A DNA stretch of 64,000 nucleotides from assembly GCA_025558095.1 (NCBI GenBank), contig JAIVFI010000021.1, positions 124,001 to 188,000 of the forward strand. The letters are read 5' to 3'. Below are positions 1 to 64,000 of this stretch, piece after piece (within the stretch, counting starts at the first letter, position 1; each line of letters starts with the position of its first letter). The position numbers were made by a program, and so were the translations under genes. The notes below the pieces were generated by a model, which made no database searches, was not told the DNA's origin, and worked only from the letters and a program-made list of their open reading frames with translations. The DNA is from Hyaloraphidium curvatum SAG 235-1. Its lineage: Eukaryota > Fungi > Monoblepharomycota.

Positions 1-11715: not shown

Positions 11716-12046
11716 GGAGCACCGATGATGGATCGCGGTGCGGCCCAAGCCTCGCTCCAACGAGGTCGACGATATCAACGGGCTCCATACCAGCTCACTC
11801 CCTGGATTGGTTGGCGACTGGCGGTTGACCGGATGGCTTTCACATCTGGCCGGCGCCGCAGCGTTGACCGACGCCTTCTAGCTAGCTCGATTAGCTCGCT
11901 GTAGTTTTGGCGACTAGATTTCTTCCCCTGGAAAGCCAAAAAGGTTGCGGTTCGAGTGGCCGCGTGGGCGCGATTGGGCGCGATCGTCGTGCTGGTGGCC
12001 CAGCGCGAGCGGTGCGGTCGGCCACCAAGCCCTCCTTTCCCGCACC

Positions 12047-14586
12047 ATGGCGACCTTTGACTTCGACGACGACGGCTCCGTTGCAAACTTTGGCCTGGAC
12101 GCGGCCGGCGCCGAGAAGCGGACGAGGGTCGAGACTGCTTGTGACTTGTTGGTGTCCCCCGCCGCGGTTCCGCTCCAGCGCGGCCCTGACGTGCCTTTTC
12201 CGTCAGCTGCATCGTTCGCAAGATAAAGTGCGATGCTGGACAGCCGTGCAACCAGTGCTCGAAGCGCAACCGCCCCGAATGCCTCTACACGAAGCAGCGC
12301 AAGGCCAAAGGACCCGGCCGGCGGAGGACGTCGAAAAACACCGTGCAGCAGCTCGAGGCCAAGATCAAGGTGCTCGAGACGTTGGTCGGAGCGCGCCCCC
12401 TGGAGGAGGAAGCGACAATTCTGCTCAACGGCGCCGCTGGACTGGAGCTTAGCGACCCGGCTCATCTCCCCGCCTCTCTTCCCGGAACGTTCCCCTTTCC
12501 CGCTGCGACGAGCTCTTTCTCTGCGTCCAGCTCTTTCTCTTCGATCTTGGGGATCGTCGACTCTGGTCTGAATCAACCGGGGCACGGCGCCTTCTGGCCG
12601 CCGCCAGCGGCCGTTCCGCGGATCGCCAACCCAGATCCGGCCACCGCCGCGGCCTTCATGCTGAACGCTACCCCGCGGGTTCACCGCCCCTTGTCGCTCT
12701 TCGAGTCCGATCTCCCGGATTCCAACGTCATGAACTCCCTTTTCCGCGTCTACCGCGATACTTTGGCCAACCTGATCCTCTATTCTCCTCAAGCCTTGCG
12801 ATACTCGGAGGCATCCCCCCTGCTCCGATTGGCGATGTCTGCCGTGGCGGCGCGCTATATTCCGGAATGCGCGTCGTTCGGCGAGGAGCTGTTCGCGCGG
12901 GGCCGCGCCCTCTTGCAGCCGACGTTGTCTGGCGACGTGGCACCCACGATCGACGTCATGCAGGGCCTTATCAATATGGTCATGTACGCCGGCGTCTCTA
13001 ACGACGAGGGGGAATTGCTCTGGTCCCACAGGATGTTGCGCCAGCTCACGAGCTACGCGAAGGAGCTTGGGCTCGACGACGAAAGAAAGGTCGCGGTCAC
13101 CAGGAACTGGAGCGGGGAGACTGTCCAGGAACGGGACCTGAATCTGCGAAGGGCACTCTTTTGGACCGTCTTCTGCTTCGAACAGCACTTCGTTCTTATG
13201 GACACTTTCCGCGGAGCGTTCCGGGACAGCGACGTCAATGTGGGGCTCCCGTGGGCCTACGAGACCGAGTGGATCCATTCCTCTCAGCCTCCGATCCGTT
13301 TGACAAAGTTCGACAGCGGCATCGGGGAGCTCGCATACTCGCCGTACGCGAGGACCATTTTCCTCCACCACATCATCAGGCGGCTCACGGATGTCGTGAT
13401 GGAATCTCACGACCATGTGCTCAAGACCAACGATTTCTCCATACCCCCGGACCTCGTCCAGAAGCGCACGTGGATTCGCGATAAGCTCAAGGAGTACTAC
13501 AATGCCGAGGTCCAGTACGCGCATCAGGAGGCTCACCAGTTCTCGGACGTTCTCGTCCCCCAGTCACCTGGCGGTGAGGCGGCGGACGCGGAGGAAGCTG
13601 GAAGCGGAATGTTCACCGCGCCGCTCGTCGACCGCAACGGAACGCTGATCGACGAGCCCGCCGGAGGGAGCCGTGTCTTCTTCACGAAGCTTCAAGCGCG
13701 GAACTCTCTGTCGGGCAAAGCCATTGTTTACCACGGATTGAGTGCCTTCGTCGGCTGCCCTCGTGAAGATCTCGAGGCCTTCTTTGACATAACGTGAACA
13801 TTCGAACGTTGTTCCGTGTCAACAAGTTGCTGACCTTTCCGTCCTAGAAACGTGGGTATTGAACCCATTTCCAAGTTTGAACGCCAGCAGGCCAAGGAGC
13901 GCTTGACGCGGTGGATCAATCTTCCCGTGGTTCACGCTGCCCGCAAAGCTGCTGCCGGACCCGACGCTCCCGTGGATCTCCTCGAAGAGGAAGCCGCGCG
14001 AAACGTGCTGGAGTGTTTCGAGCACGTCGCCGGCCTAACCACTCAGCTCCAGCATCTCATGAACGTCAACCCTTCGATCAGCTTCGTACATCCGCTCACC
14101 CTCTGGTGCATTTGGGTCTGTGGGATCATCGACCTGGCGCGCTTCGTGCTCAGCACGGCCATGCCCGATCCCGCCCTGGACGCTCGGATTCCTTTCATGC
14201 TGCAGGTCCTGCGGCACGTGACCGTAAAGCACTCGTGGCCGTTTGCAGCCAGCTTCATCGAAGGGTTCTCGCGGATGTTCGAGTGGGCCATGCGGTCAAA
14301 GGCCAACCAGGTGGTCGCGACCCTGACATCGCAGCCCGTTGATGACCGCATGCTGGACAACGGTCTGCGATTCACGCCTTGCAGCGTTTCTAGCGAAGCC
14401 GGCGGCAACCGGTCGACACCATCCAGCGGTCCTGCTCGCCGCAGCCCTGCGGATTCGGTATCCCCGCCGCCGGACGCCTTTGACTCGGGACCCACGATGC
14501 GAACCATCGGGGACCTGCAAAACACTCTCTCCTCGGCCCTTCTGGTCAGCAACTTCGACGACCTTGATGCTGTTTTGAATTCTTAA
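12047..14586 (+). CDS. Zn(II)2Cys6 transcription factor with fungal middle-homology domain
   Basis: Spliced CDFCIVRKIKCDAGQPCNQCSKRNRPEC; later ERDLNLRRALFWTVFCFE. Introns near 12148-12206 and 13794-13848. Confidence 0.88.
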
Positions 14587-14655
14587 AGTGTGTCTGAATT
14601 GATCAAGTGTACACAGGGTTGCCATGTCGAAATCATCAAAGACAGAGCTTGACCA

Positions 14656-16360
14656 TCAAGAACAACATCCAGATCCTCCGCCCGTGCCGCAGGCGCAGCC
14701 GCCCGCGCAGGCTGCGCACCCGTCCACAGCGCCGTCGCCACAGGCGCACGACGTCCCACCCCCGCAGCACGACGAGACGGCCCCGCAGCAGCCTCCATCC
14801 TCGCCATGCGACTCCTCGAGCGGATCCTTATCATGCTCGCAATGTCCCGCGCAGCTATCGCATATGCCGGTTGCCGTGTAGCAGCCGCAGGCGCACAACT
14901 GCAGCTGCCCGAGGCCGACCGCCGTTGTCGGTGGAGCCGACTGCACGTCCTTGGAAGAGCAGCACGACGAAGTGGTCCGCGCCTCAGCAGCCTGGACCCC
15001 GGCAGAGTGAGCTGCGCTTGAGCCGACCAGACCAGCAATTCCGCGGTCAACATTGACCGAAGCAGATATCGCCTGTGCGGGCTGGAATACACCGGGGTGA
15101 AGAGAACCGGGGGGCACTCCAGCAGCGGGAATGGAACCAAAGGCTGCGCTGCTCCCCGTAGCGACGTGGTGCCACGGCCCCAAATCACCGCCGTGTATGG
15201 AGGGGAAAGGAGACGTGCCAACGCCGTTGTAGGGCAGTCCGTGCATCATCATCGATGGGTCGTAGAAGAGCTGCTGCTGTTGGGGAACAGAGACCGCATG
15301 CGGAAGGCCGCCTTGAGCCTGGGTCCAGCCCATTGTCGGCAAGATCCCTTGGTGAAAGGGCGAACCTGCGTCGGCGGCAAACAGACCATCTCCCTGCGGC
15401 ATCTGCCAGTCTGGAGCGCCTGCCATTCCGTAGCCCGAGCCACTGGCCAGACCATCGTCGACAATGAACCAGTTCCGGTCCGCTTCGTGCGGAACATGTC
15501 CCAAACCCGCCGGATCCGGATCGAAGGATGATTGTCCGGGATCGCGCGACTTCTTAGCCGAGCGTCTCGGCTCCGCGGCCGCCAAAGGGACGCCGAACTC
15601 GCCCCCGGCTCCGGCCGCCGTCATCTCGCCTCCTTTGGCTCCGCGCGATTTCGCGCTTCGGGGCAATTTGGAGCAGATGCACGTGCCGCCGAGCTTGCAA
15701 GAGCAGGGATTCTCTAGCGGCGGGATCAGAAAGGACCGCGCAGGTGTGCCAAGGATCCCACCTATCGCCATCTGCCATTCCTTGTCGTTCTGCACGTCGG
15801 TGAGTCGGATCTCCCGGAAAGCAACCCGCACTTCGTAGGATTCGGTGTTCGAGGCGGAAACCGAATCCAGCGAAGCTGTCCCGTCGTCGCCGGCAGCGCT
15901 CGCAGCGTCGCTCGCATCGCTCCTTGCCCCCTTCTCCTTCTTCGCGTTCTTGCTGGGAACGACCACCAGCAGATTGACGTTCGAGTCCGCCTCGAGGCGC
16001 GCCTTGACCGCACCGGCCACGCCGGGGTCGTCGGGCGTGAAGCTGAGCGACAAGCCCGCTTCCTCGAACAGAACTTTGCGCCGGGTCAGCGCGAGACCAT
16101 GCTTCCACGTCAGAAAGAGACGCACTTTCGATATTTTTGCGCAGCTCGCCCCTCATGACCTGTCCTGCGATGCCGCAGACGCACTTGACGTGGCTCCCGC
16201 ACTTCTCGCTCCGCCTCGACTTGCAGTGGTCGCACTGCGTCGACGGACGACCCTTGTTCCGGATCTCCTTCAGCGGCCGGTCCACATGCTTGCAGGTGGC
16301 CGGGCGATGGCCTCCGATACACTTCTCGCAGGCGAATCGGAACCCGCCGTACGTGATCAT
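14656..16360 (-). CDS. Copper-fist (Ace1/Haa1/Mac1-type) transcription factor with Cys-rich C-terminus
   Basis: FACEKCIGGHRPATCKHVDRPLKEIRNKGRPSTQCDHC..HVKCVC. Intron 16074-16125. Internal CSCKLGGTCIC and a C-terminal CxC/CC cluster. Confidence 0.9.
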
Positions 16361-16585
16361 GGCGAGCCGGCAACCGGCCCCTCGGCGGGCTCCGTGTCAG
16401 GAACGATGCAGTCTTCGGCTTCCCGTGCCGGAAATGAGACCAGGACGGTCGGGAAGGGCGTGCGGTAAGGAAAGGCTGGGACAGACGATGAGCGCTTTTC
16501 GCCGCGCGCCGCGCGGCCCTCGACGCCCCGCCACTGCCTCCGTCGTGTCGAACACTCCGGCGTCCGATTTCATGGTCGGTTTTCT

Positions 16586-18160
16586 ATGTCCAATGAGCCG
16601 GAGACTCGCTTGGATTCCTTGACATTAGCTGGCAACGAGAATCTGGAGGGAATTCGCACGCTCGACGGGGATGGGAAGGACATCGGCTCCGCCCTCGACG
16701 GAAAGACGAGCGGAACGGTCGAAAAGAACAAAATAGCGGCGGGAATTGACGAAAAGAACGAAACTGCACCAGGGACGGAGGATTGGGACAGAAGGACGAG
16801 CGACGGCGGCACCAGTCCCGAAAGGGAGACAAAGGCCGTGTATCCTCTGGAGACATCAGCTTACTCGGATGGCGCCCTCGGCAACACTCCTGAGTCGGAG
16901 AAAGATTTGGACCCCCTGGATCCAGCTGCATACCCCGAGGGCGGTCTGCGAGCGTGGCTCGTCGTCTTTTCGTCGTTCCTGATCCAATTCATCCTCATCG
17001 GCTTTCGGGACAGCTTCGGAGTTTTGCAGCGTTACTGGGTTTTCAATGAGACGTTTCCCGGGAGCAACAACGTCTCAATATCGTTTATCGGTACTGTCGG
17101 GGCCTGCGGCTTCGCCCTGTTCGGACCTCCTGCTGGCCGGATTGCAGATCGCTGGGGTTACCAAAAGACTGCTGCTTTAGGAGGACTCGTCGTCGCCGCC
17201 GGATTCATTATCGGCTCCTTCGGCACCGAACTGTACCAATTGTACTTGTCGCTTTCCCTTTTTTTCATGGTTGGGCTCCCGCTGGCCTACTATCCCGCCG
17301 TCTCCGCTCCACAGACGTACTTTCTTCGCAGGCGGAGCCTGGCGTTTGGAATCTCGGTCGCCGGGTCAGGCTTGGGCGGATTCGCGATCACAAACATCCT
17401 GCAGAAGCTCATCGATTCCGTCGGGTGGAGGAACGCACTCAGGATCATTGGCGCCGTCGGTGGCGTTTGCGTGATCCTCGTCGCGCTGCTTCTCAAGCCC
17501 CGGCTCGTCGCCAGCAAACGGGGCGCGCCCTACCAGTGGCATTTCTTCCGGGACCCCAACTTCCTGAAGCTGTTCTTCTTACAATTTTTTGCGGGATTGG
17601 GATTCTACATTCCCGCGTACTACGTCCCTTCTTTCGGTTCCAACATCGGCGTGCCCCCCGCAACGTCATCGTTCATCCTGTCGATTCAGTCGATATCGAG
17701 CTTCTGCGGACGCCTGTCAATACCAATGATTGGGAACTTCACCGGCCAGTTCAACATCTTCCTCTTTGCGCTTGCAATCCAGGGGATCGCTGTCGTCGGG
17801 ATACTGGCCCCTGCCCAGACTGCAGCCCAGATGTACGGTTTTGTTGTAGTCTACGGATACTTTTCTGGCGGCTACACCTCGACCGGTACCATGGTCATCG
17901 CCGACGTACTAGGAATCTCCGATCTTTCGACGAAGCTCGGACATGTTTTCTTGGCCATCTTGCCGGGGCAGCTTGCCGGGCCGTCGATCGCGGGAGCCTT
18001 GATTGATCGGACAACTGTGATACTTCCCGACGGGACACGGCAATCGAGCTACTGGGGAGCGTTCATTTTCGCCGCAGTCATGTTGTTTCCAATGTCGTGG
18101 CTCTTTGTGTTGTGGCTGCGAATGGACCGGGCAAAGGGGAAGATCGTCGCACGGGTTTGA
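16586..18160 (+). CDS. MFS monocarboxylate transporter (MCH-like)
   Basis: PEGGLRAWLVV, SFGV, GRIADRWG, YFLRRRSLAFGISVAGSGLGG; about 12 hydrophobic segments. Confidence 0.92.
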   Translation: MSNEPETRLDSLTLAGNENLEGIRTLDGDGKDIGSALDGKTSGTVEKNKIAAGIDEKNETAPGTEDWDRRTSDGGTSPERETKAVYPLETSAYSDGALGNTPESEKDLDPLDPAAYPEGGLRAWLVVFSSFLIQFILIGFRDSFGVLQRYWVFNETFPGSNNVSISFIGTVGACGFALFGPPAGRIADRWGYQKTAALGGLVVAAGFIIGSFGTELYQLYLSLSLFFMVGLPLAYYPAVSAPQTYFLRRRSLAFGISVAGSGLGGFAITNILQKLIDSVGWRNALRIIGAVGGVCVILVALLLKPRLVASKRGAPYQWHFFRDPNFLKLFFLQFFAGLGFYIPAYYVPSFGSNIGVPPATSSFILSIQSISSFCGRLSIPMIGNFTGQFNIFLFALAIQGIAVVGILAPAQTAAQMYGFVVVYGYFSGGYTSTGTMVIADVLGISDLSTKLGHVFLAILPGQLAGPSIAGALIDRTTVILPDGTRQSSYWGAFIFAAVMLFPMSWLFVLWLRMDRAKGKIVARV

Positions 18161-18351
18161 GAGTGACTCTGGCATGGCGGCCAAGGGGGAAGCAATGGAG
18201 TGGAGAGTGAATATGGCGTGGCGGCCAAGAAAGAAGGTCGTCGCACGGGGTTGAGAGGAGAGTGACTCTGGCATGGTGTGAAGTGGTCGTGAACGGGACT
18301 AGAGGGTGTGCACTTCCGTTTGTTCCCGATTCCAGAAGTCCAGCTGTCAAG

Positions 18352-19818
18352 CTAACTCGAAGGGCCAAAGACGACGACGTCGCCGACCCTGGCCTGGAAC
18401 CTCCATCCGTTTCTCTTCAGGTGGTTGCAGATGGCGGGGTGGAGTTTCGAGCGGTTCGAAGAAGAGTGGAGGCCGCGACCGGTGATGATCCGGAACTGGC
18501 GGCGCGTGTCCCTCGCCTGGCCGTAGCTCCAACCAAAATAGAACGCGTTCAGCGCGTCATCGACGGCCTCCAGTGCCTCCTTTATGAAGAGGCCATGGAG
18601 GTCGAGCTGATTGCCGTCGGAGCGCGCCACGAGGGTCTCGGCAGCGAGCCTGTTGAAACGCTCCATCTGCTCCCGCGCCTCCCTTCCCAGCGAGGCGTAG
18701 TACTGTGCGGATCCCTGGCCGGTCAGGTTCCTGCGTGCACTGGCGTCGCTGGCCCGTCTGAACAGCTCCACGGACCGGTTGTGCATGTCGAGCGCCTTCA
18801 GGCGGTACTCTTTCCACGGTTCCGCGCCGGAAACGCGCGGGCGAGACGGGCTTCCGAATCGTTCCCTGCTAGCCATGGCGCTCTCGGGCTGCAACCCGAT
18901 GGCAGCAGCCTCCAGCTTGGTTCCAAGGGAGGCTCCGATCGGCGTCCGTACGCCTCTCCGTCCTTTCTTCTTGAGCTTTCTCAAGGCACTGTCCGTCCCA
19001 TGTAACAGGCAGCCGGCCTCGCCTCCCTTCCGGCTCCGACACTGGTAGTCGCACAAGCCAGCGTCGATGACGTCGAGCACATCGTTAGGCAGTCCGGTAT
19101 GCTGCGCGTAGTCCTGCATCGCCACGATCCAATCAAAGAGCTCGGGCCCGTCGAGCTCCGGAAACCTTGCGCAGAGCTCCTGCAGCCGCGATCGCGGGAC
19201 CTGGGGAAACACATCGACCAGAAACTCCAGCGCTGATGCTTCCGCCATCATGGCGCCCAGCTCCCGTTCAAAATCGGAATCCTCCGACTCCGTGGCACTA
19301 CGTTCCTCATCGTAGCTCATGGTAGAGGTCCCATCGTCCTCGCGGATGTCTTCGTCTGCCACAAATACCTCTGTGGCCGACGGCGTTGGCGCCGCTCTAG
19401 TGAGAGCATCGAGGGCGGCGTCCAGGTCCATGTCGTGGTCCAACAGCGCCGACTGGGCGAGCGTCAGATCGATGTCCGGCAAGACAGACAATAGTTGGGC
19501 GATGCCCAGGTCCAGAGCGTGTTCATCGTAGCCCCGTGGGCCGGGCGGCCGATCCTGCGGCTTCCCCGCCGATGCTGTCCGTGCCGGTGTGGAATCGCTC
19601 CTCCGAGCCCCGGCACGCAAAGCACCCGACCCCTGCAGGCGCATTGCCGTTGTGGAACGTGTTCGTTGAGGGCTCGGCGATGCCGAGGCAGCCCTCGCAA
19701 GATCCGGGTTCCCCGGTGGCGGACGGCCGCGGTTTCCATTGTCAGGGCCCTCCTCCGCGTCCAGAACGGCAAAATAGGAGGGCACTACAGTTCCCTGACG
19801 CCCACTCGGCCGATCCAT
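18352..19818 (-). CDS. CUE + DUF1771 + Smr domain protein (Cue2/N4BP2-like endonuclease)
   Basis: CUE-like QLLSVLPDID..ALLDHDMDLDAALDAL and FLVDVFPQV; Smr LDLHGL..EA..IITGRGLHS. Start approximate. Confidence 0.85.
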   Translation of the reverse strand: MDRPSGRQGTVVPSYFAVLDAEEGPDNGNRGRPPPGNPDLARAASASPSPQRTRSTTAMRLQGSGALRAGARRSDSTPARTASAGKPQDRPPGPRGYDEHALDLGIAQLLSVLPDIDLTLAQSALLDHDMDLDAALDALTRAAPTPSATEVFVADEDIREDDGTSTMSYDEERSATESEDSDFERELGAMMAEASALEFLVDVFPQVPRSRLQELCARFPELDGPELFDWIVAMQDYAQHTGLPNDVLDVIDAGLCDYQCRSRKGGEAGCLLHGTDSALRKLKKKGRRGVRTPIGASLGTKLEAAAIGLQPESAMASRERFGSPSRPRVSGAEPWKEYRLKALDMHNRSVELFRRASDASARRNLTGQGSAQYYASLGREAREQMERFNRLAAETLVARSDGNQLDLHGLFIKEALEAVDDALNAFYFGWSYGQARDTRRQFRIITGRGLHSSSNRSKLHPAICNHLKRNGWRFQARVGDVVVFGPSS

Positions 19819-20019
19819 GCCAGATTTACGCAAGTCGGGCACAACAGTGCGCGGTTCGCCGTACGCGTCTCATCAGCAGGCGAAACTCGTCGCATCGAGC
19901 AGGTCGCGGAATCGAGCAGGCCGTGGAATCGATCGTTTCTGCGGTCATTCTGCAACCGAAGATTGCTTTCGAACATTGAAGGTCGCTCTGCGCGGCGGAC
20001 TGCAGACGCACGAGGCGCG

Positions 20020-21335
20020 ATGGCGGACGCAGCGCGACCGGCGGCGAAGGACCCCATCTATCGTCTCCTGGACATTCTCATACCCCTCCTTCAGTACTAT
20101 GGCTTCTATCTGCTCATCATCGGCGGCTCCATTTGGTACCTGTGGCCGCGGGTGGTCGGGGAGAGGCTCTCCCGCGTCGTCTCTCCCCCCGAGGACCCCG
20201 AAGTCCAGGAGCGAAAGCGTCGCGAAGCTTGGCTCCGCAGGCAGGAGGAGATGGAGCAGGCGGCTGCGGAGAGAAGGCGGCAGCGGGAACAGGAACTTGC
20301 CGAAGCGAGTGCGGCTTCGCAGGCGGAGCCGAAGCCCGTGCCGATCCCGCCGCCTGAACCTCCGGCGCCCCGATTGCCTCCTGTCGAAGCGGTGCGCGAG
20401 GCATGGGGTCGGGTGTCATCCGTGACTGCGTCTGGAGCTTCTTCGAACTCGGAATCGCCCGCCTCCCCCGTCTTGGGTTCCGCGGAACGGGTTAGCGAGC
20501 CCGTGCCAGAACCGACCGCTGCCGAAGTCGTTGGGACTGGACCGATCATGGATAGGACCTCATCCGAGGACACAACTTCTTCTACTGAGGACACGGAAGC
20601 CGAGAGCGTGCCCCGATCGGCCGCCGAGGAAACACCTGCTACCTCGCCGCCGAACAACCCGCCGAGTGCTGCTGTTCAGCTCCCCTCGGCTCCCGAACCG
20701 CACCTGAACGCCTACAATCCCAACCCCTACGCCGACCGGCCCCCGCCCCCCATCTTCGTCGACCTCGACCCCGAAGCCGAGGCCGAGCTCGTGCGCTCGC
20801 CCCTGTACGGCAGCGACACCTCGCCCTCCCCTCGGGGCAACGACTTCTCCCACCCCTTCCGGATCCTCTGGACCCCCGGCGCCCACCGCACCCCCCATCC
20901 CTCCTTCCGCGCCCCCACGCTGCTTCGGATCGTCGTTTTCGCGGGGCTGTACCTGGACGGCCTCGAGTTCCAGTTCCGGGACGCCGACACGGTCCGGGTG
21001 GGCAGGACCTCGGGCACGGTGGCGGGGCAGATCGAGATCCGGCACGGGGACTACATCAGGCGGGTGCACGTTCGGAGCGGGGAATGGGTGGACGCGCTCG
21101 CGGCCGTCATCTCGGGCGGGAGAGAGGTGGGTTCTTTGCAGTCCAACAGGCGGCGTGGCGGGATGCTGATCCGATTCGCGCGCAGCTTCCGTGGTGCGGG
21201 GGCACGGGGGGCGAGATGCACGAGTTCGAGCCGCCGATCAACACGAGGATCGTCGGGTTCTGGGGATATGCGGGGTATGAACAGGGGATTGACGGGTTTG
21301 GCGTGGTCTGCGCGCCCGTGTCCATCAAGGAGTGA
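20020..21335 (+). CDS. Single-TM/coiled-coil (SelS-like) protein with C-terminal jacalin-like lectin domain
   Basis: YYGFYLLIIGGSIWYLW followed by an E/R coil; C-terminal beta-prism-like YLDGLEFQF, GDYIRRVHVRSGEWVDAL, |CGGTGGEMHEF..IVGFWG..IDGFG. Intron ~21127-21185. Confidence 0.7.
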
Positions 21336-21614
21336 AGGACCGTAGGAAATGTCCGCGCACTGCTATTGTTCTCGGTCAGCTTGTGGGCGATTTCCTCATT
21401 CAGATGTAGAAAAGTTTCGAATTGCTAGCAGGAGGGTAGATGCTTCATTTTGATTAGAGAAATTAAAAAATGAATCCGAGGTGATAAATGCCTCGGTCCG
21501 ACGATTTTGTGGCGATTCGAAGTGCTCACCGAGCCACGTCACCGTCCATCGCGCCGATTCCCATCCCCTCTCTCCGCCGCCGTTTCCGCCTTTCCGCGCC
21601 ACGTAAACGACATC

Positions 21615-22256
21615 ATGGCCTCCGCCAAGAACCCCACCGAGGCGCAGAAGGCGGGCCCGCGCGGACGCGCGCCGCCGGCCTCCCACTGACCCTGGCGTAC
21701 GACTACGATGGCCCGCAGGTGAAGGACCTCGAAAACAAGACCGGCGCCCGCTCCGGCGAGCAGCAGGCCGAATCCTCCTCTGAAGCGGACGAGATGGCCA
21801 AGCTCAAGGGGTACAAGGAACCCGAGTGCGTCTCCTTGACTTCCCGTCCGCCGGGTTTCCAGCCGCTCACAATCGGACAGGGGCGGCATTGTGCCCAAGA
21901 CGCAGGACGAGGCGGTCGCTGCCGTCCACGCCGCGCACTCGGGTGGGGAACCGGGGAAGCTGCAGAAGCTGCATGCAGAACGCCCCGAGTTCGCGGATGT
22001 GGGTCCCGTGGACTTCCCGGCGATCGGGAGAGAAGAGATGACCGTTGTTCGCACCGCAGGACTGGGGCCTCGACGCCGAGTCGCAGCGCGAGGCCGGGGT
22101 TAGGTACTCGGGGCGGGACGACGCGCCGGCGCCGCCCACCCTGATCCCGAGGGCAAGTTGGAGCGGATCGCGGAGCAGAGGACCAAGGAAGGCAAGGGGC
22201 CGGAGGCGGTGAAGAAGGAGGTGGAGAAGCAGGAGGGGGGCAAGGGGAAGCTTTGA
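21615..22256 (+). CDS. Small hydrophilic protein (hydrophilin/LEA-like), multi-exon
   Basis: Spliced MASAKNPTEAQK|VKDLENKTGARSGEQQ..KEPE|GGIVPKTQDEAVAA..FAD|DWGLDAESQREAG|LERIAEQRTKEGKGPE..GKL*; four short introns with branch sites. Confidence 0.6.
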
Positions 22257-22442
22257 GGGGCGGTCTTGCGGGACGGTTGGATGACCGAGAAGGGAGATGG
22301 ATCGGCAAAGATCTCCATTCTCCCAAAGCAAAGAACACGCGCTGCTGTTCCATCCCTTAGATCTTGGGCGGAGGAGCCTTGAATCCTGTCGATCCGAATA
22401 ACAACCACGTCCACGGATTGCGGGGGAGGCGGGGAACGGCGG

Positions 22443-23442
22443 TTACTTCGTGATGCCTTTGGGGAGGGAGCCCACGGGGGACCGGCCATGAATACACGGG
22501 TTCCGTGGCCAATCACCCCGGCGCGGCGCAGGGGGGGGACCCACCGATGACGCCGCAGGCGAGGCGGCCGCCGGCGTTGCCCGTGGTCTTGGAGAGCTCG
22601 TGGCCGCCCTTGCCGAGGTCGTCTTGGCCCTCGTGCACGACGATGGTGCGGCTGCAAAGCCGGACAACGGATGAGGTATAAAAGGGTGGCCGCGATGGAG
22701 TCGGGTTGCCGGGGAGATTGCCGATTAGTAAAGTTCGAGCAACGTTCGATGCCCCGCACGCACCCGATGACGGAGTGGTGCCCGAACAGGGTGATGTGCT
22801 TGTCCGTAATGGTCCCCGTGATCGTGCCGTCCGCGCCGGCGGTGACGTTGCCGAGGTCACCTGCGCCGGAGGGTGGAGATCAGCGAAGGCCGGCCGGCAC
22901 TTCTGAGCGCCCGAAACCCACCGACGTGGCGCTCCTCGTCGGTGGGGGCGCCATGGGTCTTGCCGTGGGGGTTGTAGTGCCCGCCGGCGGAGGTGCATCC
23001 GTTGGTGTTGTCGCCGAACTCGCTGGGAGACGCGTGGGGAATGGGAGGGTTCCCGGTCAGCATCCGGGGTCGGACGGGATTAGCTGCCGCGCCACGCACT
23101 GGATGTGGAAGCCGTGGTCGCCGGGCTTGAGGCCCTTGAGGTCGTAGGTGATCTGGATGTGCTTGCCCTCCTCCTGCTCGAGGGTGATGGTGCCCGTGAC
23201 GGGCGAGTCGCCGCGGACGACGCAGACGGCCTTGACCTGCGCATCCGGCGGGAAGGCGATCGGGTACCGATCAGCGACGTGCCGCAGGGTGCACCGGGCC
23301 GGCTGCGCACGGCGCGGCGCCGATGCGGGAGCGGCTTCCCGCGGGCCGGCCGGACTGTCTCCGCGGCCCCACGGCGCGCCGCCCCGCCTCGGCGCGCGTT
23401 TCCCCGCCGAATGAGCCGCGAATGACGGCGGATGCGTACCAT
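22443..23442 (-). CDS. SOD1: Cu/Zn superoxide dismutase
   Basis: M|[17 protein letters not shown]|[23 protein letters not shown]|DLGNV..|[31 protein letters not shown]|ITK*. First intron directly after the ATG. Confidence 0.96.
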
Positions 23443-24193
23443 TTTGGCGTGGAGGTCGCGGAGGGCGGGCGGGGAAGGTGGTGGAAGCGAGTGCGGGACG
23501 TTTGCCGATCCGCGGGCGCGGGCCGAGGAGAGATCGGCGGCCCTCCGGACACGACCACACGCGTTCGGCGCTGTTCTAGAGGTGCTGGACTCGTAGGTTC
23601 GCTATGTAGTTGGCGCTGCTTCGCAGCCCCGGCCTTCGGCTTGATGATCGCGCACCGTTGCATGTATCCTGGCACATTCTCGCGCACCTCTTCCTCTAGC
23701 TCAACGCCATCACCCGAACAATGCGCTGCACCGGATCAGCCCCTAGCCAGGCGGACAGTACAACTCCACTACTCCAGCACCATGCGCACGCCAAACCCCA
23801 AGCTGCTGGTGGACGATCGCCCGGAACGGCCCCGTCCCGTTGCGTTCCAGCATGTCGCGGTGGCGCCGGAGGAAAGATCGCAGGGGTGCGGATGGCGCGC
23901 CATGAGTGATCCTGCCGACGAAGGTCGTGCTCGCTGGCGGGCCGCTTAGGACGAGATACGGCGCGAACCCTGTAGCTCAGAGAACGTGCGCTTACTAGGC
24001 CAAGAGGGCAACCAGGCACAGTACACTAACGATGAAGTGTTTAGAGGCTTCGATCCGTGTCGTGCGCCGCACTACGGTACTTATAGTCCACTCTCTGGCT
24101 GTAATTTGGTGATGGGACCGAGATCCCGGCGCTGTTCGGCCAACTTCGATTCCTCATCCCGGTCACCGCCTGCTACCGCTATCGACCGCCGCG

Positions 24194-25723
24194 ATGACGT
24201 CCGTCCTCGGCGACACGTGCCACGCGCAGCTGAAGCGCGCCCTGGTGGCCAACGGCCTCGCCGTCCGCGGCGACTCGCGCGTCGCCTCGAGCTTCGCCGC
24301 GGGCGCCGACTCGCCGTACTCGCTCGCCGAGGCCGTGCGGCTCATCAAGCGCGGCCACCTGCTGCACGAGCACTCGCCGTTCGCGCGCATGGCGGCCGCC
24401 GTGCGGGCGCAGTACGACCCGCGGTTCGCGAAGCTGCGCAACGGGCTCGGGTACGAGGGGAGGGGATGGTACTCGCGCGGGGAGCGGAGCGACATGCGGC
24501 GCGAGCGGGAGGACCTCGTGGACGCGCAGGCGATGGACTTGGCCCGGGCGGAGTCGGACGCGCTGGCTCTCTGGGCCGCCGCGGTCCGCGATCCGGCCAA
24601 CGCCGCCAACGTCTGCCCCTGCGCAGAGTGCGGCGAGCCCAAGCTCACGGACCCCGAAGCGGTGTGGGCAGGCGACGCCGGACAACTAGCTGCCCGGCTG
24701 CCTCCCGGGTCCGGCGTGCCTGCGATCAGGATCCGCCTGCCGCCGCCCAGCATGGGTGAAGCCGGCTCCTTCGGGCAGCTCGACGTGCCGACCGTGCTTT
24801 GGGGCGACGGCGACAACGTGCGCCTCCTCGGCCGAGACAAAGCCGGCGACCAAGATGCGGAAGGCGTGGCAGAGGATCCCCAAGAAGGAGCGGCAAGCTG
24901 GTCGGATGTGCCTCCCGAGATAGCCGAGCGCGTCCTCCTCTTCTGCAGCATGGGCACCCTCCGCACCCTCCGCAACGCATGCCTCGCACTCCGCGCGGCC
25001 GTCGACGACGTTGCTTTCCTGCGCAAGTGGCTGCTCGCGCCCCCGGACGAGCGCCGCGTTGCGCTGTACGACCGCACCGAGGCCATGCTCGCGAAGCATC
25101 ACCTGACCGCGAAGGCCGTGCCCGTCGCCGAGGTCCTGCAGCAGCTGGGCGCCGCCGACCCCGGCGCGTGCCATGGATGCAAGCGCTCGCCGGAGGAGCT
25201 CCCCCCCCGCGCCGACGGCGGTGCCGCACCGCCCGACTTCCTCGCCATGGGATCGAGCACCTTTCTCTGCCCCCCCTGCCGGCGCCGCCACTTCCCGACC
25301 TCCTCCGAGCTCCCGTGGGGCCTCGCCGCGTCGGACGTCTCGGGTCTCGCCGGCATCCGCCTTCCGGGGAGCTACGTGACCTACTACCCTTTGACCAAGT
25401 TGGCCCCCGTTGCCCGCCGCAAGTTCCCCTCGCTCCCCCCCGACGCCAACCCCTCGCAGCTCGACGCGGCGTGGGCGGAGCGCCTGGCCCGTGCCGCGCG
25501 CAGGAGGAAGGAGGCGCTCTCGGCGCGGCTGCGTGAGGACGAGAAGGGCGAGATCGAGGCGGCGCTCAAGGATGCCAAGCTGCTGAGCTACCGCGGGCAG
25601 TTCACGACGAGGTACAGGGCGAACCTCAAGGCGGGGGAGGGGGACGAGGGGACGAGGGAGGCCGAGGCGTTCGCGGAGGCGATGGCGTACGTGAAAGGCA
25701 AGAAGGCGGCCAAGGCCGGGTAG
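24194..25723 (+). CDS. Hypothetical F-box-like protein with CxxC pairs
   Basis: Intronless 509-aa ORF with coding-like GC3; central F-box-like WSDVPPEIAERVLLFCSMGTLRTLRNACLALR; CHGC..CPPC. Confidence 0.65.
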   Translation: MTSVLGDTCHAQLKRALVANGLAVRGDSRVASSFAAGADSPYSLAEAVRLIKRGHLLHEHSPFARMAAAVRAQYDPRFAKLRNGLGYEGRGWYSRGERSDMRREREDLVDAQAMDLARAESDALALWAAAVRDPANAANVCPCAECGEPKLTDPEAVWAGDAGQLAARLPPGSGVPAIRIRLPPPSMGEAGSFGQLDVPTVLWGDGDNVRLLGRDKAGDQDAEGVAEDPQEGAASWSDVPPEIAERVLLFCSMGTLRTLRNACLALRAAVDDVAFLRKWLLAPPDERRVALYDRTEAMLAKHHLTAKAVPVAEVLQQLGAADPGACHGCKRSPEELPPRADGGAAPPDFLAMGSSTFLCPPCRRRHFPTSSELPWGLAASDVSGLAGIRLPGSYVTYYPLTKLAPVARRKFPSLPPDANPSQLDAAWAERLARAARRRKEALSARLREDEKGEIEAALKDAKLLSYRGQFTTRYRANLKAGEGDEGTREAEAFAEAMAYVKGKKAAKAG

Positions 25724-25877
25724 CGCCCGAAATGACGACAGACAACCCGCCAAACGCAACTCGCGCCCCGACCTCCACACCAGGCGTTTCCCGTCCGCTT
25801 CCCCCTTCCTGACGCGTCTCTCGAATCATTCCTTCCACCGGCACCCGCCAGCCTCCTCGCCTGCCCGCCGGACCGCC

Positions 25878-26354
25878 ATGGACGCGCCTTCCCCGGCCTC
25901 CGACGTTTCTCCCCCTCCGGACGCTTCCCTCCCCACGGCGCAGCCGGTGACGATGGAATCCCTCCTTTCCTTCCTCCCGGCATCTTTATTGCCCCCCGCG
26001 CTCTTCCTCCTCTCCGGCTTCTCCGCCTGGGTCCCCTCGTTGCTCTCCCTCCTGGACCACGTCACGCACATGGGCCCCGCCCGGCAGTTCGGGTACTTTT
26101 TCGCCGCCTGGATCTCCCTGCGGATGTTCCACCTCGCTTCCCCCTCCGGCTTCGCGCGCGCGAGGATCTGGCTGCAGGCCGCGCTCGTGGCGCTGGTAAT
26201 CGCGGGGCTGGCGGGCGGGTTCGCGGCAAAGGGCGTGGAGTGGTACCACGCTCCCCCGGCGCCGCGCAGGAACGCCACGCTGTTCAACGCGACGTTTGCC
26301 AACGCGACCGGGAACGGGACGGCGGGGGAGGAGGAGGGGTTCGAGGAGCTGTAG
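25878..26354 (+). CDS. Hypothetical small membrane protein
   Basis: 158-aa ORF with three hydrophobic segments and C-terminal NxT sites. Confidence 0.55.
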   Translation: MDAPSPASDVSPPPDASLPTAQPVTMESLLSFLPASLLPPALFLLSGFSAWVPSLLSLLDHVTHMGPARQFGYFFAAWISLRMFHLASPSGFARARIWLQAALVALVIAGLAGGFAAKGVEWYHAPPAPRRNATLFNATFANATGNGTAGEEEGFEEL

Positions 26355-26634
26355 GTCGCCGGACGGGGACGCGCTCATTCGACTGGAGGGGCCCGTGCAG
26401 GATGGATACCCTCCTAACTACATGTAGGACGGCCGATACCCGTAAATTTCCTGCCTGCTTCGGCTGAGGAACGCGTCCGGAACGCCGGTGATTATCGGGC
26501 CAGTCACGCGGCCTTCGCCACCCCTTTCCGCCGACGCGGGTTCGTCCTCCAGCGGCGGCAGCGAGCCAGCCCGACGACCCCCGCGGGCAATCCTCACAAC
26601 TTCCTCGCGTCCGGGAACCGCGCGGCAGCCGAAG

Positions 26635-27482
26635 ATGCCCGTCTTCTCCGACCCCGCCTCGCGCCGCGTGGACCTCGCCCTCCTCCTCTTCTTCACCCTC
26701 TCCCTCGCCCTCTCCGTCGTCTCGGCCGCGGTCCCCCGCTGGCTCGTGGCGGAGCCCTCGCAGCCGTACCTCCCCGCCACGCTGTTCGGCCTGTTCCGCT
26801 CCTGCGCCGCCTTCGGGGACGACGTCACGTGCACCAACTTCCCCTCGGCGCGGCTGTGCGAGGAGCGCGGGGACTTTTGCGCCGCGTGGCTGTCGGCAAG
26901 GTTCGGGGTGGTCCTTGCCTGCGCCGGCGGGGCGGTGGCGGCGGTCGGGGGGGTGCTGGGGCTGGCGGCGGAGGAGGGGATGAAGGCGATGGCGGGTGGG
27001 TTCCTTTCGCCTGCTTTGGCATCGGCGGGAGGGTTCTGAATTGTCGCGTCTTTGCCGGGTGCGGCCGCGTCGCTTCGCTTCGCTTTTGGCGCGCCGATAG
27101 GCAAAATGGCCGTCGCCGGCGTCCTCGTGCACCTCCTCGGCCAGGTGGTCGCCATGTCGGTCATGATCAACGTGGAGGCCAATGCGGACGGGGCGGTGCC
27201 GCTGCCCGTGTTCCGGACGGCGTGGGTCACCGCGGTGCGCCGCGGGGATCGATGGACGGGGGCTGACGCGCCGCGCGGGGCGACAGGTTCGGCGCGAGCT
27301 TCGTGCTCTGCATCGTGAGCTGGGTCGCGGACGTGTTCATCGTGGCGGTGGGTCGCTCCGCTTCCAACCTGCCGGCACGGGGCTTTGATGTTGATTCGGA
27401 CCGTTCGGTTCCCGCGTGGCAGATCAAGCTCGTCGCCATCGGCCTCTCCAAGCGGTCCGCGTACACCGAGATCGCGAGCTGA
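26635..27482 (+). CDS. Claudin/SUR7-like tetraspan membrane protein, multi-exon
   Basis: TM1, then W..FGLFRSC..C loop; spliced exons continue to FGASFVLCIVSWVADVFIVA|IKLVAIGLSKRSAYTEIAS*. Confidence 0.7.
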
Positions 27483-28003
27483 GTTTCCCCCGCCCGGCCA
27501 AATTGGGCCCTGCTGGCGAGGGGACGGAGTTGATCAGTGGCTTCTTGGCTGGGCGATTCCCGGGGGTGATCAGGTTGCGGGGGGCCGGGGGGGGGGGGGG
27601 GGCATGTGGGGTGTATTTGGATTGCTGCGGCCCGGACATAGATTGCTGCTGAATGCCAACGAGGAGGGATTGGGACGGGGAGGTCACGGGGGTGTATGGA
27701 AGGCGGCGTCCCAATCGAGGGTCGCCAAATTCAGGTTGCGGCAGAGGAGCTGCCGGACCGTGCCGCCGCTCGGACGCGGCGGGAAAATTAGGCCGAGTTG
27801 CAAGGCAGCATGCTGCAGGGGATGCAGTGTTCCCGGGGGTCCCGAATCGGGGTCGAGGGGATACCGCAGCTTTGGTTCGCGGGGACCCGGCGCGAACCAA
27901 GTCGAGGAATCTCCCCGACACCCCCAAACACCGGGCAGTCCCCGTACGGAGGCGACAGCCGACCCCGCTCCGCCGCCTCGGGACCCCGCGCGCACGCGCC
28001 GCC

Positions 28004-30556
28004 ATGCCCTTCGAAGGCGGCCCGTCGCGCGCCGCGCCCTCCGCCGGCCCGTCGCCCCCGCGCCCGCCGCCCCCGCTGCCCTCTCAGCCGCGCACGCCGC
28101 ACGCCGCCGCCCCTCAGCCGCACCGGAAGCACCCGCGCGACTCGCCGGCCGCATTCTCGGCGCACGGCGCGCGCGGGGGCATGGCCGGGGCGGGCGGCCC
28201 GCAGCCGCACCCCGTGCCGGCCCCGCCCGACGCCGCCCCCGCTGCGCACGGCTCCCCCGCGGCAAAGGCAAACAAGAAGCGCCGTGCGGACCCGCCGCCG
28301 CTGCCCGTCGCCGCCCCGCGCGGCACGCACTGGCCCGCAATGCCCGCGCCCAGCCTCGCCGCGTTCCCGGCAAAGCACCCCTCGCCGCCCTCGCTCCACG
28401 CGCAGTCGCCCTTCGGCATGCAATTCGGGCACCCCGCCTCGCAAGGCGCCCGCATGCCCGGCCCGCCCTTCGGCCCGCCCGCCGCGCTCACCCCCGCGCT
28501 GCACCGCGCGCCCCTCGCCGACCCCGGCTCCCCGCACAAGCGGCACTCGCTGCCCGCGAACCCCTTCTCCGCGCACGCGGGGGGGCCCCGTCCGCACGCG
28601 GGCGCCTTCGCCTCGCCCCGCGCGGACGTGCGCTTCCCGCAGGTCGGCGCCGGCGCGCACGGCGCGGCAGCCGGCAGCCCCGCCTTCTTCCGCGAGACCC
28701 CCGGCCGCCCGAAGCCGGTCCTCGACCAGGCGTCCCCCTTCTTTGCCCCCCCGTCGCATACCGCCCCCCCGCCCTCCCAGTTCCACCCCGCGTCGTCGCA
28801 GGCCGCGGCTTCTTCCCAGGCCACGCTCCGCGGGACCGGGAAGCAGGCGTCGACCTGGCCCACCCCCGCGCGGCCGACGAGCAACGTCATGAGCCCGCAC
28901 GAGCAGCGGGACGCGATAATGAGCAGCCCCGAGGCCAGGGATGAGAAGGAGGTGCGTTCTCGCTTCCCGCGCACCGCAACGGCCAGCTCACCAGGCTCCG
29001 CGTTCCAGTTCTGGGCCTCGCCCCCGGCAAAGACCCCCCGGACCGAACGGCACCAGCTGCTCACGCCCGTCAAGAGCGGCAAGAAGCAGCCCGATGACTG
29101 GTGGCTCAAGTCGCCCTTCAAGTCCGAAAAGGGCGGCCGCCACGGAAAGTTCCACGAAAAGGTCGACTTCCGGAGCCCCGGCGGGTTCGGCAAGCTCGCG
29201 AGCAGGTTCGGGGACATACAGATGCTCGAGCACGATGCCGCGCCAACGGCGGCGGTGGCCGGGCCGGCGTCGCCCGCGCGGAGGGGCAACCTGCTCTTTT
29301 CGGACTTTCTCCCCGCGCCGAGCTCCCCCGCAAACCACGGCCAGCAAGCGCATCAGCCCGGCGACTTTGTCGCCCTGCTCATGTTCCCCGAGGCCGCTGC
29401 CCAGGACCAGCCCCTCCCCTTCGAGCTCCTCTGCCGCGTGCTCGCGTACCTCCCACCCCCCGACCTCGTGCGCTGCATGGTCCTCAGCAAGTCGTGGTGC
29501 AACGCCGCCGCCCCCGCGCTGTGGAGCGAGATTCGTGTGCGCAGCACGGTCGGCTGGTCCAAGATCTTTGGCGTGCTCAAGGGCAAGTCGACCCCCGCCT
29601 CGGACGCCTCGTTGTTCGAGGACCCCCCCGGCAGCCCGCGCCGCTCCTCCCGCCTTGCCTCTCCCGCGCGCCCCGCGATGCCCTTTGGCGCGCACCGCCG
29701 CTCCGGCCCCCGCGCTGCGGTGTACCGCTCCCTCGTCCGCGCATGGAGCTACTCCTCCATCGACGCCGACGGCAAGCGGCTGCCCACCACGCGGGGCGCC
29801 ACCCTGTCCATCCTCCGCGGCCTGCTCACCTCGCGGGTGTACATGCCGAACCTGCGGCGTGTGTCGCTCGCCGGGGGCGCGGAGTGGGCCGACGACGGGT
29901 TCCTGAGGATGCTGGCGGCGGGGTTCGGCGGGGTTCTGGAGCACCTCTCCCTGTCGGGGTGCAGGAACGTCACCCGCGCCGCGCTGCTCGCCAGCCTGCC
30001 CGAGTTCCGTGCGCTCAGATCGGTCAGGATCGAGTACTCCTCCGAGGTGGACGCCGCCGTCGTCTCGCGCATCGCCGCCCTCGGGGTGCCTTGCGTGGCG
30101 GTGGTGTACTGCGGCTCGCTCGACGACGCCGCCGTCGCCCTCCTATCGGGGTGCAGGGAGCTCGAGGTGACTTTCTGCCCCGGAGTGACCTTTGGCGCCG
30201 GCATCCGCGGGCTGCTCGCGCGCGCCGAGGGGCTCGAGGTGCTCAGGGCGGGGTACATCACCTGGAGCGAGCCGCCCAGGGGGCAGACGGCCAGGTTCCC
30301 GCGGGGGATGAGGGAGCTGGATCTCTCGGGCTTGCCGGTGCTCGATGCGCGGGTGTCGCTACCGGCGTCGCTGCGGAGGCTGGTGCTGAGGGAGCTCCCG
30401 CAGGCCGCGACGGCGGCGGCGCTGGCGAGGCTGCTGAAACGGTGCACATCCTTGGAGGTGCTGGACGTGGGCGGGACGCCGTTCGCGCCGGGGGAGAGGG
30501 AGGAGGCGGGGCGGTGGTGCGCGGGGAGGGGGGTGCGGATGGTGGCGGACGACTGA
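28004..30556 (+). CDS. F-box / RNI-like leucine-rich repeat protein with Pro-rich disordered N-terminus
   Basis: LPFELLCRVLAYLPPPDLVRCMVLSKSWCNAAAPALW; LRRs such as LEHLSLSGCRNVT and LEVLDVGG. Probable in-frame intron from ~28952. Confidence 0.85.
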   Translation: MPFEGGPSRAAPSAGPSPPRPPPPLPSQPRTPHAAAPQPHRKHPRDSPAAFSAHGARGGMAGAGGPQPHPVPAPPDAAPAAHGSPAAKANKKRRADPPPLPVAAPRGTHWPAMPAPSLAAFPAKHPSPPSLHAQSPFGMQFGHPASQGARMPGPPFGPPAALTPALHRAPLADPGSPHKRHSLPANPFSAHAGGPRPHAGAFASPRADVRFPQVGAGAHGAAAGSPAFFRETPGRPKPVLDQASPFFAPPSHTAPPPSQFHPASSQAAASSQATLRGTGKQASTWPTPARPTSNVMSPHEQRDAIMSSPEARDEKEVRSRFPRTATASSPGSAFQFWASPPAKTPRTERHQLLTPVKSGKKQPDDWWLKSPFKSEKGGRHGKFHEKVDFRSPGGFGKLASRFGDIQMLEHDAAPTAAVAGPASPARRGNLLFSDFLPAPSSPANHGQQAHQPGDFVALLMFPEAAAQDQPLPFELLCRVLAYLPPPDLVRCMVLSKSWCNAAAPALWSEIRVRSTVGWSKIFGVLKGKSTPASDASLFEDPPGSPRRSSRLASPARPAMPFGAHRRSGPRAAVYRSLVRAWSYSSIDADGKRLPTTRGATLSILRGLLTSRVYMPNLRRVSLAGGAEWADDGFLRMLAAGFGGVLEHLSLSGCRNVTRAALLASLPEFRALRSVRIEYSSEVDAAVVSRIAALGVPCVAVVYCGSLDDAAVALLSGCRELEVTFCPGVTFGAGIRGLLARAEGLEVLRAGYITWSEPPRGQTARFPRGMRELDLSGLPVLDARVSLPASLRRLVLRELPQAATAAALARLLKRCTSLEVLDVGGTPFAPGEREEAGRWCAGRGVRMVADD

Positions 30557-30783
30557 TGCGGTGGTGGTGGTGGTGTGGGGCGGGGGCTCGCGCGCGCGGC
30601 GCATGCATCTCTTTCGGCTCGAATCATCTCTTTCGCTTCTCTTTCTCTGTTTCTGTATCTGTTGTAGAGGCGCGTGCGTGCGGGAACATGATTATGGAAT
30701 CCCAAAGCTCGGACCGGGGAGTGACTGGATTTCGTCCGCGTCTGTGCATCACAGTGAGCTTTGTGGTGATGTACATGGAGTAG

Positions 30784-32487
30784 CTACCTCCCCGGCATGA
30801 ACGACCCCCGCTCCGCCAACGGCCACCCCTCCAGCCCCCCATCCCAGTCCCTCGGATCCTCCACCGCCCTCGCCAGCGCCTCCATCCCCGGCACGCACCC
30901 CGCGCTCCCCCTCAGCGCGCGGAGGCCCCCGTCCAGCCGCTTCCTTACGAACCCGCGGAGTTCGGGCTGGTCGGGCGGCAGGTCGCGGAGGAGCATGGAG
31001 AGGAGGAGGGAGAGCTTGGCGGTGCTGGTCCAGACGGTGCAGGGGAGGTGGTCCAGGGCGGTGGGGGAGGAAGCGAGGAGGGAGGAGAGGCGGTCGCATG
31101 CGGCGAGGGCGGCGTCGAGCGCGGGGACGAAGGATTCGGAGGAGAGCCACGGGTGCAGGGCGGCGGCATCGGCGACCCTTGCAGGGCACAGGCAGAGGGC
31201 GCGGAGGGTGTGCAGGTGCAGGAGGAGGTGTTCCGGCTGGGCGTGGCGGAACCGGGAGGGGGCGTCGGGGAGGAGGGTCCATGCCGGTGGGGAGGCAGGG
31301 GTGGGGCGGGCGGCGAGGAGGTCCAGGGCCGAGGCGGCGGCGTCCATGAGGTCCGGCGCGGGGGAGGAGCGGAAGGTGTGGAGGTACGCGAGCATGGCGA
31401 TGCCGTCGAGGTGGGGGAAGAGGACGGGGATGGCTCCAGGGGCAGAGAGCATCGAGGCGGTGACGGCGGGGGCGGCGGGTGCGCCGTAGGGGCGGGGGAG
31501 GGGAACATCGGCGACCAGCTCATCGGGGACGATCCAGGTGCCCGTGGACGAGCGCAGGATGCCAGAGCGGTCGTAGGCGTAGACGAACCAGCGCAGACGC
31601 CGCGCGAGCTCGCCGTCGTGGCCCTCGGCCGCGGGGTCCGTGGACGCGGCCGCGGCGGCAGCCAGGCGGAAAAGGTGCTCGGCCGGTCTCCGGTCCGGGT
31701 TGTAGAAGGTTGCGATGAAGGCAAGGTGCACAAGGGCCACGGCATCCCAGAGCAGGCTCCGCCCGTCGAGCGGGGCGGCGTGGAGGGAGGGAACGGGCAC
31801 GAGGGAGCTTTGCACGAGCTCCGTGGCCGTGGCCGTACAGGCAGCCCCCCATTTCATGCACTCTGCCGCGCTCAGGCTGCCCGGGGCCGCGTCCAAGGTG
31901 CGCTGCGAGGTCCCACTTCCCGTGCCAACCGAGGAACCGCGCGCATCGTCGTTGCCCACCCCGTCCTCTCCAATCTCATCGGCAAGATAGAAGAGCGCCA
32001 GCGCCAGCACGGCGTTCGCGGCAGCCGCGGGCATATAACCGGCGTCTCCCACCAAACGCAAGTCCACGAGAGGGAGGGTCGCATAGGCCGAAGCGGAGTA
32101 CACCTCCATCGTGCGCTGCCGCAAATCGTCGGGCACGTCTACAACGCGTCCGGTCGCGGAGCTTCGAGAGGGCGCCGGGCTCGGCAGCGGCGGCGGCGAA
32201 CGCGTCTTCCCGGCCACCGGCCCGGGCGGCACGCACGCATGCCGCTTCCTGGGCGTGCCCCGCAGCGCCGCTTCGCCGAGCGCCAGCAATTTCGCGAGAT
32301 CCGCGGCATCGGGCGCCTCGTACTCGCATTCGCCGCCGCGGGAGGCGCACCGCCCGCACCGCAGGCCCGCGAACCGGTCCGCGGGATCCCCCTCACGCCA
32401 GCCCTCGGCCGCGGCGAGGATGAGTAGCTCGATGTCGCAGACGCGACGTCGTTGCCGGCAGTACGCGCAGATCAGTCGGGGGCGCAT
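30784..32487 (-). CDS. Zn(II)2Cys6 transcription factor
   Basis: CAYCRQRRRVC-x26-CGRCASRGGEC; ELARRLRWFVYAYDR middle-homology motif. Confidence 0.8.
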   Translation of the reverse strand: MRPRLICAYCRQRRRVCDIELLILAAAEGWREGDPADRFAGLRCGRCASRGGECEYEAPDAADLAKLLALGEAALRGTPRKRHACVPPGPVAGKTRSPPPLPSPAPSRSSATGRVVDVPDDLRQRTMEVYSASAYATLPLVDLRLVGDAGYMPAAAANAVLALALFYLADEIGEDGVGNDDARGSSVGTGSGTSQRTLDAAPGSLSAAECMKWGAACTATATELVQSSLVPVPSLHAAPLDGRSLLWDAVALVHLAFIATFYNPDRRPAEHLFRLAAAAAASTDPAAEGHDGELARRLRWFVYAYDRSGILRSSTGTWIVPDELVADVPLPRPYGAPAAPAVTASMLSAPGAIPVLFPHLDGIAMLAYLHTFRSSPAPDLMDAAASALDLLAARPTPASPPAWTLLPDAPSRFRHAQPEHLLLHLHTLRALCLCPARVADAAALHPWLSSESFVPALDAALAACDRLSSLLASSPTALDHLPCTVWTSTAKLSLLLSMLLRDLPPDQPELRGFVRKRLDGGLRALRGSAGCVPGMEALARAVEDPRDWDGGLEGWPLAERGSFMPGR

Positions 32488-32893
32488 TTTTGTCTGCCAA
32501 CGAGCGTGTATGGTTCATTTCCGCAAGGAAGACAATATACAGAGCATAATAATCACGGGCTTAGGCGGACGGTCAGGTCCGCGGCCAGGCTAACCGGGCG
32601 GGCGGCCAGCTCTAACGCGCTGACCGCACAAACGCTACCCCGAAGCAACCGCCCGAACGCGGGCAAACACCCCCGCGCGGGCCCCGCCGACAGCGCAGAG
32701 CCGGACAGCTGTCGCGCGCCGAGCTCCCCGGGCCGGCGCTTCGCGCCGCGGAGGCCCGGTGCGCGAGCGGCGCCGCATCGCCCGCGGGCAAACGCTGACA
32801 GGTCGCGCGCGCGGGTTCCCCCGCGGTCCTCCCGCGCCGCGGTCCTCCCGCGCCGCGGACCCCATAGATTCGGCGGACCCCATAGATTCGCGC

Positions 32894-35800
32894 ATGGACA
32901 CCCTCGCCGCCGCGGCGGCCGCGCTGGAGCCCGTCGCGGGCCCAGGTGCCGGCGGTGACGTCGACTCGACCCCCGCCCCGCGCGCCGCGCCCAAGCCGCG
33001 CAGGCCCGCCGCCGGAGCCGCCCCCGCCCGGGAGACGGGAGAAAGGAAGCGGAAGAGCGCGGGGGAGGGCGAGGGCGGCGCCGCTGCGGGCCCCGTCGCC
33101 TCCGCCGGCGGCCTGCAGGGCCCACCGAAGCGTCGGATCGCCGCGACCAAGCCCCCGTCGGCCAAGGCGCCCGGCGAACCGGGGCGCAAGCAGCCGGCAG
33201 GCATACGCAAGAAGGATCTGGCATCGGCCGGTGCTCCGGCAGCCCGCGGAGGTGCGGCGGGCGCCCCGGACGCGGCGGGCTCGGGAGGCAGCGGAGCGAC
33301 GCGCAGGAGCAAGGTTGGCGACGCCGTCGTCCTGCACGAGGCGTCCCCGGGCGGGAATGATGCCGCTGCATCCGGTGCCGGGGCTCGCGCTCGCGGAGGA
33401 GGTGCTGGGGGCGACGGCGACGGCGCGCGGACCGGAGCTCCGGCTGGAGGGACGCCGGTCAAGGCAGGAACCCCTCCCGGCGGTCAGGAAGCGCAGAATC
33501 CTGGCGGCCAGGGATCAGATGGATCCGCTCCCGCGGCAACGGCTGCCTCGGTCCCTCCGGCGGAGGCTCCGGCTCGACCGACGGCGCGGAAGCCAAAGAG
33601 GAAGCGCGCCGCCGAAGACGACGGGGATGCGGAGCGAGCCGGTGCCGAGCCCGGTGCAGACGGCGCGGACGGAGGCTTGGGCCCCGCCGAGCGCAGCGAG
33701 CTCGAGGAGGCGCTCCGTTCCGGCCCCGCCGTGTCGGACGACCTGGAGCGCCGGGCCGCCCTCGCCGCGGACGAGGCCTGGAAGAACAGGGAGAACAGCG
33801 GGACCACGGACAGCATCTACGCCTCGCACTTTGAGCACTACAAGCTCTGGTGCGGCGGGAACGGCGTGGAGCCCTTCCCCGTCCTGCCGGCCAAGGCGGT
33901 GCTGTTCGCCGACTGGACGATGAAGCGGCCGCGCCTCAAGTCCGGCGTGAGGAAGGGCTCGAAGAAGGGGCGCACGGCGGACCAGGGCCCAGCAACCCTG
34001 GCGGCTTTGGAAGAGCTGTTCGTCACGGGCACTCGGATTGGGCCGGGTGTGGTCGGGGGCGTTCTCAACGCCCTCGAGTTCTTGCGCAAGGCCACGGCCA
34101 TCGACTTCCCCGAGGCCGATTTCCCGCAGGCCCACCGCCCGCTCCGAAGCGATCCTCGGGTGACGCGGATCGAGAAGCTCTCGAAGCAGAACAGCGCGTC
34201 GCGGCAGGCAAACTCGGAGGAGATCAAGTCGGCCGGCGGCGCGTCCAAGACCTACAACCAGCAGCAGTACCGCGACGTCGCGGACTACCATCTGCTGCGA
34301 GCGGCGAACGGCAAGAAGGCTGCCGTCACGCCGCAGGAGGCCGCCGCGGGGGTGCGCAACCGGGCACTGCACTTGATCTCGGGATCCTTGGCGGATCGGT
34401 CGTCGGACGTGCGCCCGACCGCGCTCTCGGACGTGCAGTTGCGCGAGGTGACTCTCCCAAAGACTGATCGCATTGTGGAGGTGGGCAGTCAATCTCCGTG
34501 GGTCGCGTGAAGCTTCCTAACGCTTGTTTGCCCGCCCAGCTCGGCGTCATCCTCGACAACAGCTCGAAAACAAACAAGGAAGGGGAGATCTTCGAGAAGG
34601 CGATGTTGCGGAACCCGGACGTCCGGATCTGCCCCATCAACTCGCTCGCCCTGCACAGCTATGCAACGTACCACATCCTACAGGAGCGGCCCTCGGAGCT
34701 TGCCCCCGTTTTTGACGCCAAGAGCCCGCCGTACGGCCGCAGGGACTGGTACAAGATCCCGCTGTTTCCTGGGAACGGAGAGAAGGGGGAGATCGCGTAC
34801 AAGAGTGGGTGGCCGCGGACTTCCCGCCTCTCCGTGAACTCACGGGCCCTTCTCCGCCGCAGCGCACTGGAAAGCAGTCACGGGAGCACACACGGCGCTC
34901 GGGCTCTTCGACGTCACGAAGAAGACCCACGCTGGGCGCTCGTACGCTCCGCGTCGCGCGCATGCCAAGGACTGTCCCGACGAGGACATGATGGCCCTGG
35001 GGCGGTGGAGCAACGGCAAGATCTTCCGGGAGCGATACTTGACGTCGATGCCGTGGCCGGCGGTCATCGCGACCGCCGACTCCGACGCCTCCAACCCGGC
35101 GGCCTACTACGTCCCGCGTGCGCAGCTCGGTGGGTGCCGTCGAATTGACACCTGGCGAGGCGCCACTGACGCAGCACGATCGATCGCGTCGATCCTGCAG
35201 AGCCGCCTGCGGAGCTCCAGCAACGCATCATGCCTTGGGCAGACGCCTCGCTCGCTGCGTACAAGGAGCGCCTCGAACTGGACCCGTCCAAGTACCGCGA
35301 CCCGTGCTGTGAGATGACCTGCAAGAGGTTCATTTTGGAGCGGAAGGTGCGGGGCGTCCCTTTTCCTCGGTCGTGCGTGCATGCGGGCGGTTGCTGACCA
35401 CCCTGCTTTACTCTTGCAGATCCTCCTTCAAGACGCCCCGGAGCTCATCAACCATTTCGCCCCCGAGTTCAGCAAGGACGGCTACGATGCGCACGCGGAC
35501 GACGGCCTCCCCTTCGTCTTCAAGACCGAGCTCTTCCTCTCCACCGAGTACCTGGTATGGCACCGCGAAGCGCTCGCCAAGATCGGCGAGCTGCGCGAGG
35601 CCGTGCGCCACGTGGCTGGGCCGAAGGAGTTTGTGAACGCATCGTGCCGCTCTTTCAGCAGCAGAACCTACTCTTCGGGCGCCTCGAGGAGGCTGTCTCG
35701 CGCAAGCCGGACGGGGCGTCGGCAGACCTGCGCACCGCGGTGCGCGAGGACGTGCGCGAGGACATGACCGTCCTCTACAACACGCTCGTGGAGACCCTCG

Positions 35801-36717
35801 ACTCCACCATGGAGCAGGCCATGGAGCATCTGACCGAGACGGTCACGGACGTGGTGCAGGACGTGTTCCGCAAGGCTGTGCCTTCCTTGGCGGCGGCCCT
35901 GCAGGCCCAGGTGCCGGCCGTCTCGGCCGGAAGCCCGGGCGTCTCCACCTCCTCCCCTTCGGCCCCGGCCCTCGCCAATCCATCGGCAACGGAGCTCCCG
36001 GTGCTCCTTCCCCGCCCGCAGCCCGTTTCCCAGGACGGTGGCGCCGGCCTGGGTGTTCCCCGCCCCCTGCTTTGCTTCCCCCGGCCTCCGAGCTTTCCCC
36101 CCTCCGGAAGCCCGGTCTCCGCCCTTGCTCCGCAGCCCAGCACCTCTGCAGCTCCCTCAGAACCTGCCCAGGGACCGGCAGCTGCCCCCTCGGCCGGCGC
36201 TGCGGCGGCAACGGGCCTCGACGCCGCCCAGGCGGAGAAGCGGGCGCTGGAGGCGTCGCGGCTGCGGCAAAAGTACGGAGCCAAGCTCCAGGGCATCGAC
36301 ATTGTTTTCCACAACGGGCAGATGGTACCGGCGTACGAGCTTGCCGCCGGGAAGCTGTCGATCGAGGACGCCTACAACGAGATCTACGTCGGGCGCGATG
36401 GCAAGATCTCGGTGGAGGAGCTGGACAGGGACTTTGGGCCCAAGTGGCGGCGGAACAACAACCGCATCCAAACCGAATACGGAAGGCGGAAAGCGATCAA
36501 GGAGGAGCTGGAGAAGATCCGGCGCGGCCCGCCCGCAAAGTCGCCGACGGCGGCGCTCCGGGCCCTCAAGGACAGGTTCACGGACAATGGGGCGGAGCTG
36601 ACGGCGCGGCAGGTGAGCGACCGGCTCCAGAAGGCGGCGCGGGACGCCGCCAAGGCTGCGAAGGAGGCGGCGGGCGGGGCGGGGACGGGTGCGGCCGCGC
36701 AGGGGGCTGCGGCGTGA
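32894..36717 (+). CDS. Crypton tyrosine recombinase (Ndc10-II-like catalytic domain + GCR1_C), copy 1
   Basis: Five introns: 34481-34539, 34805-34862, 35130-35200, 35347-35419, probably 35603-35658. Catalytic-type motifs R (ADRSSD), K (KTNKEG), HxxR (KTHAGR), W (GRW), Y (ERYL). Also RNPDVRICP, DWY, IMPW, ILLQDA and GCR1_C AYNEIYVGRDGKISVEELDRDFGPKWR..YGRRK. Confidence 0.9.
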
Positions 36718-37016
36718 CGGAAGGCGGGTCTTCTTGGGACATGGGGCAGTAGCGAGGTAGCGGAGGATCTTTTCGTTCTTTTCCCTGTGTTTGGTTCGGT
36801 TCAAGAATTGTAGGCCTCAGAAATCCGGTCAATCCAGTCCAGTCTGCCAGCGGGCGGCGCCCGCGGGCTCGCAAAACCTCCAGGAGGCCGGCAAGGCCGC
36901 CAGTCGCGGGCACCCTGCGCTGGCAAGAGCCGCGCTGGGCTCGTTGTCCGATTTTGCGGTCCGTTGCCGCGCTGTATCGCGGGGGTAGAGGGGTGGCGGC
37001 GAACCCACGGCACTGC

Positions 37017-37345
37017 CCCCCCACATCCCCCTCCCGCCGGCGGGAACCCCCGGAAAATCCGAACGGCCAGCGAGTTCAATACCGCGGGCACCTCGAACGG
37101 GGATTTGTCCGGCCCTTCGACCCATCCATCCCGTGTTTCGCCTCCGGAAGAACCGGCGCCCGACCGACGGTCCCCCACATCCCCCCTCCCGCCGGCGACA
37201 GCTCCCGGAAAACCCCAACGGCCAGCGAGCCCAATGCCGTGGGCACCTCGAACGGCGATTTGTCGAGGCTTCGACCCGTCCGCCCGGTGTTTCGCCTCGA
37301 AGAGCCGGCTTCCGCCAGACGGCCCTCCCCATCCCCCCTCCCGCC
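37017..37345. repeat. ~155-bp imperfect tandem duplication in the Crypton 3' non-coding region (repeated in each copy)
   Basis: CCCCCACATCCCC(C)TCCCGCCGGCG..GAAAA..AACGGCCAGCGAG..GGGCACCTCGAACGG.GATTTGTC..CTTCGACCC..GTGTTTCGCCTC at ~37017 and ~37172; a third unit begins near 37325. Confidence 0.85.
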
Positions 37346-37847
37346 GCCCTCCGGTCCCTCTGGGAGCTGGTCCAAACCGGTGCAGCAACGGTGCCCGGCC
37401 TCGGCGCGACGCACGCCGGCCGGCGGACCCGGCGGCGCCGCGGGAACACGGCACCTCCCGCGGGGGGTTCCCGCCCGCGGCCGCAATTGCGGGCTCCCCC
37501 ACCGCCACGCCCGCCGCCGCGGGCCCGCACGCCGGGGCGCCGCACGGCCCGACCGGTGCCGGAGTCGCAGCGCCGCGCGGCGGCCCGGGGGGAGCGGCGG
37601 TGCGGCGCGCGGGAGCGCGGCCGGCTTCGCCCCTCCGCGGTCGGGGCCAAACACCGCCGCCGCCGCGGCCGCCGCCGACCACGGCGCCGCGCAGGCGGAT
37701 CCCGCGGCCGCGCTGCAGGCCGGGCGGGCGGGGGGCGGCGGCCGTGGGGCAGCGGGGGAAAGGCGGTCCGGCTCCGGGGGAATGTTACACGCCCTGGGTG
37801 GGTTCGAGTCTGGCGGGGCCAATTAGAGCTGACCGCGGAACTGGCCG

Positions 37848-37873
37848 GGGAATGTTATGCGCATAACATTCCC
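37848..37873. repeat. Perfect 26-bp palindrome near the Crypton right end
   Basis: GGGAATGTTATGC|GCATAACATTCCC; also at 43276-43301 and 48700-48725. Confidence 0.95.
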
Positions 37874-38317
37874 TGCGGTCAGGGCGGCTAACGATCGGGC
37901 GGTCAGGTCTAGTTCAATTAGGCGGCGGTCAGGGGTTTGGGGGCTGACCACGGTGCACACACACAGAGCATAATAATCACGGGCTTAGGCGGACGGTCAG
38001 GTCCGCGGCCAGGCTAACCGGGCGGGCGGCCAGCTCTAACGCGCTGACCGCACAAACGCTACCCCGAAGCAACCGCCCGAACGCGGGCAAACACCCCCGC
38101 GCGGGCCCCGCCGACAGCGCAGAGCCGGACAGCTGTCGCGCGCCGAGCTCCCCGGGCCGGCGCTTCGCGCCGCGGAGGCCCGGTGCGCGAGCGGCGCCGC
38201 ATCGCCCGCGGGCAAACGCTGACAGGTCGCGCGCGCGGGTTCCCCCGCGGTCCTCCCGCGCCGCGGTCCTCCCGCGCCGCGGACCCCATAGATTCGGCGG
38301 ACCCCATAGATTCGCGC

Positions 38318-41300
38318 ATGGACACCCTCGCCGCCGCGGCGGCCGCGCTGGAGCCCGTCGCGGGCCCAGGTGCCGGCGGTGACGTCGACTCGACCCCCCG
38401 CCCCGCGCGCCGCGCCCAAGCCGCGCAGGCCCGCCGCCGGAGCCGCCCCCGCCCGGGAGACGGGAGAAAGGAAGCGGAAGAGCGCGGGGGAGGGCGAGGG
38501 CGGCGCCGCTGCGGGCCCCGTCGCCTCCGCCGGCGGCCTGCAGGGCCCACCGAAGCGTCGGATCGCCGCGACCAAGCCCCCGTCGGCCAAGGCGCCCGGC
38601 GAACCGGGGCGCAAGCAGCCGGCAGGCATACGCAAGAAGGATCTGGCATCGGCCGGTGCTCCGGCAGCCCGCGGAGGTGCGGCGGGCGCCCCGGACGCGG
38701 CGGGCTCGGGAGGCAGCGGAGCGACGCGCAGGAGCAAGGTTGGCGACGCCGTCGTCCTGCACGAGGCGTCCCCGGGCGGGAATGATGCCGCTGCATCCGG
38801 TGCCGGGGCTCGCGCTCGCGGAGGAGGTGCTGGGGGCGACGGCGACGGCGCGCGGACCGGAGCTCCGGCTGGAGGGGCGCCGGTCAAGGCAGGAACCCCT
38901 CCCGGCGGTCAGGAAGCGCAGAATCCTGGCGGCCAGGGATCAGATGGATCCGCTCCCGCGGCAACGGCTGCCTCGGTCCCTCCGGCGGAGGCTCCGGCTC
39001 GACCGACGGCGCGGAAGCCAAAGAGGAAGCGCGCCGCCGAAGACGACGGGGATGCGGAGCGAGCCGGTGCCGAGCCCGGTGCAGACGGCGCGGACGGAGG
39101 CTTGGGCCCCGCCGAGCGCAGCGAGCTCGAGGAGGCGCTCCGTTCCGGCCCCGCCGTGTCGGACGACCTGGAGCGCCGGGCCGCCCTCGCCGCGGACGAG
39201 GCCTGGAAGAACAGGGAGAACAGCGGGACCACGGACAGCATCTACGCCTCGCACTTTGAGCACTACAAGCTCTGGTGCGGCGGGAACGGCGTGGAGCCCT
39301 TCCCCGTCCTGCCGGCCAAGGCGGTGCTGTTCGCCGACTGGACGATGAAGCGGCCGCGCCTCAAGTCCGGCGTGAGGAAGGGCTCGAAGAAGGGGCGCAC
39401 GGCGGACCAGGGCCCAGCAACCCTGGCGGCTTTGGAAGAGCTGTTCGTCACGGGCACTCGGATTGGGCCGGGTGTGGTCGGGGGCGTTCTCAACGCCCTC
39501 GAGTTCTTGCGCAAGGCCACGGCCATCGACTTCCCCGAGGCCGATTTCCCGCAGGCCCACCGCCCGCTCCGAAGCGATCCTCGGGTGACGCGGATCGAGA
39601 AGCTCTCGAAGCAGAACAGCGCGTCGCGGCAGGCAAACTCGGAGGAGATCAAGTCGGCCGGCGGCGCGTCCAAGACCTACAACCAGCAGCAGTACCGCGA
39701 CGTCGCGGACTACCATCTGCTGCGAGCGGCGAACGGCAAGAAGGCTGCCGTCACGCCGCAGGAGGCCGCCGCGGGGGTGCGCAACCGGGCACTGCACTTG
39801 ATCTCGGGATCCTTGGCGGATCGGTCGTCGGACGTGCGCCCGACCGCGCTCTCGGACGTGCAGTTGCGCGAGGTGACTCTCCCAAAGACTGATCGCATTG
39901 TGGAGGTGGCAGTCAATCTCCGTGGGTCGCGTGAAGCTTCCTAACGCTTGTTTGCCCGCCCAGCTCGGCGTCATCCTCGACAACAGCTCGAAAACAAACA
40001 AGGAAGGGGAGATCTTCGAGAAGGCGATGTTGCGGAACCCGGACGTCCGGATCTGCCCCATCAACTCGCTCGCCCTGCACAGCTATGCAACGTACCACAT
40101 CCTACAGGAGCGGCCCTCGGAGCTTGCCCCCGTTTTGACGCCAAGAGCCCGCCGTACGGCCGCAGGGACTGGTACAAGATCCCGCTGTTTCCTGGGAACG
40201 GAGAGAAGGGGGAGATCGCGTACAAGAGTGGGTGGCCGCGGACTTCCCGCCTCTCCGTGAACTCACGGGCCCTTCTCCGCCGCAGCGCACTGGAAAGCAG
40301 TCACGGGAGCACACACGGCGCTCGGGCTCTTCGACGTCACGAAGAAGACCCACGCTGGGCGCTCGTACGCTCCGCGTCGCGCGCATGCCAAGGACTGTCC
40401 CGACGAGGACATGATGGCCCTGGGGCGGTGGAGCAACGGCAAGATCTTCCGGGAGCGATACTTGACGTCGATGCCGTGGCCGGCGGTCATCGCGACCGCC
40501 GACTCCGACGCCTCCAACCCGGCGGCCTACTACGTCCCGCGTGCGCAGCTCGGTGGGTGCCGTCGAATTGACACCTGGCGAGGCGCCACTGACGCAGCAC
40601 GATCGATCGCGTCGATCCTGCAGAGCCGCCTGCGGAGCTCCAGCAACGCATCATGCCTTGGGCAGACGCCTCGCTCGCTGCGTACAAGGAGCGCCTCGAA
40701 CTGGACCCGTCCAAGTACCGCGACCCGTGCTGTGAGATGACCTGCAAGAGGTTCATTTTGGAGCGGAAGGTGCGGGGCGTCCCTTTTCCTCGGTCGTGCG
40801 TGCATGCGGGCGGTTGTGACCACCCTGCTTTACTCTTGCAGATCCTCCTTCAAGACGCCCCGGAGCTCATCAACCATTTCGCCCCCGAGTTCAGCAAGGA
40901 CGGCTACGATGCGCACGCGGACGACGGCCTCCCCTTCGTCTTCAAGACCGAGCTCTTCCTCTCCACCGAGTACCTGTTATGGCACCGCGAAGCGCTCGCC
41001 AAGATCGGCGAGCTGCGCGAGGCCGTGCGCCACGTGGCTGGGCCGAAGGAGTTTGTGAACGCATCGTGCCGCTCTTTCAGCACAGCAGAACCTACTCTTC
41101 GGGCGCCTCGAGGAGGCTGTCTCGCGCAAGCCGGACGGGGCGTCGGCAGACCTGCGCACCGCGGTGCGCGAGGACGTGCGCGAGGACATGACCGTCCTCT
41201 ACAACACGCTCGTGGAGACCCTCGACTCCACCATGGAGCAGGCCATGGAGCATCTGACCCGAGACGGTCACGGACGTGGTGCAGGACGTGTTCCGCAAGG

Positions 41301-42146
41301 CTGTGCCTTCCTTGGCGGCGGCCCTGCAGGCCAGGTGCCGGCCGTCTCGGCCGGAAGCCCGGGCGTCTCCACCTCCTCCCCTTCGGCCCCGGCCCCTCGC
41401 CAATCCATCGGCAACGGAGCTCCCGGTGCTCCTTCCCCGCCCGCCAGCCCGTTTCCCAGGACGGTGGCGCCGGCCTGGGTGTTCCCCGCCCCCTGCTTTG
41501 CTTCCCCCGGCCTCCGAGCTTTCCCCCCTCCGGAAGCCCGGTCTCCCGCCCTTGCTCCGCAGCCCAGCACCTCTGCAGCTCCCTCAGAACCTGCCCAGGG
41601 ACCGGCAGCCTGCCCCCTCGGCCGGCGCTGCGGCGGCAACGGGCCTCGACGCCGCCCAGGCGGAGAAGCGGGCGCTGGAGGCGTCGCGGCTGCGGCAAAG
41701 TACGGAGCCAAGCTCCAGGGCATCGACATTGTTTTCCACAACGGGCAGATGGTACCGGCGTACGAGCTTGCCGCCGGGAAGCTGTCGATCGAGGACGCCT
41801 ACAACGAGATCTACGTCGGGCGCGATGGCAAGATCTCGGTGGAGGAGCTGGACAGGGACTTTGGGCCCAAGTGGCGGCGGAACAACAACCGCATCCAAAC
41901 CGAATACGGAAGGCGGAAAGCGATCAAGGAGGAGCTGGAGAAGATCCGGCGCGGCCCGCCCGCAAAGTCGCCGACGGCGGCGCTCCGGGCCCTCAAGGAC
42001 AGGTTCACGGACAATGGGGCGGAGCTGACGGCGCGGCAGGTGAGCGACCGGCTCCAGAAGGCGGCGCGGGACGCCGCCAAGGCCTGCGAAGGAGGCGGCG
42101 GGCGGGGCGGGGACGGGTGCGGGCCGCGCAGGGGGCTGCGGCGTGA
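38318..42146 (+). pseudogene. Crypton recombinase copy 2, frameshifted as assembled
   Basis: Many 1-2 bp indels relative to copies 1 and 3 (e.g. extra C ~38399, missing T ~40136, insertion ~41083); may be sequencing error. Confidence 0.7.
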
Positions 42147-43745
42147 CGGAAGGCGGGTCTTCTTGGGACATGGGCAGTAGCGAGGTAGCGGAGGATCTTT
42201 TCGTTCTTTTCCCTGTGTTTGGTTCGGTTCAAGAATTGTAGGCCTCAGAAATCCGGTCAATCCAGTCCAGTCTGCCAGCGGGCGGCGCCCGCGGGCTCGC
42301 AAAACCTCCAGGAGGCCGGCAAGGCCGCCAGTCGCGGGCACCCTGCGCTGGCAAGAGCCGCGCTGGGCTCGTTGTCCGATTTTGCGGTCCGTTGCCGCGC
42401 TGTATCGCGGGGGTAGAGGGGTGGCGGCGAACCCACGGCACTGCCCCCCCACATCCCCCTCCCGCCGGCGGGAACCCCCGGAAAATCCGAACGGCCAGCG
42501 AGTTCAATACCGCGGGCACCTCGAACGGGGATTTGTCCGGCCCTTCGACCCATCCATCCCGTGTTTCGCCTCCGGAAGAACCGGCGCCCGACCGACGGTC
42601 CCCCACATCCCCCCTCCCGCCGGCGACAGCTCCCGGAAAACCCCAACGGCCAGCGAGCCCAATGCCGTGGGCACCTCGAACGGCGATTTGTCGAGGCTTC
42701 GACCCGTCCGCCCGGTGTTTCGCCTCGAAGAGCCGGCTTCCGCCAGACGGCCCTCCCCATCCCCCCTCCCGCCGCCCTCCGGTCCCTCTGGGAGCTGGTC
42801 CAAACCGGTGCAGCAACGGTGCCCGGCCTCGGCGCGACGCACGCCGGCCGGCGGACCCGGCGGCGCCGCGGGAACACGGCACCTCCCGCGGGGGGTTCCC
42901 GCCCGCGGCCGCAATTGCGGGCTCCCCCACCGCCACGCCCGCCGCCGCGGGCCCGCACGCCGGGGCGCCGCACGGCCCGACCGGTGCCGGAGTCGCAGCG
43001 CCGCGCGGCGGCCCGGGGGGAGCGGCGGTGCGGCGCGCGGGAGCGCGGCCGGCTTCGCCCCTCCGCGGTCGGGGCCAAACACCGCCGCCGCCGCGGCCGC
43101 CGCCGACCACGGCGCCGCGCAGGCGGATCCCGCGGCCGCGCTGCAGGCCGGGCGGGCGGGGGGCGGCGGCCGTGGGGCAGCGGGGGAAAGGCGGTCCGGC
43201 TCCGGGGGAATGTTACACGCCCTGGGTGGGTTCGAGTCTGGCGGGGCCAATTAGAGCTGACCGCGGAACTGGCCGGGGAATGTTATGCGCATAACATTCC
43301 CTGCGGTCAGGGCGGCTAACGATCGGGCGGTCAGGTCTAGTTCAATTAGGCGGCGGTCAGGGGTTTGGGGGCTGACCACGGTGCACACACACAGAGCATA
43401 ATAATCACGGGCTTAGGCGGACGGTCAGGTCCGCGGCCAGGCTAACCGGGCGGGCGGCCAGCTCTAACGCGCTGACCGCACAAACGCTACCCCGAAGCAA
43501 CCGCCCGAACGCGGGCAAACACCCCCGCGCGGGCCCCGCCGACAGCGCAGAGCCGGACAGCTGTCGCGCGCCGAGCTCCCCGGGCCGGCGCTTCGCGCCG
43601 CGGAGGCCCGGTGCGCGAGCGGCGCCGCATCGCCCGCGGGCAAACGCTGACAGGTCGCGCGCGCGGGTTCCCCCGCGGTCCTCCCGCGCCGCGGTCCTCC
43701 CGCGCCGCGGACCCCATAGATTCGGCGGACCCCATAGATTCGCGC

Positions 43746-46700
43746 ATGGACACCCTCGCCGCCGCGGCGGCCGCGCTGGAGCCCGTCGCGGGCCCAGGTG
43801 CCGGCGGTGACGTCGACTCGACCCCCGCCCCGCGCGCCGCGCCCAAGCCGCGCAGGCCCGCCGCCGGAGCCGCCCCCGCCCGGGAGACGGGAGAAAGGAA
43901 GCGGAAGAGCGCGGGGGAGGGCGAGGGCGGCGCCGCTGCGGGCCCCGTCGCCTCCGCCGGCGGCCTGCAGGGCCCACCGAAGCGTCGGATCGCCGCGACC
44001 AAGCCCCCGTCGGCCAAGGCGCCCGGCGAACCGGGGCGCAAGCAGCCGGCAGGCATACGCAAGAAGGATCTGGCATCGGCCGGTGCTCCGGCAGCCCGCG
44101 GAGGTGCGGCGGGCGCCCCGGACGCGGCGGGCTCGGGAGGCAGCGGAGCGACGCGCAGGAGCAAGGTTGGCGACGCCGTCGTCCTGCACGAGGCGTCCCC
44201 GGGCGGGAATGATGCCGCTGCATCCGGTGCCGGGGCTCGCGCTCGCGGAGGAGGTGCTGGGGGCGACGGCGACGGCGCGCGGACCGGAGCTCCGGCTGGA
44301 GGGGCGCCGGTCAAGGCAGGAACCCCTCCCGGCGGTCAGGAAGCGCAGAATCCTGGCGGCCAGGGATCAGATGGATCCGCTCCCGCGGCAACGGCTGCCT
44401 CGGTCCCTCCGGCGGAGGCTCCGGCTCGACCGACGGCGCGGAAGCCAAAGAGGAAGCGCGCCGCCGAAGACGACGGGGATGCGGAGCGAGCCGGTGCCGA
44501 GCCCGGTGCAGACGGCGCGGACGGAGGCTTGGGCCCCGCCGAGCGCAGCGAGCTCGAGGAGGCGCTCCGTTCCGGCCCCGCCGTGTCGGACGACCTGGAG
44601 CGCCGGGCCGCCCTCGCCGCGGACGAGGCCTGGAAGAACAGGGAGAACAGCGGGACCACGGACAGCATCTACGCCTCGCACTTTGAGCACTACAAGCTCT
44701 GGTGCGGCGGGAACGGCGTGGAGCCCTTCCCCGTCCTGCCGGCCAAGGCGGTGCTGTTCGCCGACTGGACGATGAAGCGGCCGCGCCTCAAGTCCGGCGT
44801 GAGGAAGGGCTCGAAGAAGGGGCGCACGGCGGACCAGGGCCCAGCAACCCTGGCGGCTTTGGAAGAGCTGTTCGTCACGGGCACTCGGATTGGGCCGGGT
44901 GTGGTCGGGGGCGTTCTCAACGCCCTCGAGTTCTTGCGCAAGGCCACGGCCATCGACTTCCCCGAGGCCGATTTCCCGCAGGCCCACCGCCCGCTCCGAA
45001 GCGATCCTCGGGTGACGCGGATCGAGAAGCTCTCGAAGCAGAACAGCGCGTCGCGGCAGGCAAACTCGGAGGAGATCAAGTCGGCCGGCGGCGCGTCCAA
45101 GACCTACAACCAGCAGCAGTACCGCGACGTCGCGGACTACCATCTGCTGCGAGCGGCGAACGGCAAGAAGGCTGCCGTCACGCCGCAGGAGGCCGCCGCG
45201 GGGGTGCGCAACCGGGCACTGCACTTGATCTCGGGATCCTTGGCGGATCGGTCGTCGGACGTGCGCCCGACCGCGCTCTCGGACGTGCAGTTGCGCGAGG
45301 TGACTCTCCCAAAGACTGATCGCATTGTGGAGGTGGGCAGTCAATCTCCGTGGGTCGCGTGAAGCTTCCTAACGCTTGTTTGCCCGCCCAGCTCGGCGTC
45401 ATCCTCGACAACAGCTCGAAAACAAACAAGGAAGGGGAGATCTTCGAGAAGGCGATGTTGCGGAACCCGGACGTCCGGATCTGCCCCATCAACTCGCTCG
45501 CCCTGCACAGCTATGCAACGTACCACATCCTACAGGAGCGGCCCTCGGAGCTTGCCCCCGTTTTTGACGCCAAGAGCCCGCCGTACGGCCGCAGGGACTG
45601 GTACAAGATCCCGCTGTTTCCTGGGAACGGAGAGAAGGGGGAGATCGCGTACAAGAGTGGGTGGCCGCGGACTTCCCGCCTCTCCGTGAACTCACGGGCC
45701 CTTCTCCGCCGCAGCGCACTGGAAAGCAGTCACGGGAGCACACACGGCGCTCGGGCTCTTCGACGTCACGAAGAAGACCCACGCTGGGCGCTCGTACGCT
45801 CCGCGTCGCGCGCATGCCAAGGACTGTCCCGACGAGGACATGATGGCCCTGGGGCGGTGGAGCAACGGCAAGATCTTCCGGGAGCGATACTTGACGTCGA
45901 TGCCGTGGCCGGCGGTCATCGCGACCGCCGACTCCGACGCCTCCAACCCGGCGGCCTACTACGTCCCGCGTGCGCAGCTCGGTGGGTGCCGTCGAATTGA
46001 CACCTGGCGAGGCGCCACTGACGCAGCACGATCGATCGCGTCGATCCTGCAGAGCCGCCTGCGGAGCTCCAGCAACGCATCATGCCTTGGGCAGACGCCT
46101 CGCTCGCTGCGTACAAGGAGCGCCTCGAACTGGACCCGTCCAAGTACCGCGACCCGTGCTGTGAGATGACCTGCAAGAGGTTCATTTTGGAGCGGAAGGT
46201 GCGGGGCGTCCCTTTTCCTCGGTCGTGCGTGCATGCGGGCGGTTGCTGACCACCCTGCTTTACTCTTGCAGATCCTCCTTCAAGACGCCCCGGAGCTCAT
46301 CAACCATTTCGCCCCCGAGTTCAGCAAGGACGGCTACGATGCGCACGCGGACGACGGCCTCCCCTTCGTCTTCAAGACCGAGCTCTTCCTCTCCACCGAG
46401 TACCTGGTATGGCACCGCGAAGCGCTCGCCAAGATCGGCGAGCTGCGCGAGGCCGTGCGCCACGTGGCTGGGCCGAAGGAGTTTGTGAACGCATCGTGCC
46501 GCTCTTTCAGCAGCAGAACCTACTCTTCGGGCGCCTCGAGGAGGCTGTCTCGCGCAAGCCGGACGGGGCGTCGGCAGACCTGCGCACCGCGGTGCGCGAG
46601 GACGTGCGCGAGGACATGACCGTCCTCTACAACACGCTCGTGGAGACCCTCGACTCCACCATGGAGCAGGCCATGGAGCATCTGACCGAGACGGTCACGG

Positions 46701-47569
46701 ACGTGGTGCAGGACGTGTTCCGCAAGGCTGTGCCTTCCTTGGCGGCGGCCCTGCAGGCCCAGGTGCCGGCCGTCTCGGCCGGAAGCCCGGGCGTCTCCAC
46801 CTCCTCCCCTTCGGCCCCGGCCCTCGCCAATCCATCGGCAACGGAGCTCCCGGTGCTCCTTCCCCGCCCGCAGCCCGTTTCCCAGGACGGTGGCGCCGGC
46901 CTGGGTGTTCCCCGCCCCCTGCTTTGCTTCCCCCGGCCTCCGAGCTTTCCCCCCTCCGGAAGCCCGGTCTCCGCCCTTGCTCCGCAGCCCAGCACCTCTG
47001 CAGCTCCCTCAGAACCTGCCCAGGGACCGGCAGCTGCCCCCTCGGCCGGCGCTGCGGCGGCAACGGGCCTCGACGCCGCCCAGGCGGAGAAGCGGGCGCT
47101 GGAGGCGTCGCGGCTGCGGCAAAAGTACGGAGCCAAGCTCCAGGGCATCGACATTGTTTTCCACAACGGGCAGATGGTACCGGCGTACGAGCTTGCCGCC
47201 GGGAAGCTGTCGATCGAGGACGCCTACAACGAGATCTACGTCGGGCGCGATGGCAAGATCTCGGTGGAGGAGCTGGACAGGGACTTTGGGCCCAAGTGGC
47301 GGCGGAACAACAACCGCATCCAAACCGAATACGGAAGGCGGAAAGCGATCAAGGAGGAGCTGGAGAAGATCCGGCGCGGCCCGCCCGCAAAGTCGCCGAC
47401 GGCGGCGCTCCGGGCCCTCAAGGACAGGTTCACGGACAATGGGGCGGAGCTGACGGCGCGGCAGGTGAGCGACCGGCTCCAGAAGGCGGCGCGGGACGCC
47501 GCCAAGGCTGCGAAGGAGGCGGCGGGCGGGGCGGGGACGGGTGCGGCCGCGCAGGGGGCTGCGGCGTGA
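43746..47569 (+). CDS. Crypton tyrosine recombinase, copy 3 (intact)
   Basis: Same ORF set as copy 1 offset by 10852 bp; one visible substitution (A33452 vs G44304). Confidence 0.9.
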
Positions 47570-49174
47570 CGGAAGGCGGGTCTTCTTGGGACATGGGGCA
47601 GTAGCGAGGTAGCGGAGGATCTTTTCGTTCTTTTCCCTGTGTTTGGTTCGGTTCAAGAATTGTAGGCCTCAGAAATCCGGTCAATCCAGTCCAGTCTGCC
47701 AGCGGGCGGCGCCCGCGGGCTCGCAAAACCTCCAGGAGGCCGGCAAGGCCGCCAGTCGCGGGCACCCTGCGCTGGCAAGAGCCGCGCTGGGCTCGTTGTC
47801 CGATTTTGCGGTCCGTTGCCGCGCTGTATCGCGGGGGTAGAGGGGTGGCGGCGAACCCACGGCACTGCCCCCCCACATCCCCCTCCCGCCGGCGGGAACC
47901 CCCGGAAAATCCGAACGGCCAGCGAGTTCAATACCGCGGGCACCTCGAACGGGGATTTGTCCGGCCCTTCGACCCATCCATCCCGTGTTTCGCCTCCGGA
48001 AGAACCGGCGCCCGACCGACGGTCCCCCACATCCCCCCTCCCGCCGGCGACAGCTCCCGGAAAACCCCAACGGCCAGCGAGCCCAATGCCGTGGGCACCT
48101 CGAACGGCGATTTGTCGAGGCTTCGACCCGTCCGCCCGGTGTTTCGCCTCGAAGAGCCGGCTTCCGCCAGACGGCCCTCCCCATCCCCCCTCCCGCCGCC
48201 CTCCGGTCCCTCTGGGAGCTGGTCCAAACCGGTGCAGCAACGGTGCCCGGCCTCGGCGCGACGCACGCCGGCCGGCGGACCCGGCGGCGCCGCGGGAACA
48301 CGGCACCTCCCGCGGGGGGTTCCCGCCCGCGGCCGCAATTGCGGGCTCCCCCACCGCCACGCCCGCCGCCGCGGGCCCGCACGCCGGGGCGCCGCACGGC
48401 CCGACCGGTGCCGGAGTCGCAGCGCCGCGCGGCGGCCCGGGGGGAGCGGCGGTGCGGCGCGCGGGAGCGCGGCCGGCTTCGCCCCTCCGCGGTCGGGGCC
48501 AAACACCGCCGCCGCCGCGGCCGCCGCCGACCACGGCGCCGCGCAGGCGGATCCCGCGGCCGCGCTGCAGGCCGGGCGGGCGGGGGGCGGCGGCCGTGGG
48601 GCAGCGGGGGAAAGGCGGTCCGGCTCCGGGGGAATGTTACACGCCCTGGGTGGGTTCGAGTCTGGCGGGGCCAATTAGAGCTGACCGCGGAACTGGCCGG
48701 GGAATGTTATGCGCATAACATTCCCTGCGGTCAGGGCGGCTAACGATCGGGCGGTCAGGTCTAGTTCAATTAGGCGGCGGTCAGGGGTTTGGGGGCTGAC
48801 CACGGTGCACACACACACGAAAAGCGAGTCGTTCATTTCGCCGCGCTCCCCTCGCCTCGACCCCCGAATCCCCGACGCGAAAAGGTAGCAATTGGTGGAC
48901 GTTGGACCGGCCAGGGCGCAGAGGAACTATCCTCGTCCGTGGACACGAACTAAAGCCAGGAAATACGCGTGCGGATTCAAAGACTCACGAAGGACAGATC
49001 GACTCGGTCGTGACCGTTATTCCCGCCCATCTCCCAGGCCTTCACGCTGCGTGCACACCATTTCGATAGCGAGCAACTAGACTTGTCGTGAAGGGGGTTC
49101 TCAATTGCATTGCCACTGACCCAAAATACACGGAGCTTCGGTCGGATTGCTCATCCGCAGTGAGGCACGTTTCG

Positions 49175-50098
49175 CTACAGATTGGACCTCCTCCGCCGCG
49201 GGATTCCGACGGCTCCGACGCGAGCCAGCCCAACGATCTCCTCCGATGCGAACCCGAGCTCGCCCAACACCTCCTCCGTGTGCTCGCCCAACCCCGGCGC
49301 ACGGGTCGGCGCCTTCCCCGTGCCCTCTTCCCCTTCGACGCGGAACGGGCACCGCACGGTGCTCCCTTTCCCGTCCTCAAACTCGGCAAAGAACCCGCAC
49401 TCCCTGGGCTGCGCGTCCGCCGCGACCGCCCCCGGTCCCGGCAGCCCCGGGCCCAACGAAGGCACACCCGACGGCTCCCCGTTCAGGTCCCCGTGGAGCG
49501 GCGCAGCGGCGGCCCATAGCCCGTTGGCGAGCAGCGCGGTGCTCACGTGCGAACCCTTGCCCGTGCGCTCCCGGTTGTACAGGGCGAGCAGGACGCCGGC
49601 GACGAGGGAGACGGCGGTGGGGTGGTCGCCCGTGCCCGGTATCGGGGAGGTGCGCAGGATGGAAAGCATCCCCGAGCGGGCCCAGTAGGCTTGCGGGTCG
49701 AACCCTGGCGCGTCGGCCTCGGGTCCTCGCTCGCCGTACGCCGAGACCGACGCGTAGATGAGCCGCGGGTTGAGCGCCGACAGCGACGCGTAGTCGATCC
49801 CCATCCGTTCGCGCGACGAGGGCAGCGCGTTGGTCACGAACACGTCCGCGCCCTTCACGAGCCTGCGGAGCACCTCGCGCGCCTCGGGCCGCTTCAGGTC
49901 CAGCGAAATGCAGCGCTTGTTCCTGTTGGTCGTGTCGTACGGGTACGCCCCACTTATGCCGAACGCGGCGCCGCGCCACGGGTCGCCCCAGGGGGGCTCG
50001 ATGCGCACGACCGACGCGCCAAAGTCGGCGAGGAGCGTCGAGGTGGAGGGGCCCGCAATGAAGGTCGCGCAGTCCACGACGCGCAGGTGCGAGAGCAT
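49175..50098 (-). CDS. CoA-transferase family III (CaiB/BaiF), intronless, apparently internally shortened
   Basis: LRVVDCATFIAGP..LLADFGASVVRIEPP.GDPWR, NRNKR.ISLDLK, ADVFVTN, NPRLIYASVSAYG..GP..GFD, APGLGEHTEEVL. About 307 aa versus ~400 typical. Confidence 0.85.
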   Translation of the reverse strand: MLSHLRVVDCATFIAGPSTSTLLADFGASVVRIEPPWGDPWRGAAFGISGAYPYDTTNRNKRCISLDLKRPEAREVLRRLVKGADVFVTNALPSSRERMGIDYASLSALNPRLIYASVSAYGERGPEADAPGFDPQAYWARSGMLSILRTSPIPGTGDHPTAVSLVAGVLLALYNRERTGKGSHVSTALLANGLWAAAAPLHGDLNGEPSGVPSLGPGLPGPGAVAADAQPRECGFFAEFEDGKGSTVRCPFRVEGEEGTGKAPTRAPGLGEHTEEVLGELGFASEEIVGLARVGAVGIPRRRRSNL

Positions 50099-50308
50099 CG
50101 AGACGGAAGGCGACTGCAGATTCGTTGGAAGCTCAGAAACACGCGTTTCGCTCGCTTTCGGCGCGACGCGGCCGAGGTAGTGGACGATGCGTTTCGGGGG
50201 AGACAATGCACGAGTCGATCGCGAAAGCGCGATAGTGCCGGCCCCTCGTTCTCGAAGGAATCTCCCGTCTCCCTGGCCGCGTCCTTCCAGGAAACATCGG
50301 GCGAAAAG

Positions 50309-51270
50309 ATGGCCGCAGCCAACAATTTCGTCGGTGGCCCCGTCAGAGTGGCCTACTGGTGCGCGTCGCGCCTTCCATGACGTGTCTTGTGACAGTCTCC
50401 CGTCCTCACCTCTGTTCCATTCCCTGCCAACCGTACCTTGCGGTCGCGCTTTCGCCTCCCGGCTACCACGGCGGAACGCAGGGACTATCCCATCGCCCGC
50501 GGGAACAATATCCGCCTCGTGCTCGCGGACCTCGGCGGACCTCGGAATCCCGTTCGAAGACGTCGTCCCGGGGACGATCGAGGAGTGGCCCGCGGAAAAG
50601 AAGCGCATCCTCGAAAACAAGATCAACCTCGGCACGCTGCCCTGGGTCGAGCTGCCCGATGGGAGGGTGATCGGGGAGCACCTCGCTTTTCTCCGGTACG
50701 TAGCGAGGAAGGCGGGCGGCGAACTGTACCCCGTTGAGGACCCCGAGAAAGCTTTGGTTGTGGATGAGGTAGCATTTCGCGTTCTTGACGGATCGGAGAA
50801 CGGACCGCCGACCTCCACTGCAGATGCTGGACCTCAACTAGGACTGGAGGCTCAACCGCCGCGAACGCCCTTTCGTTCTCCCTCATCTCCATCGGCTCCC
50901 TCCATGTCATCTCACCCCGTTCTCCTGCAGCTACGAGCGATCCCGCCTCGCCATCCTCGACGTGATCGAGCACCGCTACGCCACGAACCCGTTCCACGGC
51001 CCAGGCCCGATCACCATCGCGGACCACTTCACCTACCAGACCCTCGTCGAATGGCCTCCTGCTATACTTCCAGGGGCGGATGCGAGGTTTCCGGAGCTGG
51101 TCAAGCTCAGGGAGGCGATGAAGCAGAGGCCTGGGATCAAGGCGCTGGAGGAGAGCCAGAAGGGGAGGAGCGAGGCGGTGCCGGAGATGGTCGCCCAAAG
51201 CCAGCCTCATTTGGCGGAGATGTACCGCCGGGTGGTGGGCGAAGACGAAGTCAAGGCACGCGAAGAATAG
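50309..51270 (+). pseudogene. Glutathione S-transferase pseudogene
   Basis: VAYW|DYPIARGNNIRLVLADLGIPFED..GTLPWVE. Frameshifting 10-bp duplication at 50525-50544 and in-frame TAG at 50839-50841 (MLDLN*DWR). Confidence 0.8.
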
Positions 51271-51357
51271 AAGAAAGGTGGAGGCGATACAGGGCACGGC
51301 GCGGGTGGTGCTGAGTCACCGTTTTCCGGACAGCACGAAACCATCGTTCAAGCAAGC

Positions 51358-52473
51358 ATGTCGACCCCTTCCTCCATGCCGTCCGAAGCCGAAACGGTTG
51401 CGGTGGAGGACTCGGAAAGCGGTTCGCGGCTCCCCCCGGAGCTCTATCTCCACGTCTCCTCCTTCTTCAACCCGGGGACACAGAGCCTCCTGAAAATGAT
51501 GCTTGCCTGCCGGGACCTGTACGAGCTGCTGCTGCCGCGCTTTATGGAGACATTCTGCTTGGAATGGCTTCCAGAGGAGACCGCGGAAGAGACGGTCGAG
51601 GAGCTCGGCCCCCGAGGCGCGCTGGGCTTTATCAAGACCATGGACCTCCGCCTCCGGAGCGACCGCCAGTCGGAGCCAGACAGCGGTGACCTTGTTTTCC
51701 CGGACGCCCACGCCTTCGTGCTGCGGCAGAGGTTACCTTCGCTCTCCCGCCTCTCGCTCATTCTGTCCACGGAAGAGCTCGTCAAGGCATTTGCCGTGGC
51801 AGATCTGACGACCGTCGGTTTTCTGGACCTCGACATCGACTCTGGCCCGTTCCTGGACTTCGAACATATAAGGTTTCCATCCCTTCCCGCTCTCCGGGAG
51901 CTCAAGCTCGCCTTGTGGTACGACGCACGTGTCCTTGCGATTTCGGAAGCCGCATGCCCCAACGTCGCAGCAGCCTTCATGAACGTCATGCTCCACCCGC
52001 GCGTGCATCACGCCGCGTCCTTTCCAAATTTCCTCTTGGAACGGACGTCGATTGGACAGCGCATAACGCGGATCTGCTCGGCGATTTCTCCTCGCTCCCG
52101 CACTTTCGTCCGAGAACCCTCCGCTATCGCTTCGGATCCTATGCCCGCGGTGACCTGCACCAGGAGCTCTGGGTTCTGATGCCGATGTGGCAGTGTGGAG
52201 GAGTTGATTGTACCAGTGGAAGAGGGCTGGGGCGACCAGTTCGACATCCTTCTCGCATTCGAATCTGCAGACGGCGTCGGCGGCGGCTTCCCACCCAACC
52301 TCAAAGTGCTGGTCATTGAGCAGCTCAGAGTCTTATTTATCCCATCTGACCTACTTGCCTTCTCCTCCACTTTCTCGGCAAACTCCCCGAGAGTCGAGGC
52401 TTCTAGCCAGAGAGAGAGGTTTCTCGTGTCCTCAATCGTTTTGGCAGCATTGAGGGAATCCTTCATGACGTGA
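51358..52473 (+). pseudogene. F-box/LRR-like gene, apparently frameshifted
   Basis: RLPPELYLHVSSFF..LLKMMLACRDLYELLLP; LRR-like LPSLSRLSL, LPALRELKL. Plausible coding continues in other frames after ~52045 and ~52195 (FPPNLKVLVI). Confidence 0.55.
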
Positions 52474-52851
52474 GCCGCGGCAGCCCTGACGAGTTGGGTG
52501 ATCTTTTTCTTTGGCAGCGCAGTGTCGGCATCGCAAGGGTGCCCAGTAACCTCGGTCGCGCCGGCGATGATCCCGTCGGTAAGCCACGACGGCGGCGACA
52601 TTTCGTTGCCGGAAGAGACGGTACGGGGGTTGACCATGTCAGTCAGGTCGAAGGGCGAGCACACGCCGCGATCTCACGGCGTGCAGAACGCGGTCGAGTG
52701 ACGATAGGGAAGGAGTCGCGGAGGCGCGGGACGGGCCAGGCAGGCCGTGGGCAGGGAACCATCACTTTTGGGGGTCGCGCCGGGGCATATAGCCGGCGGC
52801 TGGGGGCTATCCCTAATCAGCCCCGTTTCCGAGTCAGCGTCCCCGACGGCC

Positions 52852-54012
52852 ATGAGCGCCGACGCGGGGCCGCTCCGCGTGGCGGTGATCGGCGGCGGCT
52901 GGTACGGCTGCCACATCGCGGCGGCGCTGCTTGCGCTGGGCCACACGGCGGTGGTGCTCGAGCGCGGCCCGCGCCTCTTCTCCGGCTCCTCGGGCGCCAA
53001 CCAGTTCCGGCTGCACGCGGGCTTCCACTACCCGCGCTGCGCGCGCACGCGGCGGCAGGTTGCGGCGGCGCTGGGCCGCTTCCTCGCGGCGTACCCGCGG
53101 CTCGTCGCCCCGCTCGCCGCCAACATCTACGCCGTGGCCGCGCGCAGCTCGCTGCTCGACTTTGAGACGTACGCGACCGTGCTGCGCCACGACGGCGGCG
53201 GCGCGCCGTTCGACGTGATCGACCCGGCCGCCGCGGGCCTCGCCGGCGTCGAGGGCGCGCTGCTGTGCCGCGAGCCGGCGCTGCTCGCCGACGCGCCGCG
53301 CGCGCACTTCGAGCGCGTGCTGGGCGGGGCGGTGCAGTGCGGCCGCTCCGTCGCCTGCGTGGCGTCGCTGCGGGCCCCCGGCGGGGAGGCCGTCGGCGCC
53401 GCGGTCGACGGCGAGCGCTTCGACTGGGTCGTCGACGCCACGTACGGGCAGCTGGACGTGCCCGTGCCCCGGCCGGCCCACTTTTTCGAGGTCTGTCTGA
53501 CGCTGGTCTACCGCCGTCTGGCAGAGGGCCCCGCGGTGGCCCGCGCATTCACCATCATGGACGGCGACTTCTGCTCCCTCTTCCCATATTTTTCCGACAG
53601 CGAGGACGCCGAGCTCGACCGGCGCAGGCTGCACACGCTGACCCACGTGCGGCACACGCACCTCGCCCGCTTCGGACGCTTCGAGGACGCCGCGGCGTTC
53701 GCCGCCTCCTTCGGCGAGGCGGACGCCCTGCGGTCGGTGCCCCTGTTCGAGGACGCCATCGTACGGTTCCTCCCGGCCTTCAGGGAGGAGTACCGGTACC
53801 ACTCGTACTTTCTGTCGTTCAAGACCAAGATCCCGGGGCGGACGGACGGCCGCGAGACCGTCTGCACGCACGAGGGCAGGGTCATCTCGGTCATGTCCGG
53901 CAAGGTGAGCACGGTCTTTGTCGCCGAGGACTATGTGCTGGACGTCATGGGGCTCGCGGGCAAGCGCGAACCCGGGAAGGAGGCGGTGGCAGGGGTTGCA
54001 AAGGCGAGCTGA
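52852..54012 (+). CDS. FAD-dependent oxidoreductase (DAO-like), intronless
   Basis: VAVIGGGWYGCHIA, SSGANQFRLHAGFHYPRC, FDWVVDATY, FTIMDGDFCSLFPY, TLTHVRHT, SVMSGKV. Confidence 0.88.
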   Translation: MSADAGPLRVAVIGGGWYGCHIAAALLALGHTAVVLERGPRLFSGSSGANQFRLHAGFHYPRCARTRRQVAAALGRFLAAYPRLVAPLAANIYAVAARSSLLDFETYATVLRHDGGGAPFDVIDPAAAGLAGVEGALLCREPALLADAPRAHFERVLGGAVQCGRSVACVASLRAPGGEAVGAAVDGERFDWVVDATYGQLDVPVPRPAHFFEVCLTLVYRRLAEGPAVARAFTIMDGDFCSLFPYFSDSEDAELDRRRLHTLTHVRHTHLARFGRFEDAAAFAASFGEADALRSVPLFEDAIVRFLPAFREEYRYHSYFLSFKTKIPGRTDGRETVCTHEGRVISVMSGKVSTVFVAEDYVLDVMGLAGKREPGKEAVAGVAKAS

Positions 54013-54162
54013 GGGGAGCGGAAGGGACGTCACCACAACCGATGCAATGTATTTGCGGTAAAGCAAACGTCGCTTGCCGCACCATCGCGACGCACGGATC
54101 GCACCGCACGGCCTCCGCCGCGCACGCAACGTCAACCGGTCGGCGACCCCGATCCGCCGCAG

Positions 54163-55854
54163 TCACCCAAACAGGCACTGGTAGGTTGCCTCGTAAAACT
54201 CCAGCGACGCCTCCAGCTCCCGCACCTCCCTGCATACCATCTCCAGCGCCACGCATGCCCCGTACTTCGCATCCTTCAGCGCCCGCGCTACCCCGGCGTG
54301 GTCCACCTTGGGGCCCACGTACGGCGCCAGCATCGGCTCCGAGACGTGGAAGTGCGCGGGCTGCCCCTCCTCCGCGGCGCGCGAAACCGCCGACGCCACG
54401 TCCTCCCCCGCCATGGCCATGCACGCCGCGTCGAGGTGCACCTGCAGCCCCGGGTGTCCGACCCGCCGCACCAGGGACAGGGCGTGGGCCGAGGTGGTGG
54501 CAAAGTTGCACCCGTACTGCGGGGCGTTGGGTTCCAGGCACAGGGCGCAGCCCCTGGAATGGGCGTACTCGGCGAGCGGGCCGAAGAGGGCGCAGAAGAT
54601 GCGGTCGGCTTCCTCGTGGGACATGCCGTCCGGGATCCGGCGGTTCTTGGGCGCGCCAAAGACGATGGGGAACGGGCCCGGGGAGGGGCGCCAGAGCTCG
54701 CGGAGGGAGGCGGCAAAGTCGACGACCACGCGGAGGTGCCGGGCGAGCCTGCCCCTCGCCTCCTCGGTGCCGAAGAGGACGAGGTCGGGTTTGCCGAAGA
54801 GGACGGCCTGGAGGGAGGAGATCCCGAGCCCGCGGGCCGCGAGGTCCGCCGCAAACCCCGCGACGAGCCCGTCGAGAACCCCGCCGGCGACGGCCCGCTC
54901 GATGGCGTCCCATGCAAAGAACCTGGTGGGGGCGACCTCAATGTACCGGTACCCGCGGGTCCTCAGCAGGGAAACCGCGGCGTCGTGGGACGGCTCGTCC
55001 CACGCGATGCACGAGACAGAGGTACGCCGGAACATGTTCCATTCCCCGAGGAACCGCGAAAAGGAGGCCAGGACTTGCGCGGCGGTGCAGATGTACGGCA
55101 GCCCCGCTGGGGCGCCGAACGCCTGACCGTGCTTCGTCAGGCAGTCGTAGCGCAGCGGCGGGCCGCCGTGGCCGACGTCGCGGGGCTCGACGTCTCCCGC
55201 CAGGAGGCCGGCATCCGAGATGAGCCGGATCAGTTCGGCGGTGGGCACGGGTTCGGGGAACAGGTTGGCCTCGCGGAGCCCGAGCTCCAGGGCGCGCTGC
55301 ATGTCCGCGGACAGCCGCGAAACGTCGTACCATTGGAACGCCGAGTTCATGTTGATGGCGGGGAGGTTGTTGCCCACTAGCAGGTCGTAGACGTAGTTCT
55401 TCTTAAGGTGGATGCCGAACAGCGCGGGGAGGCGGAGGACCAGGTGGTCGGGGAACCGGTCCCGCACGAAGCGCTCGAGCAGCGCGCGGTGCCTGCCGTA
55501 GGGGTGGAGGTCGGGCATGTCGGCGGCTCCACCCAGGCCGTCTTCGTCCCTTCGGCCGTCCGCCGGGTTGTAGACGTCGATGGTGGAAATGAGCACGAAG
55601 CGGTCGCATTCGACGCCCGCCAGCACGGCCTCCAGCTTCCGCAGGTTCGCCAGGTCGGCGTCCGGGTCCTTGTTTGCCAGCCATTTGGCGGCCGGGAGGG
55701 CGGCGCACACGACGGTGGAGAATCGGCGGCCGCGGGCGGCGCCGGCGTCGGTCGAGCGGAACGCGTGGTCGAACCTGAGTGCGCGCCGCAGAGACGTGCC
55801 GACGAACCCGGTGCTGCCGAAAAGCGCCGAGTTTGGCGGCGGGAAGCTCTCCAT
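54163..55854 (-). CDS. Fusion: NAD(P)-dependent epimerase/dehydratase + sugar-phosphate isomerase/epimerase (AP-endonuclease-2 TIM barrel), intronless
   Basis: N half: ALFGSTGFVGTSL, CAALPAAKWLAN, LISTIDVY, YGRHRALLE, LRLPALFG..KKNYVYDL. C half: SCIAW, IEVAPT, SLQAVLF, VFGAPKNR, LEPNAPQYGCNF, HLD, HFHVSEP, LEM. Confidence 0.88.
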   Translation of the reverse strand: MESFPPPNSALFGSTGFVGTSLRRALRFDHAFRSTDAGAARGRRFSTVVCAALPAAKWLANKDPDADLANLRKLEAVLAGVECDRFVLISTIDVYNPADGRRDEDGLGGAADMPDLHPYGRHRALLERFVRDRFPDHLVLRLPALFGIHLKKNYVYDLLVGNNLPAINMNSAFQWYDVSRLSADMQRALELGLREANLFPEPVPTAELIRLISDAGLLAGDVEPRDVGHGGPPLRYDCLTKHGQAFGAPAGLPYICTAAQVLASFSRFLGEWNMFRRTSVSCIAWDEPSHDAAVSLLRTRGYRYIEVAPTRFFAWDAIERAVAGGVLDGLVAGFAADLAARGLGISSLQAVLFGKPDLVLFGTEEARGRLARHLRVVVDFAASLRELWRPSPGPFPIVFGAPKNRRIPDGMSHEEADRIFCALFGPLAEYAHSRGCALCLEPNAPQYGCNFATTSAHALSLVRRVGHPGLQVHLDAACMAMAGEDVASAVSRAAEEGQPAHFHVSEPMLAPYVGPKVDHAGVARALKDAKYGACVALEMVCREVRELEASLEFYEATYQCLFG

Positions 55855-55972
55855 CAGGGGAGTCAAGGCGCTTTTTGATTGGGGATCGATGATGATGGTG
55901 CCCTTATTCTACTAGCTTCATTGGGGCCCCACCTGGGACACCGACGGACGACTTGTGGGACGCCACTCCCCG

Positions 55973-57280
55973 ATGCAGATCTTTTGGCTGTGGCAAGGAT
56001 CGAGGCCGCTCTCGGCGGCAGCCGTGCTGCTCGCCTCCACGATGCTGCTCGCGTGGTCGTGGTCGTGGTCGCGGACTGGAGGCCGCGAAGGACCGCGTCG
56101 GTTCTCCGTGCTGGCGGACCCCTCGCTGGCGGCGTCCTACGCCGCGTTCGTGCGCACCGCCGACGAGGCCGACGGCACCACGATCAGCCAGTACTCGCTC
56201 AACATCGGCTTCGAGGATTCCGTGCGCCGCAGCACGGCCTTCGTCGCGGACCCGGCCGCGGCCGACGCCGTCGTCGTTGCCCTATATCCAATCGCTTTGG
56301 GCCTGCACAGGCACATGGAGGGCAATCTGATGCGGACAATGGAAACCGTCGCCAAGCGCTTGGTTCCCGCCATCCGAAGCCTGCCCTCCAGGACCGTGCT
56401 CATCTTTGTTATTACGCACGTCGACGAGCTGCCCGAAATCAACCGGTATATCCTGCGCCGGGTGCGCGAGGTCCACCCCCGCCGCATCCTGCTGATCCGC
56501 ACGGACGTCGGCGATACCTCGTGTTCCTGCTACGGCAGGCCGTACTACGTCCCGGGAATTGAGAACCTCATGGCGCCCTACGCCGTCGCCAAGCCGCGTG
56601 CTCTGGTCTCGGCCGCCGAGCGGGGCTCTCTGGACCGCCCGCGGAACCTCACCGTCTTTTTCCGCGGCCGCAGCCCCGGCGTGCGCCGCAAACTCGCGGA
56701 CAGCATTCGCGCCCTCAAACGGCCGGACGTGCTCTATGACCTCGTGTCGGACGCCGGCGCGGACCGCGCGCGCCACGCGGACTACCTGGACAAGGCGCTC
56801 TCTTCCAAATTCTGCCTCGTACCGGACGGCGACGTGTCGAGCTCGCTCAGGCTTTTCGAATCCATCGTGGCCAGGTGCGTCCCCGTCATCTTTTCCGACT
56901 GCCCGGACCTTCTCCCGTTCGACGGCACCCCCGAGGTCGGCAACTACTCGGCATTCTCGCTCATCGTGCCCCTCGCCTCGAGCGGGTCCGCGGTCATGTC
57001 CAGGATCGACGCCGCGGTCGCCTCGGGCGCGTACCAAAGGATGCTGGCGCGCCTCGACGAGGTCTGGATCCACTTTACGGCGCCCAGGGTGCCGATTCCT
57101 GGGCAGGCCGGCGCCCACGCGCTGCTGCTGCGGCTCGCGAGTGAGGCCATGGACCGGATGGACGCGGGGTTGCCGACCAAGTGGTCGCGGTACGACGAGA
57201 AGAGGCTTTCGAGGTGCGTCAACATGTACGGCGATGCGTGGTTGCGGGCCTGGCGGCGGGGAGAGGTCGGAGGAAAGTAA
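55973..57280 (+). CDS. Exostosin-family (GT47) glycosyltransferase, type II membrane, intronless
   Basis: N-terminal TM; FVADPAAADAVVV, RNLTVFFRG, SSKFCLVPDGDVSSSLRLFESIVARCVPVIFSD..LPFD. Confidence 0.88.
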   Translation: MQIFWLWQGSRPLSAAAVLLASTMLLAWSWSWSRTGGREGPRRFSVLADPSLAASYAAFVRTADEADGTTISQYSLNIGFEDSVRRSTAFVADPAAADAVVVALYPIALGLHRHMEGNLMRTMETVAKRLVPAIRSLPSRTVLIFVITHVDELPEINRYILRRVREVHPRRILLIRTDVGDTSCSCYGRPYYVPGIENLMAPYAVAKPRALVSAAERGSLDRPRNLTVFFRGRSPGVRRKLADSIRALKRPDVLYDLVSDAGADRARHADYLDKALSSKFCLVPDGDVSSSLRLFESIVARCVPVIFSDCPDLLPFDGTPEVGNYSAFSLIVPLASSGSAVMSRIDAAVASGAYQRMLARLDEVWIHFTAPRVPIPGQAGAHALLLRLASEAMDRMDAGLPTKWSRYDEKRLSRCVNMYGDAWLRAWRRGEVGGK

Positions 57281-57490
57281 GAGGCCGCAGAACAGCTCCG
57301 TGCCAACGTAGCGAAGCTTTTCTTCAACGAATTCGCCGCATTTCACGTACCCTCTCTCGGAGAGAAAGATCCATCGGCGGCAGGAACCATCACGGAACAA
57401 CGGGAAGGAAGGACGACACAGCATGTCCTGCACGTGGATTGTCACGTGCGCTATCCGCGGCAACAGCACTGGACACATGGTACACAATAG

Positions 57491-57550
57491 ACCCAGCTTT
57501 CTCGTCACTCGACCCTCCAACCCAGCTTTCTCGTCACTCGACCCTCCAAC
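57491..57550. repeat. Exact 29-bp tandem duplication
   Basis: ACCCAGCTTTCTCGTCACTCGACCCTCCA x2. Confidence 0.9.
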
Positions 57551-57820
57551 AGACGACTCATCTCGATGTGCCAAACCGAGGATGCTCGTGTACAGTCCAT
57601 CCAGCGCAGGAGCTGGCAAAGACGTCTGTGCGGGACGCTGTCAGGCGGGACGCCTCCCGCGTGAACTACAACATTCGCGCTTCGTTGTTTAATAGGAGGA
57701 AGTCGCAGAAGATCGCATTCCATTCAATGTCAATCTCAATCTGAAGTTCTGAAAAGCAAAGAAACCCGCCACAGAGCAGAAACCCCGCGCCCGCAAACAA
57801 CCACCGAGTCCAAGCCGCCG

Positions 57821-59683
57821 TCAAACCTTGCCCGTCCCCACGCTGACCTCCACCAGCTTCCCTCCCTCCACCTCCCTCAGCTGCACATCCACCTCCCTCC
57901 TCCCCTGGGCCCCCACCTGCCCCCCGCCCCTCTCCGCGGCCCTGCGCACCTCCATCACGGCCCTGTGCGCCTCCGCCAGCGCCCTGTACGCGCGCGCCAG
58001 CTCCCCGGGATCGTCCGCGGCGAGCGTCCACGCGCGCTTGGGGCAGACGATCTTGAGCGCGTGCGGGTGGGCTTTGGAGAGCCGGAGGGGATCGCCGCCG
58101 GGAGGCGGGAGGAACGAGAGGACGGTGGAAAGGGGGATGATGCGGAGGCACTGGTACTCCTGCCGTCCCCGACGTCAGCCTCATGACGGAGCCGAACGCG
58201 CACCGACGTACCTTCTCGTCCTTGTACGCCGCCACCTTGCCTCCCCTGACCACGAACCACCTCCTCTTCCACCCGCTCCCGGACTTGCCGAGCTTCCACA
58301 GCCACCCCGCGTACCGCACCCCGCCGTCGTCCTCGCCCGGAAGCGGGGGGCCGACGATGATGTCGTCCTCGGAGTCGGCGCGGCCCGGGGGGGATGGGCG
58401 GCCGGGGGATGGCCGGTCCTCGTCCGAGGCGATGTATTCCTCATCGCTGGAGAGGCCATGCGTGCGCGAGGGGAGTTCGGGGGAGGAGGGGACGGCGAGG
58501 AGCGGGGAGGGGGGCGAGCCGGCGCCGGGTTGTGAGGCGAGCGGCGGGGAGGGGAGCACCGAGAGGGAGACGGGGGACGACTGCGCTGCCGAGGATGATG
58601 GGGGAGAGGGGTGCAGGGAGAGGGTGGAGCCGACGGCCGAGGACCAGCTTTGCAGGGCGCCGAGGGCCTTTTGCAGGGGCTGCTCCGAGAAGGAGACTTT
58701 GCGCCCGCGGGCGTCGAGGGAGGAGGAGGAGGTGGCGCGGGTGGCGGCGTTGGCTTGCCACGGAGGGAGGTCGGAGCCCGGGAAGGCGGGTTCCGAGACG
58801 TGGGCGGGTTGCGCGTCAGGGGAGAGGTGCTCGTGTCCGCTGGGCGGGGTGACGGGGGAGACGGGCGCAGAAACGGCGCGCTGCACGGCGGGCAGACTGG
58901 AAGCGCCGAGCTGACTGCGGCGGATCTCGCGGCGCGCGACCTTGAGCGCCGTCAACCAGTCGTCCATCTCGGAGCGCGTGGCCGCCTGCAGGTAGTACGT
59001 CCGTTCCGGCGTGACAAGCCCGATCACGTTGGGTTTCTTGATCCGGACTTCGGCGATCGCGGTGAGCGCGCGCAGGTCGATGGAGCGGAGCAGCTGGTAT
59101 TCCTGGAACAGAATGCCGGGTGAGCACATTGTCGGCAACGTGCGAGGCACTACGGCACCTTGTCGTTCTCGTAGTATGCCAGCTTCGTCGAACGCAGGAC
59201 GAACCAGCGCTTTTTCCACGTCTGTGGGTGGAAGGATTGAACCACGGTGTCAAGACCAGACGAGACGCGGGCCCCGGCGCCACCCACGCGTCGCTGCTCC
59301 CCCTTCTTGAGCAGATACCCCGATCTGACCACCAGCTCGTTCTTGAGCCTCAGCTGCGCCTCGAGCGCCTCGGGCGACCGCAGCGCCGGGTCCGCGTCCT
59401 CGTCGTCCGTGTGCGCCCCCGCGCCCCACGGCCCCGGCGTGCCCCCCGACTCGGGCGACAGATCGTCGGCCGACGCCTCGAGCATCGCCACGTGCGCCTC
59501 GGGCGGATCGATATAGAGCACGGCATCGAACGTGTCGGACGCGAGGCTGTCCAGCGACGAGGTGTTTGCTACGCGGTTCGCGGGCGGAACGCGCGGCGCG
59601 TCGGCGGGGACGGGCGCGGACCGCAGCGAGGAGCCCCGCGGCGGGAGCACGATCGGCGGCGGCGGCTCGCCCGCGGACGACAT
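57821..59683 (-). CDS. Dual PH-domain protein (Opy1-like), multi-exon
   Basis: PH1 VVRSGYLLKKGEQRR|TWKKRWFVLRSTKLAYYENDK|EYQLLRSIDL..RTYYLQA..MDDWLTAL; PH2 YAGWLWKLGKSGSGWKRRWFVVR..YKDEK|EY. Confidence 0.85.
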
Positions 59684-59822
59684 GGGGGCGGAGTTGCGTC
59701 GTGTCCGTGGATTTTCCCTATCAACGAGGTTAGCCTCCGCCCCGGAGTCTGGTTTCCGGCCACCGTTGTTAGGCGAATCCTAACCGCGCTAGCTCCCACG
59801 CAACCGTCGTTCCCGCGGCGCC

Positions 59823-62028
59823 ATGCCGCTGCCCGTGTACGCGGGCCACCGGCCGCCTGGGTCGCCCAAGACGCGGCGGCCGCAGTACGCGCACCACCCG
59901 CGCAACCGCCGCCGCACGTACGCGCTGCTCGCGCTCGCCGTCGCCGCCGCGCTGCTGTACTACCACTGGGGGCGGCCGGCGAAACCGAAGCACGTTGAGA
60001 CACCTCCGGACTTTGCTCCTAAAGGCGATCTTAAAGACGGGGCGGGCGGCGTCGGGGAGGGCCCGCTGCAGCCCGGCGGCTCACTGCCGGAGGACCCCGG
60101 GCCCGCCGCCCCGCCGCCGTCCGCCCACGATCCCGGCGGCTGGCTGCCCGCAGGCGACGTGTCCAAGCTGCCGAGTGGGTCTTAATTCCGCCCCAATTGA
60201 ATCCCGGCCCTTAACCCCCGCCCGCCGCCAGACCCGCTCGCCGGCTTCACCTCGGCCTACCCGCCCTTCCTGCACTCGCTCCTCTCGCACCGCACCTCGC
60301 GCGCCTACCCGAAATTCATCACCGTCGTGTACGTCGACGACGGCGACCGCGACGTGCTCCTCAACTGGCTGTGCCACGTGCGCGCGACGGGCTTCAAGAA
60401 CTACGTCGTCGTGACGCGGGACGAGAAGCTCTTCTGGTGGCTGCGCTACCGCGCCTCGGAGCCCGCGGCGTACCTGGAGCTCCCAGAGGGCGAGGAGCAG
60501 TCCACGGAGCAGCTGCTCGCGCCGCCGGCGGCGTCGCGGAGCGCCTACAACTCGCGCTCGTTCAAGCTGCACATGCTGCACCGCACGCGCTTCGTGCTCA
60601 CGCTGCTGGAGAGGGGGTGGAACGTGCTCATCGCCGACGCGGACGCGGCGTGGTTCGAGGACCCGAGGCCGCAGCTGTGGAGAGCGGTGAAGCAGGGGAA
60701 CGATATCGTCGCGCAGGACGACGTGACGATGCTGTGCGGCGGGTTCATGCTGCTCATGAGCAACGGTGGGCCGTCGGGACGGGCGTTTGGCCTTCTTCTT
60801 TGGCTTGACGTCGGATTCCGAACTCGCCCACAGAGAAAGTGCTCAAGCTCTGGCGCGAGGTGCACCGCCAGTTCCAGGAGGACCACGTGCGCACCAACGA
60901 GCAGCTCATCCTCAAGCGGCTGCTGCAGGCGGGCACCTACGACGTCCGGGTGCAGAAGCTGCCCAAGCACTTGTTCCCGAGCGGCAAGCTGTTCTTCGAC
61001 GAGGGCGCGTGGAAGAACGTGGGGCAAAAGGGGTGGTGGGTTGTTCCCGTTGCGCCCCCGTAGCGCGTTGTGGGCTCACCCGCCGCATGTCCGGCAGGCC
61101 GATCGTGGTGCACAACAACTTCGTCGTCACCAAGGCCGACAAGCTCTCGCGCTTCAAGGCCCTGCACATGTGGCGCGCCCTCTCCGTGGACGACGGCACG
61201 TGCGAAGAGCACCCCCTCCCCTCGCACGCCGACACCGTCGCCGCCAACGCGGGCAAGTGGGAGCTCGCCGTCAAGCTGGTCGCCGGCTCCGTCGCCGACG
61301 CCGAAAACACCGCCGCGGATTTCGAGCGCGCGCCGTTCGCGGGCGGCAGGCTGGACCTGGACGCGCTGGTGCCCGACGCCGCGGAGCGCGACGTGGGGGA
61401 GCTCGCGCGCACGCCGTACTCCCGCGGGCAGCTCCGCGTGCGGGTGGGCACCCCGCACCGCGCGACGGACATCTGGGTGCCCCCCTCCGAGATCGGCCCG
61501 CAAATGGTGGTCCTGGTCTCGGACCGCATCGCGCTCCCGGAATCGTGGCACGCGACCCTCTCCGCCCTCCTGTCGCGGTACGCCGGGACCGACCCGCGGG
61601 ACTGGGACCCCCGCGTCTTCGGCATCGCCGTCGGGCGCCACCCGGGGGCCGAGCCGCCCACGCCGGACCAGGTGTTCCGGCACCAGACGCTCCCCCCGCT
61701 GTGCGCCGTGTTCCCGTGGCACTGGTCCCGCTTCGCCAGGGAAAACGCACGGTTCGATCCGGACCTCTTCGAGACCTTCACGCGGTGGGCGTCGCGCATG
61801 GGCTTCTACGCGATCCATGCACCGGGCGACGTGGTCGAGGCTGCGAAGTTGCCAGCGCTGGCCAAGCTTCGGACGTTCGACGGGCAGGGGGGCGAGGTGA
61901 AGCTGCCCGAGGCGCTGGCGGGCCGGGCGTGGCACTACGAAACGAACCCCGAGGAGGCGGAGGAAGTGGTCAAGAGGACGGCGGCGCCGGAGAAGAAGAA
62001 GGGGGCCAAGGGAGGGAAGGAGGGGTGA
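59823..62028 (+). CDS. Nucleotide-diphospho-sugar transferase (GT77-like), type II membrane, with extra C-terminal domain
   Basis: TM YALLALAVAAALLYYHW; LNWLCHV, LLERGWNVLIADADAAWFEDP (DxD), CGGFM, NEQLIL, LFPSG, IVVHNNFV..K. Three introns. Confidence 0.82.
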
Positions 62029-62099
62029 TGCGCCCGGAATGGAGGGGGAGGTTGGGGATACCCGTGGATTATGTGCTTGCTGCAAGAGACCCGATACCC

Positions 62100-62145
62100 T
62101 GCAAGAAGCTGGTTGCAAGAAGCTGGTTGCAAGAAGCTCGTTGCA
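62100..62145. repeat. 14-bp minisatellite, about 3.3 copies
   Basis: TGCAAGAAGCTGGT x2, TGCAAGAAGCTCGT, TGCA. Confidence 0.85.
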
Positions 62146-62301
62146 CGTCTATTTCGCGGGAGGAAGTAGGATAACCGTGGCCGAGCGGCCCCAATCTCGA
62201 ATCGACCAAGCTAACTAATACAACAAATCACCTCGAAAGACCATAGTCAGCACGCGCCATGCTCCCCAGCACCACCACTCCGCGGTCCACCCCGCTCCCA
62301 G

Positions 62302-63435
62302 TCACTTTCCCTCCTCACCCCCCTCGACGGCCTCCAGCGCCCTCAACCGCCCCTGGACCGCCCCTCCCCCCCTCCGCTTGAGCATCCCCTTGATCTCCCC
62401 GATCAGCGACGTGCGCGAGCGGGTGAGGTGCACCTTCGGATCCGCGGGGCGGGCGGGCGGGTCCGAGGTGAGGGTGGGCGTGGTGTCCTCTCTCTGCGGG
62501 GATCCCGAGGCGCGGGACGCGGAGCGCAGCACGCGGCCGTCGAGCATGCCCGTCTCCGCGACCCCGGGTTTAGCGGGCTCGGGCGACGCGGCCCGCACGC
62601 TTTGCCGGCGGCGGTTGAACTCGACGGCGAGCGAGTGCACGAGGTACGCCGGGATCGGCGACGGCGCGTCGGGCGGGGTGCGCGGCTTCTTGCGCTGCTT
62701 GGGTTTGGCCGAGGGGTTGGCCTTCTTGGGCTTCTTCTTGCGGAGGGGGGGCTGTTCCGAGGGCGCGGGGAGCAGCGCGCGGCGGAGCTTCTTCCGCTTC
62801 TTGGGGTCCTTCTTGCCAGAGGGCTTGGCGGGGTCGGAGCGGCGGGCGGTCAGGGGCTTGCGACGCTTGACGGGGGGCCGATGCACGGTGCGGTCCGAAG
62901 GGTCGGCGTCCGAGGCGGGGCTGATGCGTCCGAGGGAAAAGGCGGGGGAATTGTCCGGCGAGTTCTCCGAGTCTTCGCCCTCGAGGAGCTCGTCGAGCCT
63001 GCGCTTGGCGCGGCGGGCGGTCTCGGGCGCGGTGGGGTCCATGGGCGGGTGCCTCGGTCCGCGCCGCGAGCCGTGCCCGCGCTCTGGCTCCGCATCGGAA
63101 TCGTCCTCGAACTCGAATTCCTCGTCGACGCCCTCTTCTTCTTCCGGGGGAGACGCCGCGCCGCCGAACCCCCCGTCCGCGCCGTCGAACTCGAACGACA
63201 GCGGTTCGCCGCACTCCTCGGCGTCGCACCATGCGGAGTCCCACGGCACTTCGTCTTCCGCTGCGTCTGTGTGAGAAGGGCCGCCGAGCAAAACGACGTC
63301 GTCGCAGCTCGAGATGTGCGCGGGGAGCGGGGTCCCGGCGCCAAAGAGGGACGAGAGCAACATGGCCGTCGGGTGGGCCGGCGCGGGGGGGAGGAGCGGT
63401 GCCGTCCGCGGCATCGGAGCGTCGGCGAGCTTCAT
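62302..63435 (-). CDS. Hypothetical low-complexity protein with acidic and Lys/Arg-rich (NLS-like) tracts
   Basis: 377-aa ORF, EEEEGVDEEFEFEDD and KKRKK tracts; no recognised domain; start may be ATG 63363. Confidence 0.55.
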   Translation of the reverse strand: MKLADAPMPRTAPLLPPAPAHPTAMLLSSLFGAGTPLPAHISSCDDVVLLGGPSHTDAAEDEVPWDSAWCDAEECGEPLSFEFDGADGGFGGAASPPEEEEGVDEEFEFEDDSDAEPERGHGSRRGPRHPPMDPTAPETARRAKRRLDELLEGEDSENSPDNSPAFSLGRISPASDADPSDRTVHRPPVKRRKPLTARRSDPAKPSGKKDPKKRKKLRRALLPAPSEQPPLRKKKPKKANPSAKPKQRKKPRTPPDAPSPIPAYLVHSLAVEFNRRRQSVRAASPEPAKPGVAETGMLDGRVLRSASRASGSPQREDTTPTLTSDPPARPADPKVHLTRSRTSLIGEIKGMLKRRGGGAVQGRLRALEAVEGGEEGK

Positions 63436-63765
63436 TCCCGGGCGGCCGAAGGCGCGCGGTGCGGCGGTTGGCGCGGTGCGCGCCGGGGAGTCGACGCGGA
63501 TCGCCGGGGCGCGCGGGGCCGCGGGCGTCCACAGACGGCTGCCAACCGCGGATGCGCGCCGCCTTCGTGCAGCGGACTGTTGCCGCCGCCCGCGGAGGGC
63601 CGTCCGGCACGCGCGCTGGTCGCGGGAAGGTGACGGTTGCTCAGATCCAAGAGTGTCCCGAAAAATGAGTGAACGCTCTCAGAGCCCCAGGGGCTTTCTT
63701 TGTCACTCCTATTGCACGCTTCACACGCTTCCACCGCCGCATCTACCTCCGATTCGCCCTCTAAA

Positions 63766-64000
63766 ATGCCCGTTCCCGACTCTGGCTTCCCCCAGCCCCC
63801 CAAGGACCACACCCAGAAGGACAAGCACACGGGAATCCAGTCGGAGATGGAGACCCAACCCCTTTCGGACAAGCTCGAGGCCCCCGGCGGAAAGGGCCTG
63901 GAGGACTACAAAGCCGCCGGCAAGCTGCAAGGAAGGCGCGCGGTCATCACCGGTGCGAGCTGCTCCGCCCGCCGGGTGCCCGCGACGGAGTTCGGAAACG
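63766..64000 (+). CDS. Short-chain dehydrogenase (YhdF/general-stress-protein type), 5' part
   Basis: MPVPDSGF..GIQSEMETQP..EDYKAAGKLQGRRAVITG, then a GTGCGA intron donor; runs off the window. Confidence 0.8.
   Translation, partial: MPVPDSGFPQPPKDHTQKDKHTGIQSEMETQPLSDKLEAPGGKGLEDYKAAGKLQGRRAVITGASCSARRVPATEFGN

Follow-up and report, generated by a model that had tools for sequence, protein, structure and literature searches.

Results

Organisation of the array

The window analysed here, 64,000 nucleotides from a contig of Hyaloraphidium curvatum SAG 235-1 (C21), contains three direct, head-to-tail units of approximately 5.42 kb each at 32539-48818, with zero bases and no foreign DNA between them. 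The site is intergenic, with an F-box gene on one side and a CoA-transferase gene on the other. The same locus is represented in the assembly by a redundant 28-kb contig, C49, which reads flank, copy 1, copy 3, flank. The units and the joints between them are as follows:

32539-37962, plus strand: array copy 1, 5424 bp; same sequence as the left-hand unit of C49; private A at 33452 (Thr, not Ala)
37952-37969, plus strand: joint 1, GGTGC(AC)4AGAGC; matches the predicted circle junction
37963-43390, plus strand: array copy 2, 5428 bp; missing from C49; weakly supported
43380-43397, plus strand: joint 2, same sequence as joint 1
43391-48814, plus strand: array copy 3, 5424 bp; same sequence as the right-hand unit of C49

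Copy 3 is followed by a shared ACAC at 48815-48818. Copies 1 and 3 differ at a single base (33452, A vs G), and copy 2 is distinguished from both by 15 one-base indels and two substitutions. The joint sequence is found elsewhere in the genome only once, in C49, and the array copies are a private lineage confined to this locus. The units and joint sequences agree with the first-pass annotation of the window, which had described three units of this size joined end to start without host DNA, both joints reading GGTGC(AC)4AGAGC.

The recombinase gene

By its domain content, each unit is a CryptonF-type element, with a tyrosine-recombinase gene spliced from five exons and encoding a C-terminal GCR1_C DNA-binding domain. 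The gene is laid out as follows in copy 1:

32894-34480, plus strand: exon A; the only in-frame ATG is taken as the start; N-terminal region and first catalytic Arg block (ADRSSDVR, 34391-34414)
34540-34804, plus strand: exon B; Pfam NDC10_II (Crypton-type recombinase fold), E 2.6e-7
34863-35129, plus strand: exon C; H-x-x-R (THAGR, 34925-34939) and catalytic Tyr (FRERY, 35024-35038)
35201-35346, plus strand: exon D
35420-35767, plus strand: exon E of the array copies, as assembled; the frame from exon D hits a stop at 35765-35767
35641-36717, plus strand: ancestral continuation of exon E, with GCR1_C at about 36295-36630; an open frame, though a shifted one in the array copies

The introns were defined by spliced RNA contigs and have GT..AG ends; the element family is transcribed. 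Exons were searched singly, and the continuity of the reading frame was taken from exon-length arithmetic. The match of exon B to NDC10_II scores 30.4 bits (cut-off, 26.3), and exon-by-exon tblastn with exons A to D against NDC10_II-positive homologues gave E-values down to 6e-38. Word-index protein searches returned zero matches for the upstream open frame (583 aa) and for exon E. The 74 homologues found are distant, with a best protein identity of at most 40% over about 100 residues. Nine full-length homologues were scanned, seven of which carry both NDC10_II and GCR1_C and two NDC10_II only. The catalytic R, H-x-x-R and Y fall in conserved columns of the homologue alignment and, as the first-pass annotation had noted, copies 1 and 3 contain all of them.

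The same annotation had called the element intact, which the sequence as assembled does not support; the array copies share a lesion:

35640-35641, plus strand: array-specific 1-bp deletion; CGCGATCG in L001, L002 and L003, CGCATCG in the array

The G after position 35640 is missing from all array copies and present in both solo copies of the element (see below); the site is not homopolymeric. Given the RNA-defined introns, its loss brings the frame to the stop at 35765, and GCR1_C, which Pfam matches in the array DNA with an E-value of 3e-9, is no longer in frame. In the solo copies L001 and L002, exon E is a 432-aa open frame with GCR1_C in frame (E 6.7e-9). The array copies are probably defective, and if they are frameshifted as assembled, full protein would depend on the intact solo copies. 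The contigs of both DNA runs show only the +G form at 35640, and the missing G could reflect an error in the consensus; the array copies would then be intact.

Solo copies and target site

Solo copies with the same ends as the array units, but unrelated flanks, are located at C22:612043-617473 (L001) and C2:568462-573843. Their presence at unrelated loci points to mobility of the element, and the identity of the array unit to the solo copies (99.7% and 98.7%) indicates a young family. As regards the earlier description of a probably recent, active element, the family is young and transcribed, the array lineage is frameshifted as assembled, and nothing shows activity.

The element begins with ACAGAGCATAATAATC... 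and ends in ...CTGACCACGGTGC(AC)n, two sequences that are neither complementary nor alike. There are no long terminal direct repeats on the element, and no terminal pair among the inverted repeats across the joint. A tyrosine recombinase with GCR1_C, the lack of terminal inverted repeats and of a target-site duplication, and the recurrence of the same ends at other loci all argue for the original assignment to the Cryptons. The target sequences are:

32529-32540, plus strand: left target half AAGACAATAT and shared AC; same left flank at the C22 solo copy (L001)
48815-48828, plus strand: shared ACAC and right target half GAAAAGCGAG
predicted empty allele for the array locus: AAGACAATATACACGAAAAGCGAG
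integration target: AAGACAATATACACGA

Rejoined flanks read AAGACAATAT(AC)2GA with nothing duplicated, both for the window insertion and for that at C22. In the window the two target halves together restore AAGACAATAT(AC)2GAAAAGCGA, and this motif is found uninterrupted at more than 10 other, paralogous sites in the genome. Insertion occurs without target duplication, by a crossover inside a short AC tract and with a strong preference for AAGACAATAT^ACAC^GA. The base-precise ends proposed earlier are not supported: the ends recur at the solo copies, but can be placed only to within the AC tract, and two insertions differ by 2 bp in register. A target motif lying within a larger repeat was rejected, the flanks of the three insertions being alike over about 20 bp only; Rfam and Pfam searches for a dispersed repeat bearing the motif were without a match.

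A short motif recurs close to the ends of the element:

37876-37933, plus strand: three copies of CGGTCAGG in direct orientation, just inside the right end
32570-32577: fourth CGGTCAGG motif, just inside the left end

Each unit contains five copies of this motif, compared with 0.23 expected by chance, and those beside the crossover are candidate protein-binding sites. We also looked at the joint for the symmetry of a classical attachment site (inverted arms of 11-13 bp around a 6-8-bp spacer), but none was recognisable.

Origin of the joints

The left and right AC counts of the insertions are 1+5 in the window, 2+4 at C22 and 1+4 at C2. The window and C22 targets carry (AC)2; the third target, at C2, then needs (AC)1. 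Each of the three independent insertions implies (AC)4 at the circle joint, and the joints of the array have this number. This agreement supports the proposal, already made in the first-pass annotation, that the internal joint equals the circle junction. A model with a 2-bp duplication was ruled out by the AC counts and the uninterrupted (AC)2 target motif.

A real tandem could have formed without the recombinase, through duplication of a single insertion by replication slippage or by unequal exchange at the flanking AC microhomology; homologous unequal crossover could then have altered the copy number. The flanking (AC)1 and (AC)5 offer such microhomology, the array lineage as assembled encodes a truncated protein of its own, and all array-type copies are at one locus. 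However, 2 bp of microhomology is a poor substrate, the exact (AC)4 joint would have to be a coincidence of about one in five, and recombinase could have been supplied in trans by the intact solo copies. We regard a recombinase-free origin as distinctly unlikely.

Our preferred explanation is that the joints are the product of a conservative tyrosine-recombinase exchange between the right end of one copy and the left end of another. Such an exchange may have taken place between sister chromatids, or an excised circle may have re-integrated into the end of a resident copy. The intact C22 and C2 solo copies would have supplied the protein for this recombinase-driven step.

Copy number

Once copy 2 is taken out of C21, 19,515 bp of C49 match it without a difference. 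The left copy and the right one are told apart by the same A/G marker (33452) in both contigs. The error density of copy 2 is comparable to that of the starved ends of C49, and its ratio of indels to substitutions is 15:2, compared with 8:24 in real paralogues (Fisher p 4e-5). Copy 2 is probably unpolished consensus, to judge from this error profile. A dimer, consisting of copies 1 and 3, is well supported; a trimer is not. Of the exact trimer annotated originally, what stands is the presence of three direct units in C21; its exactness is at odds with the indels and substitutions of copy 2, and C49 has two units only.

The read data consist of three public runs, analysed as contigs; the DNA runs are of low depth and break at the element ends. 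Over 32200-38199, no read contig crosses the joint or the left border; the contigs break off before the joint, at 37908 and 37943, and leave the flank uncovered. In contigs this short, a chromosomal joint would look the same as that of a circle. Two alleles of the array type, T at 34693 and G5 at 37938, are present in short-read contigs alongside solo-type alleles, and array-type alleles exist at an abundance comparable to that of the solo type. Allele wins, which like the word depths of read contigs are not copy numbers, are mixed: T at 34693 in X1 and C in X2, with +G at 35640 in both.

Three readings of the copy number other than ours were weighed. The entire tandem could be an assembly artefact, with a single copy at the locus over-expanded in both contigs. 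Such an error would fit the draft quality of copy 2, the disagreement between C21 and C49 on copy number, and the fact that the joint is not seen at read level, where contigs break at the element ends. Against this, two contigs contain the same joint and the same left/right A/G difference, the dimer lies within the polished centre of C49, and array alleles are comparable in abundance to the two or three solo-type copies, whereas a single copy is unlikely to win any bubble. A pure artefact is very improbable in our judgement.

Alternatively, the trimer in C21 could be the true and only state of the locus, with C49 a collapsed artefact and the indels of copy 2 the result of failed polishing where anchoring is hardest. 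Of the two contigs, C21 is the primary, long one, and errors in copy 2 would be expected even if it is real, as the middle of a 16-kb array could be polished only by very long reads. In one DNA run, moreover, the array-type allele at 34693 beats three solo-type copies, which fits about three array copies. On the other hand, solo-type alleles win in the read contigs at 35640 and 35176, and the central 19.5 kb of C49 (flank, two units, flank) are error-free, in contrast to its error-rich ends. This perfect centre suggests that there were reads uniquely fitting the dimer, although the argument hinges on the assembly and polishing pipeline. We consider a trimer as the only state possible, but unlikely.

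Finally, the two- and three-copy versions may both be real and coexist in the culture, with units still being gained or lost by recombinase-mediated exchange of joints with ends and the frameshifted array driven in trans by the solo copies. Coexistence seems quite improbable to us, but if true, the locus would be a live substrate for watching the unexplained increase in Crypton copy number. Under our preferred reading, a dimer, the middle copy would be an assembly over-expansion or a minor variant.

Discussion

We conclude, with a confidence that is somewhat better than even, that the locus contains a young CryptonF tandem that is real as at least a dimer, has joints equal to the circle junction and belongs to an array lineage that is frameshifted as assembled. 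Among the classes of eukaryotic DNA transposons, Cryptons are to our knowledge the least understood, and we know of no isolation of a circular Crypton intermediate. A joint that matches the predicted junction provides a sequence to seek in circle assays. It also supports a conservative exchange without duplication, and suggests a simple route of copy gain, in which sister chromatids recombine right end to left end. The value of the array is limited by its unsettled copy number, by the probable defect in its copies, and by an activity that is at most putative.

CryptonF elements were reportedly first described by Goodwin et al. in 2003. Among the papers accessible to us, our literature search found no report of tandem or concatemeric Cryptons. 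Two relatives, each from another genome, are solitary, both in short-read assemblies. In bacteria, elements integrated by tyrosine recombinases do form tandem arrays, as multiple lysogens or tandem integrative elements. These result from a circle entering a resident end, or from exchange between the left end and the right end on sister molecules, and they are arranged head to tail with a joint that is the circle attachment site. The array described here differs in being made of a eukaryotic nuclear transposon with a spliced gene, and in having no recognisable classical attachment-site structure at the joint.

Tandem transposon dimers formed by double insertion have been described by McGurk and Barbash (2018, PMC5932611). 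These are likewise two head-to-tail copies at a single site and can seed larger arrays by unequal exchange; unlike our element, they are Drosophila elements with other transposition chemistries.

Among the closest known systems are the fungal and oomycete CryptonF elements (Kojima and Jurka 2011, PMC3212892). Our element resembles them in its R-H-R-Y tyrosine recombinase with C-terminal GCR1_C, in having neither terminal inverted repeats nor a target duplication, in the short direct repeat common to one terminus and the target, and in the small number of near-identical copies per genome (PMC3212892). It differs in that terminus and target have 2-4 bp of an AC tract in common, in one of two registers, where the family has a fixed word of 4-6 bp, and in its strong preference for a target of roughly 16 bp.

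CryptonF-1_cRei of Chlamydomonas reinhardtii was the first Crypton whose movement was observed (Lopez-Cortegano et al. 2023, PMC9977147). It ends in CACCG and targets the near-identical CAYCG. Its excision was clean, yet its copy number rose, and the authors spoke of a complex mode of transposition, leaving the gain of copies by a cut-and-paste Crypton unexplained (PMC9977147). Host, terminal motif and target are different from ours, the text of that study contains no tandem copies, and our array is known from its sequence. What the two systems may have in common is the gain of copies, as a tandem with a circle-junction joint is one way of gaining a copy.

The unit is a divergent CryptonF element

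The window holds three successive units in head-to-tail order, spaced 5424 and 5428 bp apart with zero bases separating them:

32539-37962, direct orientation, copy 1
37963-43390, direct orientation, copy 2
43391-48814, direct orientation, copy 3

Pfam identifies NDC10_II and GCR1_C on the plus strand of the unit; NDC10_II is the fold that Crypton recombinases share. Homology searches were run exon by exon, with frame continuity calculated from exon lengths. Queried with the recombinase stretch, a full HMMER search returned 74 distant relatives at no more than 40% identity, and seven of the nine full-length relatives scanned carry both domains (NDC10_II only in the other two). In tblastn, the relatives' proteins match the unit exon by exon, with a best E value of 6e-38. 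The combination of NDC10_II and GCR1_C defines the CryptonF group (PMC3212892), of which the unit is a new, divergent member. The first-pass annotation was thus right to call it a Crypton, and also to state that copies 1 and 3 keep the catalytic motifs, as R, H-x-x-R and Y all fall in conserved alignment columns. The ancestral product, starting at the sole in-frame ATG (32894), has ~1187 residues. Four GT..AG introns are skipped by RNA-run contigs; these transcripts derive mainly from L003, a truncated paralogue of 95% identity whose splice sites are the same in the window.

34391-34414, catalytic R block
34481-34539, intron
34805-34862, intron
34925-34939, H-x-x-R
35024-35038, catalytic Y
35130-35200, intron
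35347-35419, intron

The non-coding part of the unit contains a 155-bp repeat in 2.2 copies (37017-37346) and neighbouring 16-bp and 18-bp tandem duplications (32821-32890). The array is intergenic, ~360 bp past where the CoA-transferase open frame ends. The flanking genes are:

27653-30556, plus strand, F-box protein
49175-50818, minus strand, family III CoA-transferase
52747-54012, plus strand, FAD-dependent oxidoreductase

Two or three units

Both unit joints read GGTGCACACACACAGAGC. Across the 31.9-Mb genome, this sequence has just one further occurrence, in C49, a redundant contig of the same assembly. At 33452 copy 1 has A and copy 3 has G, their sole difference. Relative to these two, copy 2 shows two substitutions and 15 one-base indels, chiefly within short runs of C or G. 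C49 (28,112 bp) falls entirely within window locus 24966-58461 and has two units, the left identical to copy 1 and the right to copy 3, with the A/G marker retained. Over 19,515 bp (positions 2660-22174), comprising two units with 4.95 kb of flank to their left and 3.7 kb to their right, C49 matches the window contig, C21, base for base once copy 2 is removed. All differences lie at the outer ends of C49; indels make up nearly all of them, among them a 36-base poly-C run (C49:1780-1815). Because these differences disrupt an oxidoreductase frame that C21 keeps open, the C49 ends are the faulty version. Many of the differences are one-base insertions, and gene calls on C49 duplicate those on C21.

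The differences in copy 2 resemble those of the C49 ends in kind and density (~3 per kb), and their indel to substitution ratio is 15:2, compared with 8:24 in real paralogues (Fisher p 4e-5). We infer that the C49 centre was polished by dimer-spanning reads, that copy 2 received few reads, and that the C49 ends were starved of reads, which fitted C21 better. On this reading, it is well supported that the array is at least a dimer; the third copy represents an over-expansion or, alternatively, a minor variant. Of the 'exact trimer' first proposed, the shared joints and the lack of intervening DNA stand, while exactness fails for copy 2 and the number three is at odds with C49.

Contigs of one RNA run and of two small DNA runs from a single sample (X1 and X2) were compared over 32200-38199. 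One DNA contig begins exactly at 32539, and the contigs nearest to the joint end at 37908 and 37943; across this interval the run contigs leave the left flank uncovered and the joint uncrossed. Array-specific alleles are present (T at 34693 in X1, G5 at 37938 in X2), alongside solo-type alleles in X2 (C at 34693, +CTCCG). The array lineage is therefore real and about as abundant as solo-type copies; with a lone array copy, no bubble would be expected to resolve in its favour.

Other copies and the array frameshift

Cataloguing the other copies and their ends, as had been proposed, yielded two solo copies and one truncated copy, with borders readable at three loci whose flanks are unrelated (window, C22 and C2):

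C22:612043-617473, solo copy L001, 99.7% identical
C2:568462-573843, solo copy L002, 98.7% identical
G000 C2:557579-561410 (L003:1501-5332), truncated copy, 95% identical

L002 lacks 34 bp of the 16-bp/18-bp tandem duplications; a further 15 bp are deleted in frame at the equivalent of 34060-34074. L003 lacks both ends, breaking off within GCR1_C. It is the source of the commonest spliced transcripts in the RNA run (contig depth ~790, against ~80 for the tail of the intact family), and one RNA contig extends from it into its flank. Another, of depth ~535, starts beside adapter sequence at the equivalent of 37790 (L002:6882 onward) and leaves the right end of L002 (equivalent to 37790-37965) for the C2 host flank, which suggests that the last 170 bp of the element contain a promoter reading outward.

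All five assembled array copies (three in the window, two in C49) share three indels relative to both solo copies:

Intron 3, CTCCG absent
After 35640, exon E, G absent
37938, G absent

The second lies outside any homopolymer (CGCGATCG to CGCATCG). In L001 and L002, the frame of exon E, set by exon D, runs for 432 codons through GCR1_C to its stop. The array copies reach a stop at 35765, leaving ~870 residues that retain the recombinase and lose GCR1_C. The missing G may instead be a consensus error, and both DNA runs have the +G form alone; this is expected if L001, L002 and L003, all +G, equal or outnumber the array copies. On balance the frameshift is reasonably likely to be real. The array copies are probably defective, contrary to their earlier description as intact.

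The array joint matches the predicted circle junction

Borders of the insertions:

Window: left AAGACAATAT(AC)1AGAGC, right GGTGC(AC)5GAAAAGCGAG
C22: left AAGACAATAT(AC)2AGAGC, right GGTGC(AC)4GACTC
C2: left TGATTT(AC)1AGAAC, right GGTGC(AC)4ATATG

Rejoining the window flanks, and likewise the C22 flanks, restores AAGACAATATACACGAAAAGCGA with no base repeated; insertion therefore does not duplicate the target. This sequence, with (AC)2, is found uninterrupted at more than 10 other genomic sites, and the 12-mer GACAATATACAC has 41 matches at up to one mismatch, compared with 10 for its reversed control. The insertion borders show a strong target preference. They also show that the crossover can occupy either of two registers separated by 2 bp; precision at the ends, originally called base-precise, therefore extends up to the AC tract but not inside it.

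In a conservative exchange, the AC count of the circle joint equals left plus right minus target. The window predicts 1+5-2 = 4 and C22 predicts 2+4-2 = 4, and the array joint has (AC)4; the C2 insertion fits if its target had (AC)1. These counts support the original proposal that the internal joint equals the circle junction. The unit contains five occurrences of the motif CGGTCAGG (0.23 expected), four of them within 90 bp of the ends; these repeats are candidate binding sites.

The C2 target region (G000 C2 ~568440 and ~573880) contains a local imperfect duplication: CCCG(T/C)TTGCCC...TGATTTACA lies directly left of L002 and recurs on the right side at a distance of ~37 bp. Of the three Crypton insertions, two coincide exactly with the fixed end (TACACGAAAAGCGAAGCCCTGCCCCCCGAAATTTACCC...) of a dispersed repeat (L026:99-917, L050, L052 and more than 30 other loci), a 10-14-base piece of which is at 48815-48828. 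Its other end is variably truncated (14 bp to ~0.95 kb), and AAGACAATA adjoins about half of the copies. The pattern resembles 5'-truncated retroelement tails on the opposite strand; Pfam and Rfam searches gave no match.

Origin of the tandem and comparison with known Cryptons

Among the genome's copies, the array lineage is confined to the window locus, and copies 1 and 3 are one base apart. The duplication was therefore local and very recent. Most simply, the recombinase would have exchanged the right end of the element on one sister chromatid with the left end carried by the other. An excised circle re-integrating into an end of the resident copy would be formally equivalent; either would leave an empty site as well as a tandem whose joint is exactly that of the circle, the protein presumably being supplied by the intact solo copies. 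Integration of a dimeric circle may have given the same outcome. Microhomology-based duplication at the AC tracts may also make a tandem, but would be expected to yield (AC)4 in only about one case in five.

Tandem Cryptons did not turn up in the literature searched, which did not include the founding Crypton paper. The circle-joint sequence and target motif are useful, tempered by the unsettled copy number, the probably defective copies and the lack of any sign of current activity. When the Goodwin model was tested in Chlamydomonas, the terminal motif matched the target and excision was clean, with copy gain left unexplained (PMC9977147). The behaviour of the window element fits the model as tested there.

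Follow-up and report, generated by a model that had tools for sequence, protein, structure and literature searches.

A candidate sugar-epimerizing gene cassette linked to a GT47 glycosyltransferase in the fungus Hyaloraphidium curvatum, with relatives in algae, giant viruses, and bacteria

The window analyzed here, a stretch of 64,000 nucleotides from contig JAIVFI010000021.1 of Hyaloraphidium curvatum SAG 235-1, contains three long, intact, intronless ORFs at positions 52852-57280, designated g1, g2, and g3 (Table 1). The initial annotation had described three tightly packed intronless genes at this locus, and the ORF coordinates and the two gaps of 150 and 118 bp agree with that description. 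In alignments, g1 and g2 matched their homologues end to end and g3 did so over approximately residues 70-400, with no internal breaks; the genes are therefore intronless here. The 118-bp spacer separating g2 and g3 is presumed to be a shared promoter region. On the flanks, the C-terminal domain of a GST gene and the ORF upstream of it occupy different frames, and a PH-domain gene is likewise split between frames, which fits the presence of introns. A viral island was rejected as the setting of the cluster because the host flanks (CoA-transferase, GST, and PH-domain genes) are frame-split and base composition is uniform, with GC3 values of 0.87-0.95 in the cluster genes versus 0.88 in one host gene. 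A copy of the region on a second contig (C49) was also rejected as a functional second paralogue; the two copies share 99.3-99.9% identity, with some 24 gap positions, and a haplotig or unpolished duplicate is the more likely explanation.

Table 1. Genes, domains, and spacers of the H. curvatum cluster, in window coordinates
Feature	Position	Strand	Size and proposed role
g1, FAD oxidoreductase	52852..54012	+	386 aa from first ATG, proposed oxidase
g1/g2 spacer between convergent stop codons	54013..54162	.	150 bp
g2, SDR + TIM-barrel fusion	54163-55854	-	563 aa
g2 N-terminal domain, aa 1-270	55045..55854	-	extended-SDR Rossmann, proposed keto-reductase
g2 C-terminal domain, aa 271-563 plus stop	54163..55044	-	TIM barrel, proposed epimerase
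g2/g3 spacer between divergent ATGs	55855..55972	.	118 bp
g3, GT47 exostosin-family glycosyltransferase	55973..57280	+	435 aa, proposed sugar transferase

By profile, motif, and modeled fold, g1 is a DAO (GR2-type) FAD-dependent oxidoreductase. It matched the Pfam DAO profile (PF01266) above threshold (1.3e-10; 41.8 bits against a cut-off of 27.9), and alignment revealed a GGGWYG dinucleotide-binding motif, invariant glycines of the GxGxxG motif (G14, G16, and G19), and an invariant NQxRxHxGxHYxR block. The AlphaFold model (pLDDT 91.8) has the two-domain DAO fold. Its nearest solved folds were glycerophosphate oxidase (GlpO)/GlpD, L-2-hydroxyglutarate dehydrogenase (L2HGDH), and glycine oxidase, with TM scores of 0.61-0.68 (about 0.65) and 13-17% identity; malate:quinone oxidoreductase was also among the closest. 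The protein is 52% identical to the FAD gene product of a cluster in the green alga Raphidocelis and is proposed to oxidize a sugar C-OH to C=O. The motifs quoted in the initial annotation were all found: NQFRLHAGFHYPR and TIMDG in g1 (alignment A2) and GSTGFVG and AAKWLAN in g2 (alignment A1), the SNIAW family consensus reading SCIAW in g2.

The N-terminal domain of g2 resembles extended SDRs of the NDP-sugar epimerase/reductase type. Residues 1-277 of the model gave VIA-align Z scores of 21-22.6 to UDP-GlcNAc 4-epimerase, MoeE5, and RmlD, with 246-266 residues superposed at an rmsd of 3.0-3.3, and comprise a Rossmann fold plus a C-terminal substrate domain. The Pfam match to RmlD_sub_bind is below threshold (16.7 bits against a cut-off of 27), and some homologues match PF01370 or PF04321. 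Invariant residues of this domain include K57, W58, N61, S90, T91, D93, Y119, G120, R123, E127, and R141. The catalytic YxxxK motif of SDRs is absent; an invariant YGxxR stands in its place, with R123 at the Lys position in all 33 of 33 sequences, so the domain is described here as SDR-like and assigned to a separate subfamily. Given the YxxxR motif and the sub-threshold Pfam match, its proposed role as a keto-reductase assumes the reductase activity.

The C-terminal domain of g2 is a ketose 3-epimerase-type, xylose-isomerase-like TIM barrel, proposed to act as a metal-dependent epimerase at a position next to a carbonyl. Residues 300-558 matched the Pfam profile AP_endonuc_2 (PF01261; 1.8e-13, 51.2 bits against a cut-off of 31.1), and the modeled barrel gave Z scores of 26.5 to the L-ketose 3-epimerase TM0416 (2zvr; TM by target about 0.8) and 24.3 to the 3-keto-D-glucoside 4-epimerase YcjR (6wn6). 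It also resembles the 2-hydroxy-3-keto-glucal hydratase AtHYD and C-glycoside deglycosidases. E441, D475, and E538 show no variation and H501 almost none; these residues align with the CLE, LD, HFH, and E of D-psicose 3-epimerase (7x7w) and make up the Glu-Asp-His-Glu metal-binding and catalytic set.

The product of g3 belongs to GT47, with a match to Exostosin_GT47 (PF03016) of 1.2e-19 and 71.2 bits (cut-off 33.4) spanning profile positions 30-282 of 293, and is proposed to transfer the sugar made by g1 and g2. Type II Golgi topology is predicted from a hydrophobic stretch at residues ~13-32, read by eye from the translation, as in type II Golgi membrane proteins. A homologue search with g3 returned the query itself as its sole match, and an exhaustive search of 1.84 billion representatives was used instead; only three further clusters appeared at about 1e-30. 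An ORF of the Raphidocelis cluster that carries no annotation (L020:17282-18613) shares 44% identity with g3, a GT47 adjoining an SDR-TIM gene on a metagenome contig shares 43%, and viral GT47s share only ~26%.

The gene set recurs in other eukaryotes and in giant viruses. The Phlyctochytrium locus contains a GT47 gene, an SDR-TIM gene, two FAD-SDR-TIM fusions, and a TPT gene; that of Fimicolochytrium contains an SDR-TIM gene, an FAD-(SDR)-TIM fusion, TPT, and GT47. Among algae, Raphidocelis has SDR-TIM and FAD genes with the GT47 ORF, and Scenedesmus has SDR-TIM, pieces of an FAD gene, TPT, and FkbM methyltransferases. The convergent SDR-TIM/FAD layout is common to Hyaloraphidium and both algae. 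TPT-family sugar-nucleotide transporters and methyltransferases thus stand beside the trio of FAD, SDR, and TIM domains in eukaryotic clusters outside Hyaloraphidium, and neither was found in the Hyaloraphidium cluster itself. The trio also occurs on four giant-virus-like contigs (L003, L005, L006, and L025). Across 59 IMG/VR loci, mostly of giant viruses, 46 had an FAD gene no more than 8-10 kb from the SDR/TIM genes, and in 36 of those 46 the distance was at most 200 bp. GT47 was located within 10 kb of the trio in 6 of the 59 viral loci, and on several giant-virus contigs.

Prokaryotes yielded at least 543 matching stretches, and in 67 of 80 kept loci the FAD gene was within 8 kb. Glycosyltransferases of family GT2 made up 43 of 106 same-strand neighbors of the prokaryotic trio and matched the models ArnC (31), PgfS (27), AglJ (25), Dol-P-hexose transferase (25), and PpgS (11). 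Small membrane proteins of the GtrA, EamA, SMR, and TMEM234 types, which are flippase-like, were also adjacent, and the bacterial trio is located inside Wzz/Wzy surface-polysaccharide loci. The association of such genes with glycosyltransferases in bacterial surface-polysaccharide loci, put forward in the initial annotation, was upheld. The claimed linkage to GT47 held in eukaryotes and giant viruses only: no GT47 was found near the trio in any of the 80 prokaryotic loci, and in bacteria GT2 polyprenyl-phosphate transferases and flippase-like proteins stand where GT47 stands in eukaryotes and giant viruses. Because GT47 is in the minority of viral loci, absent from the prokaryotic ones, and, in viruses, of low identity to g3, the partnership holds at the family level and does not involve a single orthologous partner. 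The trio is carried by hundreds of bacteria; among its carriers are nitrogen fixers (Azotobacter, Bradyrhizobium, and Paraburkholderia), Akkermansia-type gut MAGs, cyanobacteria, giant viruses, and freshwater algae, as well as some archaea and phages. When plasmids were searched, the Methylorubrum FAD protein gave no match at 1e-20, and the Streptomyces protein identified four Rhodobacterales plasmids, on which the cassette genes are all unnamed.

The three domains are also fused in at least three different orders. TIM-FAD-SDR fusions were found in two proteins (P0019 and P0020), FAD-SDR-TIM fusions in chytrids and three other loci (L044, L053, and L102), and FAD-SDR fusions in two more (L075 and L076); phages encode a fusion of FAD with Gfo/Idh/MocA. 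The g1-type FAD gene and the g2-type SDR/TIM genes thus form a genetically inseparable trio in bacteria, some archaea, phages, giant viruses, green algae, and chytrids. This arrangement recurs in many unrelated genomes, which places the linkage far beyond chance, and its recurrence in algae, giant viruses, and bacteria suggests that the three genes probably make and attach a sugar. The proposal that they constitute a functional unit is upheld by their proximity in bacteria, giant viruses, green algae, and two other chytrids and by the fusion proteins.

The interpretation we favor, at a probability of about 0.6, is a glycan-building cassette that would oxidize, epimerize, and reduce an activated sugar for transfer by a GT47 enzyme, and that would have been gained as a block from an algal or giant-virus lineage. 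From the folds and gene context, we infer that the product is a rare activated sugar. In the proposed route, the starting compound would be an already activated sugar, most likely a nucleotide sugar in the cytosol. Here g1 would convert a single secondary hydroxyl to a ketone; the metal-dependent TIM-barrel domain would invert the adjoining stereocenter via an enediolate; and the SDR domain of g2 would then reduce the ketone with NAD(P)H. The outcome would be an epimer beyond the reach of ordinary single-enzyme epimerases, and the separate oxidant and reductant would make the conversion effectively irreversible. The product would be delivered to the Golgi, where g3, as a type II membrane GT47, would attach it to a wall or secreted glycan. 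The chances seem evenly balanced that the trio represents a widespread and undescribed route to an epimer, like no known nucleotide-sugar pathway, that is coupled to GT47 in eukaryotes and giant viruses and has moved between algae or viruses and the fungus. The literature was searched for the trio combination, the GtrA-polyprenyl context, giant-virus glycans, and Art22, and the searchable literature gave no description of the cassette, in line with the earlier statement that no such fungal pathway was known.

Several characterized systems share parts of this logic. The flavin fold of DprE1 is of the VAO type, and its partner DprE2 belongs to the classical SDRs; the oxidase described here is of the DAO/GlpD type and the SDR of the extended nucleotide-sugar type. 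Together, DprE1 and DprE2 form the mycobacterial decaprenylphosphoryl-ribose 2'-epimerase, a pairing of flavin oxidase with SDR reductase (PMC11127046). As proposed for the trio, an activated sugar is epimerized in separate steps, with a flavin oxidase forming the keto intermediate and an SDR enzyme reducing it at the expense of NAD(P)H; as with the bacterial trio, a polyprenyl-phosphate sugar synthase, a small GtrA-type flippase, and a surface-glycan locus are found alongside. However, the predicted metal-dependent TIM-barrel epimerase is always present in the trio and has no DprE1/DprE2 counterpart, and the eukaryotic and viral trio pairs with GT47, not GT-C. Membership in the DprE1/DprE2-type two-enzyme epimerases was rejected given the DAO-fold oxidase and extended SDR, and the analogy is one of logic only. 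YcjQ and YcjS are NAD-dependent enzymes, neither flavin oxidases nor extended SDRs. In the YcjQ/YcjR/YcjS guloside-to-glucoside pathway, two sugar dehydrogenases oxidize C3 to give a 3-keto-glycoside and later re-reduce it, and YcjR epimerizes C4 in between (Mabanglo et al. 2020, as summarized in PMC11543891). This is the same three-step logic with a xylose-isomerase-like TIM-barrel epimerase, but the Escherichia coli system is catabolic, acts on free glycosides, and is not known to have a transferase, flippase, or virus association. Ketose 3-epimerases (D-psicose, D-tagatose, and L-ribulose enzymes; TM0416) provided the best structural and sequence matches of g2 residues 271-563, although at only 15-20% identity; they are stand-alone enzymes acting on free ketoses, whereas the g2 barrel shares a polypeptide with an SDR and is linked to a flavin oxidase. 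For g3, Chlorovirus PBCV-1 encodes A075L, an exostosin-like xylosyltransferase of the capsid N-glycan, in a setting of virus-specific glycans (PMC9614988). A075L is likewise a GT47-family enzyme, here from a giant virus of green algae, but it matches g3 only weakly (E 0.2 over about 45 residues only), and that review makes no mention of an FAD/SDR/TIM trio with A075L. Finally, the three-component periplasmic glycosylation systems of the GtrABC and Arn types resemble the bacterial cassettes in their ArnC/GtrB-like GT2 and GtrA- or ArnE-F-like small membrane proteins; they load a ready-made nucleotide sugar, none has been described with an oxidase-epimerase-reductase trio, and the eukaryotic cluster has none of their membrane components.

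The identity of the carrier is the main point on which the chemistry could be read differently. The same steps might take place on a lipid-linked sugar (polyprenyl- or dolichyl-phosphate), with the FAD enzyme passing electrons to a membrane quinone as in GlpD. The bacterial trio is interleaved with GT2 enzymes resembling ArnC, PgfS, PpgS, and Dol-P-hexose transferase and with GtrA/EamA/SMR-type proteins, a context equally compatible with lipid-linked and nucleotide-linked substrates; the fold relatives of g1, GlpD and malate:quinone oxidoreductase, are membrane-associated and quinone-linked; and precedents exist in DprE1/DprE2 and the proposed UndP-Ribf to UndP-Xylf epimerase ORF13, an auxiliary epimerase of three-component pentofuranose systems (PMC11127046). 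Against this, neither a Dol-P-sugar synthase nor a GT-C enzyme was seen in the eukaryotic and giant-virus clusters, the g2 SDR adopts the complete extended-SDR fold seen in nucleotide-sugar enzymes, and the translations of g1 and g2 contain no obvious membrane segment. The partners are also of another kind, being GT47 in eukaryotes and giant viruses together with TPT in eukaryotes; nucleotide sugars are the donors of GT47 enzymes and the cargo of TPT-family proteins. We consider a lipid-linked substrate unlikely, though a serious competitor. Far less probable is a catabolic trio that converts or salvages unusual glycosides in the manner of YcjQRS, with the adjoining GT47 unrelated to it. The relatives of the TIM barrel (YcjR, AtHYD, and C-glycoside deglycosidases) do all belong to degradative 3-keto-glycoside pathways, but the great majority of the neighbors of the trio have biosynthetic roles (glycosyltransferases, methyltransferases, Wzz/Wzy, flippase-like proteins, and sugar-nucleotide enzymes); glycoside hydrolases, sugar kinases, and uptake transporters did not recur in the neighborhood tallies, and sugar catabolism would be of little use to viruses. 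A biosynthetic cassette acting on a nucleotide sugar is preferred.

The horizontal gain that forms part of this favored interpretation was weighed against vertical descent. Where SDR and TIM are encoded by separate neighboring genes, their translations were joined into a two-gene supermatrix for the trees, and chytrid FAD domains were entered as single-exon pieces with no spliced models joined. The g2 sequence fell within a clade with Scenedesmus and Raphidocelis (support 100/100), its position inside that algal clade being a polytomy in the careful tree, and the g1 tree agreed in placing Hyaloraphidium with Sphaeropleales (support 99). An AU test, with the group chosen after an initial tree was seen, rejected a grouping of Hyaloraphidium with Spizellomycetales for g2 (p 7.8e-6). 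The closest g3 relative found is the GT47 ORF of the Raphidocelis cluster. The agreement of the three genes favors transfer of the whole cluster, which would have moved as a block into Hyaloraphidium, most likely from a Sphaeropleales lineage or a giant virus with the same fused genes, and most likely long enough ago for host base composition to have been reached. Should the cluster instead be ancient in eukaryotes and vertically inherited, its patchiness would reflect many losses and its alga-like placement hidden paralogy. A stand-alone SDR-TIM and two FAD-SDR-TIM fusions do coexist as paralogues in Spizellomycetales, a single "eukaryote-type" group (support 88-93) takes in both the chytrid clade and the alga-Hyaloraphidium clade, which are close to one another, and the GC3 of the Hyaloraphidium genes is host-like. 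We nevertheless regard vertical descent as improbable: two gene trees and the closest g3 relative concur on the algal affinity, chytrid monophyly was rejected, the cassette genes of Spizellomycetales have introns and the Hyaloraphidium copy has none, and the matches listed contain no other eukaryotic groups except ascomycete FAD copies, which nest among alphaproteobacteria in the g1 tree. In addition, giant viruses hold the same fused genes and infect or integrate into zoosporic fungi, including Fimicolochytrium (PMC13533422). Horizontal acquisition, as suggested in the initial annotation, is thus supported to the extent that descent is not vertical with the chytrids, but the source implied there was bacterial; in the tree the prokaryotic clade excludes the eukaryote-type sequences, and the closest relatives are fused genes from algae and giant viruses. 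Overall, the original observation was confirmed and its interpretation was supported in part only.

If the favored interpretation is correct, the cassette would represent a new way to make an activated sugar and could point to a monosaccharide or stereochemistry in surface glycans unexplained by current pathway maps. Its product would be a candidate donor for GT47 enzymes outside plants and animals, and the locus would be a rare conserved metabolic gene cluster in eukaryotes that seemingly travels as a block, possibly via giant viruses.

Three long ORFs lie close together in the window (C21:124001–188000 of the 31.9-Mb assembly of the monoblepharid chytrid Hyaloraphidium curvatum). Homologues align with g1 (FAD oxidoreductase) and g2 (fusion of a short-chain dehydrogenase/reductase, SDR, and a TIM barrel) over their full lengths and with g3 (GT47) over residues ~70–400, and the three genes are therefore read as lacking introns. 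In the adjoining GST and PH-domain genes, coding sequence is split between frames. The initial annotation had described three tightly packed intronless genes, and the ORFs, spacers, Pfam domains, and unbroken alignments confirm that description. The entire cluster is repeated on a 28-kb contig (C49; loci L009, L012, and L017), which matches 51.5–58.5 kb of the window at 99.3–99.9% nucleotide identity with ~24 gap positions. This copy, probably a haplotig or unpolished duplicate, has a frameshift in g1, a TAG stop in g2, and an identical g3, and it is the source of the public H. curvatum g2 model at NCBI (P0001; 521 aa, 97%).

Coordinates of the cluster genes (window positions) and of related features at other loci
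Feature	Position	Strand	Description
g1	52852–54012	+	long ORF, 386 aa; Pfam DAO
g1/g2 spacer			150 bp separating convergent stops
g2	54163–55854	-	long ORF, 563 aa; Pfam AP_endonuc_2 and sub-threshold RmlD_sub_bind
g2/g3 spacer			118 bp separating divergent ATGs
g3	55973–57280	+	long ORF, 435 aa; Pfam Exostosin_GT47
Second cluster copy	C49:22436–28112
Raphidocelis GT47 ORF	L020:17282–18613	-	intronless; absent from public annotation
Scenedesmus FAD gene	L001:11819–13068	-	swallowed by 4343-aa gene model
Phlyctochytrium triple fusion	L002:11937–15050	-
Phlyctochytrium triple fusion	L002:18549–21665	+

The structure of g1 is predicted confidently (pLDDT 91.8), with two domains folded as in glycerophosphate oxidase/GlpD, L-2-hydroxyglutarate dehydrogenase, and glycine oxidase, to which it is only 13–17% identical. 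Alignment showed that g1 retains the FAD motif and an invariant His-, Arg-, and Lys-rich block specific to its family, a putative site for an anionic, phosphate-bearing substrate. In the g2 model (pLDDT 93.7), residues 271–563 match L-ketose and D-psicose 3-epimerases (Z up to 26.5) and the 3-keto-D-glucoside 4-epimerase YcjR (Z 24.3), with the Glu-Asp-His-Glu set conserved and aligned. Residues 1–277 match the extended-SDR nucleotide-sugar enzymes UDP-GlcNAc 4-epimerase, MoeE5, and RmlD (Z 21–22.6); an invariant YGxxR replaces the extended-SDR YxxxK motif in all 33 family members aligned. The GT47 subfamily that includes g3 is very small: of 1.84 billion representatives searched, just three further clusters score ~1e-30.

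Inspection of the neighborhoods of g2 homologues showed that the same partner genes recur. In Phlyctochytrium arcticum, a methyltransferase, a GT47, an SDR-TIM fusion, two FAD-SDR-TIM triple fusions, and a TPT-family transporter lie side by side. The triple fusions form an inverted pair with the transporter gene between them and share identical FAD-domain pieces, suggesting that an inverted duplication took place recently. The Fimicolochytrium jonesii cluster contains an SDR-TIM, a FAD-(SDR)-TIM fusion, a TPT, and a GT47. Raphidocelis subcapitata has an SDR-TIM, a FAD gene, and a GT47 ORF 44% identical to g3, and Scenedesmus has FkbM methyltransferases, a TPT, an SDR-TIM, and FAD-gene pieces inside a giant mis-called gene model; public annotations hide both algal clusters. 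FkbM-type (Methyltransf_21) genes occur at 19 places in the Hyaloraphidium assembly but not inside its cluster, although they do accompany the trio in Scenedesmus and giant viruses.

On contigs with giant-virus-like marks (PCNA, UDG, SET, homing endonucleases, ankyrin arrays, and many orphan ORFs), the FAD gene stands back to back with SDR-TIM, with a GT47 nearby. A scan of IMG/VR returned 59 loci, many of them labeled as giant-virus MAGs; the FAD gene lies within 10 kb in 46, and within 200 bp in 36 of those. Further neighbors are glycan genes (FkbM methyltransferases, GT2, GT61, GT47, GT11, GT25, and UDP-glucose dehydrogenase), and the partnership of GT47 with the trio holds at the family level only. 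The SDR-TIM protein of L118, from a MAG labeled as a bacterium, does not differ from the one encoded by an IMG/VR contig (L046), and both fall in the giant-virus clade; L118 looks like a viral contig mis-binned into a bacterial MAG. A FAD-SDR-TIM fusion from a Sulfurovaceae MAG (L102) falls in the same clade. Tailed-phage proteins in ESM Atlas clusters join the g1-type FAD family to a Gfo/Idh/MocA sugar dehydrogenase, and one set of phage-like contigs (L060–L068, L074, and L080–L081) carries the SDR-like domain only. Some split cassettes adjoin genes for UvsX, DnaB, and dCMP deaminase, so phages too use parts of the cassette.

Scanning prokaryotes, with each species represented by a single genome, gave at least 543 matching stretches. 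The 80 loci kept are from Pseudomonadota, Cyanobacteriota, Verrucomicrobiota (including Akkermansia MAGs), Bacillota, Actinomycetota, Planctomycetota, Gemmatimonadota, and Methanosarcinales. SDR and TIM are mostly encoded by neighboring genes rather than a fusion (70 loci split, 10 fused), the FAD gene lies within 8 kb at 67 of these loci, and GT47 was found at none of the 80. GT2 genes account for 43 of 106 same-strand neighbors and match models for ArnC (31), PgfS (27), AglJ (25), dolichyl-phosphate hexose transferase (25), and PpgS (11), which by sequence are polyprenyl-phosphate sugar synthases. Small membrane proteins (GtrA, EamA, SMR, and TMEM234-type) also adjoin the bacterial cassettes, and in Bradyrhizobium sp. 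CIAT3101 the cassette sits between Wzz/Wzy_C genes and GalE. These neighbors uphold the earlier placement of such genes in bacterial surface-polysaccharide loci; in RefSeq the cassette genes carry generic names only. The trio domains are fused in at least three orders, including TIM-FAD-SDR (P0019 and P0020), FAD-SDR-TIM, and FAD-SDR, alongside the phage fusions of FAD with a Gfo/Idh/MocA sugar dehydrogenase, strong evidence that the three activities act jointly and probably touch.

The cluster was probably gained horizontally as a block. The g2 tree groups Hyaloraphidium with Scenedesmus, Raphidocelis, one more algal sequence, and five metagenomic sequences in a clade supported at 100/100, apart from the clade of the two Spizellomycetales. 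Constraining Hyaloraphidium with the Spizellomycetales, a grouping named after the first tree was seen, cost 73 log-likelihood units (AU p = 7.8e-6). The g1 tree is congruent (support 99), and the closest g3 relative found is the GT47 of the same Raphidocelis cluster. Long branches and compositional bias are present in the trees. Horizontal acquisition of the module, as initially proposed, is probable from the gene trees and the AU test. In a larger g2 tree, the eukaryote-type fused genes lie outside the prokaryotic clade (99) and adjoin virus-like fused genes, so the immediate source is probably the algal/giant-virus lineage and not a bacterium. Giant viruses infect or integrate into zoosporic fungi, including Fimicolochytrium (PMC13533422). 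The GC3 of the cluster is host-like, so the transfer is not recent. Ascomycete FAD homologues from Fusarium, Coniochaeta, and Bimuria (P0091, P0105, and P0162) nest among alphaproteobacterial sequences in the g1 tree (99), a candidate separate bacterium-to-fungus transfer.

By analogy with characterized enzymes, g1 would form a keto-sugar, the g2 TIM domain would invert the stereocenter neighboring the ketone, and the SDR domain would reduce the ketone; separate oxidant and reductant would make the conversion irreversible. The same chemical logic operates in Escherichia coli YcjS/YcjR/YcjQ, where a glycoside is oxidized at C3, epimerized at C4 by a TIM-barrel enzyme, and re-reduced at C3 (Mabanglo et al. 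2020, as cited in PMC11543891), and in mycobacterial DprE1 (flavin oxidase) and DprE2 (SDR), which invert C2 of decaprenyl-phosphoribose (PMC11127046). Most simply, the substrate is a nucleotide sugar, since this is the sole form common to all contexts: in bacteria the product would be attached to the lipid carrier by a GT2, and in the eukaryotic Golgi it would serve a TPT transporter and a GT47. For the bacterial systems, a substrate that is itself lipid-linked is a serious rival to the nucleotide sugar. No publication on the cassette was found in the openly accessible literature searched. Collectively, these results indicate a real, conserved, and apparently uncharacterized cassette that, by analogy, would modify sugars, pairing a known chemical logic with a new combination of enzymes.
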